From Eledone cirrhosa (taxonomy: Eukaryota): DNA of 64,000 bases. Numbering within the stretch: the stretch's first letter is position 1; the number at the start of each line of letters is the position of its first letter. Below, piece after piece: positions 1 to 64,000 of this stretch. The stretch lies in assembly GCA_964016885.1 (NCBI GenBank), contig OZ024740.1, positions 314,960,001 to 315,024,000 on the forward strand. The letters are read 5' to 3'. The position numbers and the translations under genes are program-made. A model generated the notes under the pieces. That model made no database searches and was not told where the DNA came from. It worked only from the letters and a program-made list of their open reading frames with translations.

Positions 1-84
1 TCTTTAACAATGCTACTTTATTTTTCTTTGATTGATTTCTATTGATTTGTTTCTTTTGATTAGTTCATATTCATTATATATATA

Positions 85-300
85 TCTGTGGATTAGCAAT
101 ATTGGTAGAGCGCCGGGCAACATGCTTCGTGACATAGAGTTATGGCTCTTTACGTTCGGAGTTCAAATACCGTCGAGGTTAACTTTGCCTTTCATCCTTA
201 CGGGGTCGATAAAATAAAGTACCAGTAATGCACTGGGTCGATTTATTCGACGTTCCCCTCCCCTTCAAATTGCTGGCCTTGTGTCTAAAGTAGAAACAAC
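85..300 (+). mobile_element. tRNA-derived SINE (family A), near full length
   Basis: A-box-like TTAGCAATATTGG, B-box-like GTTCAAATACC, central GCCTTTCATCCTTACGGGGTCGATAAAATAAAGTACCAG, tail TGCTGGCCTTGTGTCTAAAGTAGAAAC; more than 10 similar copies in the window. Confidence 0.85.
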
Positions 301-316
301 TATATATGTATAAATG

Positions 317-399
<83 letters not shown>

Positions 400-499
400 C
401 AAAAATTGTGTTTATATGTACAAAATGGAATAAATAAAAGGCTCATTCTAGTAAAAAATAAAGAAATATATTTCTGTATTGAAAAAAAATTAGAACTAT

Positions 500-1540
500 T
501 GGTTCAAAATTTCTTCTTTTCATTTAGATGGTCCAATTAGTTCATTACACTATTCGACTCAGAGCTGAAACTAATTATTTCTAATGAACTGCAAAATAAC
601 ATCCTTCAACCTTTCCGCAGACATTTACTAAATATTTGTTGAAAATGTTTCTTGTTCAATAGATAATATTCAATCCATTCCTAACTTGAAAATTCTAAAA
701 TTGTAACAGTTGCCCAAGTACGAATACGTGTCATGTGAGGTTGATAATGTTAGATTTCATCATGTCATCCAAAAGCCCCGCGAGGAAACCGAAGTTTATA
801 ACACATTGGATGTAGATGACATGATAATTAGGAAACTCCTTTGGGGTTGGGGGTGGGGGCACATTTCTTGGATAAATTACAACATCCCTAATCTTTGGAA
901 GAGCTCCAGTTTTCAGTAATAAATACAATAATTATACTGCCTGATATTGGAACTTCGTATGTTTTAATTAACTTAACATATAATTATAACGAGGAATATC
1001 GTTTCAAATGATATCGATTACGTTAAGTAAATATTGAACATTTTAATGAACTTCCATCCAGTCTTACAGTGTTTCATTAGTTATATATAACTGATCATAC
1101 TGTGGACTTCCATTTTCAGGCCAAAGAAGTTGTATGTTAAGTTTCTCCATAAACTTGGAAACAATAAAACAATGTTGCTCTCATCCTTCAGATGAAGCAA
1201 AGAAGAGAGAACAATTATAACTGCTAATATCTTCAGTGGTATTTCCATTAAAATAACTCTCAATTCTTCTGGATACGGTCGTAGTTGAGAAGTTATAACG
1301 TATCCATTCTGACAGCAATTCACAGCTTCATTTATAGATCCACAGGCTTCACAATAGCTACAAAGAATATTCATATCATCAATGTTGTAAGATTCAACAA
1401 TCTTATTCCAGTATTCATGTCCTTCTCTATCATCCATAGCTTCTCTTCTATACTGGTGCTGTCCCCGTGCTCGTTCTGGCGATTCGATACTCTGCTCCTG
1501 TCTAAGCCTTTCCTTGTACCTTCTTATTCCTTCTCCTGTT
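500..1540 (-). pseudogene. Helitron RepHel N-terminal region, degenerate
   Basis: Broken frames give MNILCSYCEA..CCQNG..LRPYPEEL, ISSYNCSL, YCFQVYGE, PQYDQLYI, RDVVIYPR, HPMCYKLRFPRG, FNKYLVNVCGKVEG..QFIRNN, in the motif order of Helitron Rep proteins; many stops and frameshifts. Confidence 0.8.
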
Positions 1541-1646
1541 AGCTCACTGAAACTTTTATGTCTTTACTTATAAAGTAAAGACAAAAGTTTCAGTTCAGCA
1601 GATGATGTTAATTGCACTACAGCGCATGTGTTAAATAATTGACGAT

Positions 1647-1682
<36 letters not shown>

Positions 1683-1899
1683 CATTTTAGTTCAATAAAA
1701 AATACACCCCAAAACTACATTCTTCACGTTCCTCCTGCTTACAACACCCCCAACCACGACTGCCACCTCAATTAAGTTCCCAGTCGTAGTCATTTACTTA
1801 TATTAACGAACGACTTTACGAAAGACCTAAATATCACGTAATCACACCCCTTAATTCCATAAATTTAAGAATGTGTACGTCTCAAATTGTTCAAGCTGT

Positions 1900-2101
<202 letters not shown>

Positions 2102-2169
2102 ATATTTATATATCCATATATATACATGCATATATGCATATATACATATATATATATATATATTTAAAA

Positions 2170-2882
2170 TTTGGCCGTTTTGGAAGCCTCAACAATGCAG
2201 ATGGGTAAATCTCCGGGTTACAGAATCCGGTGGTGAAGAGAGAGATGTAAGAGGAAATGTAGAATGAGATGTATAGTGTGTAGAGGAACGTAGGAAAGAG
2301 CGTAAAAATAAAAATAATAACACGAGATAGAGTTACCTTGGGAGAGATTTAATTGTCCCTATATTTCGGATTTCGCATCCATCAACGAGGGGGGGGGGGG
2401 TTCCGAGGGGGGAAGTTACCTGTCGGAGAGGAAGAGTACGTGGCCTCTGTTGTCCGCGGTTTGTGTACAACTGAGATATTCTGTAGAGCGCGCGTGCGCT
2501 CGGAATAGGTGCGGTCAAGCAAAGGTCGAGGCAGTTCTTCTTTACTATCGGAGTGGGATGGTGCTTCGCTATCAATCCATTGTACTACCTATATTCAGTC
2601 TTTGATACTGGCAGTGTTGGTAGTCTGCCTGGTTGTCGCTTGTTGGTCGGTGGATGGTGGGTGCGCTATACACACAATAACAATCGTTCGGATGCCACTG
2701 TGTGTGTGTGTGTGCTGTTGTCTCGTTTGTTTACACCAGCCACCTCGTCTCGCTTCTCTCGGATCGGTTATTTATTTGTGCTCCTAGGCGTTTGATCCAA
2801 AGTGCTTCCTTGATTCGTAACGTTCCCACGTTGCGTTCTGTCGCTAGCACTATGACAATGGGCCCTCCGTCTTTGTTCCCGC

Positions 2883-2883
<1 letters not shown>
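2170..2883 (-). mobile_element. Penelope-like element 3' fragment (GIY-YIG C-terminus plus 3' region)
   Basis: Minus strand 2883->2731 reads [33 protein letters not shown]; degenerate hammerhead-like motif at ~2355-2395; flanked by (TA)n. Confidence 0.7.
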
Positions 2884-2924
<41 letters not shown>

Positions 2925-2929
2925 TATTA

Positions 2930-2971
<42 letters not shown>

Positions 2972-2976
2972 TATTA

Positions 2977-3043
<67 letters not shown>

Positions 3044-3046
<3 letters not shown>

Positions 3047-3367
3047 AATGGAAAAAATGAAACGAAATTTCATTTCTCACTCTTAATATGCATAAGGAAA
3101 CTATATACTTTCAGACGTTCAATCATCTGGCAGGAAGGTATACGATGCTGACGATAGCTAATAAGCTTGAAACTAGTACATCGTTCCTTTGTCAGTGTTG
3201 AACAAAAGGGCAACGATGGTTGCTAAACACTGTACGGCTTAATTCGGGGTGTTTATAACATTATAATAAATGTTCGGTAAAACCGATACGTACATATATA
3301 TATGTGTGCATGTATATATATATATACTGTACGTCTGTATACATATATGTATGTACGTATACATACT

Positions 3368-3370
<3 letters not shown>
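3044..3370 (+). mobile_element. Truncated copy of the hammerhead-bearing non-coding repeat unit (see 43070-43619)
   Basis: 3085-3370 aligns with 43257-43560; 3044-3085 is an inverted copy of the unit terminus; embedded in (TA)n. Confidence 0.8.
3142..3184 (+). ncRNA. Type I minimal hammerhead ribozyme
   Basis: Stem I ACGATG/CATCGT, core CTGACGA, stem II AGCT-AATA-AGCT closed by T.T, GAAA, palindromic short stem III ACTAGT, GTA cleavage triplet (cut after 3178). Confidence 0.85.
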
Positions 3371-3433
<63 letters not shown>

Positions 3434-3554
3434 ATCTCTCTTACTATCCCCCCCCCACACACACACAGATACATGTTTATACAAATTAAAGTAATTATTT
3501 ACTCATATACATACACAGTTCAGAATATTTCTCCATTACTGACTATTAAGATAT

Positions 3555-3910
3555 GAGGAAACTAAGAGTGGAGAGGGAAGTGCTACCTTCTAAGCAATTC
3601 GTTGAAAGGTGGATGAGAGTGGCGGGCATGGAGCTAGTGAATTGATCAGCTCTGGGTGTGCTCCTGTAGAGTGGAGAATAACTGGGAGGGGCACTTACCC
3701 TAGAGATCAGACTGACCGTGGCATTTTGTGGGCTTTGTCCACGAGTGACCCTCGGAAGTTTCCCGCCTATTGGGGAATTACTTTTTGTTTCGAATTTTTA
3801 CGTTTGTTGTTTTCGTTAAACCTTTTTTATACGAAAAACTCACCTTGTATTGTCCTGTGCCGTCATTAATGTTTTTCTTAATGTGTGTCCTGTGTGGTTA
3901 ATAAAGAAAC

Positions 3911-3911
<1 letters not shown>
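3555..3911 (+). mobile_element. Tx1/L1-clade LINE, 3'-terminal fragment (copy 1)
   Basis: Aligns to the ORF2 end and 3' UTR of the copy at 24920-25293; ends TGTGGTTAATAAAGAAACC followed by (TTA)n 3912-3992. Confidence 0.8.
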
Positions 3912-3987
<76 letters not shown>

Positions 3988-3992
3988 TTATT

Positions 3993-4050
3993 AATGCACT
4001 GGGTAATTGCTGGCCTTATGCCAAAAGTAGAAACAATTATTATTATTATT
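3993..4050 (+). mobile_element. SINE family A 3' tail fragment with (TTA)n
   Basis: AATGCACTGGGTAATTGCTGGCCTTATGCCAAAAGTAGAAACAATTATTATT. Confidence 0.75.
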
Positions 4051-7000
4051 GTTCTTTGAGTCTCAGTCATTGATGTTAGTTAACTGGAAAGTTTGTTGCA
4101 ATGAATATCAAGCCACTACCTGCAACCTCAGCTATTCAGGACGTATCGGAGGATTCTTGCTGTTCCCAGCAAGCATGCCTTTTGAAGTGTTCCAAAAAGC
4201 GGGGCAGGGCCAATTTTCTTTAACCATCCCTGGAAACTTTTTGAGATAGTACCTAGTGCGCCTATGACAATCGGGACCACTTTGACTTCATGGCAGTTCC
4301 AAATCCTTTTTACCTCCCACTTTAAGTCCTGGTATCGGTTAATTTTCTCCCTCTCCTTCTCTTGCACTTTCGTGTCGAATGGTCAGGCCACATCCACAAT
4401 CAGGCACGATCTTTTTTCCTTGTCCAAAACCACCAGGTCAGGTCTATTTTGTTCCAGTTTCTTGTCCGTCTGTATCCTAAAATTTCACAGCACCTTCACC
4501 TGATCGTTTTCTATCACCGACTCTGGCTTATGCTCATACCACTTCTCAGAATGTGGTAAATTGTTTACTTTGCATAGGTGCCAGTGGATCACCCTGCCCA
4601 TCACATCATGTCTCCAGCCTTTATAGTGAGTCTGGGCTAGGTGTTTACACTCGGATACAATGTGAGCCACAGTCTCCTCTCTCTCTCCACAGATCCTACA
4701 CAGTGGGCTAGCCTCCTCCTTGTAAATATGGTGTTTCAGCCACTTCGTTTTGAGGGCCTGCTCTTGCGCAGCCATTAGCATTCCTTCTGTAGCCTTTTTA
4801 AGGTCTCCTCTTTTCAACCAGTTCCATGTCTGTGGATCTCTAAATTCAGTTTTCTCAAAGAGGTACTATGAAGGGATTTTTCATGAAGGTTGCTCTTTCT
4901 CCTTGTTGTTATTTCCTCCTTGGACATCCCCTGGTCTATTTTCCTCTCCTTCAGTACAATTCTGAGCATTGGCTCCCTACTATCAGTCACGTATTTGTGT
5001 AGGGTGTTTTTCTCCATCTGAACACAGTCCTCTATGCTGATAAGGCCTCTTCCACCTTCAGATCTCCTTAAGTAGAGTCTATCGACATCACTCCTCTTAT
5101 GGAACATGTTGTAGATAGTCAATTTTTGTTCTTGACGTCATCAGCCTCCAGAACACCTAAATATTTGTATCCTTCTTCAGTATCAATTTCCTTTATCATC
5201 TCACCTGTTGGTACCTGGATTCCGTTGCTTCTGCTCAATTTACCCCTCTTCATCACAAGGACTCCACACTTACTAATACAAAATTCCATACATATATCAT
5301 TGCTGAAAATCCGGACAGTGTCAACAAGCACATCCGACTCCTTCTCACTCTTCCCGAAGAGCTTAAGATCGTCCATGAAGAGGAGGTGATTGATGGTAAG
5401 CTCTCCCTTTCCCAACTTGTATCCTGCTCTCACTTTTCGCAGTATAATGGTCAGGGGCATCAGGGCAAGGACAAACAACAGAGGGGACAAACTATCTCCC
5501 TGAAAGATACCTCTCTTGATCTTCACGCCTCCCAAGGATTCTCCGCCTGATGTTAACTCTGTTTTCCAGGACTTCATACTTTTGCTCAACAACTGTCTGA
5601 TGTTATCTGCCACCCTGAAGATCTCTAGGCAAGAATGAGGTACCATGTCGAATGCCTTTTTGTAGTCTATCCATCCCATGGCAAGACCAGTGTGTCTCCT
5701 CTTGCAATTCCTCATTACCATATTATCAATAAGTAACTGGTCCTTTGTACGACGGGACTTCTTTCGGCACCCTTTCTGTTCGTCCGGTAACAAGTTGTTT
5801 ATGTGGAGGTGATGATAGATTTCCTCAGACACAATGCTTGTTAACAGTTTCCACATTACGGACAGACATGTGATAGGTCTATAGTTGGTAACATCATTAC
5901 CCTTGATTCGGTCTTTCATTACCAGAACTGTGGTACCTTTTGTCAACCACTCTGGTACCTCACCTGACATCAAGCAGTCATTGAACATGGTTGTCAGTTT
6001 CGGGTGGAGGGATGTTATATTTTTAATCCAATACCCCTGCACACCATCTGGGCCTGGTGATTTCCAGTTGGTTAGTTTTCTAGCCTGCCCCTTAAGAGTT
6101 TCAACTGTGATACTCAAATCAGTTTGTTGGTGTGCCTGTTCACTAATCCCCTTTTGTACTGTCTCAATCCACACTGCCTGATCATTATGTTTAACATCCT
6201 GCTCCCATATTCCTCTCTAGAATGTTTTAGTTTGTTCCGCCTCAGGGATCAAGTCGTTGCCTCTTTCTTTCCCTTCAAGCTGTCCAAACAACATCTTCTG
6301 GTTGTTGTCAAACATGCGGTTCTGTCTATACTGACTGACTCTGCTCTCGTATCTCCTAATCTTTGCGCTCGTTGCTACAATGCGTTGCTTCAGTTCCTCT
6401 ATGATAATATTTAGCTTTTTCCTCCTAGTTTTGTACTTTATTTCCAGTCTATTTTTAGTGTCTATGTTTTGTAGTGTCCCATTCAGTAGGGACTCAAGCT
6501 TTCCAATGTCATTTCTCATTTCCCTGATTTGACAATTCAGTCGTTTCTTCCACCAAGGTTCTGATCTTTCTTGTTTGTTGTTTCCTCTCGCTTTTATGCC
6601 AAGTCATTTCCTCACCGCATTTGTTGTTGCTTTGAGGATAATTTTGCACTGGTGAAGGTTCCTCGCCTCAAGGTATGGGATGACTTTGTTTACCTTAGCT
6701 GTTGTTTCTTTTAACTTTTTCCTGTCTACAAATCTTAGGTTCATAGGTTTCCCACTATCATTGTTCATTTCATCTACCACTAAGTTTAGGATATCAACCA
6801 AATCTTGTCCTAGCCCGTCAGCATTCATTTCATCAATGGTCATATCTTTGTTCCAAGTATTATTTATTTCAGCATTCAGATCATTGTCTGCTTCGGATGC
6901 TTCCTCCGTTCTCTCAACCTCTTCACCTTCATCTCCCACTGGCTCGTTTGCTTGCCACTCTCCATTTCCAATCTAATCTCTCTGCTGAGTTCCTCCAGTT

Positions 7001-7470
7001 CCAGCTCGCTTATCCACCCATTAGTTCTTATTACCAGAGCCTGCCGGCCAATTTTTGTTCATCTAATTTAAATAGACCAATCTCGTTCCAGATTCTATGC
7101 ATCCGTTTCTTATAACCTTTTTCCTTGGGGTTACTCTTCAGGTAACATTGCATAACAGTTCTATTCAATTCTTTCGTCCAGTTGGTTCTGGTCCCTTTCC
7201 TTCTTCTTTTTCCTCCAACACAAGCAGTATCTGGATGACAGCCAGGTCCCTGCTGCTGAGCCAGGGAGCACCTGCTGGGTGAGAGTCTGTCACATGACAT
7301 TCCAGTCTCCACTTCACCGTTATTTGAACTGTTTAGGTTCGACATCGAAACACTCATATCGAGGATTGGTGAATGTATGGTTACATAACCACCGGTGATT
7401 TCATCACCCCCAGTGATTTGATCATCCCCGGTGATTTTAGCGTGGCACTATCACGCTGTAGACGAACATA
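4051..7470 (-). mobile_element. R4/Dong-like RT-RLE non-LTR retrotransposon, full length but disrupted (family 1)
   Basis: ORF pieces 7357->4128: NWTKELNRTVMQCY N-terminus, KSPGPDG, NYRPITCL, GIFQGDSLSPLLF, HLLFMDDLK, CRICGEREETVAHIVSEC, RHD, KINRYQDL; stops and frameshifts; 3' end followed by (TAA)n on its own strand. Confidence 0.9.
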
Positions 7471-7722
7471 AATAAATAAACAAATAAATAGGTAAAAACT
7501 TAAAAAAATAAGCATAAGTTTCATTGTAATGTAATGTTTGAATGTCTGACTTAGTTTTGTTTGTTTGTTTGTTTGTTTTTCTTTTCTTTACGTTTTTTGT
7601 TGCTGCTGTGCTGTTTTGATTTTAATTTTTGATTTTTTGATTTTTTGACCGGGTCATCAAATCAGTCTATTTATATCTTTTGATACCTTCCTCACTTAGT
7701 GGGAATACTACTATCCCTCTGT

Positions 7723-7880
7723 CTTAGCAGGAGGTAGTGGGAGAGAATAGCGGCGGTAGCGATAATGAGGCAGTGGTGGTGGTGCTGATGTGATAGTAGT
7801 ACTTAGCAGGAGGTAGTGGGAGAGAACAGCGGCGGTAGCGATAATGAGGCAGTGGTGGTGGTGGTGATATGATCGTAGTA
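7723..7880. repeat. 79-bp tandem duplication
   Basis: CTTAGCAGGAGGTAGTGGGAGAGAA... at 7723 and 7802. Confidence 0.9.
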
Positions 7881-8059
7881 CTGTAGTGATGGTGTTGAAG
7901 GTGAAGTAGAAATAGAAGTTGAAGTAACAGTTGGCTTGGCTAGATTTTTTTGTGTGGTAGTGGTGATGGTGGCGGCGGTGGTGGTGGTGTTGGTGGTGAA
8001 ATTATTTGTCTGTCTGTCCACGTAGCGATTTTCCTCTTTTTTGACTATAACATTTCTGA

Positions 8060-11000
8060 TCCAAAATCATGGAGTGTGAGGCGGGAGTGAAGTGGCAAAC
8101 GGTCTGCCACAAAAAAGAAAAAAGAAAAAAACCCCCTTAGATTCACCCTCCAAAAGCGAAGGTATAAAAAGAGGGGTAAAGGCAGCAAGGAAACTTGCAG
8201 CAACACCACCACCATCACCACCACAAACACCAACAACGCAAACACAAGACACACACACCAAACAGCAACAAGAAGAAAACAGCAACAAAATCACCCCTCC
8301 CCCCCAAAAAGTACACAGCCATAAACATGGCAAAAAAAGAACTCATACAATATATAAAGCAGCACACAGACATCACAGAAAAAAACTACTACACCCCACC
8401 AACACCAAGAACTCTCCCGACAAACATAAGCATCATCGAAATCTCAATAGAACAGTACAAACCTTTAAAACAAAAATTCCCCAACGCAGTTAGAGACTTC
8501 AGAGGGTCAGTTACCAAGAGGATATACACTGACATCCTCTTGGAAACACCCATGACCAGCGAAAGGGACGGTTCTACTGTCCCTTCACCACACGAACAAG
8601 GTAAGTGACCCTTTCTCACTTGCCCCGTTTCTCATCCAACATGGCTGTACTCAGAATAGGCAGTATAAATGCACGTGGCCTGGGGTCATCTTGGAAGCAG
8701 GGTCACCTGCTCAATGACTTCAGGTCACTAAACATAGATGTGGTGGCTATCAGTGAAACCAGAATCTCCGAAGCACAAGCCTTCGCACCGATTTTCGGCG
8801 GCTACGATGTATACGCATCTCCCAGCCGCCCAGGATAGGGGGGAGGGGTTGCCGTCCTTTTTCGGAGAGGCTTGGATCTCGCGATACGGGCCATCTTCCT
8901 AGACCCAGAAGGTAAGTCGGTGGTGCTGGACGTGACCGGCAGCGAAGGCAATGCTTTCAGGCTAGTAGCCGTCTACGCCCCAACAGGGGCAGGACGGCCA
9001 GATTTCTTCAGACGTCTAGAGACCTTTCTTGGAACGTCCCGCTCTTTAGTGTTAGTGGGCGACTGGAACGGTATCTTGGATGCACGCTGGGATCGTGTGG
9101 GGCTAGTGGATAGGGGAGGAGGGTGAAGAGACTCACCAACCTGCTCAGACGTTTTGAACTGTCTGGCAGGTATCGACTGGATCACCCGAATGTGCCAATG
9201 TGGACATGGACAAACCGCATCGGGTCATCCAGATCGTATCTCGATAGGGTATTCTGCAGAGAACTAGATAAGGCTAGTATAAGTTGTCCACAATTTAAAA
9301 TAGTCGACTACACAGACCACAAATTTGTGATCTGTGATATCAACATAGACAGACTTCATAGACAAGGGCCTGGTTACTGGAAGCTAAACGCGTCTTTCCC
9401 GGCGCGCAAAGCCTACAGAGACCGGATTAGCGTATTAGTTAAGCGGGCGTTGACGGAGCGGTCGTTAATAACAGGTGGTGGTTCGCCCTGAAAAGGCCAA
9501 TTAAAGTAGAGTCGATTAGGTTTAGCAAAGGAGTAGTGATAGAGGAAAATAGAGTAGAGGGAGAGCTAGTCAGAAAGCTAGAAGAGGCGTTTAGGACAGG
9601 CATCGCAACCGACGTGCTTGCGGCGAGATTGGCACTCGACCAATTCTTCAACGCAAAACACGAAGGCTGCGTTGTCAAAGCTAGAGCGCGTGCTCTAAAA
9701 CACGAGGGGACAAAAGCCGTCCAATGGGCCCGGGTGGCAGAGGCGCGACGTAGCAACAAAGCCACAATTCGGTCTTTGTCTGACCAAAACGGGTGCGTGA
9801 TGCTCGAACCCGAGCGGATGTGTGAAGCTTTTCAGCAGCACTTTGCTGAACTGTTCTGGAGCGGCGGCGGCCCGGATCGGGGCATGGACTTCAGTGCATA
9901 CCTCGATGGACTGCCTCGGCTCTCGACGACCGCAGTACAGTGTTGCGAAAAGCCAATAACAGCCGGTGAAATACGGGAAGCGATGGCTAACTGCACAAGG
10001 GGTAAATCGCCAGGTTTAGATGGTCTGCCCTACGAGCTTTATTTTGTTCGGTGACCTCTTGGCAGACGTCTACTGCAACTGGCAGCAGAACGGGAGCATT
10101 CCCAGTTTTGTGAGCCGGGGAGCAGTGGTGCTGCTGAGAAAAGACCCGAACAAGGGGGATGTTATCGATAATTTCAGGCCCATAACCCTGCTAAATGCAG
10201 AGTTCAAGATTTTGGCCAAGGTGTTAGCAACGAGGTTGGCGCTTGTCGTCAAGGGTCTGGTAGGAGAGGCGCAGACATGCGCCATTTGGACAGATCCATA
10301 CACGACAACCTCCACCTAATACGATACGTCATAGAGAGGGTGGTTAAGGAACCTGGTAATGGTGGGGCCTTGATCAACTTGGATCAATCCAAAGCATTCG
10401 ATAAGATCGACCATCGGTACCTGGCGGCAGCCCTCGAGGCAGCCGGTTTCGGACCTGTTTTCAGGGGTTGGATCGCAGTAATGTACAGCGACATCTGCTC
10501 AGTTGTGAGGGTGAACGGTCACCTATCGCAGCCGTTCAGCATCATGCGCTCAGTCCGCCAGGGTTGTCCCCTCTCGTCCCTCTTGTACGTATTGGCTCTC
10601 GAGCCGTTACTGCACAAACTGGGGTCGATGAGGGGCGTCCCACGCGAACTAGGATGCGGGAAATCCGAGTCGGCTTACGCTGACGACGTTACCGTGGTGG
10701 TGTCGAGCACCAGAAACGTCCAGATGCTCGGCACCGCTCTCAAGGAATACGAAGCGGTGACAGGAGCAAAGATAAACCAGGAAAAGTCGGTGGGCTTGCA
10801 GCTCGGCACCTGGAGAGGCAAGTCCATGCCGTCCGACAGCGTCGTGGGGCGTTGGACGGACGAACCGGTTAAATTGCTCGGGATCTGGTTCGGACCGGAC
10901 CTCCAGATGGAGAAAAACTGGAACGAGGTGACGAGCAGGGTGGCCTCCCTCACCCAGAAATGGGCTGAGCGGAAGCTGTCCCTGAAAGGCCGGGCGGAGG

Positions 11001-12349
11001 TGGCGAATGCGAACATCGCATCCGTCATCTGCTACCGCCTCACCGTCGTCCCTTGCTCCAGCCCAACTCTCACCAAAATGGAGCGCCTCCTCTTCCGCTT
11101 TTTGTGGAAGGGACGCGCTCCCATGGTCAGACGATCCATCTGCTGTCAACACCCGTTCCGTGGAGGACTGGGCATGCCATGGCTGATGATGCCCAAACAT
11201 GCGCTGAGGCTGCGACATCTCTGGTGCTTCCTTGCTGGTGAACGGGTGTGGTCGCCGTTCGCCAGGCACGTTTTCCCACAGCTCGTCTCCTTGACGGAGC
11301 TGCAGTCCTGGGTCAGAAAAAGACCGAGGGATAGCGCTTGGAAACTGGAATGTCTCCAGGCGCTCACTGCCCTCTGCCAGCTGGGCACCAGTATCGGTGG
11401 AACATCCACCTCGGCGTTTTATAGAGGACTAGTGGAGGGGAAGAGCGACGACATTCTCGGAGAGATCCTGGGCGTCGAAGAAGATCAGCTGTTTGCTCTC
11501 TTCCGGAGAACTTTCAGCCCGGGGCCTATGGATAACTTCCAAAAATCCCTGGCCTGGCAGTGCTACCGGGGAGCGCTGCCGGTTGGAGATAAGCTCTACA
11601 GGCATAGAAGTGCCGTCAGCCGAGCCTGTCCGAGATGCGCGCAGAGCGACGAAACCGTTGTGCACGCACTCGTTCAGTGCCCGAGCATTGCTGACTTGTG
11701 GAGCTATGTCGAACAGTTGCTGTCGCGTGTGGGACTGATCCGGTTGTCGACTGAGTCCATTGTGCAGATGGTCTCGCCGTCTTCCTTGGAGGAGGAAGGG
11801 CAGGCGGTTTTCATCTGCCCGGTGGCCATGGCGAAAGAGATTGTGTGGTGGACAAGGTTGAAAGTGTTAAAGACAGACACTTTCCTCTTCGGCGAATCCC
11901 TAATTAACTTTTTTAAGTTTCACTTGAAGAGGAAAATCAGGGTGGAGAGGCAAGTGCTGCTTTCTAGCAAGTTTGTTGAAAAGTGGGTGAATGTAGCGAG
12001 AATGGTCCGAGTGAACGATACCGCTCTGAATATACGTCTGTAGCTTGAGAGATGGAAAAATTGAGAGAGGGCGCTTGCCCTGGTGGTCAGGGTGGCCGTG
12101 GTCTTTTGTGTGGTTTTCGCCACGAGTAACCCTCGGAGGTTTCCCCCCTATTGAGGAATTTTTCATTGTTTCAATTTTCATTTTTATTGTTTATATATAT
12201 ATATATGTTTCTATGTCCTTTTTTTTCTTTTCTTATATAAATAATAAAAATATTTACACGCACAAAACCCACATCGTACCGTCCTGTACCGTCCTGTGCC
12301 GTCTGTAATGTTTTTCTTGATGTCAGCCCTTGTGGCCAATAAAGAAATC
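8060..12349 (+). mobile_element. Tx1/L1-clade LINE, 5'-truncated and disrupted (copy 2)
   Basis: ORF1 C-terminal half to 8608; ORF2 from ATG 8641 to 12043 with APE (INARGL, SET, GDWN, YLDR, TDH), RT (QGCPLS, YADD) and CPRC..HALVQC knuckle; TAG at 8836 plus frameshifts; (TTA)n tail 12350-12386. Confidence 0.92.
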
Positions 12350-12386
12350 ATTATTATTATTATTACTATTATTATTATTATTATTA

Positions 12387-15300
12387 CAGTTGCATTTATC
12401 TTGCTTTATGTTCATACGAGTTATCACCAAGTCACAACCAGTGACCTCAATAGACAACAAGGTCCGCCATGTTCAAGAAAGAACATACATATTCACACAT
12501 GCATCTTTAGTGTTTAGACTTGTGATGTACTTATATTGACAGAATCTTCCTTAGTATATGGGCAGTTCCCATTAGTACTATCTTTTGTATTTCTCCTATA
12601 CGCGGGTTTCCTGGGATTTGCGATAAGTAGTCATTAGACCCCTTAGGTATCATTCCCAGAGCGCCTACAACCACTGGTATTGTTTTAGATCTCAATTTCC
12701 ACATTTTTCCAATTTCTATCTCCAGGTCCTTATACTTGCTCAATTTTTCAAATGTTTTTATAGATACATTCTTGTCTATTGGAACAGACATATCAATTAG
12801 CAGGCATACCCTCTTTTGAAAGTCCTTCAATATTATATCAGGTCTGTTTGCATCTATTTTTCGGTCTGTTTGGATGCTAAAGTTCCACAAGATTGAGATG
12901 TGATCTTTTTCAAGTATGGGAGGTGGTTGATGCTCCCACCAATTCTTTTGATGGGGCAGGTCAAAATGCTTACACATTATCCAATGTATGTATTGTGCAG
13001 ATCTGTCATGCCTGTTTAGGTATTCGGTTGGAGCTATAGGACTGCACATTGAAATTATATGGTCAATGGTCTCTGGTTGTTTTTTGCATACACGGCATAA
13101 TGGGCTGCACCCATTTTTTATTATGTTGGCTTGGTAATTTTTTGTTGGCAGACACTGATCTTGTGCCGATATAATCAGTCCTTCAGTCTCTGATTTCAGT
13201 CCAGAGGATGCCAACCACTGATGGGTTAAAGTTTTGTCAACATCAGGATTGTTAGCTCGCTCTGGATATTTTCCATACAGAGGCTTTTCTTGCCATTTCT
13301 TAGCCAGTTTCTGTAGCAGTTCTTTCTTTGCAGTTACTTTTACCTGCTTTGCTTTTTCTGTGTTTTCCATTTCAGCAGTAAATGGGACTTCTGAAATTTG
13401 TAGTCCATTACTGTATCTTTGTGCATCTTTTGTAATGGAATATGATCTTTTGATGCTTTCGTGTTTCAAAACGAGTTTGATCATCCAATCATGTGATTCC
13501 CTTAGATATGTAGATAATCCAATTGTTGCAGTTTTCAACGCAATGTCTAACTGGATTAACCCACGTCCTCCTTCTTTCCTAGGGAGATATATTCTATCTA
13601 TATCTGCCTTAGGGTGATGCATTCTGTGCATGGTTAAGAATTTTCGAATTTTTGTATCGAGCCTACGGATCTCTGTGCTTGACCAGTTGATGACATTGTA
13701 ACTGTAGGTTACTACTGGTATGGCAAGCGTGTTTATGGCATCGATCCTATTCCTTGCATTCAATTCCGTTCTTAAGATTGCTCTTACTCTGCGGTAACAT
13801 TCCTTCCTTATCCTTTCCCTCATTGTCGAGTGCTTGATTCCGTCTCCTTCACAAACACCTAGATATTTGTAGGTTTTTTCTTGATCAAGTTCTCTTATCA
13901 CGTTCCCCCGATCAAGATTAATGTCTGAACTCTTCAGCAGCTTTCCTCTGGTGAACGTTGCTTTGGCGCATTTATCTAGTCCAAACTCCATTTTAATGTC
14001 ATCACTGAACTGCTTCACAGTGGATAATAGCCCTTGCAATTGTTCATCATTTTTTGCAAATAGTTTCAGGTCATCCATGTAGAACAGGTGATTAATGGTT
14101 TTGTCATAGATTCTATATCCATGTTTTGTTTCATTGAGCATTTTACTTAATGGTATAAGTGCGATGCAGAATAAAAGCGGTGATAAAGAGTCACCCTGAA
14201 AAATTCCACAATTAATATTAACTTCTCCAGCTTCCAGTGATTTTGTTTCACTATTCAAAAGGAGTGTCGTTTTCCATGTCTTCATACTGAATGACAAAAA
14301 CCTCCTGACAACGGGGGATATTTTGAAAATCTCTAAACATTTTTCAATCCAACTGTGTGGCAAACTATCGAATGCTTTTTTATAATCTATCCAAGCAATC
14401 GATAGATTTTTGTGTCTATTATGACAATCTTCCAGTATCATTTTGTTAACCAGAAGCTGATCCTTACAGCCATATGAGCCTCGTTTACACCCTTTCTGCT
14501 CAATGGGAAATAGGTCATTTGTTATCAGGTGGTCATATGTGTATTCAGTTAGGACTGATGTTAAAATTTTATACATTGTGGTCAAGCAAGTTATCGGTCT
14601 GTAATTTTTGGGATTGTTTGTCTCATCATTCTTCGGAAGCAGGAATGTAATGCCGTTAACTAGCCATGAAGGTATCTTTTCTGGCTCCTTAACTATTTCA
14701 TTGTAAAGTTGGGCTAACAGCTCATGAAACTCTGTGAAGGCATTTATCCAAAAGTTTTGTATTTTGTCTTTTCCTGGGGATTTCCATTTGCTGGTTTTTC
14801 TTAGAGCCAAGCGCAACTGTTCAACTGTTATATTTTCCCATGTTTGCTCCTCAAGGTGAGCTGTATCTTTCATTTGTCTGTCTATCCATGGGGCATGTAT
14901 GTTATGAACTTTTTCTTCGGCCCAGATCTTTTCCCAGAATTCTTGCACTTCCTCCTTGGGTGGTATTGATTTAGCAGTTATTGTTGACTTACCAATTTTT
15001 CTGTAGAAGTTTCTTTGGTTGTTTTTGAACATATTATTGTCCTTATAGAATCTAGATCGTTTTTCAAAGCGCCTTATACGAGCAGCTTTGGCCGACACTT
15101 TTTGCTTGATTATTTCTATCAGCATGTCTATGTCACATGTTGATTTTATACTGTACTTTTTTTTCAATTTTCTAAGTTTAGTTTGTTTAACATGTTCACC
15201 TACTTTATAGTTTGTTAAAATTTCTATGTCAGATCGGAGAAGGTTTATTTGGCGATTGATGTTCTCTTGCCAAGTAGGTTTCTTGTGGGAATTCCTTTGT

Positions 15301-16335
15301 TTTTTCATCTTCACTCCACATAAGTGAGTGGTGACTTTAGCCGATGCATAATAGAGATGATTTAAATCAGTAATGTTTAGTTTGTTTGTGATGATAATGT
15401 TTTTGAGAATTATGTTAGTCTTGTGTATTATCTTTTGGTTCTGTTTGGAGTTCTGGATCTTAGGGAGGGTGTCTCGTTGCCCCATGTCAGATTCTTTCAT
15501 TTTCATCCATTCGATCATAATTTCATCCTTCAAGTTGGCAAGTTCATTCTCATTCATTTCTTTATCATTTACGATCTCATTATTTTCATTTGGAGTTTCA
15601 TCCTGAGCATGCACTTTTTCGATCCTTTCTTTAATTTGTTCTGTTGCCAGTGATTCCGCCCCAACCCTGGGATTCGAAGTGTTACAGTTTACCTCGTTTT
15701 CACTGACAGATGTTTCATTTTCCCTTCGCTGACTTTGTGCTAATAGTTTGATCTGATCAATTTCTATATCAGTTAGTAACTTTTTTCTTACAATATTTCT
15801 TCGTATATTGGCTAGTTTGTTACTGTCAATATAGCCTCTTTTTTCGGGATGTTTCTTTTTCCAGTTGATATATGTCTGTTCTGTATTCGATGTATTTGAT
15901 GGGTAGTACATGGCAGTGTAGAAAGCCTCAAGGATTTCTTTATTATCTTCCCTTGACCATTTTTCTCTCTTTTTCTTTGGATTTCTTGGTGGTGAGCATG
16001 GAGGGCCAACAGTAGGAGTATTCCGGTTATGGGAGGTCTCCAGCTCCGAAGTGATGGGAAGGTTTGAACCATTAGCTGATTTTTCGACCCCAGTCTGGTT
16101 CCTCTCTGAGGGACGCGGCCCTTTTTTACCCGGGTGACGGCCGATCCGGTATGAGATTTTATCATTAGACATTTACTTTATTTTGTCGCGTTTTATCCTT
16201 ATCCGCCAAGGGGTAATCATTTCGTGTTACCACTTCTAGAACGAGTGTCAACCAAGACTAGAGGGGTCGTTCTCCCCTAGAGACACGGCTATTCCCCGCC
16301 GGCCGCCATCCCGGTATTTCTTGGTCACGGGGTTT
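12387..16335 (-). mobile_element. R4/Dong-like RT-RLE retrotransposon, apparently intact (family 2)
   Basis: Single long ORF, ~160-nt GC-rich 5' UTR, 144-nt 3' UTR, ends in (TAA)n shared with the tail of the opposing Tx1-like copy. Confidence 0.93.
12531..16172 (-). CDS. Reverse transcriptase plus restriction-like endonuclease polyprotein, 1213 aa
   Basis: Uninterrupted ORF; KWSREDNKEILEAFY N-terminus; KSPGKD, NYRPITCL, IDYKKAFDS, GIFQGDSLSP, YMDD; CRVCKKQPETIDHIISMC, RHD, RPDII..LLIDMSVP..KLSKY (PD-(D/E)xK type). Confidence 0.95.
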   Translation of the reverse strand: MSNDKISYRIGRHPGKKGPRPSERNQTGVEKSANGSNLPITSELETSHNRNTPTVGPPCSPPRNPKKKREKWSREDNKEILEAFYTAMYYPSNTSNTEQTYINWKKKHPEKRGYIDSNKLANIRRNIVRKKLLTDIEIDQIKLLAQSQRRENETSVSENEVNCNTSNPRVGAESLATEQIKERIEKVHAQDETPNENNEIVNDKEMNENELANLKDEIMIEWMKMKESDMGQRDTLPKIQNSKQNQKIIHKTNIILKNIIITNKLNITDLNHLYYASAKVTTHLCGVKMKKQRNSHKKPTWQENINRQINLLRSDIEILTNYKVGEHVKQTKLRKLKKKYSIKSTCDIDMLIEIIKQKVSAKAARIRRFEKRSRFYKDNNMFKNNQRNFYRKIGKSTITAKSIPPKEEVQEFWEKIWAEEKVHNIHAPWIDRQMKDTAHLEEQTWENITVEQLRLALRKTSKWKSPGKDKIQNFWINAFTEFHELLAQLYNEIVKEPEKIPSWLVNGITFLLPKNDETNNPKNYRPITCLTTMYKILTSVLTEYTYDHLITNDLFPIEQKGCKRGSYGCKDQLLVNKMILEDCHNRHKNLSIAWIDYKKAFDSLPHSWIEKCLEIFKISPVVRRFLSFSMKTWKTTLLLNSETKSLEAGEVNINCGIFQGDSLSPLLFCIALIPLSKMLNETKHGYRIYDKTINHLFYMDDLKLFAKNDEQLQGLLSTVKQFSDDIKMEFGLDKCAKATFTRGKLLKSSDINLDRGNVIRELDQEKTYKYLGVCEGDGIKHSTMRERIRKECYRRVRAILRTELNARNRIDAINTLAIPVVTYSYNVINWSSTEIRRLDTKIRKFLTMHRMHHPKADIDRIYLPRKEGGRGLIQLDIALKTATIGLSTYLRESHDWMIKLVLKHESIKRSYSITKDAQRYSNGLQISEVPFTAEMENTEKAKQVKVTAKKELLQKLAKKWQEKPLYGKYPERANNPDVDKTLTHQWLASSGLKSETEGLIISAQDQCLPTKNYQANIIKNGCSPLCRVCKKQPETIDHIISMCSPIAPTEYLNRHDRSAQYIHWIMCKHFDLPHQKNWWEHQPPPILEKDHISILWNFSIQTDRKIDANRPDIILKDFQKRVCLLIDMSVPIDKNVSIKTFEKLSKYKDLEIEIGKMWKLRSKTIPVVVGALGMIPKGSNDYLSQIPGNPRIGEIQKIVLMGTAHILRKILSI

Positions 16336-16411
16336 TCTTTTTGTTGTTTTTTTTTAAATTGTTATTATCATGAGTGGTTCCTTAATGTGAGCATTGCGTG
16401 GCTTAAGAATG

Positions 16412-16449
16412 AAATTATTAATAATTGTCTCCACTCCAGGCACAAGGCC

Positions 16450-16451
<2 letters not shown>
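16412..16451 (-). mobile_element. SINE family A tail fragment
   Basis: Reverse complement TGGCCTTGTGCCTGGAGTGGAGACAATTATT. Confidence 0.55.
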
Positions 16452-16517
<66 letters not shown>

Positions 16518-16518
16518 A

Positions 16519-19382
16519 TTAAGCAAAAGTTGACAGGGGGATCATCAACAACAGATGGTGGGGGGCTCTCAAAATAGAGATTAGAGTAACTTCGATAGAG
16601 TTCAGCAAAGAACTAGCGTTAGAGAAAAATAGAAAGGAGGGGGAGCTGGTAGAGAAGTTAGACGAGGCTATTTGTAGTGGCATTGCAACTGACGTGCTAG
16701 CGGCGAGAATGGCATTAGACCATTTCTTAAATGCGAAACACGAAGGTTGCATTGTCAGAGCTAAGGCGCGTGCGCTGAAAAACGAGGGAACCAAAGCTGT
16801 TCGATGGGTCCGCGTGGCGGAGGCGCAGCGTGGTAATAAAACCACAATTCGGTCTTTGGCGAACTGAGACGGACAAGAGATAAGCGATTCCAAGCGGATC
16901 TGTGAGGCCTTTCACCAGACTTTGCTCGGTTGTTCGGGAAGAGTGGCGAGTCAGAGAGAGTAGCGGATTTCAGTCCCTACCTTGACGACTTGTCGCGCAT
17001 CTCGAAGGTCGACGCTGAGCGCTGCGAAAGGCCAATTACTTCAGCCGAAATTCAGGACACCCTTGTCGGCTGCATGAGGCACAAATCACCCGGTTTGGAT
17101 GGCCTGCCCTACGAGCTTTATGTAAATATGCCAGACTTATTCTCCGATCTCCTCGAAGCACTCTACTGCAACTGGCAGCAGAATGGGAGTATTCCCAGTT
17201 CTGTGAGCAGGGGAGTGGTGACGCTGATAAGGAAAGACGAGAACAAGAGGGATACATTAGACAACTTCAGGCCCATAACTCTGCTCAACACAGAGTTTAA
17301 GATTTTGGCCAAGGTGTTTGCAAAGAGATTGGCGCTTGTCGTCGAGGATTTGGTTGGGGAGGCGCAAACTTGTGCAATCCCAGCCAGGTCCATACACGAC
17401 AATCTCCACCTCATGCGATACATCATAGAGAGGGTTGGGTGTAAACCCGGCTTCGTTTGGGCACTGATCAATTTAGATCAATCGAAAGCATTCGATAGGG
17501 TCGACCATCGGTATCTGGAGTTTGTCCTCAATGCAGCTGGCTTCGGCCCTGTCTTCAGAAGCTGGATCGCTGCAATGCACAGCGGCACACGCTCGGTGGT
17601 CAAGGTTAATGGCCACCTCTCGAAAACATTTCGGCTCTCCCAAGGGTGCCCTCTCTCTGCCCTTCTGTACGTGTTGACTCTTGAGCCTTTACTGCGGAAG
17701 CTGGAGCTGTTGCAGGGCATCCCGCTCGAACCGGGACGTGGAAAGGCGGTGTCGGCATATGCGGACGACATCACCGTGATGGTGTCGATCACCTCAGAAA
17801 TCGAGGTGGTCGGCACCTTATTGAAGGAATATGAAAGGTTGACAGGAGCCAAACTTAACCCGGAAAAGTCGGTGGACTTGCAGCTCGGAACCTGGAGAGG
17901 CAAGCCCATGTCGTCCAACAGGTCGTGGGGCGCTGGATGGACGTACCGGTAAAGTTGCTCGGGGTTTGGTTCGGACCAGACCTCCAGGTGGAAAAGAATT
18001 TGGACGAGGTAACGAGCAGAGTAGCTAGGCTCACCCCAAAATAGGCTGGGAGGAAGCTATCACTGAAAGGTCGCGCGGAGGTGGCGAATGCGTACATCGC
18101 GTCCGTTATCTACTACCGCCTGGCCGTCTTGCTTTGCCCCCGTCCGCGCCTCGTCAAGTTGGAACGGCTCCTCTTCAAATTCTTGTGGAGGGGACAATTT
18201 CCGTTGCAATTTCCATCTGCTGCCAGCACCCTCTACGCGGAGGGCTGGGCATGCCGTGGCTAATGATGCACAGACATGCGTTGAGGCTGCGATATCTCCA
18301 GATATTCTGCCTCAACGGTGAACAGGTGTGGTCGCCGTTTATCAGACGGGCCTTTCCGCAGCTCATTTCTTTGACTGAGCTGCAGTCCTGGATCAAGAAG
18401 AGACCGAGACTGGGTGACTGGCATCTGGAATGTTGCCAGGCACTCACTGCCCTCTACCAAGCGGGCAATGCGATCAGTGGAACCTCCACTCTCGACTTCT
18501 ATAGAGATTAGTGGTGGGCAAGTGCGATGACGCACTCGGAGAAGCTTTGGGCCTCTACGAAGTCGAACTGACTAGTCTGTACCGGAAGACTTTTGAGCCG
18601 GGGACGATGGACAATTTCCAGAAATCCCTCGCTTGGCAGTGCTACCGGGGGCACTGCCCGTTCGGGATAAACTCTAAAGGCACGGAAGTGCTGTCAGACG
18701 GACCTGCCCAAGATGCGCACAGAACGACGAAACCGTTCTACACGCACTTGTCCAATGTCCATGCATTACTGACTTGTGGAGTTATGTCGAACAGCTACTG
18801 TCGCGTGTAGAACGAATCCGGCTATCGGCTGATTCCATAGTGAAGATCGACCTACCGCCTTCCTTAGGCCAGGAAGAGCAGGACATTTTCCTCTGTCTGG
18901 TGGCAGTTACGAAAGAAGTTATATGGTGGACCAGGTTAAAAGGACTGAAGACAGACACTTTTCTCTTCGGCCAATCCCTCATCAACTTATTCAAGTTTCA
19001 CCTGGAAAGGAAGGTGAGGGTGGAGAGAGAAGTGCTGCCCCCCAGTACATTTGCTAAAAGGTGGGTGAATGTGGCGAGAATGGCTCGTGTGAATGGGCCT
19101 ACTCTGACCATGCGCCTATAGGCTAGCTAACTTGAGGAGAGGGGTGCTCTCCCTGGGTGCCCTAGAAGCGCAGGGTGGTTCAGGATTGGTGGAGTACCCG
19201 AATCACCACCTATCGTGGAATTTATTTTGTTATATTTATGCATAGTTTATTTTATATTTTTATATCTTCATTGTTAAATTAGTCTTGCCATTGTGCACTT
19301 TTACTCGACCTTATTGTAAACCCCCACTGTCCCTGTCTTTGTATTGTCCCCTACATGTCGGCCCTTGTGGCTAATAAATGAA

Positions 19383-19383
<1 letters not shown>
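16519..19383 (+). mobile_element. Tx1/L1-clade LINE, 5'-truncated diverged subfamily (copy 3)
   Basis: Starts directly after (TTA)n 16457-16515; RT (KSPGLDG, FRPITLLN, YADD) and C-terminal pieces to 19121 with stops and frameshifts; (TTA)n tail 19384-19463. Confidence 0.92.
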
Positions 19384-19463
<80 letters not shown>

Positions 19464-19677
19464 GGCGACCTACGTAGTAAAGCGTATCATCGTGAGCTCC
19501 GCAAAGGTTTGTTATTTTCAGTTGTTTAAAATTGCCATTTATGGAAAATTTTTTATTGTTAACTGTATATAAGTATACATACATTGTTATCTGAAAAGGA
19601 CATCCAAAAAGATTGGGGCCTTGAGCCCAAAATTTAAACTTTTATAATTATCAAACAAAAATTTTTCTTTGAAAATC

Positions 19678-21596
19678 ATGGATGACTCAGAGTCTCTCCT
19701 TCCTCACAAACTAACACCTCACACCGACACCACTATTGTAAATATTACTACGTTTGCCAACACTAAAAATATAAGCAGTAGCAATATTTTAAATTTGTCT
19801 CAGGCAGACATTCATTTCCCGCCATTACCAATGACTGCAGGTGTTAAAGCCGCCACCTCCACCACCACCACCGCGACAACAGAAACAAAAGAAAAAAATA
19901 AATTAACTCGTGATATCGAAATGAATTCAACCAAAATTAACTCTTCCACACCGAACACCACTGACGCCACCACCACCACAACTGAAACTAAAATTAACAA
20001 TAACAAAAATAACGATAACAACAACAACAATGAAATTAAGAAAACCACCCTGAGTTTTGTCAAAGTAGCAAAACAATGCGAAGCATTTCAGGTAACTCAG
20101 GAGGAATTAGAAGAAGCCCCCCAAATGGTAAAGAAAGATGGGTACAGGGTCAGCCCCCCCCACACCTAATAAAATGGAGCATCGGCGCCTATGCACCGTG
20201 TCTTATAGAACAATTAACATAAAATCGCGCCGAGTGGAACGGGCATCCGAGTCCCAAATCCAAAAAGTTTTGGGACATGTGTGGGCAAAAAGAACCCACA
20301 TCAGACGTGGGCAGAAATATGGAACCGTGGATGTGTTCTTTGAAACACCACAGGAGGCTAGAGAACACTCCATGACTCCATTAAGAAGTGACGACTTCAC
20401 ACTCGTCCCAAGCTATTGTGGCCAGAGACTCGTAAAGATCAGGGTGACCCACGTTCCACCGGCCATCGAAATTCCCTGGCTAATAGCTGCCGTCCTCGCC
20501 GGCATCGAAGCCAACACCAAGATAATCGAAATAGCGAAAGAAAAGCAGGAGAACTGGTCCGAATCTGGAATGGAGCTCCTGATCCAAGCGGACCAAAAAA
20601 GCATTGAGGAGATCCCAGAGGTAATAGACCTCACTGACGGCAGCCAGCTCACCGTAATCGTCGAGGGCAGAAGGCCTAGGTGTGTCGTTTGTGGTGAAGG
20701 AACCCACCTAAGGGCTTTCTGCTCTCAGGCTAAAAGGTTGAGGCCACTCTCTTACCCACCCTAGTGACTCAACCATCAACACCACCAGCAGCAGAGATGG
20801 CAGCAACAACTGTAGCAGCAACAACAGAAGCAACTGTAACAGCAACAACCCCAGCAACAGTAACAAAACCAACACCACCACCACCCAACGCGCCAGAACT
20901 AGCACCAACACCTATACCATCCACCACGCCACAACCAAAACCAACGCCTGTGGAGCATTTTCCACTCCCCGGCCTATCACAACTGGAGGCAGTGTGTGAC
21001 GACGAGGAGTGGGAAACGGTATCAGGAAAAAAGAAAAAAAGAAACCAGAAAAGAAAAAATTCTCTTCCTTCCCCCTCCAAAAACAAAATACAGAGGGAAA
21101 CAAATAAATTATCAAACAAAAAAGTTAGGACATATATGCCACCATCCACACCAGCATCACCAACCCCATCACCACAAACACCAACACCATCACCATCATT
21201 AACCCCAACACCATCATCACCAGCACCACAAAAGTCACCAAAAAGCGAAACAGAAACAAACCCACAACAAACGCAAACAAAACAAAACAACCAAAACGAT
21301 ACACACTACACAGCATTAAATTTGAACAACAACCAATTATTACACTACATGCAACAACACCAGCATCACAGAAAAAGACTACACAACAATCCAAAAGTTC
21401 ACACCACCTCCACACATACAAATCACTCGCATCACACAGAAAACGTACACGACACTAAAATAAAAATTCCCCAAAGACATCGGAGACTTCCGACAAACAC
21501 TCTCCAGGAGGATTTATAAGGACATCCTTCCGGAGGAGGCCACAAGCAGTGAAAAGGATGGACAAACCATCCTTCCTCTACGAGAAGTAAGGTAAG
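19678..21596 (+). pseudogene. ORF1 (RRM-like region, CCHC zinc knuckle, Pro/Thr-rich linker), frameshifted
   Basis: KYGTVDVFFETPQEA RRM-like segment; CVVCGEGTHLRAFC = C-x2-C-x4-H-x4-C; frame breaks near 20160, 20733 and 21365 plus an in-frame TAA; C-terminus homologous to the 8195-8608 frame. Confidence 0.8.
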
Positions 21597-21629
21597 TGGT
21601 CTTTCCCATCTTTTCCACTCCATTTCAAC

Positions 21630-24600
21630 ATGACCTCACTCAGAATAGGCAGCATAAACGCGCGTGGCTTGGGGTCGTCATGGAAGCAGGGCCACCTGCT
21701 CAAAGACCTCACGTCACTAAACATAGACGTAGTGACCATCAGCGAGACCAGAATCTCCAGAATCTTCGGCGGCTACGATGTGTACGCATCTCCCAGCCGT
21801 CCGGGATCGGGGGGATGAGTTGCTGTGCTTTTTCGGAGAGGTTTGGATCTCGCCATACGGGCCATCTTCCTGGACCCAGAGGGTAAGCTGGTGGTGCTGG
21901 ACGTGACCAGCGGAGACGGGCAAGCTTTCAGGCTAGTGGCCGTCTATGCCCCGACAGGAGCAGGGCGGCCTGATTTCTTCCGGCGTCTGGAGACCTTTCT
22001 TGGAACGTCCCGCTCTTTAGTGTTAGTGGGCGACTGGAACGGGATCTTAGATGCACGCTGGGACTGTGTGGGATTAGCGGATAGGGGTGGAGGGTGCAAG
22101 AGCCTCACCAACCTGCTCAGGCGTTTTGAACTGTCTGACAGGTACCGAATGGATTTCCCGAATGTGCCAATGTGGACTTGGACAAACCGCATAGGGTCAT
22201 CCAGATCATATCTAGATAGAGTATTTTGTAGGGAAATAGATAGGTCTAGCATAGGCTGTCCACAATTCAAGATAGTAAGCTACACGGACCACAAATTCGT
22301 GACCTGTGTGCTTGACTTAGATAGGCTTCATAGACGAGGACCCGGCTACTGGAAGCTAAACGCGTCCTTACCAGCGCGCAAGGCCTACAGAGACCGGATT
22401 AGCGAACTAGTTAAGCGGGCGTTGACGGGGGCCATCGTCAACAACAAGTGGTGGTTTGCTCTGAAAAGAGCGATTAGAATAGAATCGATTAGGTTTAGTA
22501 AGGCTTTAGCAATAGAGAAAAATAGAGCAGAGGGAGAACTAGTTAGAAAATTAGACGAGGCGCTTAGCAAAGGCATTGCGACCGACGTGCTTGCGGCGAA
22601 ATTGGCCCTTGACCAATTCTTCAATGCAAAGCACGAAGGCTGCGTTGTCAGAGCTAGGGTGCGTGCTCTCAGACACGAGGGGACGAAAGCCGTTCAATGG
22701 GCCCGAGTGGCGGAGGCGCGTCGTGGCAACAAAGCCACGATCCGGTCTTTGGTGGACCACGACGGGCGCATGCTACTCGATCCCGGGCAAATGTGTGAAG
22801 CTTTTCAGCGACACTTCGCTCAGCTGTTCGGGGGCAGCGGGGGGCCGGGTAGAGGGATGGACTTTAGTGTCTACCTCGACGGACTGCCGCGGCTCTCGGC
22901 CACTGAGGCGAAGTGTTGCGAAAAGCCGATAACAGCCGCTGAAGTAAGGGAGGCAATGACTGGCTGCACAAGGGGTAAATCGCCTGGTTTGGATGGTCTG
23001 CCCTATGAACTTTACGTACAGATGCCAGACTTGTTCGGAGGCCTCTTGGCGGACGTCTACTGCAACTGGCAACAGAACGGGAGAATTCCCAGTTCTGTGA
23101 GCCGAGGAGCGGTGGCACTGCTGAGAAAGGATCCGAACAAGGGGGATAACATAGAAAATTTCCGGCCCATAACTCTGCTGAACACAGAGTTTAAGATTTT
23201 GGCCAAGGTGCTAGCAAAGAGGTTGGCGCTTGTCGTTGGTGGTCTGGTGGGAGAGGCGCAGACATGCGCCATTCCCGACAGATCCATCCACGACAACCTC
23301 CACCTCATGCGATACATCGTAGAGAGGGTAGCTAGGGAACCTGGCACGGGTGGGTCCTTGATCAATTTAGATCAGTCGAAAGCTTTCGATAGGGTCGACC
23401 ATCGTTACCTAGCGGCAGTCCTGAGGGCGGCTGGCTTTGGGCCCGTCTTCAGAGGCTGGATCGCTGCCATGCACAGCGACATCTGCTCTGTGGTGAGAGT
23501 GAACGGTCACCTGTCGGAACCGTTCAACATCATGCGCTCGGTCCGCCAAGGATGTCCCCTCTCGTCCCTCTTGTACGTATTGACTCTCGAGCCATTACTG
23601 CACAAACTGGAGACGTTGAGGGGAGTCCCGCGCGAACTAGGATGCGGAAGATCCGTGTCAGCATATGCGGACGATGTCACCGTAGTGGTGTCGAACGCCA
23701 AACACATCGAGGCGATCGGCACTACACTAAGAGAATACGAAGCGGTGACAGGAGCAATGATCAACCAGGAAAAGTCAGTGGGCCTGCAGCTCGGCACCTG
23801 GAGAGGCAGGTCCATGCCGTCCAACAGCGTCGTCGGGCGCTGGACGGACGGACCGGTTAAATTGCTAGGGGTCTGGTTCGGTCCGGACCTCCAGACGGAC
23901 AAAAACTGGGACGAGGTGACGAGCAGGGTGGCTTCTCTCACCCAGAAATGGCCGGAGAGGAAGCTATCCCTGAAAGGTCGAGCGGAGGTGGCTAACGCGT
24001 ACATCGCGTCTGTCATCTGCTACCGCCTAACCGTCGTACCTTGTCCTAAGCCTCGCCTGACTGCGCTGGAGCGTTTGCTCTTTCGCTTTTTGTGGAAGGG
24101 ACGTGCTCCGATGGTCAGGCGGTCCATCTGTTGTCAACACCCGCTACGTGGAGGGCTGGGCATGCCGTGGCTGATGATGCGCAGGCACGCGCTCAGGCTA
24201 CGACATCTCCACCTCTTCCTCGACGGTGATCAGGTGTGGTCGCCGTTTGCTAGACGCGTTTTTCCCCAGCTCGTTTCCTTGACGGAGCTGCAGTCCTGGG
24301 TCAAGCGAAGACCGAGAGGGAGCGCCTGGAGACTGGAATGTCTTCAGGCGCTCACAGCCCTCGACCAATCGGGCAATGTGATCGGTGGAAACTCCACCTC
24401 GGCGTTCTATAGAGGATTAGTGGAGGGGAAGTGCGACGACGTACTTGGGGAAACTCTAGGCGTCGACGAAAATCAACTAGCCAATCTCTTCGGAAGAACT
24501 TTCGGGCCAGGGCCTATGGACAACTTCCAGAAATCTCTGGCCTGGCAGTGCTACCGAGGAGCTTTGCCAGTTCGGGATAAACTCTACAGGCATGGAGGTG

Positions 24601-25031
24601 CCGTCAGCCGGGCATGTCCGAGATGCGCGCAGGGCGACGAAACCGTCCTGCACGCACTCGTCCAGTGTCCGAAAATTGCTGACTTGTGGGTTTATGTCGA
24701 ACACCTGCTGTCGCGTTTAGGACGGATCCAGCTATCATCTGAGTCTATCGTGAGGATTGCCCCGCCCTCCTCCTTTAGCCGGGAAGGGCAGGCAGTTTTT
24801 ATCTGTCTGGTGGCCATGGCGAAAGAGATAGTATGGTGGACACGTTTGAAAGGGCTGAAGACGAGCACTTACCTCTTCGGTGATGCTCTGATTGACTTTT
24901 TCAAATTTCATTTGAAAAGGAAAATCAGAGTAGAGAAGGAAGTGCTCTCTTCCCAGCATTTTGTTGAAAGATGGGTGAGAGAAGCAAGAATGGCCCGAGT
25001 GAATGGGCCGACTCTGAGTATATATCTGTAA
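21630..25031 (+). CDS. ORF2 APE endonuclease-reverse transcriptase; one in-frame TGA at 21816-21818, otherwise open
   Basis: 21630..21818 and 21825..25031 share a frame; INARGL, ISETR, GDWN, YLDR, TDH; QGCPLS, YADD; CPRCAQGDETVLHALVQC. Confidence 0.9.
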
Positions 25032-25291
25032 ACTAAAGGTGGAAAACTGGGAGAGGGCACTTGCCTTGGTGGTCAGGGTCATTGTGGCTTTTTACTGGGC
25101 TTTCTCCACAAATGTCCCTCCGAAGTCTCCCCCCTATTGGGGAATTTTTCATTGTTATTTTCATTGTTATTTTTGTTACATCCTCTGTTTTTGTTTTTTT
25201 ACACGCAGAAATGCCCATTTGTACCGTCCTGCATTGTCCTGCACTGTCCTTAATGTCTACTTTATGTAAACCCTTGTGGTTAATAAAGAAA

Positions 25292-25350
<59 letters not shown>

Positions 25351-28300
25351 GGCGACCTACGTAGTAAAGCGTATCATCGTGAGCTCCGCAAAGGTTTGTT
25401 ATTTTCAGTTGTTTAAAATTGCCATTTATGGAAAATTTTTATTGTTAACTGTATATAAGTATACATACATTGTTATCTGAAAAGGACATCCAAAAAGATT
25501 GGGGCCTTGAGCCCAAAATTTAAACTTTTATAATTATCAAACAAAAATTTTTCTTTGAAAATCATGGATGACTCAGAGTCTCTCCTTCCTCACAAACTAA
25601 CACCTCACACCGACACCACTATTGTAAATATTACTACGTTTGCCAACACTAAAAATATAAGCAGTAGCAATATTTTAAATTTGTCTCAGGCAGACATTCA
25701 TTTCCCGCCATTACCAATGACTGCAGGTGTTAAAGCCGCCACCTCCACCACTACCACCGCGACAACAGAAACAAAAGAAAAAAATAAATTAACTCGTGAT
25801 ATCGAAATGAATTCAACCAAAATTAACTCTTCCACACCGAACACCACTGACGCCACCACCACCACAACTGAAACTAAAATTAACAATAACAAAAATAACG
25901 ATAACAACAACAACAATGAAATTAAGAAAACCACCCTGAGTTTTGTCAAAGTAGCAAAACAATGCGAAGCATTTCAGGTAACTCAGGAGGAATTAGAAGA
26001 AGCCCCCCAAATGGTAAAGAAAGATGGGTACAGGGTCAGCCCCCCCCACACCTAATAAAATGGAGCATCGGCGCCTATGCACCGTGTCTTATAGAACAAT
26101 TAACATAAAATCGCGCCGAGTGGAACGGGCATCCGAGTCCCAAATCCAAAAAGTTTTGGGACATGTGTGGGCAAAAAGAACCCACATCAGACTGTGGGCA
26201 GAAATATGGAACCGTGGATGTGTTCTTTGAAACACCACAGGAGGCTAGAGAACACTCCATGACTCCATTAAGAAGTGACGACTTCACACTCGTCCCAAGC
26301 TATTGTGGCCAGAGACTCGTAAAGATCAGGGTGACCCACGTTCCACCGGCCATCGAAATTCCCTGGCTAATAGCTGCCGTCCTCGCCGGCATCGAAGCCA
26401 ACACCAAGATAATCGAAATAGCGAAAGAAAAGCAGGAGAACTGGTCCGAATCTGGAATGGAGCTCCTGATCCAAGCGGACCAAAAAAGCATTGAGAAGAT
26501 CCCAGAGGTAATAGACCTCACTGACGGCAGCCAGCTCACCGTAATCGTCGAGGGCAGAAGGCCTAGGTGTGTCGTTTGTGGTGAAGGAACCCACCTAAGG
26601 GCTTTCTGCTCTCAGGCTAAAAGGTTGAGGCCACTCTCTTACCCACCCTAGTGACTCAACCATCAACACCACCAGCAGCAGAGATGGCAGCAACAACTGT
26701 AGCAGCAACAACAGAAGCAACTGTAACAGCAACAACCCCAGCAACAGTAACAAAACCAACACCACCACCACCCAACGCGCCAGAACTAGCACCAACACCT
26801 ACACCATCCACCACGCCACAACCAAAACCAACGCCTGTGGAGCATTTTCCACTCCCCGGCCTATCACAACTGGAGGCAGTGTGTGACGACGAGGAGTGGG
26901 AAACGGTATCAGGAAAAAAGAAAAAAAGAAACCAGAAAAGAAAAAATTCTCTTCCTTCCCCCTCCAAAAACAAAATACAGAGGGAAACAAATAAATTATC
27001 AAACAAAAAAGTTAGGACATATATGCCACCATCCACACCAGCATCACCAACCCCATCACCACAAACACCAACACCATCACCATCATTAACCCCAACACCA
27101 TCATCACCAGCACCACAAAAGTCACCAAAAAGCGAAACAGAAACAAACCCACAACAAACGCAAACAAAACAAAACAACCAAAACGATACACACTACACAG
27201 CATTAAATTTGAACAACAACCAATTATTACACTACATGCAACAACACCAGCATCACAGAAAAAGACTACACAACAATCCAAAAGTTCACACCACCTCCAC
27301 ACATACAAATCACTCGCATCACACAGAAAACGTACACGACACTAAAATAAAAATTCCCCAAAGACATCGGAGACTTCCGACAAACACTCTCCAGGAGGAT
27401 TTATAAGGACATCCTTCCGGAGGAGGCCACAAGCAGTGAAAAGGATGGACAAACCATCCTTCCTCTACGAGAAGTAAGGTAAGTGGTCTTTCCCATCTTT
27501 TCCACTCCATTTCAACATGACCTCACTCAGAATAGGCAGCATAAACGCGCGTGGCTTGGGGTCGTCATGGAAGCAGGGCCACCTGCTCAAAGACCTCACG
27601 TCACTAAACATAGACGTAGTGACCATCAGCGAGACCAGAATCTCCAGAATCTTCGGCGGCTACGATGTGTACGCATCTCCCAGCCGTCCGGGATCGGGGG
27701 GATGAGTTGCTGTGCTTTTTCGGAGAGGTTTGGATCTCGCCATACGGGCCATCTTCCTGGACCCAGAGGGTAAGCTGGTGGTGCTGGACGTGACCAGCGG
27801 AGACGGGCAAGCTTTCAGGCTAGTGGCCGTCTATGCCCCGACAGGAGCAGGGCGGCCTGATTTCTTCCGGCGTCTGGAGACCTTTCTTGGAACGTCCCGC
27901 TCTTTAGTGTTAGTGGGCGACTGGAACGGGATCTTAGATGCACGCTGGGACTGTGTGGGATTAGCGGATAGGGGTGGAGGGTGCAAGAGCCTCACCAACC
28001 TGCTCAGGCGTTTTGAACTGTCTGACAGGTACCGAATGGATTTCCCGAATGTGCCAATGTGGACTTGGACAAACCGCATAGGGTCATCCAGATCATATCT
28101 AGATAGAGTATTTTGTAGGGAAATAGATAGGTCTAGCATAGGCTGTCCACAATTCAAGATAGTAAGCTACACGGACCACAAATTCGTGACCTGTGTGCTT
28201 GACTTAGATAGGCTTCATAGACGAGGACCCGGCTACTGGAAGCTAAACGCGTCCTTACCAGCGCGCAAGGCCTACAGAGACCGGATTAGCGAACTAGTTA

Positions 28301-31167
28301 AGCGGGCGTTGACGGGGGCCATCGTCAACAACAAGTGGTGGTTTGCTCTGAAAAGAGCGATTAGAATAGAATCGATTAGGTTTAGTAAGGCTTTAGCAAT
28401 AGAGAAAAATAGAGCAGAGGGAGAACTAGTTAGAAAATTAGACGAGGCGCTTAGCAAAGGCATTGCGACCGACGTGCTTGCGGCGAAATTGGCCCTTGAC
28501 CAATTCTTCAATGCAAAGCACGAAGGCTGCGTTGTCAGAGCTAGGGTGCGTGCTCTCAGACACGAGGGGACGAAAGCCGTTCAATGGGCCCGAGTGGCGG
28601 AGGCGCGTCGTGGCAACAAAGCCACGATCCGGTCTTTGGTGGACCACGACGGGCGCATGCTACTCGATCCCGGGCAAATGTGTGAAGCTTTTCAGCGACA
28701 CTTCGCTCAGCTGTTCGGGGGCAGCGGGGGGCCGGGTAGAGGGATGGACTTTAGTGTCTACCTCGACGGACTGCCGCGGCTCTCGGCCACTGAGGCGAAG
28801 TGTTGCGAAAAGCCGATAACAGCCGCTGAAGTAAGGGAGGCAATGACTGGCTGCACAAGGGGTAAATCGCCTGGTTTGGATGGTCTGCCCTATGAACTTT
28901 ACGTACAGATGCCAGACTTGTTCGGAGGCCTCTTGGCGGACGTCTACTGCAACTGGCAACAGAACGGGAGAATTCCCAGCTCTGTGAGCCGAGGAGCTGT
29001 GGCGCTGCTGAGAAAGGATCCGAACAAGGGGGATAACATAGATAATTTTAGGCCCATAACTCTTCTAAACACAGGGTTCAAGATTTTGGCCAAGGTGCTA
29101 GCAAAGAGGTTGGCGCTTGTCGTTGTTGGTCTGGTGGGAGAGGCGCAGGCATGTGCCATTCCCGACAGATCCATCCACGACAACCTCCACCTCATGCGAT
29201 ACATCATAGAGACGGTAGCTAGGGAACCTGGCACGGGTGGGTCCTTGATCAATTTAGATCAGTCGAAAGCTTTCGATAGGGTCGACCATCGTTACCTAGC
29301 GGCAGTCCTGAGGGCGGCTGGCTTTGGGCTCATCTTCAGAGGCTGGATCACTGCCATGCACAGCGACATCTGCTCTGTGGTGAGAGTGAACGGTCATCTT
29401 TCGGAACCGTTCAACATCATGCGCTCGGTCCGCCAAGGATGTCCCCTCTCGTCCCTCTTGTACGTATTGACTCTCGAGCCATTACTGCACAAACTGGAGA
29501 CGTTGAGGGGGGTCCCGCGCGAACTAGGATGCGGAAGATCCGTGTCAGCATATGCGGAGGATGTCACCGTAGTGGTGTCGAACGCCAAACACATCGAGGC
29601 GATCGGCACTACACTAAGAGAATACGAAGCGGTGACAGGAGCAATGATCAACCAGGAAAAGTCAGTGGGCCTGTAGCTCGGCACCTGGAGAGGCAGGTCC
29701 ATGCCGTCCAACAGCGTCGTCGGGCGCTGGACGGACGGAGCGGTTAAATTGCTAGGGGTCTGGTTCGGTCCGGACCTCCAGACGGACAAAAACTGGGACG
29801 AGGTGACGAGCAGGGTGGATTCTCTCACCCAGAAATGGGCGGAGAGGAAGCTATCCCTGAAAGGTCGAGCGGAGGTGGCTAACGCGTACATCGCGTCCGT
29901 CATCTACTACCGTCTGACAGTCGTACCTTGTCCTAAGCCCCGCCTGACTGCGCTGGAGCGTTTGCTCTTTCGCTTTTTGAGGAAGGGACGCACTCCGATG
30001 GTCAAGGTGTCCATCTGCTGTCAACACCCGCTACGTGGAGGGCTGAGCATGCAGTGGCTGATGATACGCAGACACGCGCTCAGGCAACGACATCTCCACC
30101 TCTTCTTCGACGGTGATCAGGTGTGGTCGCCGTTTGCTAGACACGTCTTTCCCCAGCTCGTCTCCTTGACGGAGCTGTAGTCCTGGGTCAAGCGAAGACC
30201 GAGAGGGAGCGCTTGGAGACTGGAATGTCTTCAGGCGCTCACAGCCCTCGACCCATCGGGCAATGTGATCGGTGGAAACTCCACCTTGGCGTTCTATAGA
30301 GGATTAGTGGAGGGGAAGAGCGACGACGTACTTGGAGAAACTCTAGGCGTCGACGCAAATCAACTAGCCAATCTCTTCGGAAGGACTTTCGGGCCGGGGC
30401 CTATGGACAACTTCCAGAAATCCCTGGCCTGGCAGTGCTACCGGGGAGCTTTGCCAGTTCGGGATAAACTCTTCAGGCATGGAGGTGCCGTCAGCCGGGC
30501 ATGTCCGAGATGCGCGCAGGGCGACGAAACCGTCCTGCACGCACTCGTCCAGTGTCCGAGCATTGCTGACTTGTGGGTTTATGTCGAACACCTGCTGTCA
30601 CGTGTAGGACGGATCCGGCTATCAGCTGAGTCCATCGTGAGGATTGCCCCGCCCTCTGCCTTTAGCCGGGAAGGGCAGGCAGTTTTTATCTGTCTGGTGG
30701 CCATGGCGAAAGAGATAGTATGGTGGACACGTTTGAAAGGGCTGAAGACGAGCACTTACCTCTTCGGTGATGCCCTGATTAACTTTTTCAAATTTCATTT
30801 GAAAAGGAAAATCAGGGTAGAGAGGGAAGTGCTCTCTTCCCAGCATTTTGTTGAAATATGGGTGAGAGAAGCAAGTATGGCCCGAGTGAATGGGCCTACT
30901 CTGAGTATGTGTCTGTAAATTAAAGGTGGAAAACTGGGAGAGGGCACTTGCCCTGGTGGTCAGGGTCACTGTGGTCTTTTAATGGGCTTTCTCCACAAAT
31001 GTCCCTCCGAAGTCTCCCCCTATTGGGGAATTTTTCATTGTTATTTTTTGTTACATCCTCTGTTTTTGTTTTTTACACGCAGAAATGCCCATTTGTACCG
31101 TCCTGTATTGTCCTGTACTGTCCTTAATGTCTACTTTATGTAAACCCTTGTGGTTAATAAAGAAAGC
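25351..31167 (+). mobile_element. Tx1/L1-clade LINE, full length (copy 5), head-to-tail with copy 4
   Basis: Same 5' end; ORF2 27517-30918 with TGA 27703, TAG 29674, TAG 30178 and YADD->YAED; short degenerate (TTA) tail. Confidence 0.95.
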
Positions 31168-31188
31168 ATTATCATTATTATTATCCAT

Positions 31189-31376
31189 AAGGCAGAAGAT
31201 TGACAGAGTTCTTAGGGCGTCTGACAACATACTTTGCCGCATAGAGTTACGGCCTTTTATGTTCTGAGTTCAAATCCCGCCGAGATTAACTTTGACTTTC
31301 ATCCTTACGGGAATCGATAAAATAAAGTAACAGTAACGCACTGGGTTTGGTTTAATCGACTTTTCTCTCTCCCAAA
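31189..31376 (+). mobile_element. SINE family A, lacking 3' tail
   Basis: GAGTTCAAATCCCGCCGAG..CTTTCATCCTTACGGGAATCGATAAAATAAAG. Confidence 0.8.
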
Positions 31377-31392
31377 TAGATGCTCATGATTG

Positions 31393-31575
31393 GGATTCTA
31401 TAACCAACGACGTTATTGTTAAGAAAATGTGAGACAGACACTCTCTTGCCACGTGTGTCATTAGGAACCTATAACTAACGACGCTATTGTTAACACAATG
31501 CGAGATAGACACGCTCTTGGTACGTATGTCATCAGGAACCTATAACCAACGACGCTATTGTTAACAAAATGCGAT
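31393..31575. repeat. ~70-bp tandem repeat, ~2.6 units
   Basis: CTATAACCAACGACGCTATTGTTAACA recurs at ~31398, 31469 and 31540. Confidence 0.85.
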
Positions 31576-32473
31576 ATAAAATATATAAATAAATGAACAC
31601 ATTGACATAAACGTTGCACTGGAAGAGTTTCTGTTGCCTTCTTCTTTAAATCTAGGACAAAACAACAGAACAAACGGTGACGATAGTAATAACAATAGTA
31701 ACAACAATAAAAATTATAAGGAGCCGTAAAACCCATTAATATGCAAACATTTATATCAGATTATAAAGCTTCATTGAAACGAAAACTCTCGAATTAATTC
31801 GCCTAAAGACTTCGTTGATGGTAATTCCTCTTAAAGCAAGTGAAAATAAACTGTTGAAAAACAAACATTGATAAATGAAATGAAAACCAACAAGAATAAA
31901 GTAAATTAGAACAAAATAAAATAAAATAAAATATATAACAGCAAACTGTCTTAGGAAGAAAAAAAACGCGGAAAGAAACATTAAATAAATGAAAATAATG
32001 GAAGAAGTAGGAAGGGAATTCAGCTACGCTGAAGAAAATCAACAACAAATTTATAAAAATGCAATGAAAAGCGCATGAACATAATGAGGATAAAAACTTC
32101 TTCGAATTGCGCATTAGTATCATCAATTTATTCATTACACTCTTCTGGGATTTTTTCCTCTTGTTCTCTAAAAAAAAAAGAAGAAATAAAAGTAAGATAT
32201 CAACAATTGTTGCTGAGAACTATTTCTAGCGGAAGTAAAATAGCGGAAGTAAAGTAGCGGAAGTAAGTTATTCCGCCACTCTTAAACTATCAAGCCGCTG
32301 CCAAAGAAAGATATTGTTTATCTCGACTCCTAATCAGGGTATGAGGTTCAAGTAGAAAGTGTAAAAAGCAATCAATCAAACAAATAAATAATATCATATA
32401 TTGCTTTCTTCCAACATGTCTTCTTAGCACACACACTATATGGGACATTCAAACCTAAATTAGAAGAAATATT

Positions 32474-32644
<171 letters not shown>

Positions 32645-33049
32645 TCTAGTTGATCAGTTTGAATTGGCTGATCCGCTTCGGTTACCTAAAGCAAACGATA
32701 AGTAGTAATATTCCAAGAATAATTATCAGAAATGAAACGGCAGACAATATGTCGTCTGCGTCCGTGAGAGTCGACTGAAATTGTGAGAGTCTAACTTGAA
32801 CGAAAGAGACGAAAATGTTGATAAACATTTATACCTAATTTGAGAGAGAGAGAGAAAGATCAATGCATACCCATTGACGTATATCTGATAGCATGGTTAC
32901 TCATCGAGAGGGAGAGAGAGAGTGCGTGTGTGTGTGAGAGGGGGGAGGAAGAAAAGGTGGGGAGAAAGAGAGAGAAATGGCTCAAGTCCTCTCTGTTAGT
33001 TTGTTAATTTTTCTCGATGTCAAATTGACATTTATAAAAACGTCTGTTT

Positions 33050-33533
33050 AATATTGGTTTCTCATTTAGGCACAAGACCAACAATTTTAGGGAAGGGGAA
33101 AGTCGATTAAATCTACCCAGTGCATTACTGGTACGTTATTTTATGCAGTGGTTAATAGTATTTCAGTTTAAACATTTAAGAATTCTATCAACAGTCAAGG
33201 TGGCCGAGCGGTCTAAGGCGCCAAAATCAAGATGAATTTCTCATAAGCAGAACATTGAGTATTTTGGTCCACAATTGTGAGCGTGGGTTCGACACCCACT
33301 CCTAACAACATTTTGTTTTTTAAATGACAATATATTCACTATCTTCTTGATATTTTACATCTCCACCATATCTTTATATTCATTTTGATGCTAGATGTTA
33401 ACTTATATATATTTTCTCCCTGAGTTCAAATCCCTCGGCAAGATTTGAGCTTAGATCAGATCATAAAGAGCCGTAACTCTATGCCAAAAAGCTTTTGTCC
33501 GACGCTCCACTGATACTGCCAATCCACTGCCCT
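33050..33533 (-). mobile_element. SINE family A in two parts (33050-33144, 33435-33533) flanking a tRNA cassette
   Basis: 3' part and 5' part of the SINE, both on minus, separated by ~290 bp homologous to 58217-58505. Confidence 0.7.
33194..33307 (+). pseudogene. tRNA-Leu(CAA) intron-containing copy, probable pseudogene
   Basis: Colinear with 58269-58382; two acceptor-stem mismatches (GTCAAGG/TCCTAAC), C32->A, intron retained. Confidence 0.8.
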
Positions 33534-33859
33534 TTGTTTCATATTAAATGTAATTCGTTGTTGGTTAACCAAAGATTGAACGGGGAATAATTAATATTTT
33601 AAATAGGACGAAACATATTGAACAAACATTTCGGATAAGTGAGGATAAAAATAACAAAATCGAAAAGTTTGAAAAAACAATATTCTTTATATCGAAGATC
33701 GAACATTTAACTGGTAATTATTAGGATTGATTTTTAACATAGATCGATTATTATATCAACCCCAGAATAATGAAAGGATAAATTTAGATCGGAGGGATTT
33801 TAAATCATACCTCAAAGAATTTTGGTCACCACTCCACTGTTGTCATGATGTCCATGTTG

Positions 33860-36465
33860 TCACCAGGAGAGGTTTCACAGAAAATTGAAAGTATCAGAAA
33901 CACAAAAGAAGCAAAGCCAAGCTGAAAGACAGATTAACAATGTAGATGAGGATATTTCTACTGATAAGCATAAAGATCAGATAGAACAAACAAAACAAGA
34001 AATTCTAAATGAACTTGGAAAAAATTGACAAACAGCAATCAGAACAAAAGACACATAAGAGGTGGAAATCAGGCTGTTAAAGCAATATTTGAAGAGATGG
34101 AGCCTGATGTATCAGAACTGAATGTGGTTATTTAAGCAGTAACAACGGTAATAGGCAGGAAATGTGTATTAAGGAAAAAGCGCAAAGGACACAACTTTCA
34201 CAAAAAGCTATCCTGGAAGATAAAAATTAAGAAAGAAATTGAAATGATGAAGGGAGAAATATCGACCTTGAATGACATATATGCTAGGAAATCTGTCAAG
34301 TCAAGAAAAAGAAGGAAAGTCATTAAGGAATACAAAGTAACTTCAAAACCTGATATTCCATCAATCAAAGAAACCCTGAAAGAGAAAATACAGCTGAAAG
34401 TTCAAAATAATCAGAAGATTTGTAAAGCCAAATAGCTTTTACAGGCAAATAAGCTGTTTATGTCGGATACAAAAGGTTTTTGAAGGGAAATTGGGGCACA
34501 GACAATTCAGGTAAAGGAACTTCTTTTAATTCATGAAACTGAAGAATTTTGGAAAACAGTATGGAGTACAGAAAAATCTCATAATGCGAATGCAGAATGG
34601 ATAAAGAACATGGAAGAAACATACGATAATTTAGAAAGGCAGACTTGGCAAGGCACCACTATGGAAGAACTGGAGTTAGTACTAACGAAAGCCAACAAAT
34701 GGAAATCTGGCATTGATAAAGTGCCAAACCTCTGGTTATCTTCTCTAACTTCTGCCCATGATACGTTAGTAAAATGTTATAACGAAATTATGCGCGACCC
34801 TGAGAAAACACCTGATTGGTTTTCACAAGGTATAACACATCGTGCCAAAATCGACAGAAACAAATATTCCAAAAAATCATCGTCTTATCACTAGCCTTCC
34901 TACATCATACAAAATTCTCACACCAATCTTGATTAAGACAGCCTAAAAATTTATGGATGAAAATCATCTTTTCCCTATTGAGCAGAAAGGCTGTCGCCGT
35001 GGATCGTACAATTGCAAAGCGCAACTTTTCATTAACCATGTGATTCTGGAAAACTGTCGTAACAAGCCCAGAAGTTTGTGTACTGCTTGGATTGACTATA
35101 AAAAAACATTTGATAGTGTTCCCCACTAATGAATTTCGAAAACTTTAAATGTCCTGAACATTTTCCCAGTAATATCAAACTTCCTGAAATAAATGTATGT
35201 ATGCAATACAAACCTATTATTATTACACAGTGCGGGAACTATAAATCCCTGCAGCATAAGTATTAACTGTGGTATTTTTTAAAGGTGATTCGTTTTCTCC
35301 TCTGATATTTTGCGTTGAACTCACACAGCTGTCTTTAGCGCCCAATAAAACAAAATATGACTACAAAATAGACAGCAAAACCATAAATCACCTGTTGAAT
35401 ATAGTTAAAGTATTCATTTATGATGTGGGGATGCAATTTAGCATGGAAAATGTGCCAAAGCAGGATTTAAGAAAAGCAGAATGACAAGCACAAATTCAAT
35501 GGAAATAGATGTGAATACAGTAATTAGGGAACTAGAACCGGAACAAGACTATAGATATCTAGCGATCAAAGAAGGCCAAGGTATTCATCACGCCAGCATG
35601 AAAAAAGTATCATGGAGGAATGCTACCGAAGAGTACGTGCTGTCTTGAAAACTGGACAAAATATGTCATAAATGCGCTTTATTTTGGCTGCACAAGACCA
35701 GTGTCTTTTAACACGCAACTTTCAAGTCAATGGGATCAGAAATGAAACTGATCCAAAGTGTTGATTTTACGATGAGCATGTTGACACGTTGATCACCTGG
35801 TTTCAGGCTGCAAAATATTAGCTCCCCAGGAATATAAAACGAGGAATGACAAAGGAGAGCAATATTTACACTGGGTAAAATCCAGGTTTTATGGTATAAA
35901 AACAGAAGGAAAATGGTACAACCATCACCCAGATGTAGTAACAAGAGGTGAGAATGTGACAATCCTGTGAACACTGACAGAACAATCTAGGCCAACAGAC
36001 CTGATATTATTGTGAAGGACCATAAAGAGAAAACATGCTTCTTAATTGTAATGAGCATTCCATCAGATCGTAACATCTCCCTGAAAGGGTTCCGAAAGTT
36101 CAGTAAATATAAAGATCTCACAATTGAAATTGAAAAAATGTAGCAGCTTAAGGCCTGTACAATACCAATGATAGTCGGTGCACTCGGAATGATAAAAAAG
36201 GGAACTGAAAAATATTTGGACCTGGAAAGCCATCTCTGCAAGAGATACAAAATAGTGCTGACTGGCACTGCCCATGTCCCGAGAAGGACATTATCAATCT
36301 AAATACATTGGAAAGACATTTACTTATGTTTATGCTCTTATGGCATCATTTGTGCGAAAATTGATTGTAAAATGTGTGTATTACTAAATTGAGCCTCAGG
36401 TGTCAGGGTGACACACGGCATGATATGGGAAAGAAGCAGAATTCAAAGGAAGTTTCAATTAACAA
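33860..36465 (+). mobile_element. R4/Dong-like RT-RLE element, old and heavily degenerate (family 3)
   Basis: Fragments KWKSGIDKVPNLW, EQKGCRRGSY, WIDYKKTFDSVPH, FKGDSFSPLIF, NRPDIIVKD, KFSKYKDL; ends in TAA-rich tail 36464-36480. Confidence 0.85.
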
Positions 36466-36480
36466 TAATGATAATAATAA

Positions 36481-36572
36481 TTGACTTTCTCCTTTCCCCA
36501 AATTGCTGGCCTTGTGCCTATAGTAGAAATTATTATTATTATTATTATTGTAATTATTGTAATTATTATTAT
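36481..36572 (+). mobile_element. SINE family A 3' end with (TTA)n tail
   Basis: CAAATTGCTGGCCTTGTGCCTATAGTAGAAATTATTATT. Confidence 0.75.
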
Positions 36573-36839
36573 TCAGGTGAGACATTTTTTTCCACTTTCG
36601 AATCGATTCTAGAAATTATTAAAATACTTTTACCTGAAATAACACCAGCTGCTGTGAGAAAGAACAACAACAACAACAACTATAACAATAACAGCAGCTT
36701 CAGCAGCAACTAATAATAATAATAGCAACAACAACAATAACAGCAACAACAAGACTAGGACATCTTTGCTCATACATAGGTCTGCTTGAATCTGGGCAGA
36801 ATTAGGGATAAAAACAAAACAAAAACAATTGTGACATTC

Positions 36840-37147
36840 CCCACCACCAACAAATGCAACAGCAACAACAGTAACAACAACAGCAGTAACAACAGCAGCA
36901 ACAACAACAGCAGCATCAACAGCAGCAAAAACAACAGCAGCAACAACAACAGTAACAGCAACAGCAGCAACAACAGCAGCAGCAACAACGGAAGCAACAG
37001 CGACAGTAACTACAACAGCAGTAACAACAGCAGCAACAACAGTAACAACAACAGCAGTAACAACAGCAGCAGTAACAACAGCAGCAACGACGACAGCCGC
37101 AACAACAACAGTAACAACAACAACAACAGCAACAACAACAACAACAA

Positions 37148-37185
<38 letters not shown>

Positions 37186-37283
37186 ACAGTAACAACAACA
37201 GCAGCAACAACAGCAGCAACAAAAACAGTAACAACAACAGCAGCAACAACAGCAGCAACAACAACAGTAACAACAACAGCAGT

Positions 37284-37314
<31 letters not shown>

Positions 37315-38514
37315 ACAGTAACAACAACAGCAGCAACAACAGCAGCAACAACAACAGCAACAACAACAACAACAGCAACAATAACAACAACAGCAACAAC
37401 AAAAATAACAGCAACAACAACAACAACAACAACGACAGCAACAATAACAACAGCAGCAACAACAACAACAGCAACAATAACAACAACAGCAACAACAACA
37501 ACAGCAACAATAACAACAACAGCAACAACAACAATATCAACTACAACAACAAAAGCAGTAAAAACAGCAACAACAACAGCAACAGCAATAATCACAACAA
37601 CAACAACAACAGGAACAGCAGCTTTGGAAGAAATTCCAGCAGCATTAGCAGCAGCAGCAGAGATAATAACTGGAAAGCCATCTCTGAAAAAGAGATAATA
37701 ACAACAATAACAACAACAATGAGGTTCAGTACAGCAGCATTGATAACAACAGTAACATAACAACAACAACAGCAATAACAATAGCAACCACAACAACAAC
37801 AACAGCAATAACAATAGCAACCACAACAACAGCAGCAGCAACAACAACAACAACAGCAGTAACAAAAACAACAACAACATCAAAAGCAACAACAACAACA
37901 GCAGTAACAACAACAACAGCATTAGCAACAACATTAACAGCAGTAACAACAACAACAGCAATAGCAACTAAAACAACAGCAGTAACAACAACAGCAATAG
38001 CAACTAAAACAACAGCAGTAACAACAACAACAGCAATAGCAACTAAAACAACAGCAGTAACAACAACAACAACAGCAATAGCAGTAACAACAACGACAAC
38101 AACAACAACAACAACAACAACAACAGCAATAGCAACAACAACAACAACAGCAGTAACAACAACAGCAATAGCAACAACAACAACAGTAGTAACAACAACA
38201 ACAGCAATAGCAACAAGAACAACAACAGCAGTAATAAAAATAGCAATAGCAACAACAACAACAACAACAGTAGTAACAACAACAACAGCAATAGCAACAA
38301 CAACAACAACAACAGCAGTAATAACAACAGGAATAGCAACAACAACAACTAAAACAACAGCAGTAACAACAATAACAACAGCAATAGCAACTAAAACAAC
38401 AGCAGTAACAACAACAACAGCAATAGCAACAACAACAACAGCAGTAACAACAACAACAACAACAGCAATAGCAACTAAAACAACAGCAGTAACAACAACA
38501 ACAGCAATAGCAGT

Positions 38515-38584
<70 letters not shown>

Positions 38585-38796
38585 GCAATAGCAACAACAA
38601 CAACAGCAGTAACAACAACAGCAATAGCAACAACAAAAACAACAACAGTAGTAACAACAACAACAACAGCAATAGCAACAACAACAACAGCAGTAATAAC
38701 AACAGCAATAGCAACAACAACAACTAAAACAACAGCAGTAACAACAACAACAGCAATAGCAACTAAAACAACAGCAGTAACAACAACAACAGCAAT

Positions 38797-38829
<33 letters not shown>

Positions 38830-39790
38830 AACAACAGCAATAGCAACAACAACAACAGCAGTAACAACAACAACAACAGCAATAGCAACAACAACAACAA
38901 CAGCAGTAACAACAACAACAGCAATAGCAACAACAACAACAGCAGTAACATCAACAACAACAGCAATAGCAACTAAAACAACAGCAGTAACAACAACAAC
39001 AGCAATAGCAACAACAACAACAACAGCAGTAACAACAACAGCAATAGCAACAACAACAGCAGTAACAACAACAGCAATAGCAACAACAACAACAACAACA
39101 GTAGTAACAACAACATCAATAGCAACAACAACAACAGCAGTAACAACAACAGCAATAGCAACTAAAACAACAGCAGTAACAACAACAACAACAACAACAA
39201 CAGCAATAGCAACAACAACAGCAGTAACAACAACAACAGTAACAACAACAGCAATAGCAACTAAAACAACAGCAGTAAAAACAACAACATCAATAGCAAC
39301 AACAACAACAGCAGTAACAACAACAGCAATAGCAACTAAAACAAAAGCAGTAACAACAACAACAGCAATAGCAAAAGCATTAACAGCAGTAACAACAACA
39401 ACAGCAATAGCAACAACAACAACAACAACAGCAGTAACAACAACAGCAATAGCAACAACAACAACAGCAATAGCAACAACAACAACAGCAGCAGTAACAA
39501 CAACAACAGCAATAGCAATAGCAACTAAAACAACAGCAGTAACAACAACAACATCAATAGCAACAACAACAGTAGTAACAACAACAACAGCAATAGCAAC
39601 AACAACAACAGCAGTAACAACAACAGCAACAGCAACTAAAACAACAGCAGTAACAACAACAACAGCAATAGCAACAACAACAGCAGTAACAACAACAACA
39701 GCAATAGCAACTAAAACAACAGCAGTAACAACACCAGCAGCAGCAATAACAACTCAAAAGAAAACCGCAGCAACAACAACAGCAGCAATA
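36840..39790. repeat. Compound (AAC/AGC/AGT)n trinucleotide satellite with higher-order unit
   Basis: From ~37950 the unit AACTAAAACAACAGCAGT(AAC)nAGCAATAGC recurs. Confidence 0.95.
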
Positions 39791-39792
39791 AA

Positions 39793-39978
39793 TACTGTTT
39801 CTACTTTCGGCACAAGGCCAGTAATTTTCCAGTGTATTACTGGTACTTTATTTTATCGACCCCGTAAGGATGAAAGGCAAAGTTAACCTCGGCGTGATTT
39901 GAACTCAGAATGGCAAGGGCCGTAACTCTATGCGTCAAAGCATGGTGTCCGACCCTCTACCGATACTGCCAATCCACC
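39793..39978 (-). mobile_element. SINE family A, full length
   Basis: Reverse complement matches 57020-57212. Confidence 0.9.
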
Positions 39979-40208
39979 AACATTAGCTGAATAACAATGA
40001 AATACCACCAACTATATCAGCAACAACAGCAACAATAACAACAACAACAGCAACAGCAACAATAACAACAACAACAGCAACAGCAACAATAACAATAACA
40101 ACAACAGCAACAGCAACAACAACAACAAAATCAAAAATGACAACTGCTGCAGCAACAAGAAAAGAACAATAGGAACGTCAACTACAAAAAAAAACATCCA
40201 AAGAAACA

Positions 40209-40227
40209 ACTACTACTACTACTACTG

Positions 40228-40270
<43 letters not shown>

Positions 40271-40316
40271 CAGAGCCACCACCACCACCACCACCACCAC
40301 CACCACCACCACCACC

Positions 40317-40364
<48 letters not shown>

Positions 40365-40374
40365 GCTGCTGCTG

Positions 40375-40414
<40 letters not shown>

Positions 40415-40427
40415 CGCCAGAACCACC

Positions 40428-40513
<86 letters not shown>

Positions 40514-40623
40514 AACCACCACTACTACTACTAATACTATTACAAAAAACCCAATGCAACAACATCATCAATCACAGCTACAAAAGCACCCAAAGCAATC
40601 GCAACAACAACAACAACAACAAT

Positions 40624-40656
<33 letters not shown>

Positions 40657-40680
40657 AACAATAACAATGAAGCAACAACT
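40209..40680. repeat. (CTA)n/(CCA)n/(AAC)n compound microsatellite
   Basis: Direct observation. Confidence 0.97.
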
Positions 40681-41128
40681 ACAGCAGTAACAACAGCCAC
40701 AACAACATCAACACCAACAAAAATAAGCGCTAAGAGCTCACTCCCATAGGTGGTCTGGAATGAAAAAACATATACCTGGTTTGTATTTTATATTGTTTTT
40801 ATATGTCTTTTGTATCTTTATTATTGATTAGACCCCCCCCCCCACCACCACCACACACACACACAAAAATTTATAAAATAAACAAAAGCAATTACAAGAA
40901 AAGAAAAAGTAAAACAATAAGAATTATAAGTAAAAAAAAAAAGATAGAAATAAAAATATACAATTTTATGAATCTTCAGCAAATTGATATTAATAAAAAG
41001 GTATTTGTCTATTTTTAGATTCTGAAGCATAATGACTTTAAAATGGATTTTGAGATATTGTGTGCATATATGTATGTATTGTGTGTGCTTGTGTGTGTTT
41101 GTGAATATAGATGTTTGTACGAGTGTAT

Positions 41129-41255
<127 letters not shown>

Positions 41256-41270
41256 CTATCTATCTATCTA

Positions 41271-41393
<123 letters not shown>

Positions 41394-41621
41394 GGAGAGA
41401 GAGAGGGGGAGATAGATAGATAGATACATATAAAATATATATAACGAAGGAGGTGTGGTAAGGAATCAGATGGACCATAACGCACCAGAGTACTCAATAC
41501 TTAGGGTAGTAGAGTGGGTAATAGGAAAATGTATGACCCCGACGGCAGAGCTCAAGCCGCCGTTTCGACGGCTATTTCTATCCAGAAATACATTATATAT
41601 ATATATATATATCACTTTCCA

Positions 41622-41817
41622 CATTATATCACTTTCCACATTATATATTATATACAGTGCTTCAAGCAAACTACAACATTTTATTATATCTATAATCTAT
41701 ATATCTATATCTCTCTCTCTATATATATATATCTATATATATATATCTATATATATATGACCCCGACGGCAGAGCTCAAGCCGTTTCGACGGCTATTTCT
41801 GTCCAGAAATACATTTT

Positions 41818-41899
<82 letters not shown>

Positions 41900-41975
41900 A
41901 TATATATATATATATAGGAAAATGTATTTCTGGACAGAAATAGCCGTCGAAACGGCTTGAGCTCTGTCGTCGGGG

Positions 41976-42051
<76 letters not shown>

Positions 42052-42134
42052 AGATATATAGATTATAGATATAATAAAATGTTGTAGTTTACTTGAAGCA
42101 CTGTATATAATATATAATGTGGAAAGTGATATAT
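41622..42134. repeat. ~510-bp foldback palindrome centred on (TA)n
   Basis: 41757-41820 is the reverse complement of 41915-41980; 41622-41720 is the reverse complement of 42030-42134. Confidence 0.9.
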
Positions 42135-42745
42135 GTAAGAAGGTTAAAACAATGCAAAGTGGACGGTAAGATGAAGGTAACGAAAAAGTTAGTTACCTGG
42201 TAGTTTTTTGTTTTTTTTTCGTCCTAATATTTCGGGACTTAAGATTTCCTTCGTCAAAGTATAGGGAAGTCTCAGAGAAAAACCATCCGGTTTATTTGCT
42301 TTGAAATTAGATTTAAATTGAAAATTTATAAACCACTTTCAAGCGTTGTTTGACGTTTGCAGTAGCATTCACGAGAAGCAGAAGGATGACGTCACTTGTC
42401 GTATGTAATGTCTCATGGAATCAAATTGTGTAAATTGTTGTGTTTAAATTGTGTGTGGGTGTGTCCTTTTGTGTCAAGTATTGTGTGCTGAGTTCCATTC
42501 TGTTATTGATTTATGGGTTGAGTCTACGTATAAGCATGGTTTACTTCATTCTTAAATTACCCACATTTCTCTCTCTGGGTTTAATATTGACTGTTATAGT
42601 TTTGATGATGTTTCTGCGTTTTTCAATGTGTTTTTTGAATGAGGATGCGTGTGTGTTGAGGTGTTTTTTTAATGCGGGTGTGGAATGGTCTACACCCGCA
42701 TTAAAGAACAGCTCAACACACACGCATCCTCATTAAAAAAACACA
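42135..42745 (-). mobile_element. Penelope-like element 3' fragment with 5' inversion
   Basis: Minus strand reads HASSFKKHIEK..ERNVGNLRMK*TMLIRRLNP*INNRME (GIY-YIG end, similar to 2731-2883); 42627-42745 is a hairpin; degenerate hammerhead-like motif at 42222-42262. Confidence 0.7.
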
Positions 42746-43069
42746 TAATTTATGTTTATATCATTTATGATATGTTGTTTACCAATGGATAGAACTGGTG
42801 ATTCCAGTTAGTAAACGATGATGCAATAAGATTAAAGCATTCGACGTTATGCAAATCATCCATCGTAGATGTAACAACTCGTGGCTGGTGCAGGAATGGA
42901 GTTAAATATTCATTACAAACAACATATATATGTGCGGTGGTCGTTCACATCTCTTGAAATATGTACTTCTTGCCGGATGCTAAATGAAGACCTACTCGGA
43001 AAAATTGTTAAAAAGTTGGTTGAGGAAATGTTAGTAAAGATATACATGAATATATATATATATATATAT

Positions 43070-43613
43070 ATTTCATTTCCCACTCTTAGTACGGCTGTTA
43101 CTTAAATATAAGTATGTACACATATTACTTAAATATAAGTGAGTAACAGCCGTACTAAGAGTGGGAAATGAAATTTCGTTTCATTTTTCCTGTTTATCGT
43201 ATTCGGTGCACCCGGCCGATTAACCCACTCGATATGCAAATTGGGCTACTCAGCCGTTAATATACATAAGGTAAGTATATACGTTCAACAATCTGGCAGG
43301 AAGGTATACGTTGCTGATGATAGCTAATAAGCTTGAAACTAGTACAGCGTTCCTTTGTCAGTGTTGAACAAACGAGCAACGATGGTTGCTGGACACTACG
43401 GCTTAATACGGGATGTTTGTTTACAAACACTCCGAGCATTATAATAAATGTTCGGTGAATCCATACGTACATATATATATGTGTGCATGTATGTATATAT
43501 ATATATACATACTACTGTATGTCTGTATACATATATGTATGTACGTGTACATACTTATATTTAAGTAACAGCCGTACTAAGAGTGGGAAATGAAATTTCG
43601 TTTCATTTTTCCT

Positions 43614-43619
<6 letters not shown>
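43070..43619 (+). mobile_element. Non-coding hammerhead-bearing unit (retrozyme-like or solo Penelope pseudo-LTR)
   Basis: 56-bp direct terminal repeat 43142-43197/43564-43619 (period 422); inverted copy of terminus 43070-43120; internal hammerhead; flanked by (TA)n. Confidence 0.75.
43308..43350 (+). ncRNA. Type I minimal hammerhead ribozyme
   Basis: Stem I ACGTTG/CAGCGT, CTGATGA, stem II AGCT/AGCT, GAAA, ACTAGT, GTA triplet; stem I changes relative to the 3142 copy preserve pairing. Confidence 0.85.
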
Positions 43620-43649
<30 letters not shown>

Positions 43650-43652
<3 letters not shown>

Positions 43653-44740
43653 TATTGACTGCTCTATCATTGTTGAGCTGACTTAGACGGTTTGGCTGCT
43701 ACTTCCAGCGTCAATATAAGTCTATTGTACGGGTCGTGTCCAACATCAAACCGGTCTTTAGGACCCCTTCCCCATCACAGAGGACTTGATACAAATCTAT
43801 TCACGTGGACCGTCTATGAGATCAAAATCACTGGAAAAATACACCCAAGAAAACTGCCCTCTCCAATAGAATTGTTATATCAAATCCATTGTTTATGAGA
43901 TTACACACAACCCAGAAAATTCTGAAGTTAGCGAAAGATACGTAGATATGGTTCAGGATCGTTTTCAACAACGATATTACACGCATCTCCACTCTTTCAG
44001 GAATCCTGATATGAGAACCAGTACAGCCCTGGCGAAAAAATTCTGGCAATTAAAAGAGAAAGTCCTAACATAAGATCTCTTGGAAGGTACTTGAAAGATC
44101 CTGACCTTATACTAACGGTATCAAGAAATGTCATCTCTTGCTGAGTTAGAAATTTAGGATATTACAAGATTTGTCATCTCCGAACAATATTTACTTGAAC
44201 TCAAAGAGCGAAATATTTAGGTGATGCCTCCATCTTAAAAGCCAACTGCTTGCTAAGTGGAAATATTCAACAAATTCTATTGAATTTCAACCACCTTAAT
44301 GTGATTTATATACTTCCGTTATATCTTTTCTTTTCTTTCTCTTTCTCTTTCCACACTTACATAATACAACACACTTTCTGTACTACTCTACTCGATACCT
44401 TAATAAACATCACCATCTCTATATTACATTCCACCATATAATACAATACTTCTGCTATAGTGTACGAACACAAACACGCGATTGATCTCAAATTTATTTC
44501 TCTATCTTTTATTATGTTTTCTTTTCCGTAAACATGCGTTTATAGCAAAAGTTACTTTTAACGGTATCTTATAAACTAGGCGCCTGAAGAAAGGTCATTA
44601 ATTTGATGGTTCTTGTTTTCTGGAGGTATGGTCAAATTTGGACCTTGAAATATTGGGTAGCGTCTTTGTTCCCTGCATGAACATAAATATATAATATTTC
44701 TGCTCTCTTCCCGATTGAGCACTGCTTTCCTTTTTCCTAT
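43650..44740 (+). mobile_element. Penelope-like element 3' fragment, degenerate GIY-YIG endonuclease plus 3' region
   Basis: NCPLQ*NCYIKSIVYEIT..RYVDMVQDRFQQRYYTHLHSFRN..STALAKKFWQLK..WKVLERS*PYTNGIKKCHL..LNSKSEI. Confidence 0.85.
44578..44665 (+). ncRNA. Type I hammerhead ribozyme with long stem II
   Basis: Stem I AGGCGC/GCGTCT, CTGAAGA, stem II AAGGTC..GACCTT extended by AATTTGA/TCAAATT, GAAA, weak stem III, GTA triplet; lies downstream of the GIY-YIG remnant. Confidence 0.75.
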
Positions 44741-44774
44741 TTACTCCTACGAATATTGCTACATATAATTATAT

Positions 44775-45843
44775 GATGGCTGCAAACTCGTATTCGAGCA
44801 TTGCCATTGCCCGATAAAATGCTAAAAGATTGTGAGGCACGAGTGTGGCTCTTTAAACTAGCCAAAGACTTGGACCCCCTGGCACACACATGGCACCTGT
44901 AGGCTCTTCTGGAACTTTCCATTGCCTTGTTCTGGCTGTGTGTTCTCATGTGTCTTTTAAGAGCTCACATGCTTGCACATTCCTTGCCTTTTCAGATCAT
45001 AATCTACATGAGGTCTTCTAATATGACTTTGTTCGCGTCTAATCAAACCAGCTTTGCTCAGGCAAACTCGACCACAGTGCTGACAAACCAGATGATTATC
45101 AACAGCTGGCAGTTCAGAACAGTTAAATTTCCTTACCTTCCTTTTAGTGTTAGGTGTTCTCTTCCACGAGTTTCAAAGTGTTCACTACATGACTTGATCA
45201 AACGTCTCCACTTCACACGCTCCTCAGCCATTTTCTCCCATTCGTCAGATGAAATTCCAGCACAAGCCAAGGTACCCCTGACAAAGTCCCGGTATCGCAT
45301 TTTTGGTTTGTGTGGTAGTCGCCTTCCTTCACATAGTTCTCCGTAGAGAAGTTGTTTTGGAATACGATCATCAGACACCCGGACCACGTGTTTGCACAAC
45401 CTCAACCGATGCGGAAAGATCATGGTCTCTATAGTCAAGCACCTGCTCCGTTCGAGAACTTCCAAATCACTGACGAACATTTTCTATGGCACCCCAAGTA
45501 ACTTACGAAGAGATTGTTGGTGAAATCTCTCCAGTTCCTTGAGGTGCTTTCTGTATGTGACCCACGTTTCACGAGCATAAAGCAAAGAGGAGACGACACA
45601 AGTCAGATACACTTTTACCTTGGTTTCGATAGTGATACCTCGTCTGGACCATAATCGTTTATGCAGTCGTACAAAAGCATCACTGAATTTCTTGATTCTT
45701 AAGGATATTTCATCATCAAGTGTGCATGAATTGTTCAACGTACTACCAAGGCAAACAAACTTGTCACCAAGTTTAAGCCTCTTTCCGTACACGTACACAC
45801 TTGGTGTAGTGTATTCTTTTCCAGGTGCTGGCTGATACATCAC
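44775..45843 (-). mobile_element. RTE-clade LINE 3' fragment, degenerate
   Basis: KFVCLGSTL..DDEISLRIKK..LWSRRGITIETKVKVY..LLYARETW..RIPKQLLYGEL; C-terminal CHVC..H finger remnants. Confidence 0.88.
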
Positions 45844-46086
45844 AACATAATATAATAATTATATACATATACATATACATACACACACACGCATATATAT
45901 ATATATGCATATTTATATATATATATATGCATACACACACATATATATATATATATATATACATAAATATATATATATATGCCTGTGTGTCTGTGTGTGT
46001 GTACATACACGTATATATACATATATATATATATATAATAATATACATATTTATCTATGCACGCACACACACACACACACACACAG

Positions 46087-46166
<80 letters not shown>

Positions 46167-46511
46167 TGTGAGAGAGAGAGAGAGAGTGAGAGGCTGATCG
46201 ATACATTTTTGTGTATAGACAAAGACTTGTCTGTATGTCTCCTATATTATCACTTTCTACACGACTTGATACTGAAGCATGCAGACATGTATACACACTT
46301 AATCACAACTGTACACTATTAATGTAATCGATGGACCACCACATCCATTGTCTATATTCTCCTCCACCCCCTCTCTATCTCACTGTTTATCTATATGTCT
46401 GTCTGTCTTTATATCTATCTATCAGTCTGTTGTGTTTTGTCTGTCTGTTCGCCCGTCCGTCTATCTATCAATCAATCAGTTTCTCTCTCCCTGTCTCACT
46501 CTTTCTCCCTC

Positions 46512-46549
<38 letters not shown>

Positions 46550-46563
46550 ATCTCTCTCTCTCC

Positions 46564-47403
<840 letters not shown>

Positions 47404-50400
47404 ATAAATATTTGCTCTACGGTTCTTATATATTTGATATATATTTATCCTTATCGAGCCCTCTTTGGATTTTAGTCTTCAAATTTATTATTATTACTAT
47501 ATATATATATATATATATATAAAAACAAATAACGAAACGAAATTAAATTTCGTTTCGTTTGTAACTCACTTTTGTATGACTGACGCTTAAACAATTAAGT
47601 TAAAAATGTACATCCACATATGTATACTGAAATACTAGTATGCATATGAATACACACACGTATACATATGTAGATGTACCGATTTTTATATATATATATA
47701 TATATATATACCCACTTATCTATCTATCCATCTATCCATCACTTTGTCTGCCTGTCATTCTACCTTTCTACCCCTCTGTTTGTTTACCATTTATCTTATC
47801 TGACTGTGTGTCTATATCCCCAGTAAATCTTAGTTCAGCTGCAGTAAAGACAAGCCAAATGTTTTTACTATTTTAAGTTGGATGGGTCGACGTATCTTTT
47901 TTGCATCCTTCCAGGTTTGATAAAATAAGTACAAGAATTACATGCGCCCGGTATCAGCTTTATATTAGGGTCGATATAAACAATTGCACCCCGGTGTGTT
48001 GATGGTTGACTTCTTTTAACGGTTCTCTACTGTAACCATATTTAACACATTGAAGTTTTGTCCGACTAGTACATATAGCAGTAAACCCTTAAAGAAGTAT
48101 ACTTCATCTTTGTAAGTAGCGGTAGTCACTCATAAATAATGATTTCTAAGATAAACACGAGGCCAGAAATATTTACAAGATCCCAGTACTTGGAGTAAGC
48201 CTCATTGTAGTCACTTCACTTGCTAGAAATTGTAGCTAAATATTCCTAAAATTGAACATCCTATTGTTTCAAAAAAGGAAGAAAATTCTGAATATGTTCT
48301 AGATACACTATGTATAAAACAAAAATAATGTCAAACAGGATAGCAATGACTGGAATGTCTTTGATCAAATATCTTCTAAATAAGGATCGACCTAGGATTA
48401 AACAAACAACAGGTTCTTATTTTATGAAACGATGAAAAGTAAAGTTGATTTCAGAATATAAAGAGATGTTAATAAATACCTAGCACAAGGTAGTTTAGCC
48501 GATGCTCTACTCGTTCTGTCAATGCGTTTCATTTACTTGGTGAGCATTATTGGGTTCAACTCCCCTTTTTTGAAACCTGTTATACATTTAAACCTGTTAT
48601 ACATTTAAACCAAGTGGACAGCTGACTCTGTTCAATCAATGGCAACTGGATTCAGTTCACTCACAACATCTGGTAAGGTCGATGCATGGAAATATGATTA
48701 AAATAACAAAAGCAAAAAAAATATCAAAATTGAAATTCCTCGGTGGCAGACAATGCTGAATGTAACTTAGTTATCTCAATCCTGCAGTAATTGGAAGTAT
48801 TGGCAGTTGTGTAAATATTTCTATTAGTCAAATAATTTGGATTTTTCTGTACTACATATCTCATCTTTTGTTTCGTATTAGCTGAGTTTGAACTCAGAAT
48901 CTTTAATTCTAACGCAAATTTTTCTCTTATCTATTATGTCACAGTTACAACGCAGTTCTCTGAGTATTTAATTTATATTTTCCTAAATTTGCTAAAATGA
49001 GAGGTTAATTCAGAACTCACCCTTTCTCTTAGAATATGAAATTACCTATTTTTGGATTTTATTTACTGATTGCTTTTGCTTGCTGACACAGAATACCACT
49101 AGACAACCGAAACTATATCAACTGGAGAATCCTCGAATGGTCTAGGCCGTATATAAATGGTAGGGCAAAGTTGTGGTAGCTGCACTGCAGAAAAAAAGAC
49201 TAATCCTGAAAAATTCCCTGTAACCAGGGATAAATTTAAATTCCAAGTTTGAGGCGTTCGGTAAATGTATGTATGTCTTTAAATTCGCATTACATAACTG
49301 GACTCAGCTAACCTGAATGAGATAATGCGTTCATGCCGGCGTGAGTGGTGAATGTAAGAATGCAGAATTTTCAAATATCTGTGTCCTTTTTCCATTTTCA
49401 TTTCCTTTCTTCCCTTTGCTGTTTAATTTTTTCTTAGAAATATGTAAATTTTATCTTCATTAAGACTCAGTCAACATGTTTAATTCATAAGAAGCATAAC
49501 CCCTTTTAGTTTATTTATCAATCATTTCCCTTTGGTAATAAATTATGAGCTTAATAAACGCAAAAAAAACCCCTTTCCTTACAGAGTGTTCTGAATTTAA
49601 GAAACGGCATTAAAGAGAACTTTGTGCTAAAAAAGCATCACTTAGTCATGGTCATACAGGCGTTAAGATGGCTGCCAATGTTTAACAACAGATGTTCGAT
49701 TTGTTCGGGTATTTTATAGCAACAGTGGTTTGGAAAGGGTTTTTCAATGGTAAGATATATATACTTGTATTAAAACAATATTCCTCACCAGTTATATATC
49801 TTTTAACTGCATCTTGATTAACAAGAAATATAGCTTGAGTTGTGAAAGGTTTTGATATCAGGGTTCTTTGGCCGTTTGCAGGTACGTCTGCGTGTGTCTG
49901 TATGTGTGTCTGTTTGTGTGTATGTCAATGTTGTTGTTCCAAAACTTGTTGTCAATATCTATGATATTACATTATTTATTTAAGAAACGAACAATATATA
50001 ATTATATCAATAAATAAATGAATAAATAAAGTTCACAATAAATGCCTCTTCTTTTCCTAATCTAAAATGTTTTGAAGCATAGTTATGACCTGCATCGATC
50101 CAACTCCACCACATACTGTCATTCTATCATGTAATTATTCATTTCTCTGAGCAGACGATACATTTATCATATGGCTTTAGCTTGGAAATAAATACAGCAA
50201 TTTGGCGCCAAAGGATAGGATGTGAGTATGTAACCTAGCAACATGGATGGAAAACAGACAGATTGAGAGACACACAGATATACATATAGACAGACGGACG
50301 AGCAGACTGATAGGAGACGGATGCGCACAATGGCAGACAGACGGAGAGACAAGGACAAATACTCTGACAGAGAGACGAGAGACAAGGACGACAGACACGC

Positions 50401-51379
50401 AGACAAAAAACAAAATAAAAAAACAATCAGATAAAATCACACATATTACAATACCCATACATTCATATACACTTACTACACATACTAACAAGCTTAAACA
50501 CACACACGCACACGTTATATAGGCATGCATATATATACATACACAGGTGAGCATCCATCAACACATAGAGGGACACACATACACAGACGCTGCCACATAA
50601 ATACAAACTTACTAGCACACAAATTTACTCACAGATATACAAATATAATTACACATATACTGGCCAATTTGCAATCACACATACAGATACCTACACGTAT
50701 TGAGACATTCACATACGCACACACATATCTCGACAAACACACATCCTACATATATATATGTACTCTCTCAAAACATATACAGTATATAGACACGGAGAGA
50801 CATTAACGCACTTTCTTTTTTTTTCTCCCCTTTTCTCTCCTCCACACACATTTACTGAAAACACCGGAAGTATGTATAATGGTGTTAAGTGGCTTCATCA
50901 ATGTTATAAGCGACCATCATCTTTTTTTTTTTTTAGGTGTCGAGTAGAATTGGGTCGTATTTACTAGTCTCTTCTTCATATCATCGAAATGTCACATAAA
51001 TGACCGGGAAATGTAGACACTCGAAATAGATTTAGTTTTGAAAAGCTTTCAAAATAACTTCTGGAAAGTAATGTGCCGATTTGTATGCGTTTGCACGTCC
51101 ACGTGATATATAATACTAAAATAATATATATTTTTCTCTCATAATTCTTCTCAACATCGAAATAAAGTAAACAAAGACAACTAACCCAAGTCAACCAAGA
51201 CCCACCACACAAAAACACGTTTAACACAATTAATTAATAATCTTAAACCCATTAAACATTATATCATACTCATTCTACCAAACAAAACAATGTAAACAAA
51301 ATAAAAATATGATGCAAACAATATATTACACCCTTCAAAACACCGCATATTACACCTACGTTTTGCCTCCCCCAGCAAT

Positions 51380-51525
51380 ATCTATCTCAGTACTTAACTG
51401 GTTCTTTATTTTATCGACCCCGGGAGGATGAAAGGCGAAGTTTACCATGGCAAGATTCAAACACAGAACGTAGAAATTTATAACTAAATACTGCAAATCA
51501 TTTATTCTGACGCTCTAACGATAAT
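51380..51525 (-). mobile_element. SINE family A, older diverged copy
   Basis: CTGGTTCTTTATTTTATCGACCCCGGGAGGATGAAAGGCGAAGTT. Confidence 0.7.
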
Positions 51526-51729
51526 AATGAATTCTAACTGAGTTACAGGGCTGCAAGGTTTCGGATAATGGTTTAATGAATTTAATCTAATTAAGTTTTA
51601 AATTATATTCTTGGGGTTACTAATATATGTTGGCTGTCTGTTCGATACAAAACTTAACCACTTCAGTGTACATAATGCTCAGTTCTGGCACGCGATCTTA
51701 TGTAGCCTTTTATACATTAATTTCATGAG

Positions 51730-52560
51730 TTAGATGTTCTGTTGATTAAACAACTGGAACACTCATCATTGAAACAGACGGAGGCCCATTCCACCCCGTT
51801 TGTATATCAATCAGTAGTCTGTCAATTATATTGGAATACTCATTGAGCCAGTCATACTTTTTTGTCCTCAATCTGATGGTTTCGGCAAGCGTATCAGAAA
51901 GTGTGGATTTCAAGGAAGGGCAGTTGTCAACCACTTCAGCTTTCAAGGTGATTTATGTCTTTGAAACGCTTAGTTTGCCAGACAGAGAATAACGAAATTC
52001 CTTTCAAATACTATGTCGGTTGATCTTGAAGGAATTGAGCTTCTTGATGTTCGATGTTCTGGAGCGTAGTAAGATCACCCAATCCCTTTCCTATTGAGCA
52101 GGTGGGCAAAATATCTTTGAGGTTTTCCAGCCTTGAAATAATGTAATCAATGAGATGCCAGTATTGATTCTGAGATGTATTGAAGATGTCTTGTGTTTGT
52201 GTTCTACTGGAAGATAGTACCAATAATGGTTAGTTCACCTTATCATCATCAGACATCAGGAGCTAGATGTGCATCATATAATTTCCTAACACTTGGGGAA
52301 CTAAGCTTTATAGTGGAGTTGGTGATGCGCATTTTTAAGCATCACAATTGTTACTGTAAAGAGAGTGAGGTCCAAATTGCAAGGGAAGTCCAAGATGATT
52401 GGTACAGCCTTCCTGTTGTAGACCACATCAAAGTTACCCGTCATAGCTTCGTTTCACGGTAGACTCTCCTAACCTTTGACTTTCTGGATTCCAACAGAAG
52501 ATAGAACATATCTACCAGGGCGGACCTGCATCCTATGTTTCAAGGAACCACTGCTGCTTT
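51730..52560 (-). mobile_element. Highly degenerate RTE-like LINE endonuclease-region fragment
   Basis: QYWHLIDYII resembles the RTE APE WHLIDY motif; otherwise broken. Confidence 0.45.
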
Positions 52561-53569
52561 GACATCCTCCACTAAGTTAGCCTGAGGCTGTAAAGCTTGC
52601 AGTTACCATATATCCTTTATTATTTAAGATCTGAGGGGGGATTTGGCTGCTATTTATAGCAGGTCGAACGACAGCATCGAGTCTCTCTCTTGTTAAATCT
52701 ATATATGAATATAATTGAGATGAAGTTTAATTCATGCTTTTTTAAAAAGTATTCACACAATAAGTTAAATGAATTGGTTTCAACCGGATATCGAAATCGC
52801 AGTGCAGACGCATCAACTAGCTGATGGATTTGTCCTTCGTGGTTCGCATAATAAAACCTGAAGTGACAACAGAAAAATAAAGAAAAGAAAGCAATCTAGA
52901 TTTAGATTTAAATCAAAACATTGTTGAATAAAAGACAAGGAAGTTGTATTTAAAAACGAAAGATGTTGTTATGAAAGGAGTAAAACATATGTGAGATGAA
53001 AGATGTTTGAAAGCAAAGTATAAACAGAACAGACACCACGATGAACTAATAATAATGATAAATAAAAGAAAACAGAAAAACAAAATTAAAACAGAGTTGC
53101 GTAGACAAGAACACTGCTACCTACAGACTGTAGGACATTTTCTTTGAAAAGCATTCTCCATACGATAACAATAACACATTTCAGTAAGTACCGACAGTAG
53201 AAACATAACAAGGATTTCTATCTAACGCACATGAGGGACATATATTGTCATAAAACAACAATAACAGCCAACAGCAACAGCAATAACAACAGCAACAAGA
53301 GTATAACAGTAACGACAACAGCAACAACAACAACTGTATAACAGTTACGACAACAATAATAAGAGAAACATTACATAGTACTCTATATATAATAAACTAA
53401 CTAGAAATAATATGAGTTACACCAAACAACACGCACACACGACACACAACACAACACACACACCAACACAACACAATACAACACAACGCACAGTGTCCCT
53501 ACTGTACACACCTGTGACATATGTAAGACATAAAACTGAATGACTCGTATTTATATAAAAATGTTATCA

Positions 53570-53775
53570 TACTGTTGCTGCTGCTACTGCTGCTGCTACT
53601 ACTCCTGCTGCTGCTACTGCTGCTGCTGCTACTACTCCTGCTGCTGCTACTGCTGCTGCTGCTGCTGCTACTACTACTGCTGCCACTGCTGCTACTTATG
53701 CTGCTGCTACTACTGCTGCTACTACTACTGCTGCTGCTGCTACAGCTGCTACTGCTACTACTGCTGCTGCTACTA

Positions 53776-53808
<33 letters not shown>

Positions 53809-54315
53809 CTGCTGCTGCTGCTACTCCTGCTGCTCTACTGCTGCTGCTGCTGCTGCTACTACTGCTGCCACTGCTGCTACTTATGCTGCTACTACTGCTG
53901 CTACTACTACTGCTGCTACTACTGCTGCTACTACTACTGATGCTGCTACTACTGATGCTACTACTACTGCTGCTACTACTGCTGCTACTACTACTGATGC
54001 TGCTACTACTGATGCTGCTACTACTGCCGCTGCTACTACTGTTGCTACTACTACTGCTACTACTGCTGCCACTGCTGCTACTACTGCTGCTGCTACTACT
54101 GCTGCTACTGCTGCCACTGCTGCTACTACTGCTGCTGCTACTACTGCTACTACTGCTGCCACTGCTGCTACTACTGCTGCTGCTACTACTGCTACTACTG
54201 CTGCCACTGCTGCTACTACTGCTGCTACTACTACTGCTGCTACTACTGATGTTGCTACTACTGATGTTGCCACTGCTGCTATTACTGCTGCTACTGTTGC
54301 TACTACTACTACTAT

Positions 54316-54367
<52 letters not shown>

Positions 54368-54374
54368 GCTGCTG

Positions 54375-54424
<50 letters not shown>

Positions 54425-54532
54425 GCTGTTACTACTACTACTGCTGATACTACTGCCGCTACAACTACTACTGATACTATTACTGCTGCTACTGCTGCTG
54501 CTATACTACTACCGCTGCTTCTGCTGCTGCTG

Positions 54533-54600
<68 letters not shown>
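53570..54600. repeat. (CTG/CTA)n compound trinucleotide repeat
   Basis: Direct observation. Confidence 0.97.
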
Positions 54601-54602
<2 letters not shown>

Positions 54603-54958
54603 CACCACCACTATTGCTCAACAAAAGACCACCACCCATTAACAAGAGAGAGAGTGTAGTACCAGTATATTACTGGTACTTATTGCATCAACTCTGGAAG
54701 AGTTAAAAGTCAAAAGTCAACTCTAGCCGGACTTCAACTACATAAGACGGGCAGAAATCTTTGAAGACATAATTTTTACCACACCACCGCCCTCGACAGT
54801 AATCACAAGGTTGTCTAACAATTGACGCATGGTTTTATTCATTTAGATAATTTAAGCGTCCGTATAAAGCTAGTAAGCTATGACAGACTAAGAGAGGTAT
54901 CTAATACCTCTTAAAATTAAGGGAAAAAGAACAAGTGAGAGACAGAGAAATTTAGCTA

Positions 54959-55450
54959 TGTATAAGATATAATGATTTCTACTATAGGCACAAGGCCAGC
55001 ATGTATAAGATATATAATTGTTTCTACTTTTGTCACAGGGCCAACAATTATCCCAGTGTATTACTGGTACTTTATTTTATCGACCCCGTAAGGATGAAAG
55101 GCAACGTTAACCTCGGCGGATTTGAACTCAGACCATAAAGGGCCGTAACTCTATGCATCAAAGCATGGCGTCTGACCCTCTACCGATACTGCCAATTCAC
55201 CGCCCTTGTATAAGATATATAATGATTTCTACTATAGGCACAAGGCCAGCATGTATAAGATATATAATTGTTTCTACTTTAGGCACAAGGCCAGCAATTG
55301 CCCAGTGCATTACTGGTACTTTATTTTATCGACCCCGTAAGGATGAAAGGCAAAGTAAACTTCGGCGGGATTTGAACTCAGACCGTAAAGGGACGTAACT
55401 ATGCTGGAAAGCATGGCGTCCGACTCTCTACCGATACTGCCAATCCACCG
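54959..55450 (-). mobile_element. Two full SINE family A copies plus two tail-only pieces separated by a repeated target motif
   Basis: SINEs 55019-55206 and 55269-55450; TGTATAAGATATA(TA)AT at 54959, 55002, 55207 and 55252. Confidence 0.88.
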
Positions 55451-55504
55451 ATACTGCCAAATAATGACATAGACATAGATATATAACAACTGAACAATAA
55501 GATA

Positions 55505-55675
55505 ATGTGTGACAAGGCCGATCCTTTAAACTACAGGAACAATTCATTTTTGTCAGCTGAGTGGACTGGGGTAACCTGAAATAATGTCATGCTCAATGAC
55601 ACAGCACACTGCTAGGAATCGAGCTCACGACCTTCCTATTGTGAACCGAATTCTCAAACCACTAAGCCACGCGCA
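55505..55675 (-). mobile_element. tRNA-derived SINE (family B, CORE-like)
   Basis: Reverse complement GCGTGGCTTAGTGG (A box)..GCTCGATTCC (B box)..TGTGTCATTGAGCATGACA..CCAGTCCACTCAGCTG. Confidence 0.7.
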
Positions 55676-57019
55676 CAAACACACACAAACATACACACAC
55701 ATACACGCATACACACACACACATACACACATACACAAATATATTTTTATTTTATTTTAGGTGGAGTACAAACGCCTGCGCTTTACTGTCTAGGTCATCT
55801 TCCCTTCCACCCACATCTTTTTGTGTGTCCTAATGAAGAAGATGATAGCTACATTTGTTAATTAACTACCAATGTCTCCCAGTGTTAATAAAAGCAACAC
55901 ATGTAAGCTGTTTTGAGAATGACTTCATAGAGAAACATTGTAAGAAGCGATGCTCTGGTCACGTCAGTCCTGTCACCAAACGACAACTTCACCTGCTTGG
56001 CTTGTTCCTGTTGTTTATACTAACACAGACTAACAGATAAGTATGACACCACAGATATATATATGGGTGTCTCCCAATTATATATCATGTATCACAATGA
56101 TAACAACTGCAGCAAAAACAACAACGGCACCAACGAGCCAACAAGTGAATCTCTACATGGTCGTTGGAATTGTTAGAAATAACAAGCAAGTCACACCATA
56201 AATCTTTACAAAGGGACACATTGCTGACCTGCCAACCTCTAAAAATACAAACCTTGAAAAACCTTGAAAAAAAATTTTTTTTACACGTGTTCGATTTTCA
56301 GTCTTCACAGTTCTGGGATTTGTTTTTCTATTTTAAATCGTTAGTGGATGGTAGAAACCGTTACAACAAGTAGAAACATATTTTAAAGTTACTTAAGTAC
56401 CTTCACCTATCGAGTTCTATCACATCTTGTCGACTGAATCGTAAATATTTTTGCCCTTATAAGCACCTGGAAAGAAGAGAATGATATAAAAGCTGAAGGA
56501 ACCTTATTTCAATGAAGTTTACTGCGTCAGTTTAGATGCACTTAGAACTAAATACTTGTACTCGTTCCGACTACGATTTCTCACTAAAAAAACCCACTAT
56601 TTCTTATGTGTATTGCTTAGCCCCAAGTAAAAACCGTGATTGAGCAACAGTAAGATCAAAGTTGTTTCAACAATAATCACCATGATGTTTTATATATATC
56701 GTAGGCTATATTTTTTTCTACCACGTGGACAGATCATTTAAACACTTCGATCTTTGATTTAGATATAATCTAAATCTTAGTTATAGTTGATAGTTAGTTA
56801 ATTCTTTTCTGTACACCGAATCACGATTGGATATTTTACTGTTTGTCACCAGTAAGAACTATACCAAAAACATTATCAATTCCAAGAAACAGACAATTCT
56901 GTTATGATAATGAAAGTTAGGTAATAGCAGATGAATATTTATATTTCAACTAGGAGAGAGGAATATGTTCTTCTAGTATGTTATTATTTGTAGATCTTTT
57001 TATTATTTGTAGATCTTTA

Positions 57020-57212
57020 GGGCGGTGAATTGGCAGTATCGGTAGAGGGTCAGACGCCATGCTTTGATGCATAGAGTTACGGCCCTTGCCATTCTGAGTT
57101 CAAATCCCGCCGAGGTTAACTTTGCCTTTCATCCTTACGGGGTCGATAAAATAAAGTACCAGTAATGTACTGATAATTGCTGGCCTTGTGCCAAAAAGTA
57201 GAAACAATTATT
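57020..57212 (+). mobile_element. SINE family A, full length with 17-bp TSD
   Basis: TTGGCAGTATCGG A box, GTTCAAATCC B box; ATTATTTGTAGATCTTT at 57002-57018 and 57207-57223; a partial copy follows at 57225-57365. Confidence 0.92.
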
Positions 57213-57469
57213 TGTAGATCTTTTGAATTCAAATCTCACGGAGGTTAGCTTTGCCTTTTAACCTTACGGGGTCGATAAAACAAAGTATCAGTAATGCACT
57301 AGGGTAGATTTAACCGACATCCCTCTCACTCCAAATTTCTGGCCTTGTGCCTAAATCAGAAATCCCTATTTGCTGAACATCTGCCCTGAATAGAGAAATA
57401 CATGTTCCGATTTCCGTCATAGAGATCGTTGTTATTTTAAAAAATCTTAAATTGTAGTCAAGAAGTTTA

Positions 57470-57666
57470 CGAGGGTCGACTGAAAAGTTTATAGGCTGAC
57501 TATGAAGGAGTGATGCAAGTGCTATGAAATCTTGCATGCATTAATTTCAACTCTTCTTATTAATAACTGTATTGTTTCTTTCCAGAGACTATGTTGAAAA
57601 ATAAACCTCATTTGGTCATTCCATCAGAGTATCTTGGTCAGCCTATGGACTTTTCATCCGACACGT
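57470..57666. mobile_element. Tc1/mariner-type MITE
   Basis: TA-CGAGGGTCGACTGAAAAGTTTATAGGCTGAC ... GTCAGCCTATGGACTTTTCATCCGACACG-TTA imperfect TIRs. Confidence 0.75.
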
Positions 57667-57771
57667 TAATATTAATTAATATTCAAAGCATTAGTAGTGA
57701 ATTTGATACGTAAACATTATATTTTATTCATAAACACGATTGGAAAGGATTGGAACGATGAGTGTATAAGA

Positions 57772-57890
57772 ATTTTCATAAAATTGTAGGAATCTCAATA
57801 TAAGAATTTCAATTTTGTGCTATGCGCAATAATAGCTGGCTGTTTTGCAGCTACTTCCATGTTTGAGATTTCTACAATTTTATGAAAATA
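57772..57890. repeat. Short inverted-repeat element
   Basis: ATTTTCATAAAATTGTAGGAATCTCAA / TTGAGATTTCTACAATTTTATGAAAAT. Confidence 0.7.
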
Positions 57891-57984
57891 TTTTATATCC
57901 TTTTTCATGTTCTCTGTATCACCATTGACTTTCTACTTAAATTATATAAAAATATTCTATGTTCATTCCTGAATTAATAAAGGT

Positions 57985-58185
57985 ATCTAGGCACACGGCC
58001 AACAATTCTGGGGGAGGGAAAGTCGATTAAATCTACCCCAGTACGTTACTGGTGCTTTATTTTATCGAACCTCGTAAGGATGAAAGGCAAAGCCAACCTC
58101 GGCGGGATTTGAACCCAGAACGTAAAGGGCCATAACTCTATGTCGCAAAAGCATGGTATCTGATGCTCTACCAATATTGCTGATA
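57985..58185 (-). mobile_element. SINE family A
   Basis: Matches the family consensus on minus; a further copy lies at 58830-58970. Confidence 0.85.
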
Positions 58186-58268
58186 TTTCATATCTAATGT
58201 TGAAAAATAAACGATATATGCAGTAGTTAACAGCATTTCAGTTTAATTATTTAACAGTTCTATCATCT

Positions 58269-58382
58269 GTCAGGGTGGCCGAGCGGTCTAAGGCGCCAGA
58301 CTCAAGGTGAATATACCTTAACCAGAGCAATGAGTATTCTGGTCCACAATTGTGGGCGTGGGTTCGAATCCCACTCCTGACA
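58269..58382 (+). tRNA. tRNA-Leu-CAA: tRNA-Leu(CAA) with 30-nt intron (58307-58336)
   Basis: Acceptor GTCAGGG/TCCTGAC-A, D arm TGGCCGAGCGGTCTAAGGC, anticodon stem CCAGA/TCTGG with CAA at 58303-58305, intron after G37, long variable arm, GGTTCGAATCC, downstream T tracts. Confidence 0.95.
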
Positions 58383-59280
58383 ACATTTTGTTTTTTAAAT
58401 GACAATATATTCAGTACCTGATATTTTACATCTCCACCATATCTTTATATTCATTTTGATGCTAGATGTTAACTTATATATCTTTTCTCCCTGAGTTCAA
58501 ATCCTACAATTTGTAGTTTCACTCTAAAAACTCTTCCAAATTATAATCATCTAAAGGGAGAAAATACTTCAAAGAATATATCTGGACATTCAGTGAAACA
58601 ATTCTTTCTCCTACTAACGATAAAAGTTGATTAAGAGTCCACGGGGCGCATCCCCAACACCACCGCGCCCTAGGCCTAGAGCCCACCACCTTCCCTGTCC
58701 CTCCTCCCATTCTTCTGTGACCCTACAGTCCTCCCCCTTCCCTAGTGTTGTTGCTATTTGAAATAGATGCGTTTACGATTTTTAAAATTTTTATTAATAA
58801 AACATACTTAATTGTTGTATATTTCATAATAATTGTTTCTACTTTTGGCACAAGGCCAGCAATTATCCCAGTACATTACTGGTACTTTATCATATCGACC
58901 CCGTAAGGATAAAAGGCAAAGTTAACCTCGACAGGATTTGAACTCAGACCGTAAAGGGCCGTAACTCTACACTGCATAGTATCAAGGCTTAATTCATTAA
59001 ACTATTGTTTCTAGTGTTATACCTACAGCGCACATTTTAAGGTGTGAGGTTATGTATAATTACTAAATACTTCGAGTTTCTGGATTTATCGATATCATTC
59101 ATCTTCATTTGTGTCTCATTCACTTTTAAAAATAACCTCCCAAACTGGTTATCGCTAATCATATTATAATGAACCCCTTTTATAACTGTTTATTATAACG
59201 TTGCCTATTTAGGGACGTATCTTAAACACTAACTGAGGTATAACTATATTGAGCATCATTAATGTGAGCATGGGTTCAGA

Positions 59281-59328
59281 CACCACCACTACTACTACTA
59301 CTACTACTATCATCACTATCAACGCTAT

Positions 59329-59375
<47 letters not shown>

Positions 59376-59391
59376 TTACTATCATCACTAT

Positions 59392-59485
<94 letters not shown>

Positions 59486-59672
59486 GCTACTACTACTTAC
59501 CAAGAAAATAGACATTGTAACTACAAGCACCTCAACTCCAACCACCAACACCAATACCATCACCACCACCAACACCACCACCATCCTCACCAACACCACC
59601 ACCATCCTCACCACCACCACCATCATCACCAACACCACCACCAACACCACCACCACCACCTCCACCACCACC
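59281..59672. repeat. (CTA)n and (CCA)n compound microsatellite
   Basis: Direct observation. Confidence 0.95.
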
Positions 59673-59721
59673 ACGTTCAACAGTAACACGATTCCTCTTT
59701 TCAAAAATAACTACTTTTACA

Positions 59722-59768
<47 letters not shown>

Positions 59769-59828
59769 AGACGCACATGCACATACACACACTCACACAC
59801 ACACAAGCATACTTACACACACACCCAA

Positions 59829-59875
<47 letters not shown>

Positions 59876-59977
59876 ACTTGCTTCAGGAAACTCGGAGTAC
59901 CTAAGAAGGTATAAGTCAATTTGCCTTGTATTTCATACAATATTATATATACATAATATACATATATATGTATATAT

Positions 59978-60017
<40 letters not shown>

Positions 60018-60325
60018 GTGCGTGCGTGTGTGTGTGTATATGTGTGTCTGTGTGTGTGTATTTGTATGTGTGTTTTTATATACACACCGACATACGCATT
60101 TTACCTAAATACATACACAAGTTTGTATAAATGAATGAAAGTGACGTCATATAACATGAGAACTGATATCAATGAGACAGTGTCTTGCTAGCAGACAAAC
60201 GAAAGATTAAGATGTGTAGCTACTGGCGAGTGTTGTTCACTTCCTCCTCACTGGATCATATTGCTGGGATGTTTGCTTTAACTGAACCAGACAGTTACTG
60301 TCTATAGAGTGTGTGTGCATGCGTA

Positions 60326-60384
<59 letters not shown>

Positions 60385-60495
60385 ATTTATATATATATAT
60401 ATCTGTATTATGTATATATATATATATGTGTATATTTGAAAAAAAGAAAAAAAAGGAAAATAATAAAATATTAAAACATTAAATCATACATTTTT

Positions 60496-60710
60496 ATTAT
60501 AATACTACGAGTTGGTAGATCCAGTAAGTTCTTTGTTAACTTCGGTGGGAAAAATTTTAAAGATTCCTGGTTAACTTGGGTTGGAGAACTTTCTCGCATT
60601 CGTCTGTCTGAGAGAAAGTTCTCCAATCCAAGTTAACCAGGAATTTTTAAAATTCTTCCCACCGAAGGTAACAAAGAACTTACTGGATCTACCAACTCGT
60701 AATATTATAA
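60496..60710. repeat. ~215-bp foldback palindrome flanked by a ~21-bp direct repeat
   Basis: Arms ~60496-60595 and 60614-60710; AACATTAAATCATACATTTTT at ~60475 and ~60722. Confidence 0.9.
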
Positions 60711-60824
60711 CATTATATTATAACATTAAATCATACATTTTTTAACACTACAAGTGAAGTCATTCTTTTCCTTTTTTTCAAATATACCTAACTGTACCAA
60801 GGATCTAACACATTTTCCAATATA

Positions 60825-60874
<50 letters not shown>

Positions 60875-61208
60875 TCTGTATTATTTATATATGTATGCAT
60901 TTGCACATATTTTTATAAATATGTCTATAGTGTGTGTATGTGCATTTATATATATATATATCAGATAGGGTGTAGTAAAAATCAGCTAGACCAGAGTACT
61001 CGATACTTGGGGTAGTAGAGAGGGTAATATGAAAAGATTCAGGATCCCAACGGCTATATATATTATGTATATATGTATGCATATACACATATTTGTATAG
61101 TTATATATCTATATATTATTGTATTTTAAAGATAGTATGTTTTATATCATCTTATTTTCTTATTTTATATTACCTGTGCTGTGTATAAGGAGGTAAATTC
61201 ATACAGAA

Positions 61209-61402
61209 CCAGATATGTCAACCGTTAAAAACCCAAACGGGGAATACTATGAAAAAAATGCCCCAAAATGAGGAGAAATGAGGCAAAATGGGAGATTTTA
61301 CATTATGAAAACTATACCCATTTTCACAAAAACTGGGAGACGGGGAGAAATTAGCCAAAACGAAGAGATCTCCCCGGCCGACGGCGAGAGGTGATAGGTC
61401 GG
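61209..61402. mobile_element. Possible degenerate hAT-type MITE
   Basis: Imperfect ends CCAGATATGTCAACC / AGGTGATAGGTCGG with internal GGGAGA repeats. Confidence 0.35.
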
Positions 61403-61579
61403 CAGAACTTACAAATAAAAATAGCCATCTGAAAGCAATAGACGCTTATACACTGAGAATATTAATGTCTGCATTAATATTTTATAATGTTTTTAGTTTT
61501 CAAATAAGTAGGAAATACTTTTAGTGGAACGGATTCCCACTGTTCATATGTGTACACATTTGCTCGAATAAAATACAAA

Positions 61580-61839
61580 AGTATTTTCAACATTGATACG
61601 GGCAAAACCAACCGACAAGAGGCCCAGGGTAGACCCCCCCCCCCCCAAAAAAAAGATGGTTGGATAACATCCATGAGCTTGGCTAATCTCGATTGGGGAT
61701 CCAACCGCATCAGTTGGAGACGGTTGCTTCTGATAGGACCAGCTGGAAGGAGTGTTTGAGGACCCCCCCCCCCGACACTCTCATGAAGAAGAAGAAGAAG
61801 AAGAAGAAGAAGAAGAAGAAGAAGAAGAAGAAGAAGAAG
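61580..61839 (+). mobile_element. RTE-like LINE 3' end with (GAA)n tail
   Basis: GRPP..RWLDNI..VASDRTSWK-type C-terminus followed by (GAA)n 61784-61839. Confidence 0.6.
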
Positions 61840-62904
61840 ATACATTGCCACACATTCTTTGAACGATAAAGTAGATTAAATCTCGAACATTATTTAACAT
61901 ATAAATCATTTTATCGCCCTCAGAAGGATGAAAGACAATATTAACCTCGATGTGGTTTAATTTGGAGTATATTGTTAATAGATATCACAAACATTTTACT
62001 TTGTGGCTGTGCCGATTATTCCAGTTTAATAATTATATATTAACTATATCCTAGAAATGTGACGAAGTCCTGTGAAAATAGTGTTAAAATTCACTTTCTT
62101 ATCAACACTATTCTACTAAATCCTTGATTTATTAAAATCCTTGATTATCTATTTGATCACCCCAAGCATTCCCTGGTGAAGAGTCTCGACTGAAACATCA
62201 GAACTTTGCGCTACCTCATTGCACTGTGAGCAATGTTAGCCACATTTCGCTTAAATCAAACTCTACCTCTGATAAAAGGAAGAAATGATGACTGCTGGAA
62301 CGCCTTTCGAAATAGGTCTGCTATAAATAGCCACTATCATCACAAATCCACCACCACCATCCTCATCCTCATCATCCTTATCCTCATCGACATCCTCCTC
62401 ATCCTCATCATCATCATTATCATCATCGTCATCATCATCAAAATCATCATCAACTCTCCTCCTATTTTTCAATCATTCCTCTTCCTTTACCCCCATGTCT
62501 TGATATATAACACAGTGAGATATGTATGACCCTCTCTATCGGAGGAGTATCATTTAATGCTGGAAACTTTTACAGTTAATCCAGAGCAAAGTCGTTGCCT
62601 TGAAATGAAAGAGCAATCGTCTGTCCGAGTTAGAGGTAAGACGAATTGGTCTGCAGCATCTAATCCGCGTCTTTGCCATCTAAATTCAAATTCTGCAGGG
62701 TTAACTTTGCCTTTCAGATTTCCGGGCTGGATAAATGAAGTACCAGTCTATAGCGGCGAACTGGAAGAATTTTAAAAATAATGCTCTGTTTTATTTGTTT
62801 CGGCCATTTGCATTCTGAGTTCAGATTCCACCGTGGCCTACTTGGGTGTTAGATTTGTGAAGGAATGTGTGAATGCGGAAATATTTTCTTGTGCACGATG
62901 CATT

Positions 62905-63160
62905 GAGGCGTGTGGTATATGTGTTGGATCTGCGATCATAGTCTCATGGACTGGATTCCTTGACTGAGTTGTGAGTTGTGTTTTTGAGTAAAACACTTCA
63001 TTTCACGTTGCTTCAGTATATTCAGCTGAAATTGAGTACCAGCAATAGCTGGGGGTTTAAACCTGCGATGGACTGGTGTGATGTCTAGTACTCTCAGTCA
63101 CTTTACACCACGGAAACCGGGATAAGCACCAGACTGGTGAGCCTCTGGATTCAAGACTTT
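62905..63160 (+). mobile_element. tRNA-derived SINE with CORE-like and V-domain-like segments
   Basis: TTGAGTAAAACACTTCATTTCACGTTGC..AACCTGCGATGGACTGG..CACGGAAACCGGGATAAGC. Confidence 0.6.
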
Positions 63161-63179
63161 AGGCTATGTTTTTAGACTT

Positions 63180-63340
63180 GTGCATTCTGGGTTCAAATCC
63201 CGCCGATGTTAATTTTACCCTTCATCCTCCCGGTTAAATCAATAAAATAAAGTACCTGTAAATTACTGGACTCAATTTAATTGACTCCCTTTTCCCATAA
63301 AAATTATTGGCCTTGTGCCTAAAGTAAAAATTATTATTTA
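63180..63340 (+). mobile_element. SINE family A, 5'-truncated (another copy on minus at 63820-64000)
   Basis: GGTTCAAATCCCGCCGA..TTCATCCTCC..TGGCCTTGTGCCTAAAGTAAAAATTATTATT. Confidence 0.8.
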
Positions 63341-64000
63341 AAGGAGAAACGTTATAATAAAATATCTCAGCTGTAAAATATCTCAGCTGTGTTGGATTCT
63401 TGATCCAACTGTACCAGCTAGCTTATCTCTAAAGTAGGGTTTTCAATACTAAAATATTTCACTCATACTGTTAGGCGCCACAGTAAATAAATATATCTAA
63501 AGTATAGCGCTGGGTCATTGTTTTAAATAAGATATTTTTATGAAGCAATAAAATTGTGATGGAAATCGCATGGCCTCCATATACAGATTAGTGAAATCAC
63601 ATCAGATTTACACTAAATCCATATAATCCTTTAAATCCTCGTTAGAATGTTAAGATATTGTTACAGCGACTAATCCTACAGTCATCAATTAAAATTCTGT
63701 ATAACAGACTATATGCGGACAGTTCTGCAATTCTTTTTAATGAAAATACTTTTAAATGGATCTAATGTTAAAGAAGAGATCTTTCAGTCTAGAAATAAAT
63801 ATTGTGGAATAATCATATAATTGTTTCTAACATAGACACAAGGCTAAACATTTTGTGTAGATGATAAAGTGAATTATATTAACCTCAGTACTTGACTGGT
63901 ATTTTATTTGATAGACCTCGGCAAGATTTGAACTCAGAATGTAAAGAGCCGGAATAAATATCCTAAAGCATTTGTCCATCGCCCTAACAATTCTGCCAAT

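Follow-up and report, generated by a model that had tools for sequence, protein, structure and literature searches.

A predicted pseudoknot in the leader of an R4/Dong retrotransposon of Eledone cirrhosa, with relatives in RTE elements and SINEs

What is the self-complementary stretch that precedes the open reading frame (ORF) of an R4/Dong retrotransposon in Eledone cirrhosa, and what might it do? In the window analyzed here (the whole stretch of 64,000 nucleotides), an initial annotation had drawn this motif (16238 to 16326, minus strand) as four helices, A to D, forming a nested double pseudoknot at the 5' end of an intact element, distinct from the hepatitis delta virus (HDV) fold, and had proposed either a new self-cleaving ribozyme or a translation-initiation structure. 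All four complementarities are present on the minus strand, namely, A (16326-16319 with 16257-16250), B (16286-16282 with 16249-16245), C (16280-16274 with 16264-16258 or 16266-16258), and D (16273-16267 with 16244-16238), and a descriptor that requires the strands to follow one another as A B C D C' A' B' D' finds 27 pairs in the window. The motif also ends where it was said to end, with D stopping 65 nt ahead of the AUG.

The element and the position of the motif

The single ORF (12531 to 16172, minus strand) has an intact reading frame of 1,213 aa in the window copy, starts with the AUG at 16172, and encodes a reverse transcriptase (RT) (RVT_1, E=2.4e-29) and a C-terminal restriction-like endonuclease, the best solved relatives of the protein being R2 proteins (E=3e-27). 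A CCHC finger and PD..D motifs are also visible in its translation. Tracts of (TAA)n flank the element on both sides (the target microsatellite at 16456 to 16508, minus strand, on the 5' side and a second one after the 3' untranslated region [UTR], at ca. 12386) and lie at most junctions of other copies as well. By this layout and target site, the element belongs to the R4/Dong type. Many copies of the window family have inserted into a (TAA)n tail that belongs either to a different Dong family or to the window family itself. The window copy itself sits between pieces of another LINE (RVT_1 plus zf-RVT), several copies of which are found at 10172 to 12043 and 16918 to 31000 (plus strand), and two decayed, 5'-truncated Dong-like elements of other families lie at 4134 to 6600 (minus strand) and 34175 to 36299 (plus strand), their long segments showing 37 to 43% identity.

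In order to locate the motif within the element, we compared copies across the genome. Among the 40 best copies, the shared sequence extends well upstream of 16326; as this query is biased toward copies with upstream sequence, the census of 5' ends used 21-mer anchors placed at 16326 and at the start of the ORF. Exact genome-wide matches numbered 1,111 at the ORF start, 1,181 at 16326, and 1,100 at 85 nt upstream of the motif, and these flat counts indicate that there is no step at or inside it. In two overlapping samples of 30 copies, both from one contig, not a single copy starts at G16326 (0/30 for either anchor). The first 30 of the 1,181 matches at 16326 all continue at least ca. 25 nt upstream, most of them for >900 nt, while 27 of the first 30 of the 1,111 ORF-start matches reach at least 164 nt past 16326, the rest comprising two that end downstream of it and one that is unresolved. 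A common start 0.9 to 1.2 kb upstream of G16326 was seen in 7 of 30 copies, and the leaders of the five full-length copies that were measured span 1,081 to 1,369 nt and contain 11 to 15 upstream AUGs each. The motif therefore lies in the middle of the Dong/R4 5' UTR rather than close to the 5' end of the element, since full-length copies begin ca. 1 kb upstream. Nor is the window copy intact as annotated, being 5' truncated at about 16450, so that the rest of the shared leader occupies 16327 to 16450 (minus strand).

The leader has further features of its own. Upstream of the motif, that of the window family (L002 to L060) is a patchwork with SINE-like 3' ends and with indels between subfamilies. 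In the young subfamily, a 15-codon upstream ORF in frame with the main ORF (16173 to 16220, minus strand) ends in a TAA that abuts the AUG; this stop is missing from the older-subfamily copy L149, the frame being open in older copies, and stop-restart from this upstream ORF could occur. The first 100 nt of the main ORF (16165 to 16060, minus strand) are conserved at the nucleotide level in L065, L066, L069, and L078, the proteins of the Dong families that share this start being only 32 to 58% identical, and might possibly form a third RNA structure.

A conserved fold in a published sequence domain

Judged by its sequence, the segment from 16277 to 16218 is a diverged member of a domain described as the conserved RTE 5'-UTR domain, or 3' half of the Ceph-SINE domain (Kojima 2018, PMC5786205). 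That domain occupies a mid-UTR position, is conserved among RTEs, RTE-derived SINEs, Ingi-3_AC, and R4-1_ADi, and has been retained in bipartite elements and in RTE-derived SINEs that arose independently; the available text gives no RNA structure for it (0 occurrences of "pseudoknot") and no tested function (PMC5786205). The window copy agrees with it in sequence domain, spacing, and mid-UTR position but is far diverged, with a shortened loop in hairpin F (see below), other pairs in E and D, and the additional possible pairings A and B. We built a covariance model from 12 rows, none of them from the window family; they include SINE copies that, on inspection by eye, are identical to the Sepioth-SINE1 stretch as published (PMC5786205). 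This model retrieved 16283 to 16206 as its only significant match in the 64 kb (E=4.9e-6; the next had E=1.6). The same model gave E=1e-8 for the older copy L149 and only E=0.11 for L065.

Relatives of this module were found in Dong elements (the window, L065, L066 twice, L069, and L243) and in RTE elements (L174, L177, and L179, all with remnants of an RTE-type ORF downstream of the module). Among 38 metagenome loci with related ORFs, L065, L066 (the same as L067), and L069 keep the leader together with the related stretch. Two tandem diverged modules, each with its own compensatory pairs, lie in the single Dong leader of L066 (206 to 358), and diverged modules with the window form of hairpin E occur in another Dong-type family (L243/L244) and at 1188 to 1269 of L180. 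A pattern search recovered the module at 19 loci of a tRNA SINE, in which it follows the tRNA head of full-length copies and helix D is intact (7/7 pairs) in 13 of 18 copies. It also recovered a short repeat of the E. cirrhosa genome with 24,196 exact motif matches; seven of 16 further module places were retrieved, and the other nine resemble variants of this family. The repeat is ca. 650 nt long (L099 to L128, e.g., L101), has helix D partly broken, and is likely a bipartite non-autonomous RTE. Contigs of two GTDB bacterial bins (L155 to L173) hold many copies of the animal tRNA SINE, so these bins are likely contaminated with host DNA; the covariance model gave 72 matches there, the best rows being the same SINE places. 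Neither a relative nor the motif was found in viral contigs.

Comparison of these homologues points to a fold that differs in part from the one first drawn. In the conserved module (16218 to 16277, minus strand, with spacing like that of the homologues), stem C (16277-16274 with 16266-16263) closes a 7-nt loop, the whole of which pairs downstream as helix D (16238 to 16273; 16273-16267 with 16244-16238). The linker holds hairpin E (16247 to 16258), with 3 bp (16258-16256 with 16249-16247) and a 6-nt loop, and D' is followed by hairpin F (16224 to 16235), which was found by RNAalifold. C and D are thus predicted to form an H-type pseudoknot with strong covariation, accompanied by two small hairpins that the initial annotation had overlooked. 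Classical H-type pseudoknots that carry a hairpin in loop 3 have this geometry, in which one loop base must stay unpaired.

Over 15 homologues from Dong, RTE, and SINE (related rows from ca. 11 independent families, some of them decayed copies, with coordinates set by a descriptor that requires D), 92.9% of the cells of the combined fold are paired, double-change cells number 47 against 13.7 ± 3.5 after shuffling (0/500), and pairs with double changes number 10 against 6.4 (2/500). The alignment omits the family of 24,196 matches, with its partly broken D; five SINE copies (L161, L163, L164, L169, and L170) from the family of two rows that were kept, four of which failed or scored low; and L243/L244 and the second L180 match, which were found later. 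Slid registers pair only 28 to 46% of the cells, and RNAalifold recovers D, E, and F unaided. Helix D stands out, with 95.2% of cells paired and double changes at six of its seven pairs, followed by stem C (91.7%, two of four pairs) and hairpin E (91.1%, two of three pairs). Hairpin F (3 bp) has no double changes in these 15 rows, so that its support is weaker than that of C, D, and E, and in the young subfamily its register moves, giving a 3-bp stem capped by a GNRA-type loop (16233-16224). A pairing of loop E with the 3' tail showed no covariation (460/500 shuffles).

Variation within the window family and in published consensus sequences agrees with helix D. Among 54 copies of the family (a sample partly selected by pattern), the pair 16271/16240 is A-U in 34, G-C in 17, and mixed in 3, and the outside run X5 has just three common variants within the motif, two of which are these. 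Among the rows inspected from the supplement of PMC5786205, D and D' are both covered by 14 non-avian LINE consensus sequences, every one of which keeps 7/7 pairs (by eye, with G.U allowed), and so do three SINEs, with many different letters across rows; one bird row and RTE-5_PSi keep six, and several bird RTEs cap hairpin E with a UUCG loop. The covariation check thus bears out the annotated claim of a real pseudoknotted RNA element other than the HDV fold, with C and D covarying. Its novelty is lower than was thought, the sequence domain being already published (PMC5786205), while fold and function are not. Searches of Rfam and of openly accessible papers turned up no description of the fold, and this well-supported predicted pseudoknot is apparently undescribed so far.

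Candidate roles of the module

From its position and distribution, we infer that the module may help internal translation initiation or ribosome tethering, to which we give a little less than an even chance. Translation initiation, one of the two roles first proposed, thus stays a candidate. What suggests it is the combination of a leader that is long and rich in AUGs, a module common to elements whose proteins are unrelated, and an apparently fixed spacing between a knot and the AUG. This last feature is a second predicted H-type pseudoknot, G (16188 to 16216, minus strand), which ends 15 nt before the AUG in the window and 13 to 15 nt before it in all three Dong families that have it, although its two double changes over four rows are not significant on their own (59/500 shuffles). 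L069 has neither G nor an in-frame AUG. The sharing of the module by elements with unrelated proteins would fit a host partner better than an element-encoded one, and the lack of a pile-up of 5' ends at or in the module also favors initiation.

According to the mechanism that we propose, the 4-bp stem C would stack on the 6- to 7-bp loop helix D, the first A of the loop probably crossing the groove, and conserved bases in the loops of hairpins E and F would be exposed to a host factor, probably either an initiation factor or the 40S subunit. The host ribosome would be recruited in this way for internal initiation at the single ORF, bypassing the 11 to 15 upstream AUGs, with pseudoknot G placing the AUG 13 to 15 nt downstream. 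In non-coding SINEs, the module could keep the RNA docked on ribosomes, close to freshly synthesized RT protein. Several observations stand against an initiation role. The distance from module to ORF varies from ca. 65 to 70 nt (the window and L065) through ca. 180 nt (L066) to >300 nt (L174), the module is intact in a tRNA SINE, which is non-coding and has no ORF to be started, it is not universal among Dong copies (L181 has none), and none of the Rfam IRES families matches. A wider proposal is more doubtful, namely, that the covarying module and the AUG-positioning pseudoknot represent a new class of compact cap-independent ribosome-entry RNA, swapped between RTE, R4/Dong, and Ingi elements and repeatedly taken up by SINEs as a tether (a counterpart of the Alu domain), with A and B as an on/off switch in this family.

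Binding of the element's own RT protein, for RNP assembly or the second-strand step, with SINEs mobilized in trans, would account for the retention of the module in bipartite elements and in RTE-derived SINEs of separate origin (PMC5786205) and for the intact helix D of most SINE copies, and the R2 protein does bind a 5' pseudoknot (PMC6765202). We nevertheless consider it unlikely, as the module is common to elements with RTE and Ingi (APE) and Dong (RLE) proteins and the non-autonomous RTE family of 24,196 matches has spread widely despite its partly broken D.

Just below it in our estimation comes an alternative that concerns the fold only and is compatible with translation initiation: the window family might fold as A+B+C+D, or switch between this form and the conserved C+D+E, thereby regulating the module. 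The gapless tiling noted in the initial annotation is real, in that, given the core, the upstream sequence tiles the 18-nt linker better than expected by chance (1/200 shuffles, and 4/200 in the older copy L149, for A, B, and the outer C pairs tested together). Older copies of the family retain A and B, and the nearest-neighbor energies (-6.4 plus -4.6 kcal/mol for A and B against -2.8 for E) favor the two over hairpin E, so the window RNA may fold as originally drawn. However, A and B use the same bases as E, which excludes both in full, and they show no covariation among the 54 copies of the family; the end pair of B is broken in six of these (a propagating subfamily) and in outside runs X9 and X5. 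Helix A alone is at chance level (p=0.13), and the nested minimum free energy of the 89 nt is no better than that of shuffles (z=0.08). Similar tiling is missing from 11 other homologues (6 to 36 of 40 shuffles), and no adjacent B exists in L243/L244, whose linker is almost the same and whose E does not differ. No consistent upstream partner for the linker emerged across 12 instances, the lowest values (p=0.047 by helix for L066a and p=0.033 by energy for L178) falling at different places. On geometric grounds, moreover, if the outer 3 bp of C formed alongside A and B, a single nucleotide would have to span an 8-bp helix. Of the four annotated helices, then, D and the inner 4 bp of C are conserved, while A and B, and with them the nested four-helix topology, are not; these two are at most a possible family-specific alternative pairing.

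Protection or routing of the RNA by the fold, as a 5'-3' exonuclease block or an export or localization signal with no part in initiation, seems improbable to us. Such a role, being independent of protein, would make the module transferable between clades and SINEs, and in R2 templates, a stable HDV fold protects the RNA much as a cap does (PMC13708176). Against this, an exonuclease block should yield copies starting just 5' of the module, and none do; L065 starts ca. 55 nt before stem C.

A new self-cleaving ribozyme, cutting before G16326 or inside the module, is very improbable. Such an activity would suit a compact pseudoknot with conserved unpaired bases, and the window family seems to lack an HDV-like ribozyme, no HDV or hammerhead core having been detected in 1.9 kb of its leader, whereas Bombyx Dong has an active one (PMC3774820). 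A search of Rfam returned chance matches only (E≤10 over 15500 to 17000 and E≤1 over seven loci), including no match to the twister, pistol, hatchet, or hammerhead models, and the hammerhead core is missing from the Dong leaders searched. An HDV descriptor (P3/L3 consensus plus the C of J4/2) found nothing in 16460 to 16100 or in the leaders of L002, L065, L066, and L069 and detected one instance in the RTE element L174; the module likewise lacks the five-helix HDV double pseudoknot (P1, P1.1, P2, P3, and P4). Cleavage before G16326 is not supported by the census, since no copy starts there and the counts are flat. Three RTE-type copies provide an internal control for this junction test, as they start right at a separate HDV-like fold that ends ca. 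75 nt upstream of the same module. Cleavage would furthermore remove the tRNA head that precedes the module in full-length SINEs. The HDV-like fold (L174 748 to 930, L179, and L180) has the G of P1 right after the flank, a long P2, P3/L3, and the C of J4/2; that of L174 is not reported by Rfam. Finally, a promoter or enhancer acting at the level of DNA, a speculation made in PMC5786205, would suit the highly conserved sequence of the purine-rich 3' part of the module but is hardly credible given the antiparallel compensatory changes across the pseudoknot, which indicate a single strand.

Significance and comparison with known systems

A covariation-backed fold touches on the question of how translation proceeds in single-ORF LINEs whose leaders are uncapped or full of AUGs and on why RTE-derived SINEs keep this one piece of the RTE 5' UTR, whose function was left open in PMC5786205. 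Opossum RTE-1 serves as a tool for gene insertion and does so with UTRs of its own that were tuned through screening (PMC13708176), and if it carries the module, the structure would explain which UTR bases matter. The analysis further eliminates a spurious ribozyme candidate.

HDV-like ribozymes of R2, R4/Dong, and RTE elements were reportedly described by Ruminski in 2011. Like these ribozymes (PMC3774820), the module is a pseudoknotted RNA in a non-LTR leader, and helix A opens with a G.U pair as theirs do; unlike them, it has no P1.1, P4, L3 consensus, or J4/2 C, does not lie at the 5' junction, and coexists with a true HDV-like fold in RTE copies. The pseudoknot in the R2 5' RNA that is bound by the R2 protein (PMC6765202) is likewise a conserved 5' structure of an RLE-type element, but its sequence is different, and the module is common to several clades and SINEs. 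HCV-type (type IV) IRESs have a pseudoknot a short fixed distance ahead of the AUG and, upstream of it, small hairpins with UUGG-type loops. We treat the resemblance to this arrangement as a lead only, and the module is much smaller, matches nothing in Rfam, and has a UUCG loop E in some bird RTEs. With no Rfam match (the sole measure of sequence likeness used) and in a different context, the module nevertheless shares its architecture with three-stemmed H-type pseudoknots that carry a hairpin in loop 3, such as preQ1-II and the coronavirus frameshift element: a stem, a fully paired loop, and a hairpin within loop 3.
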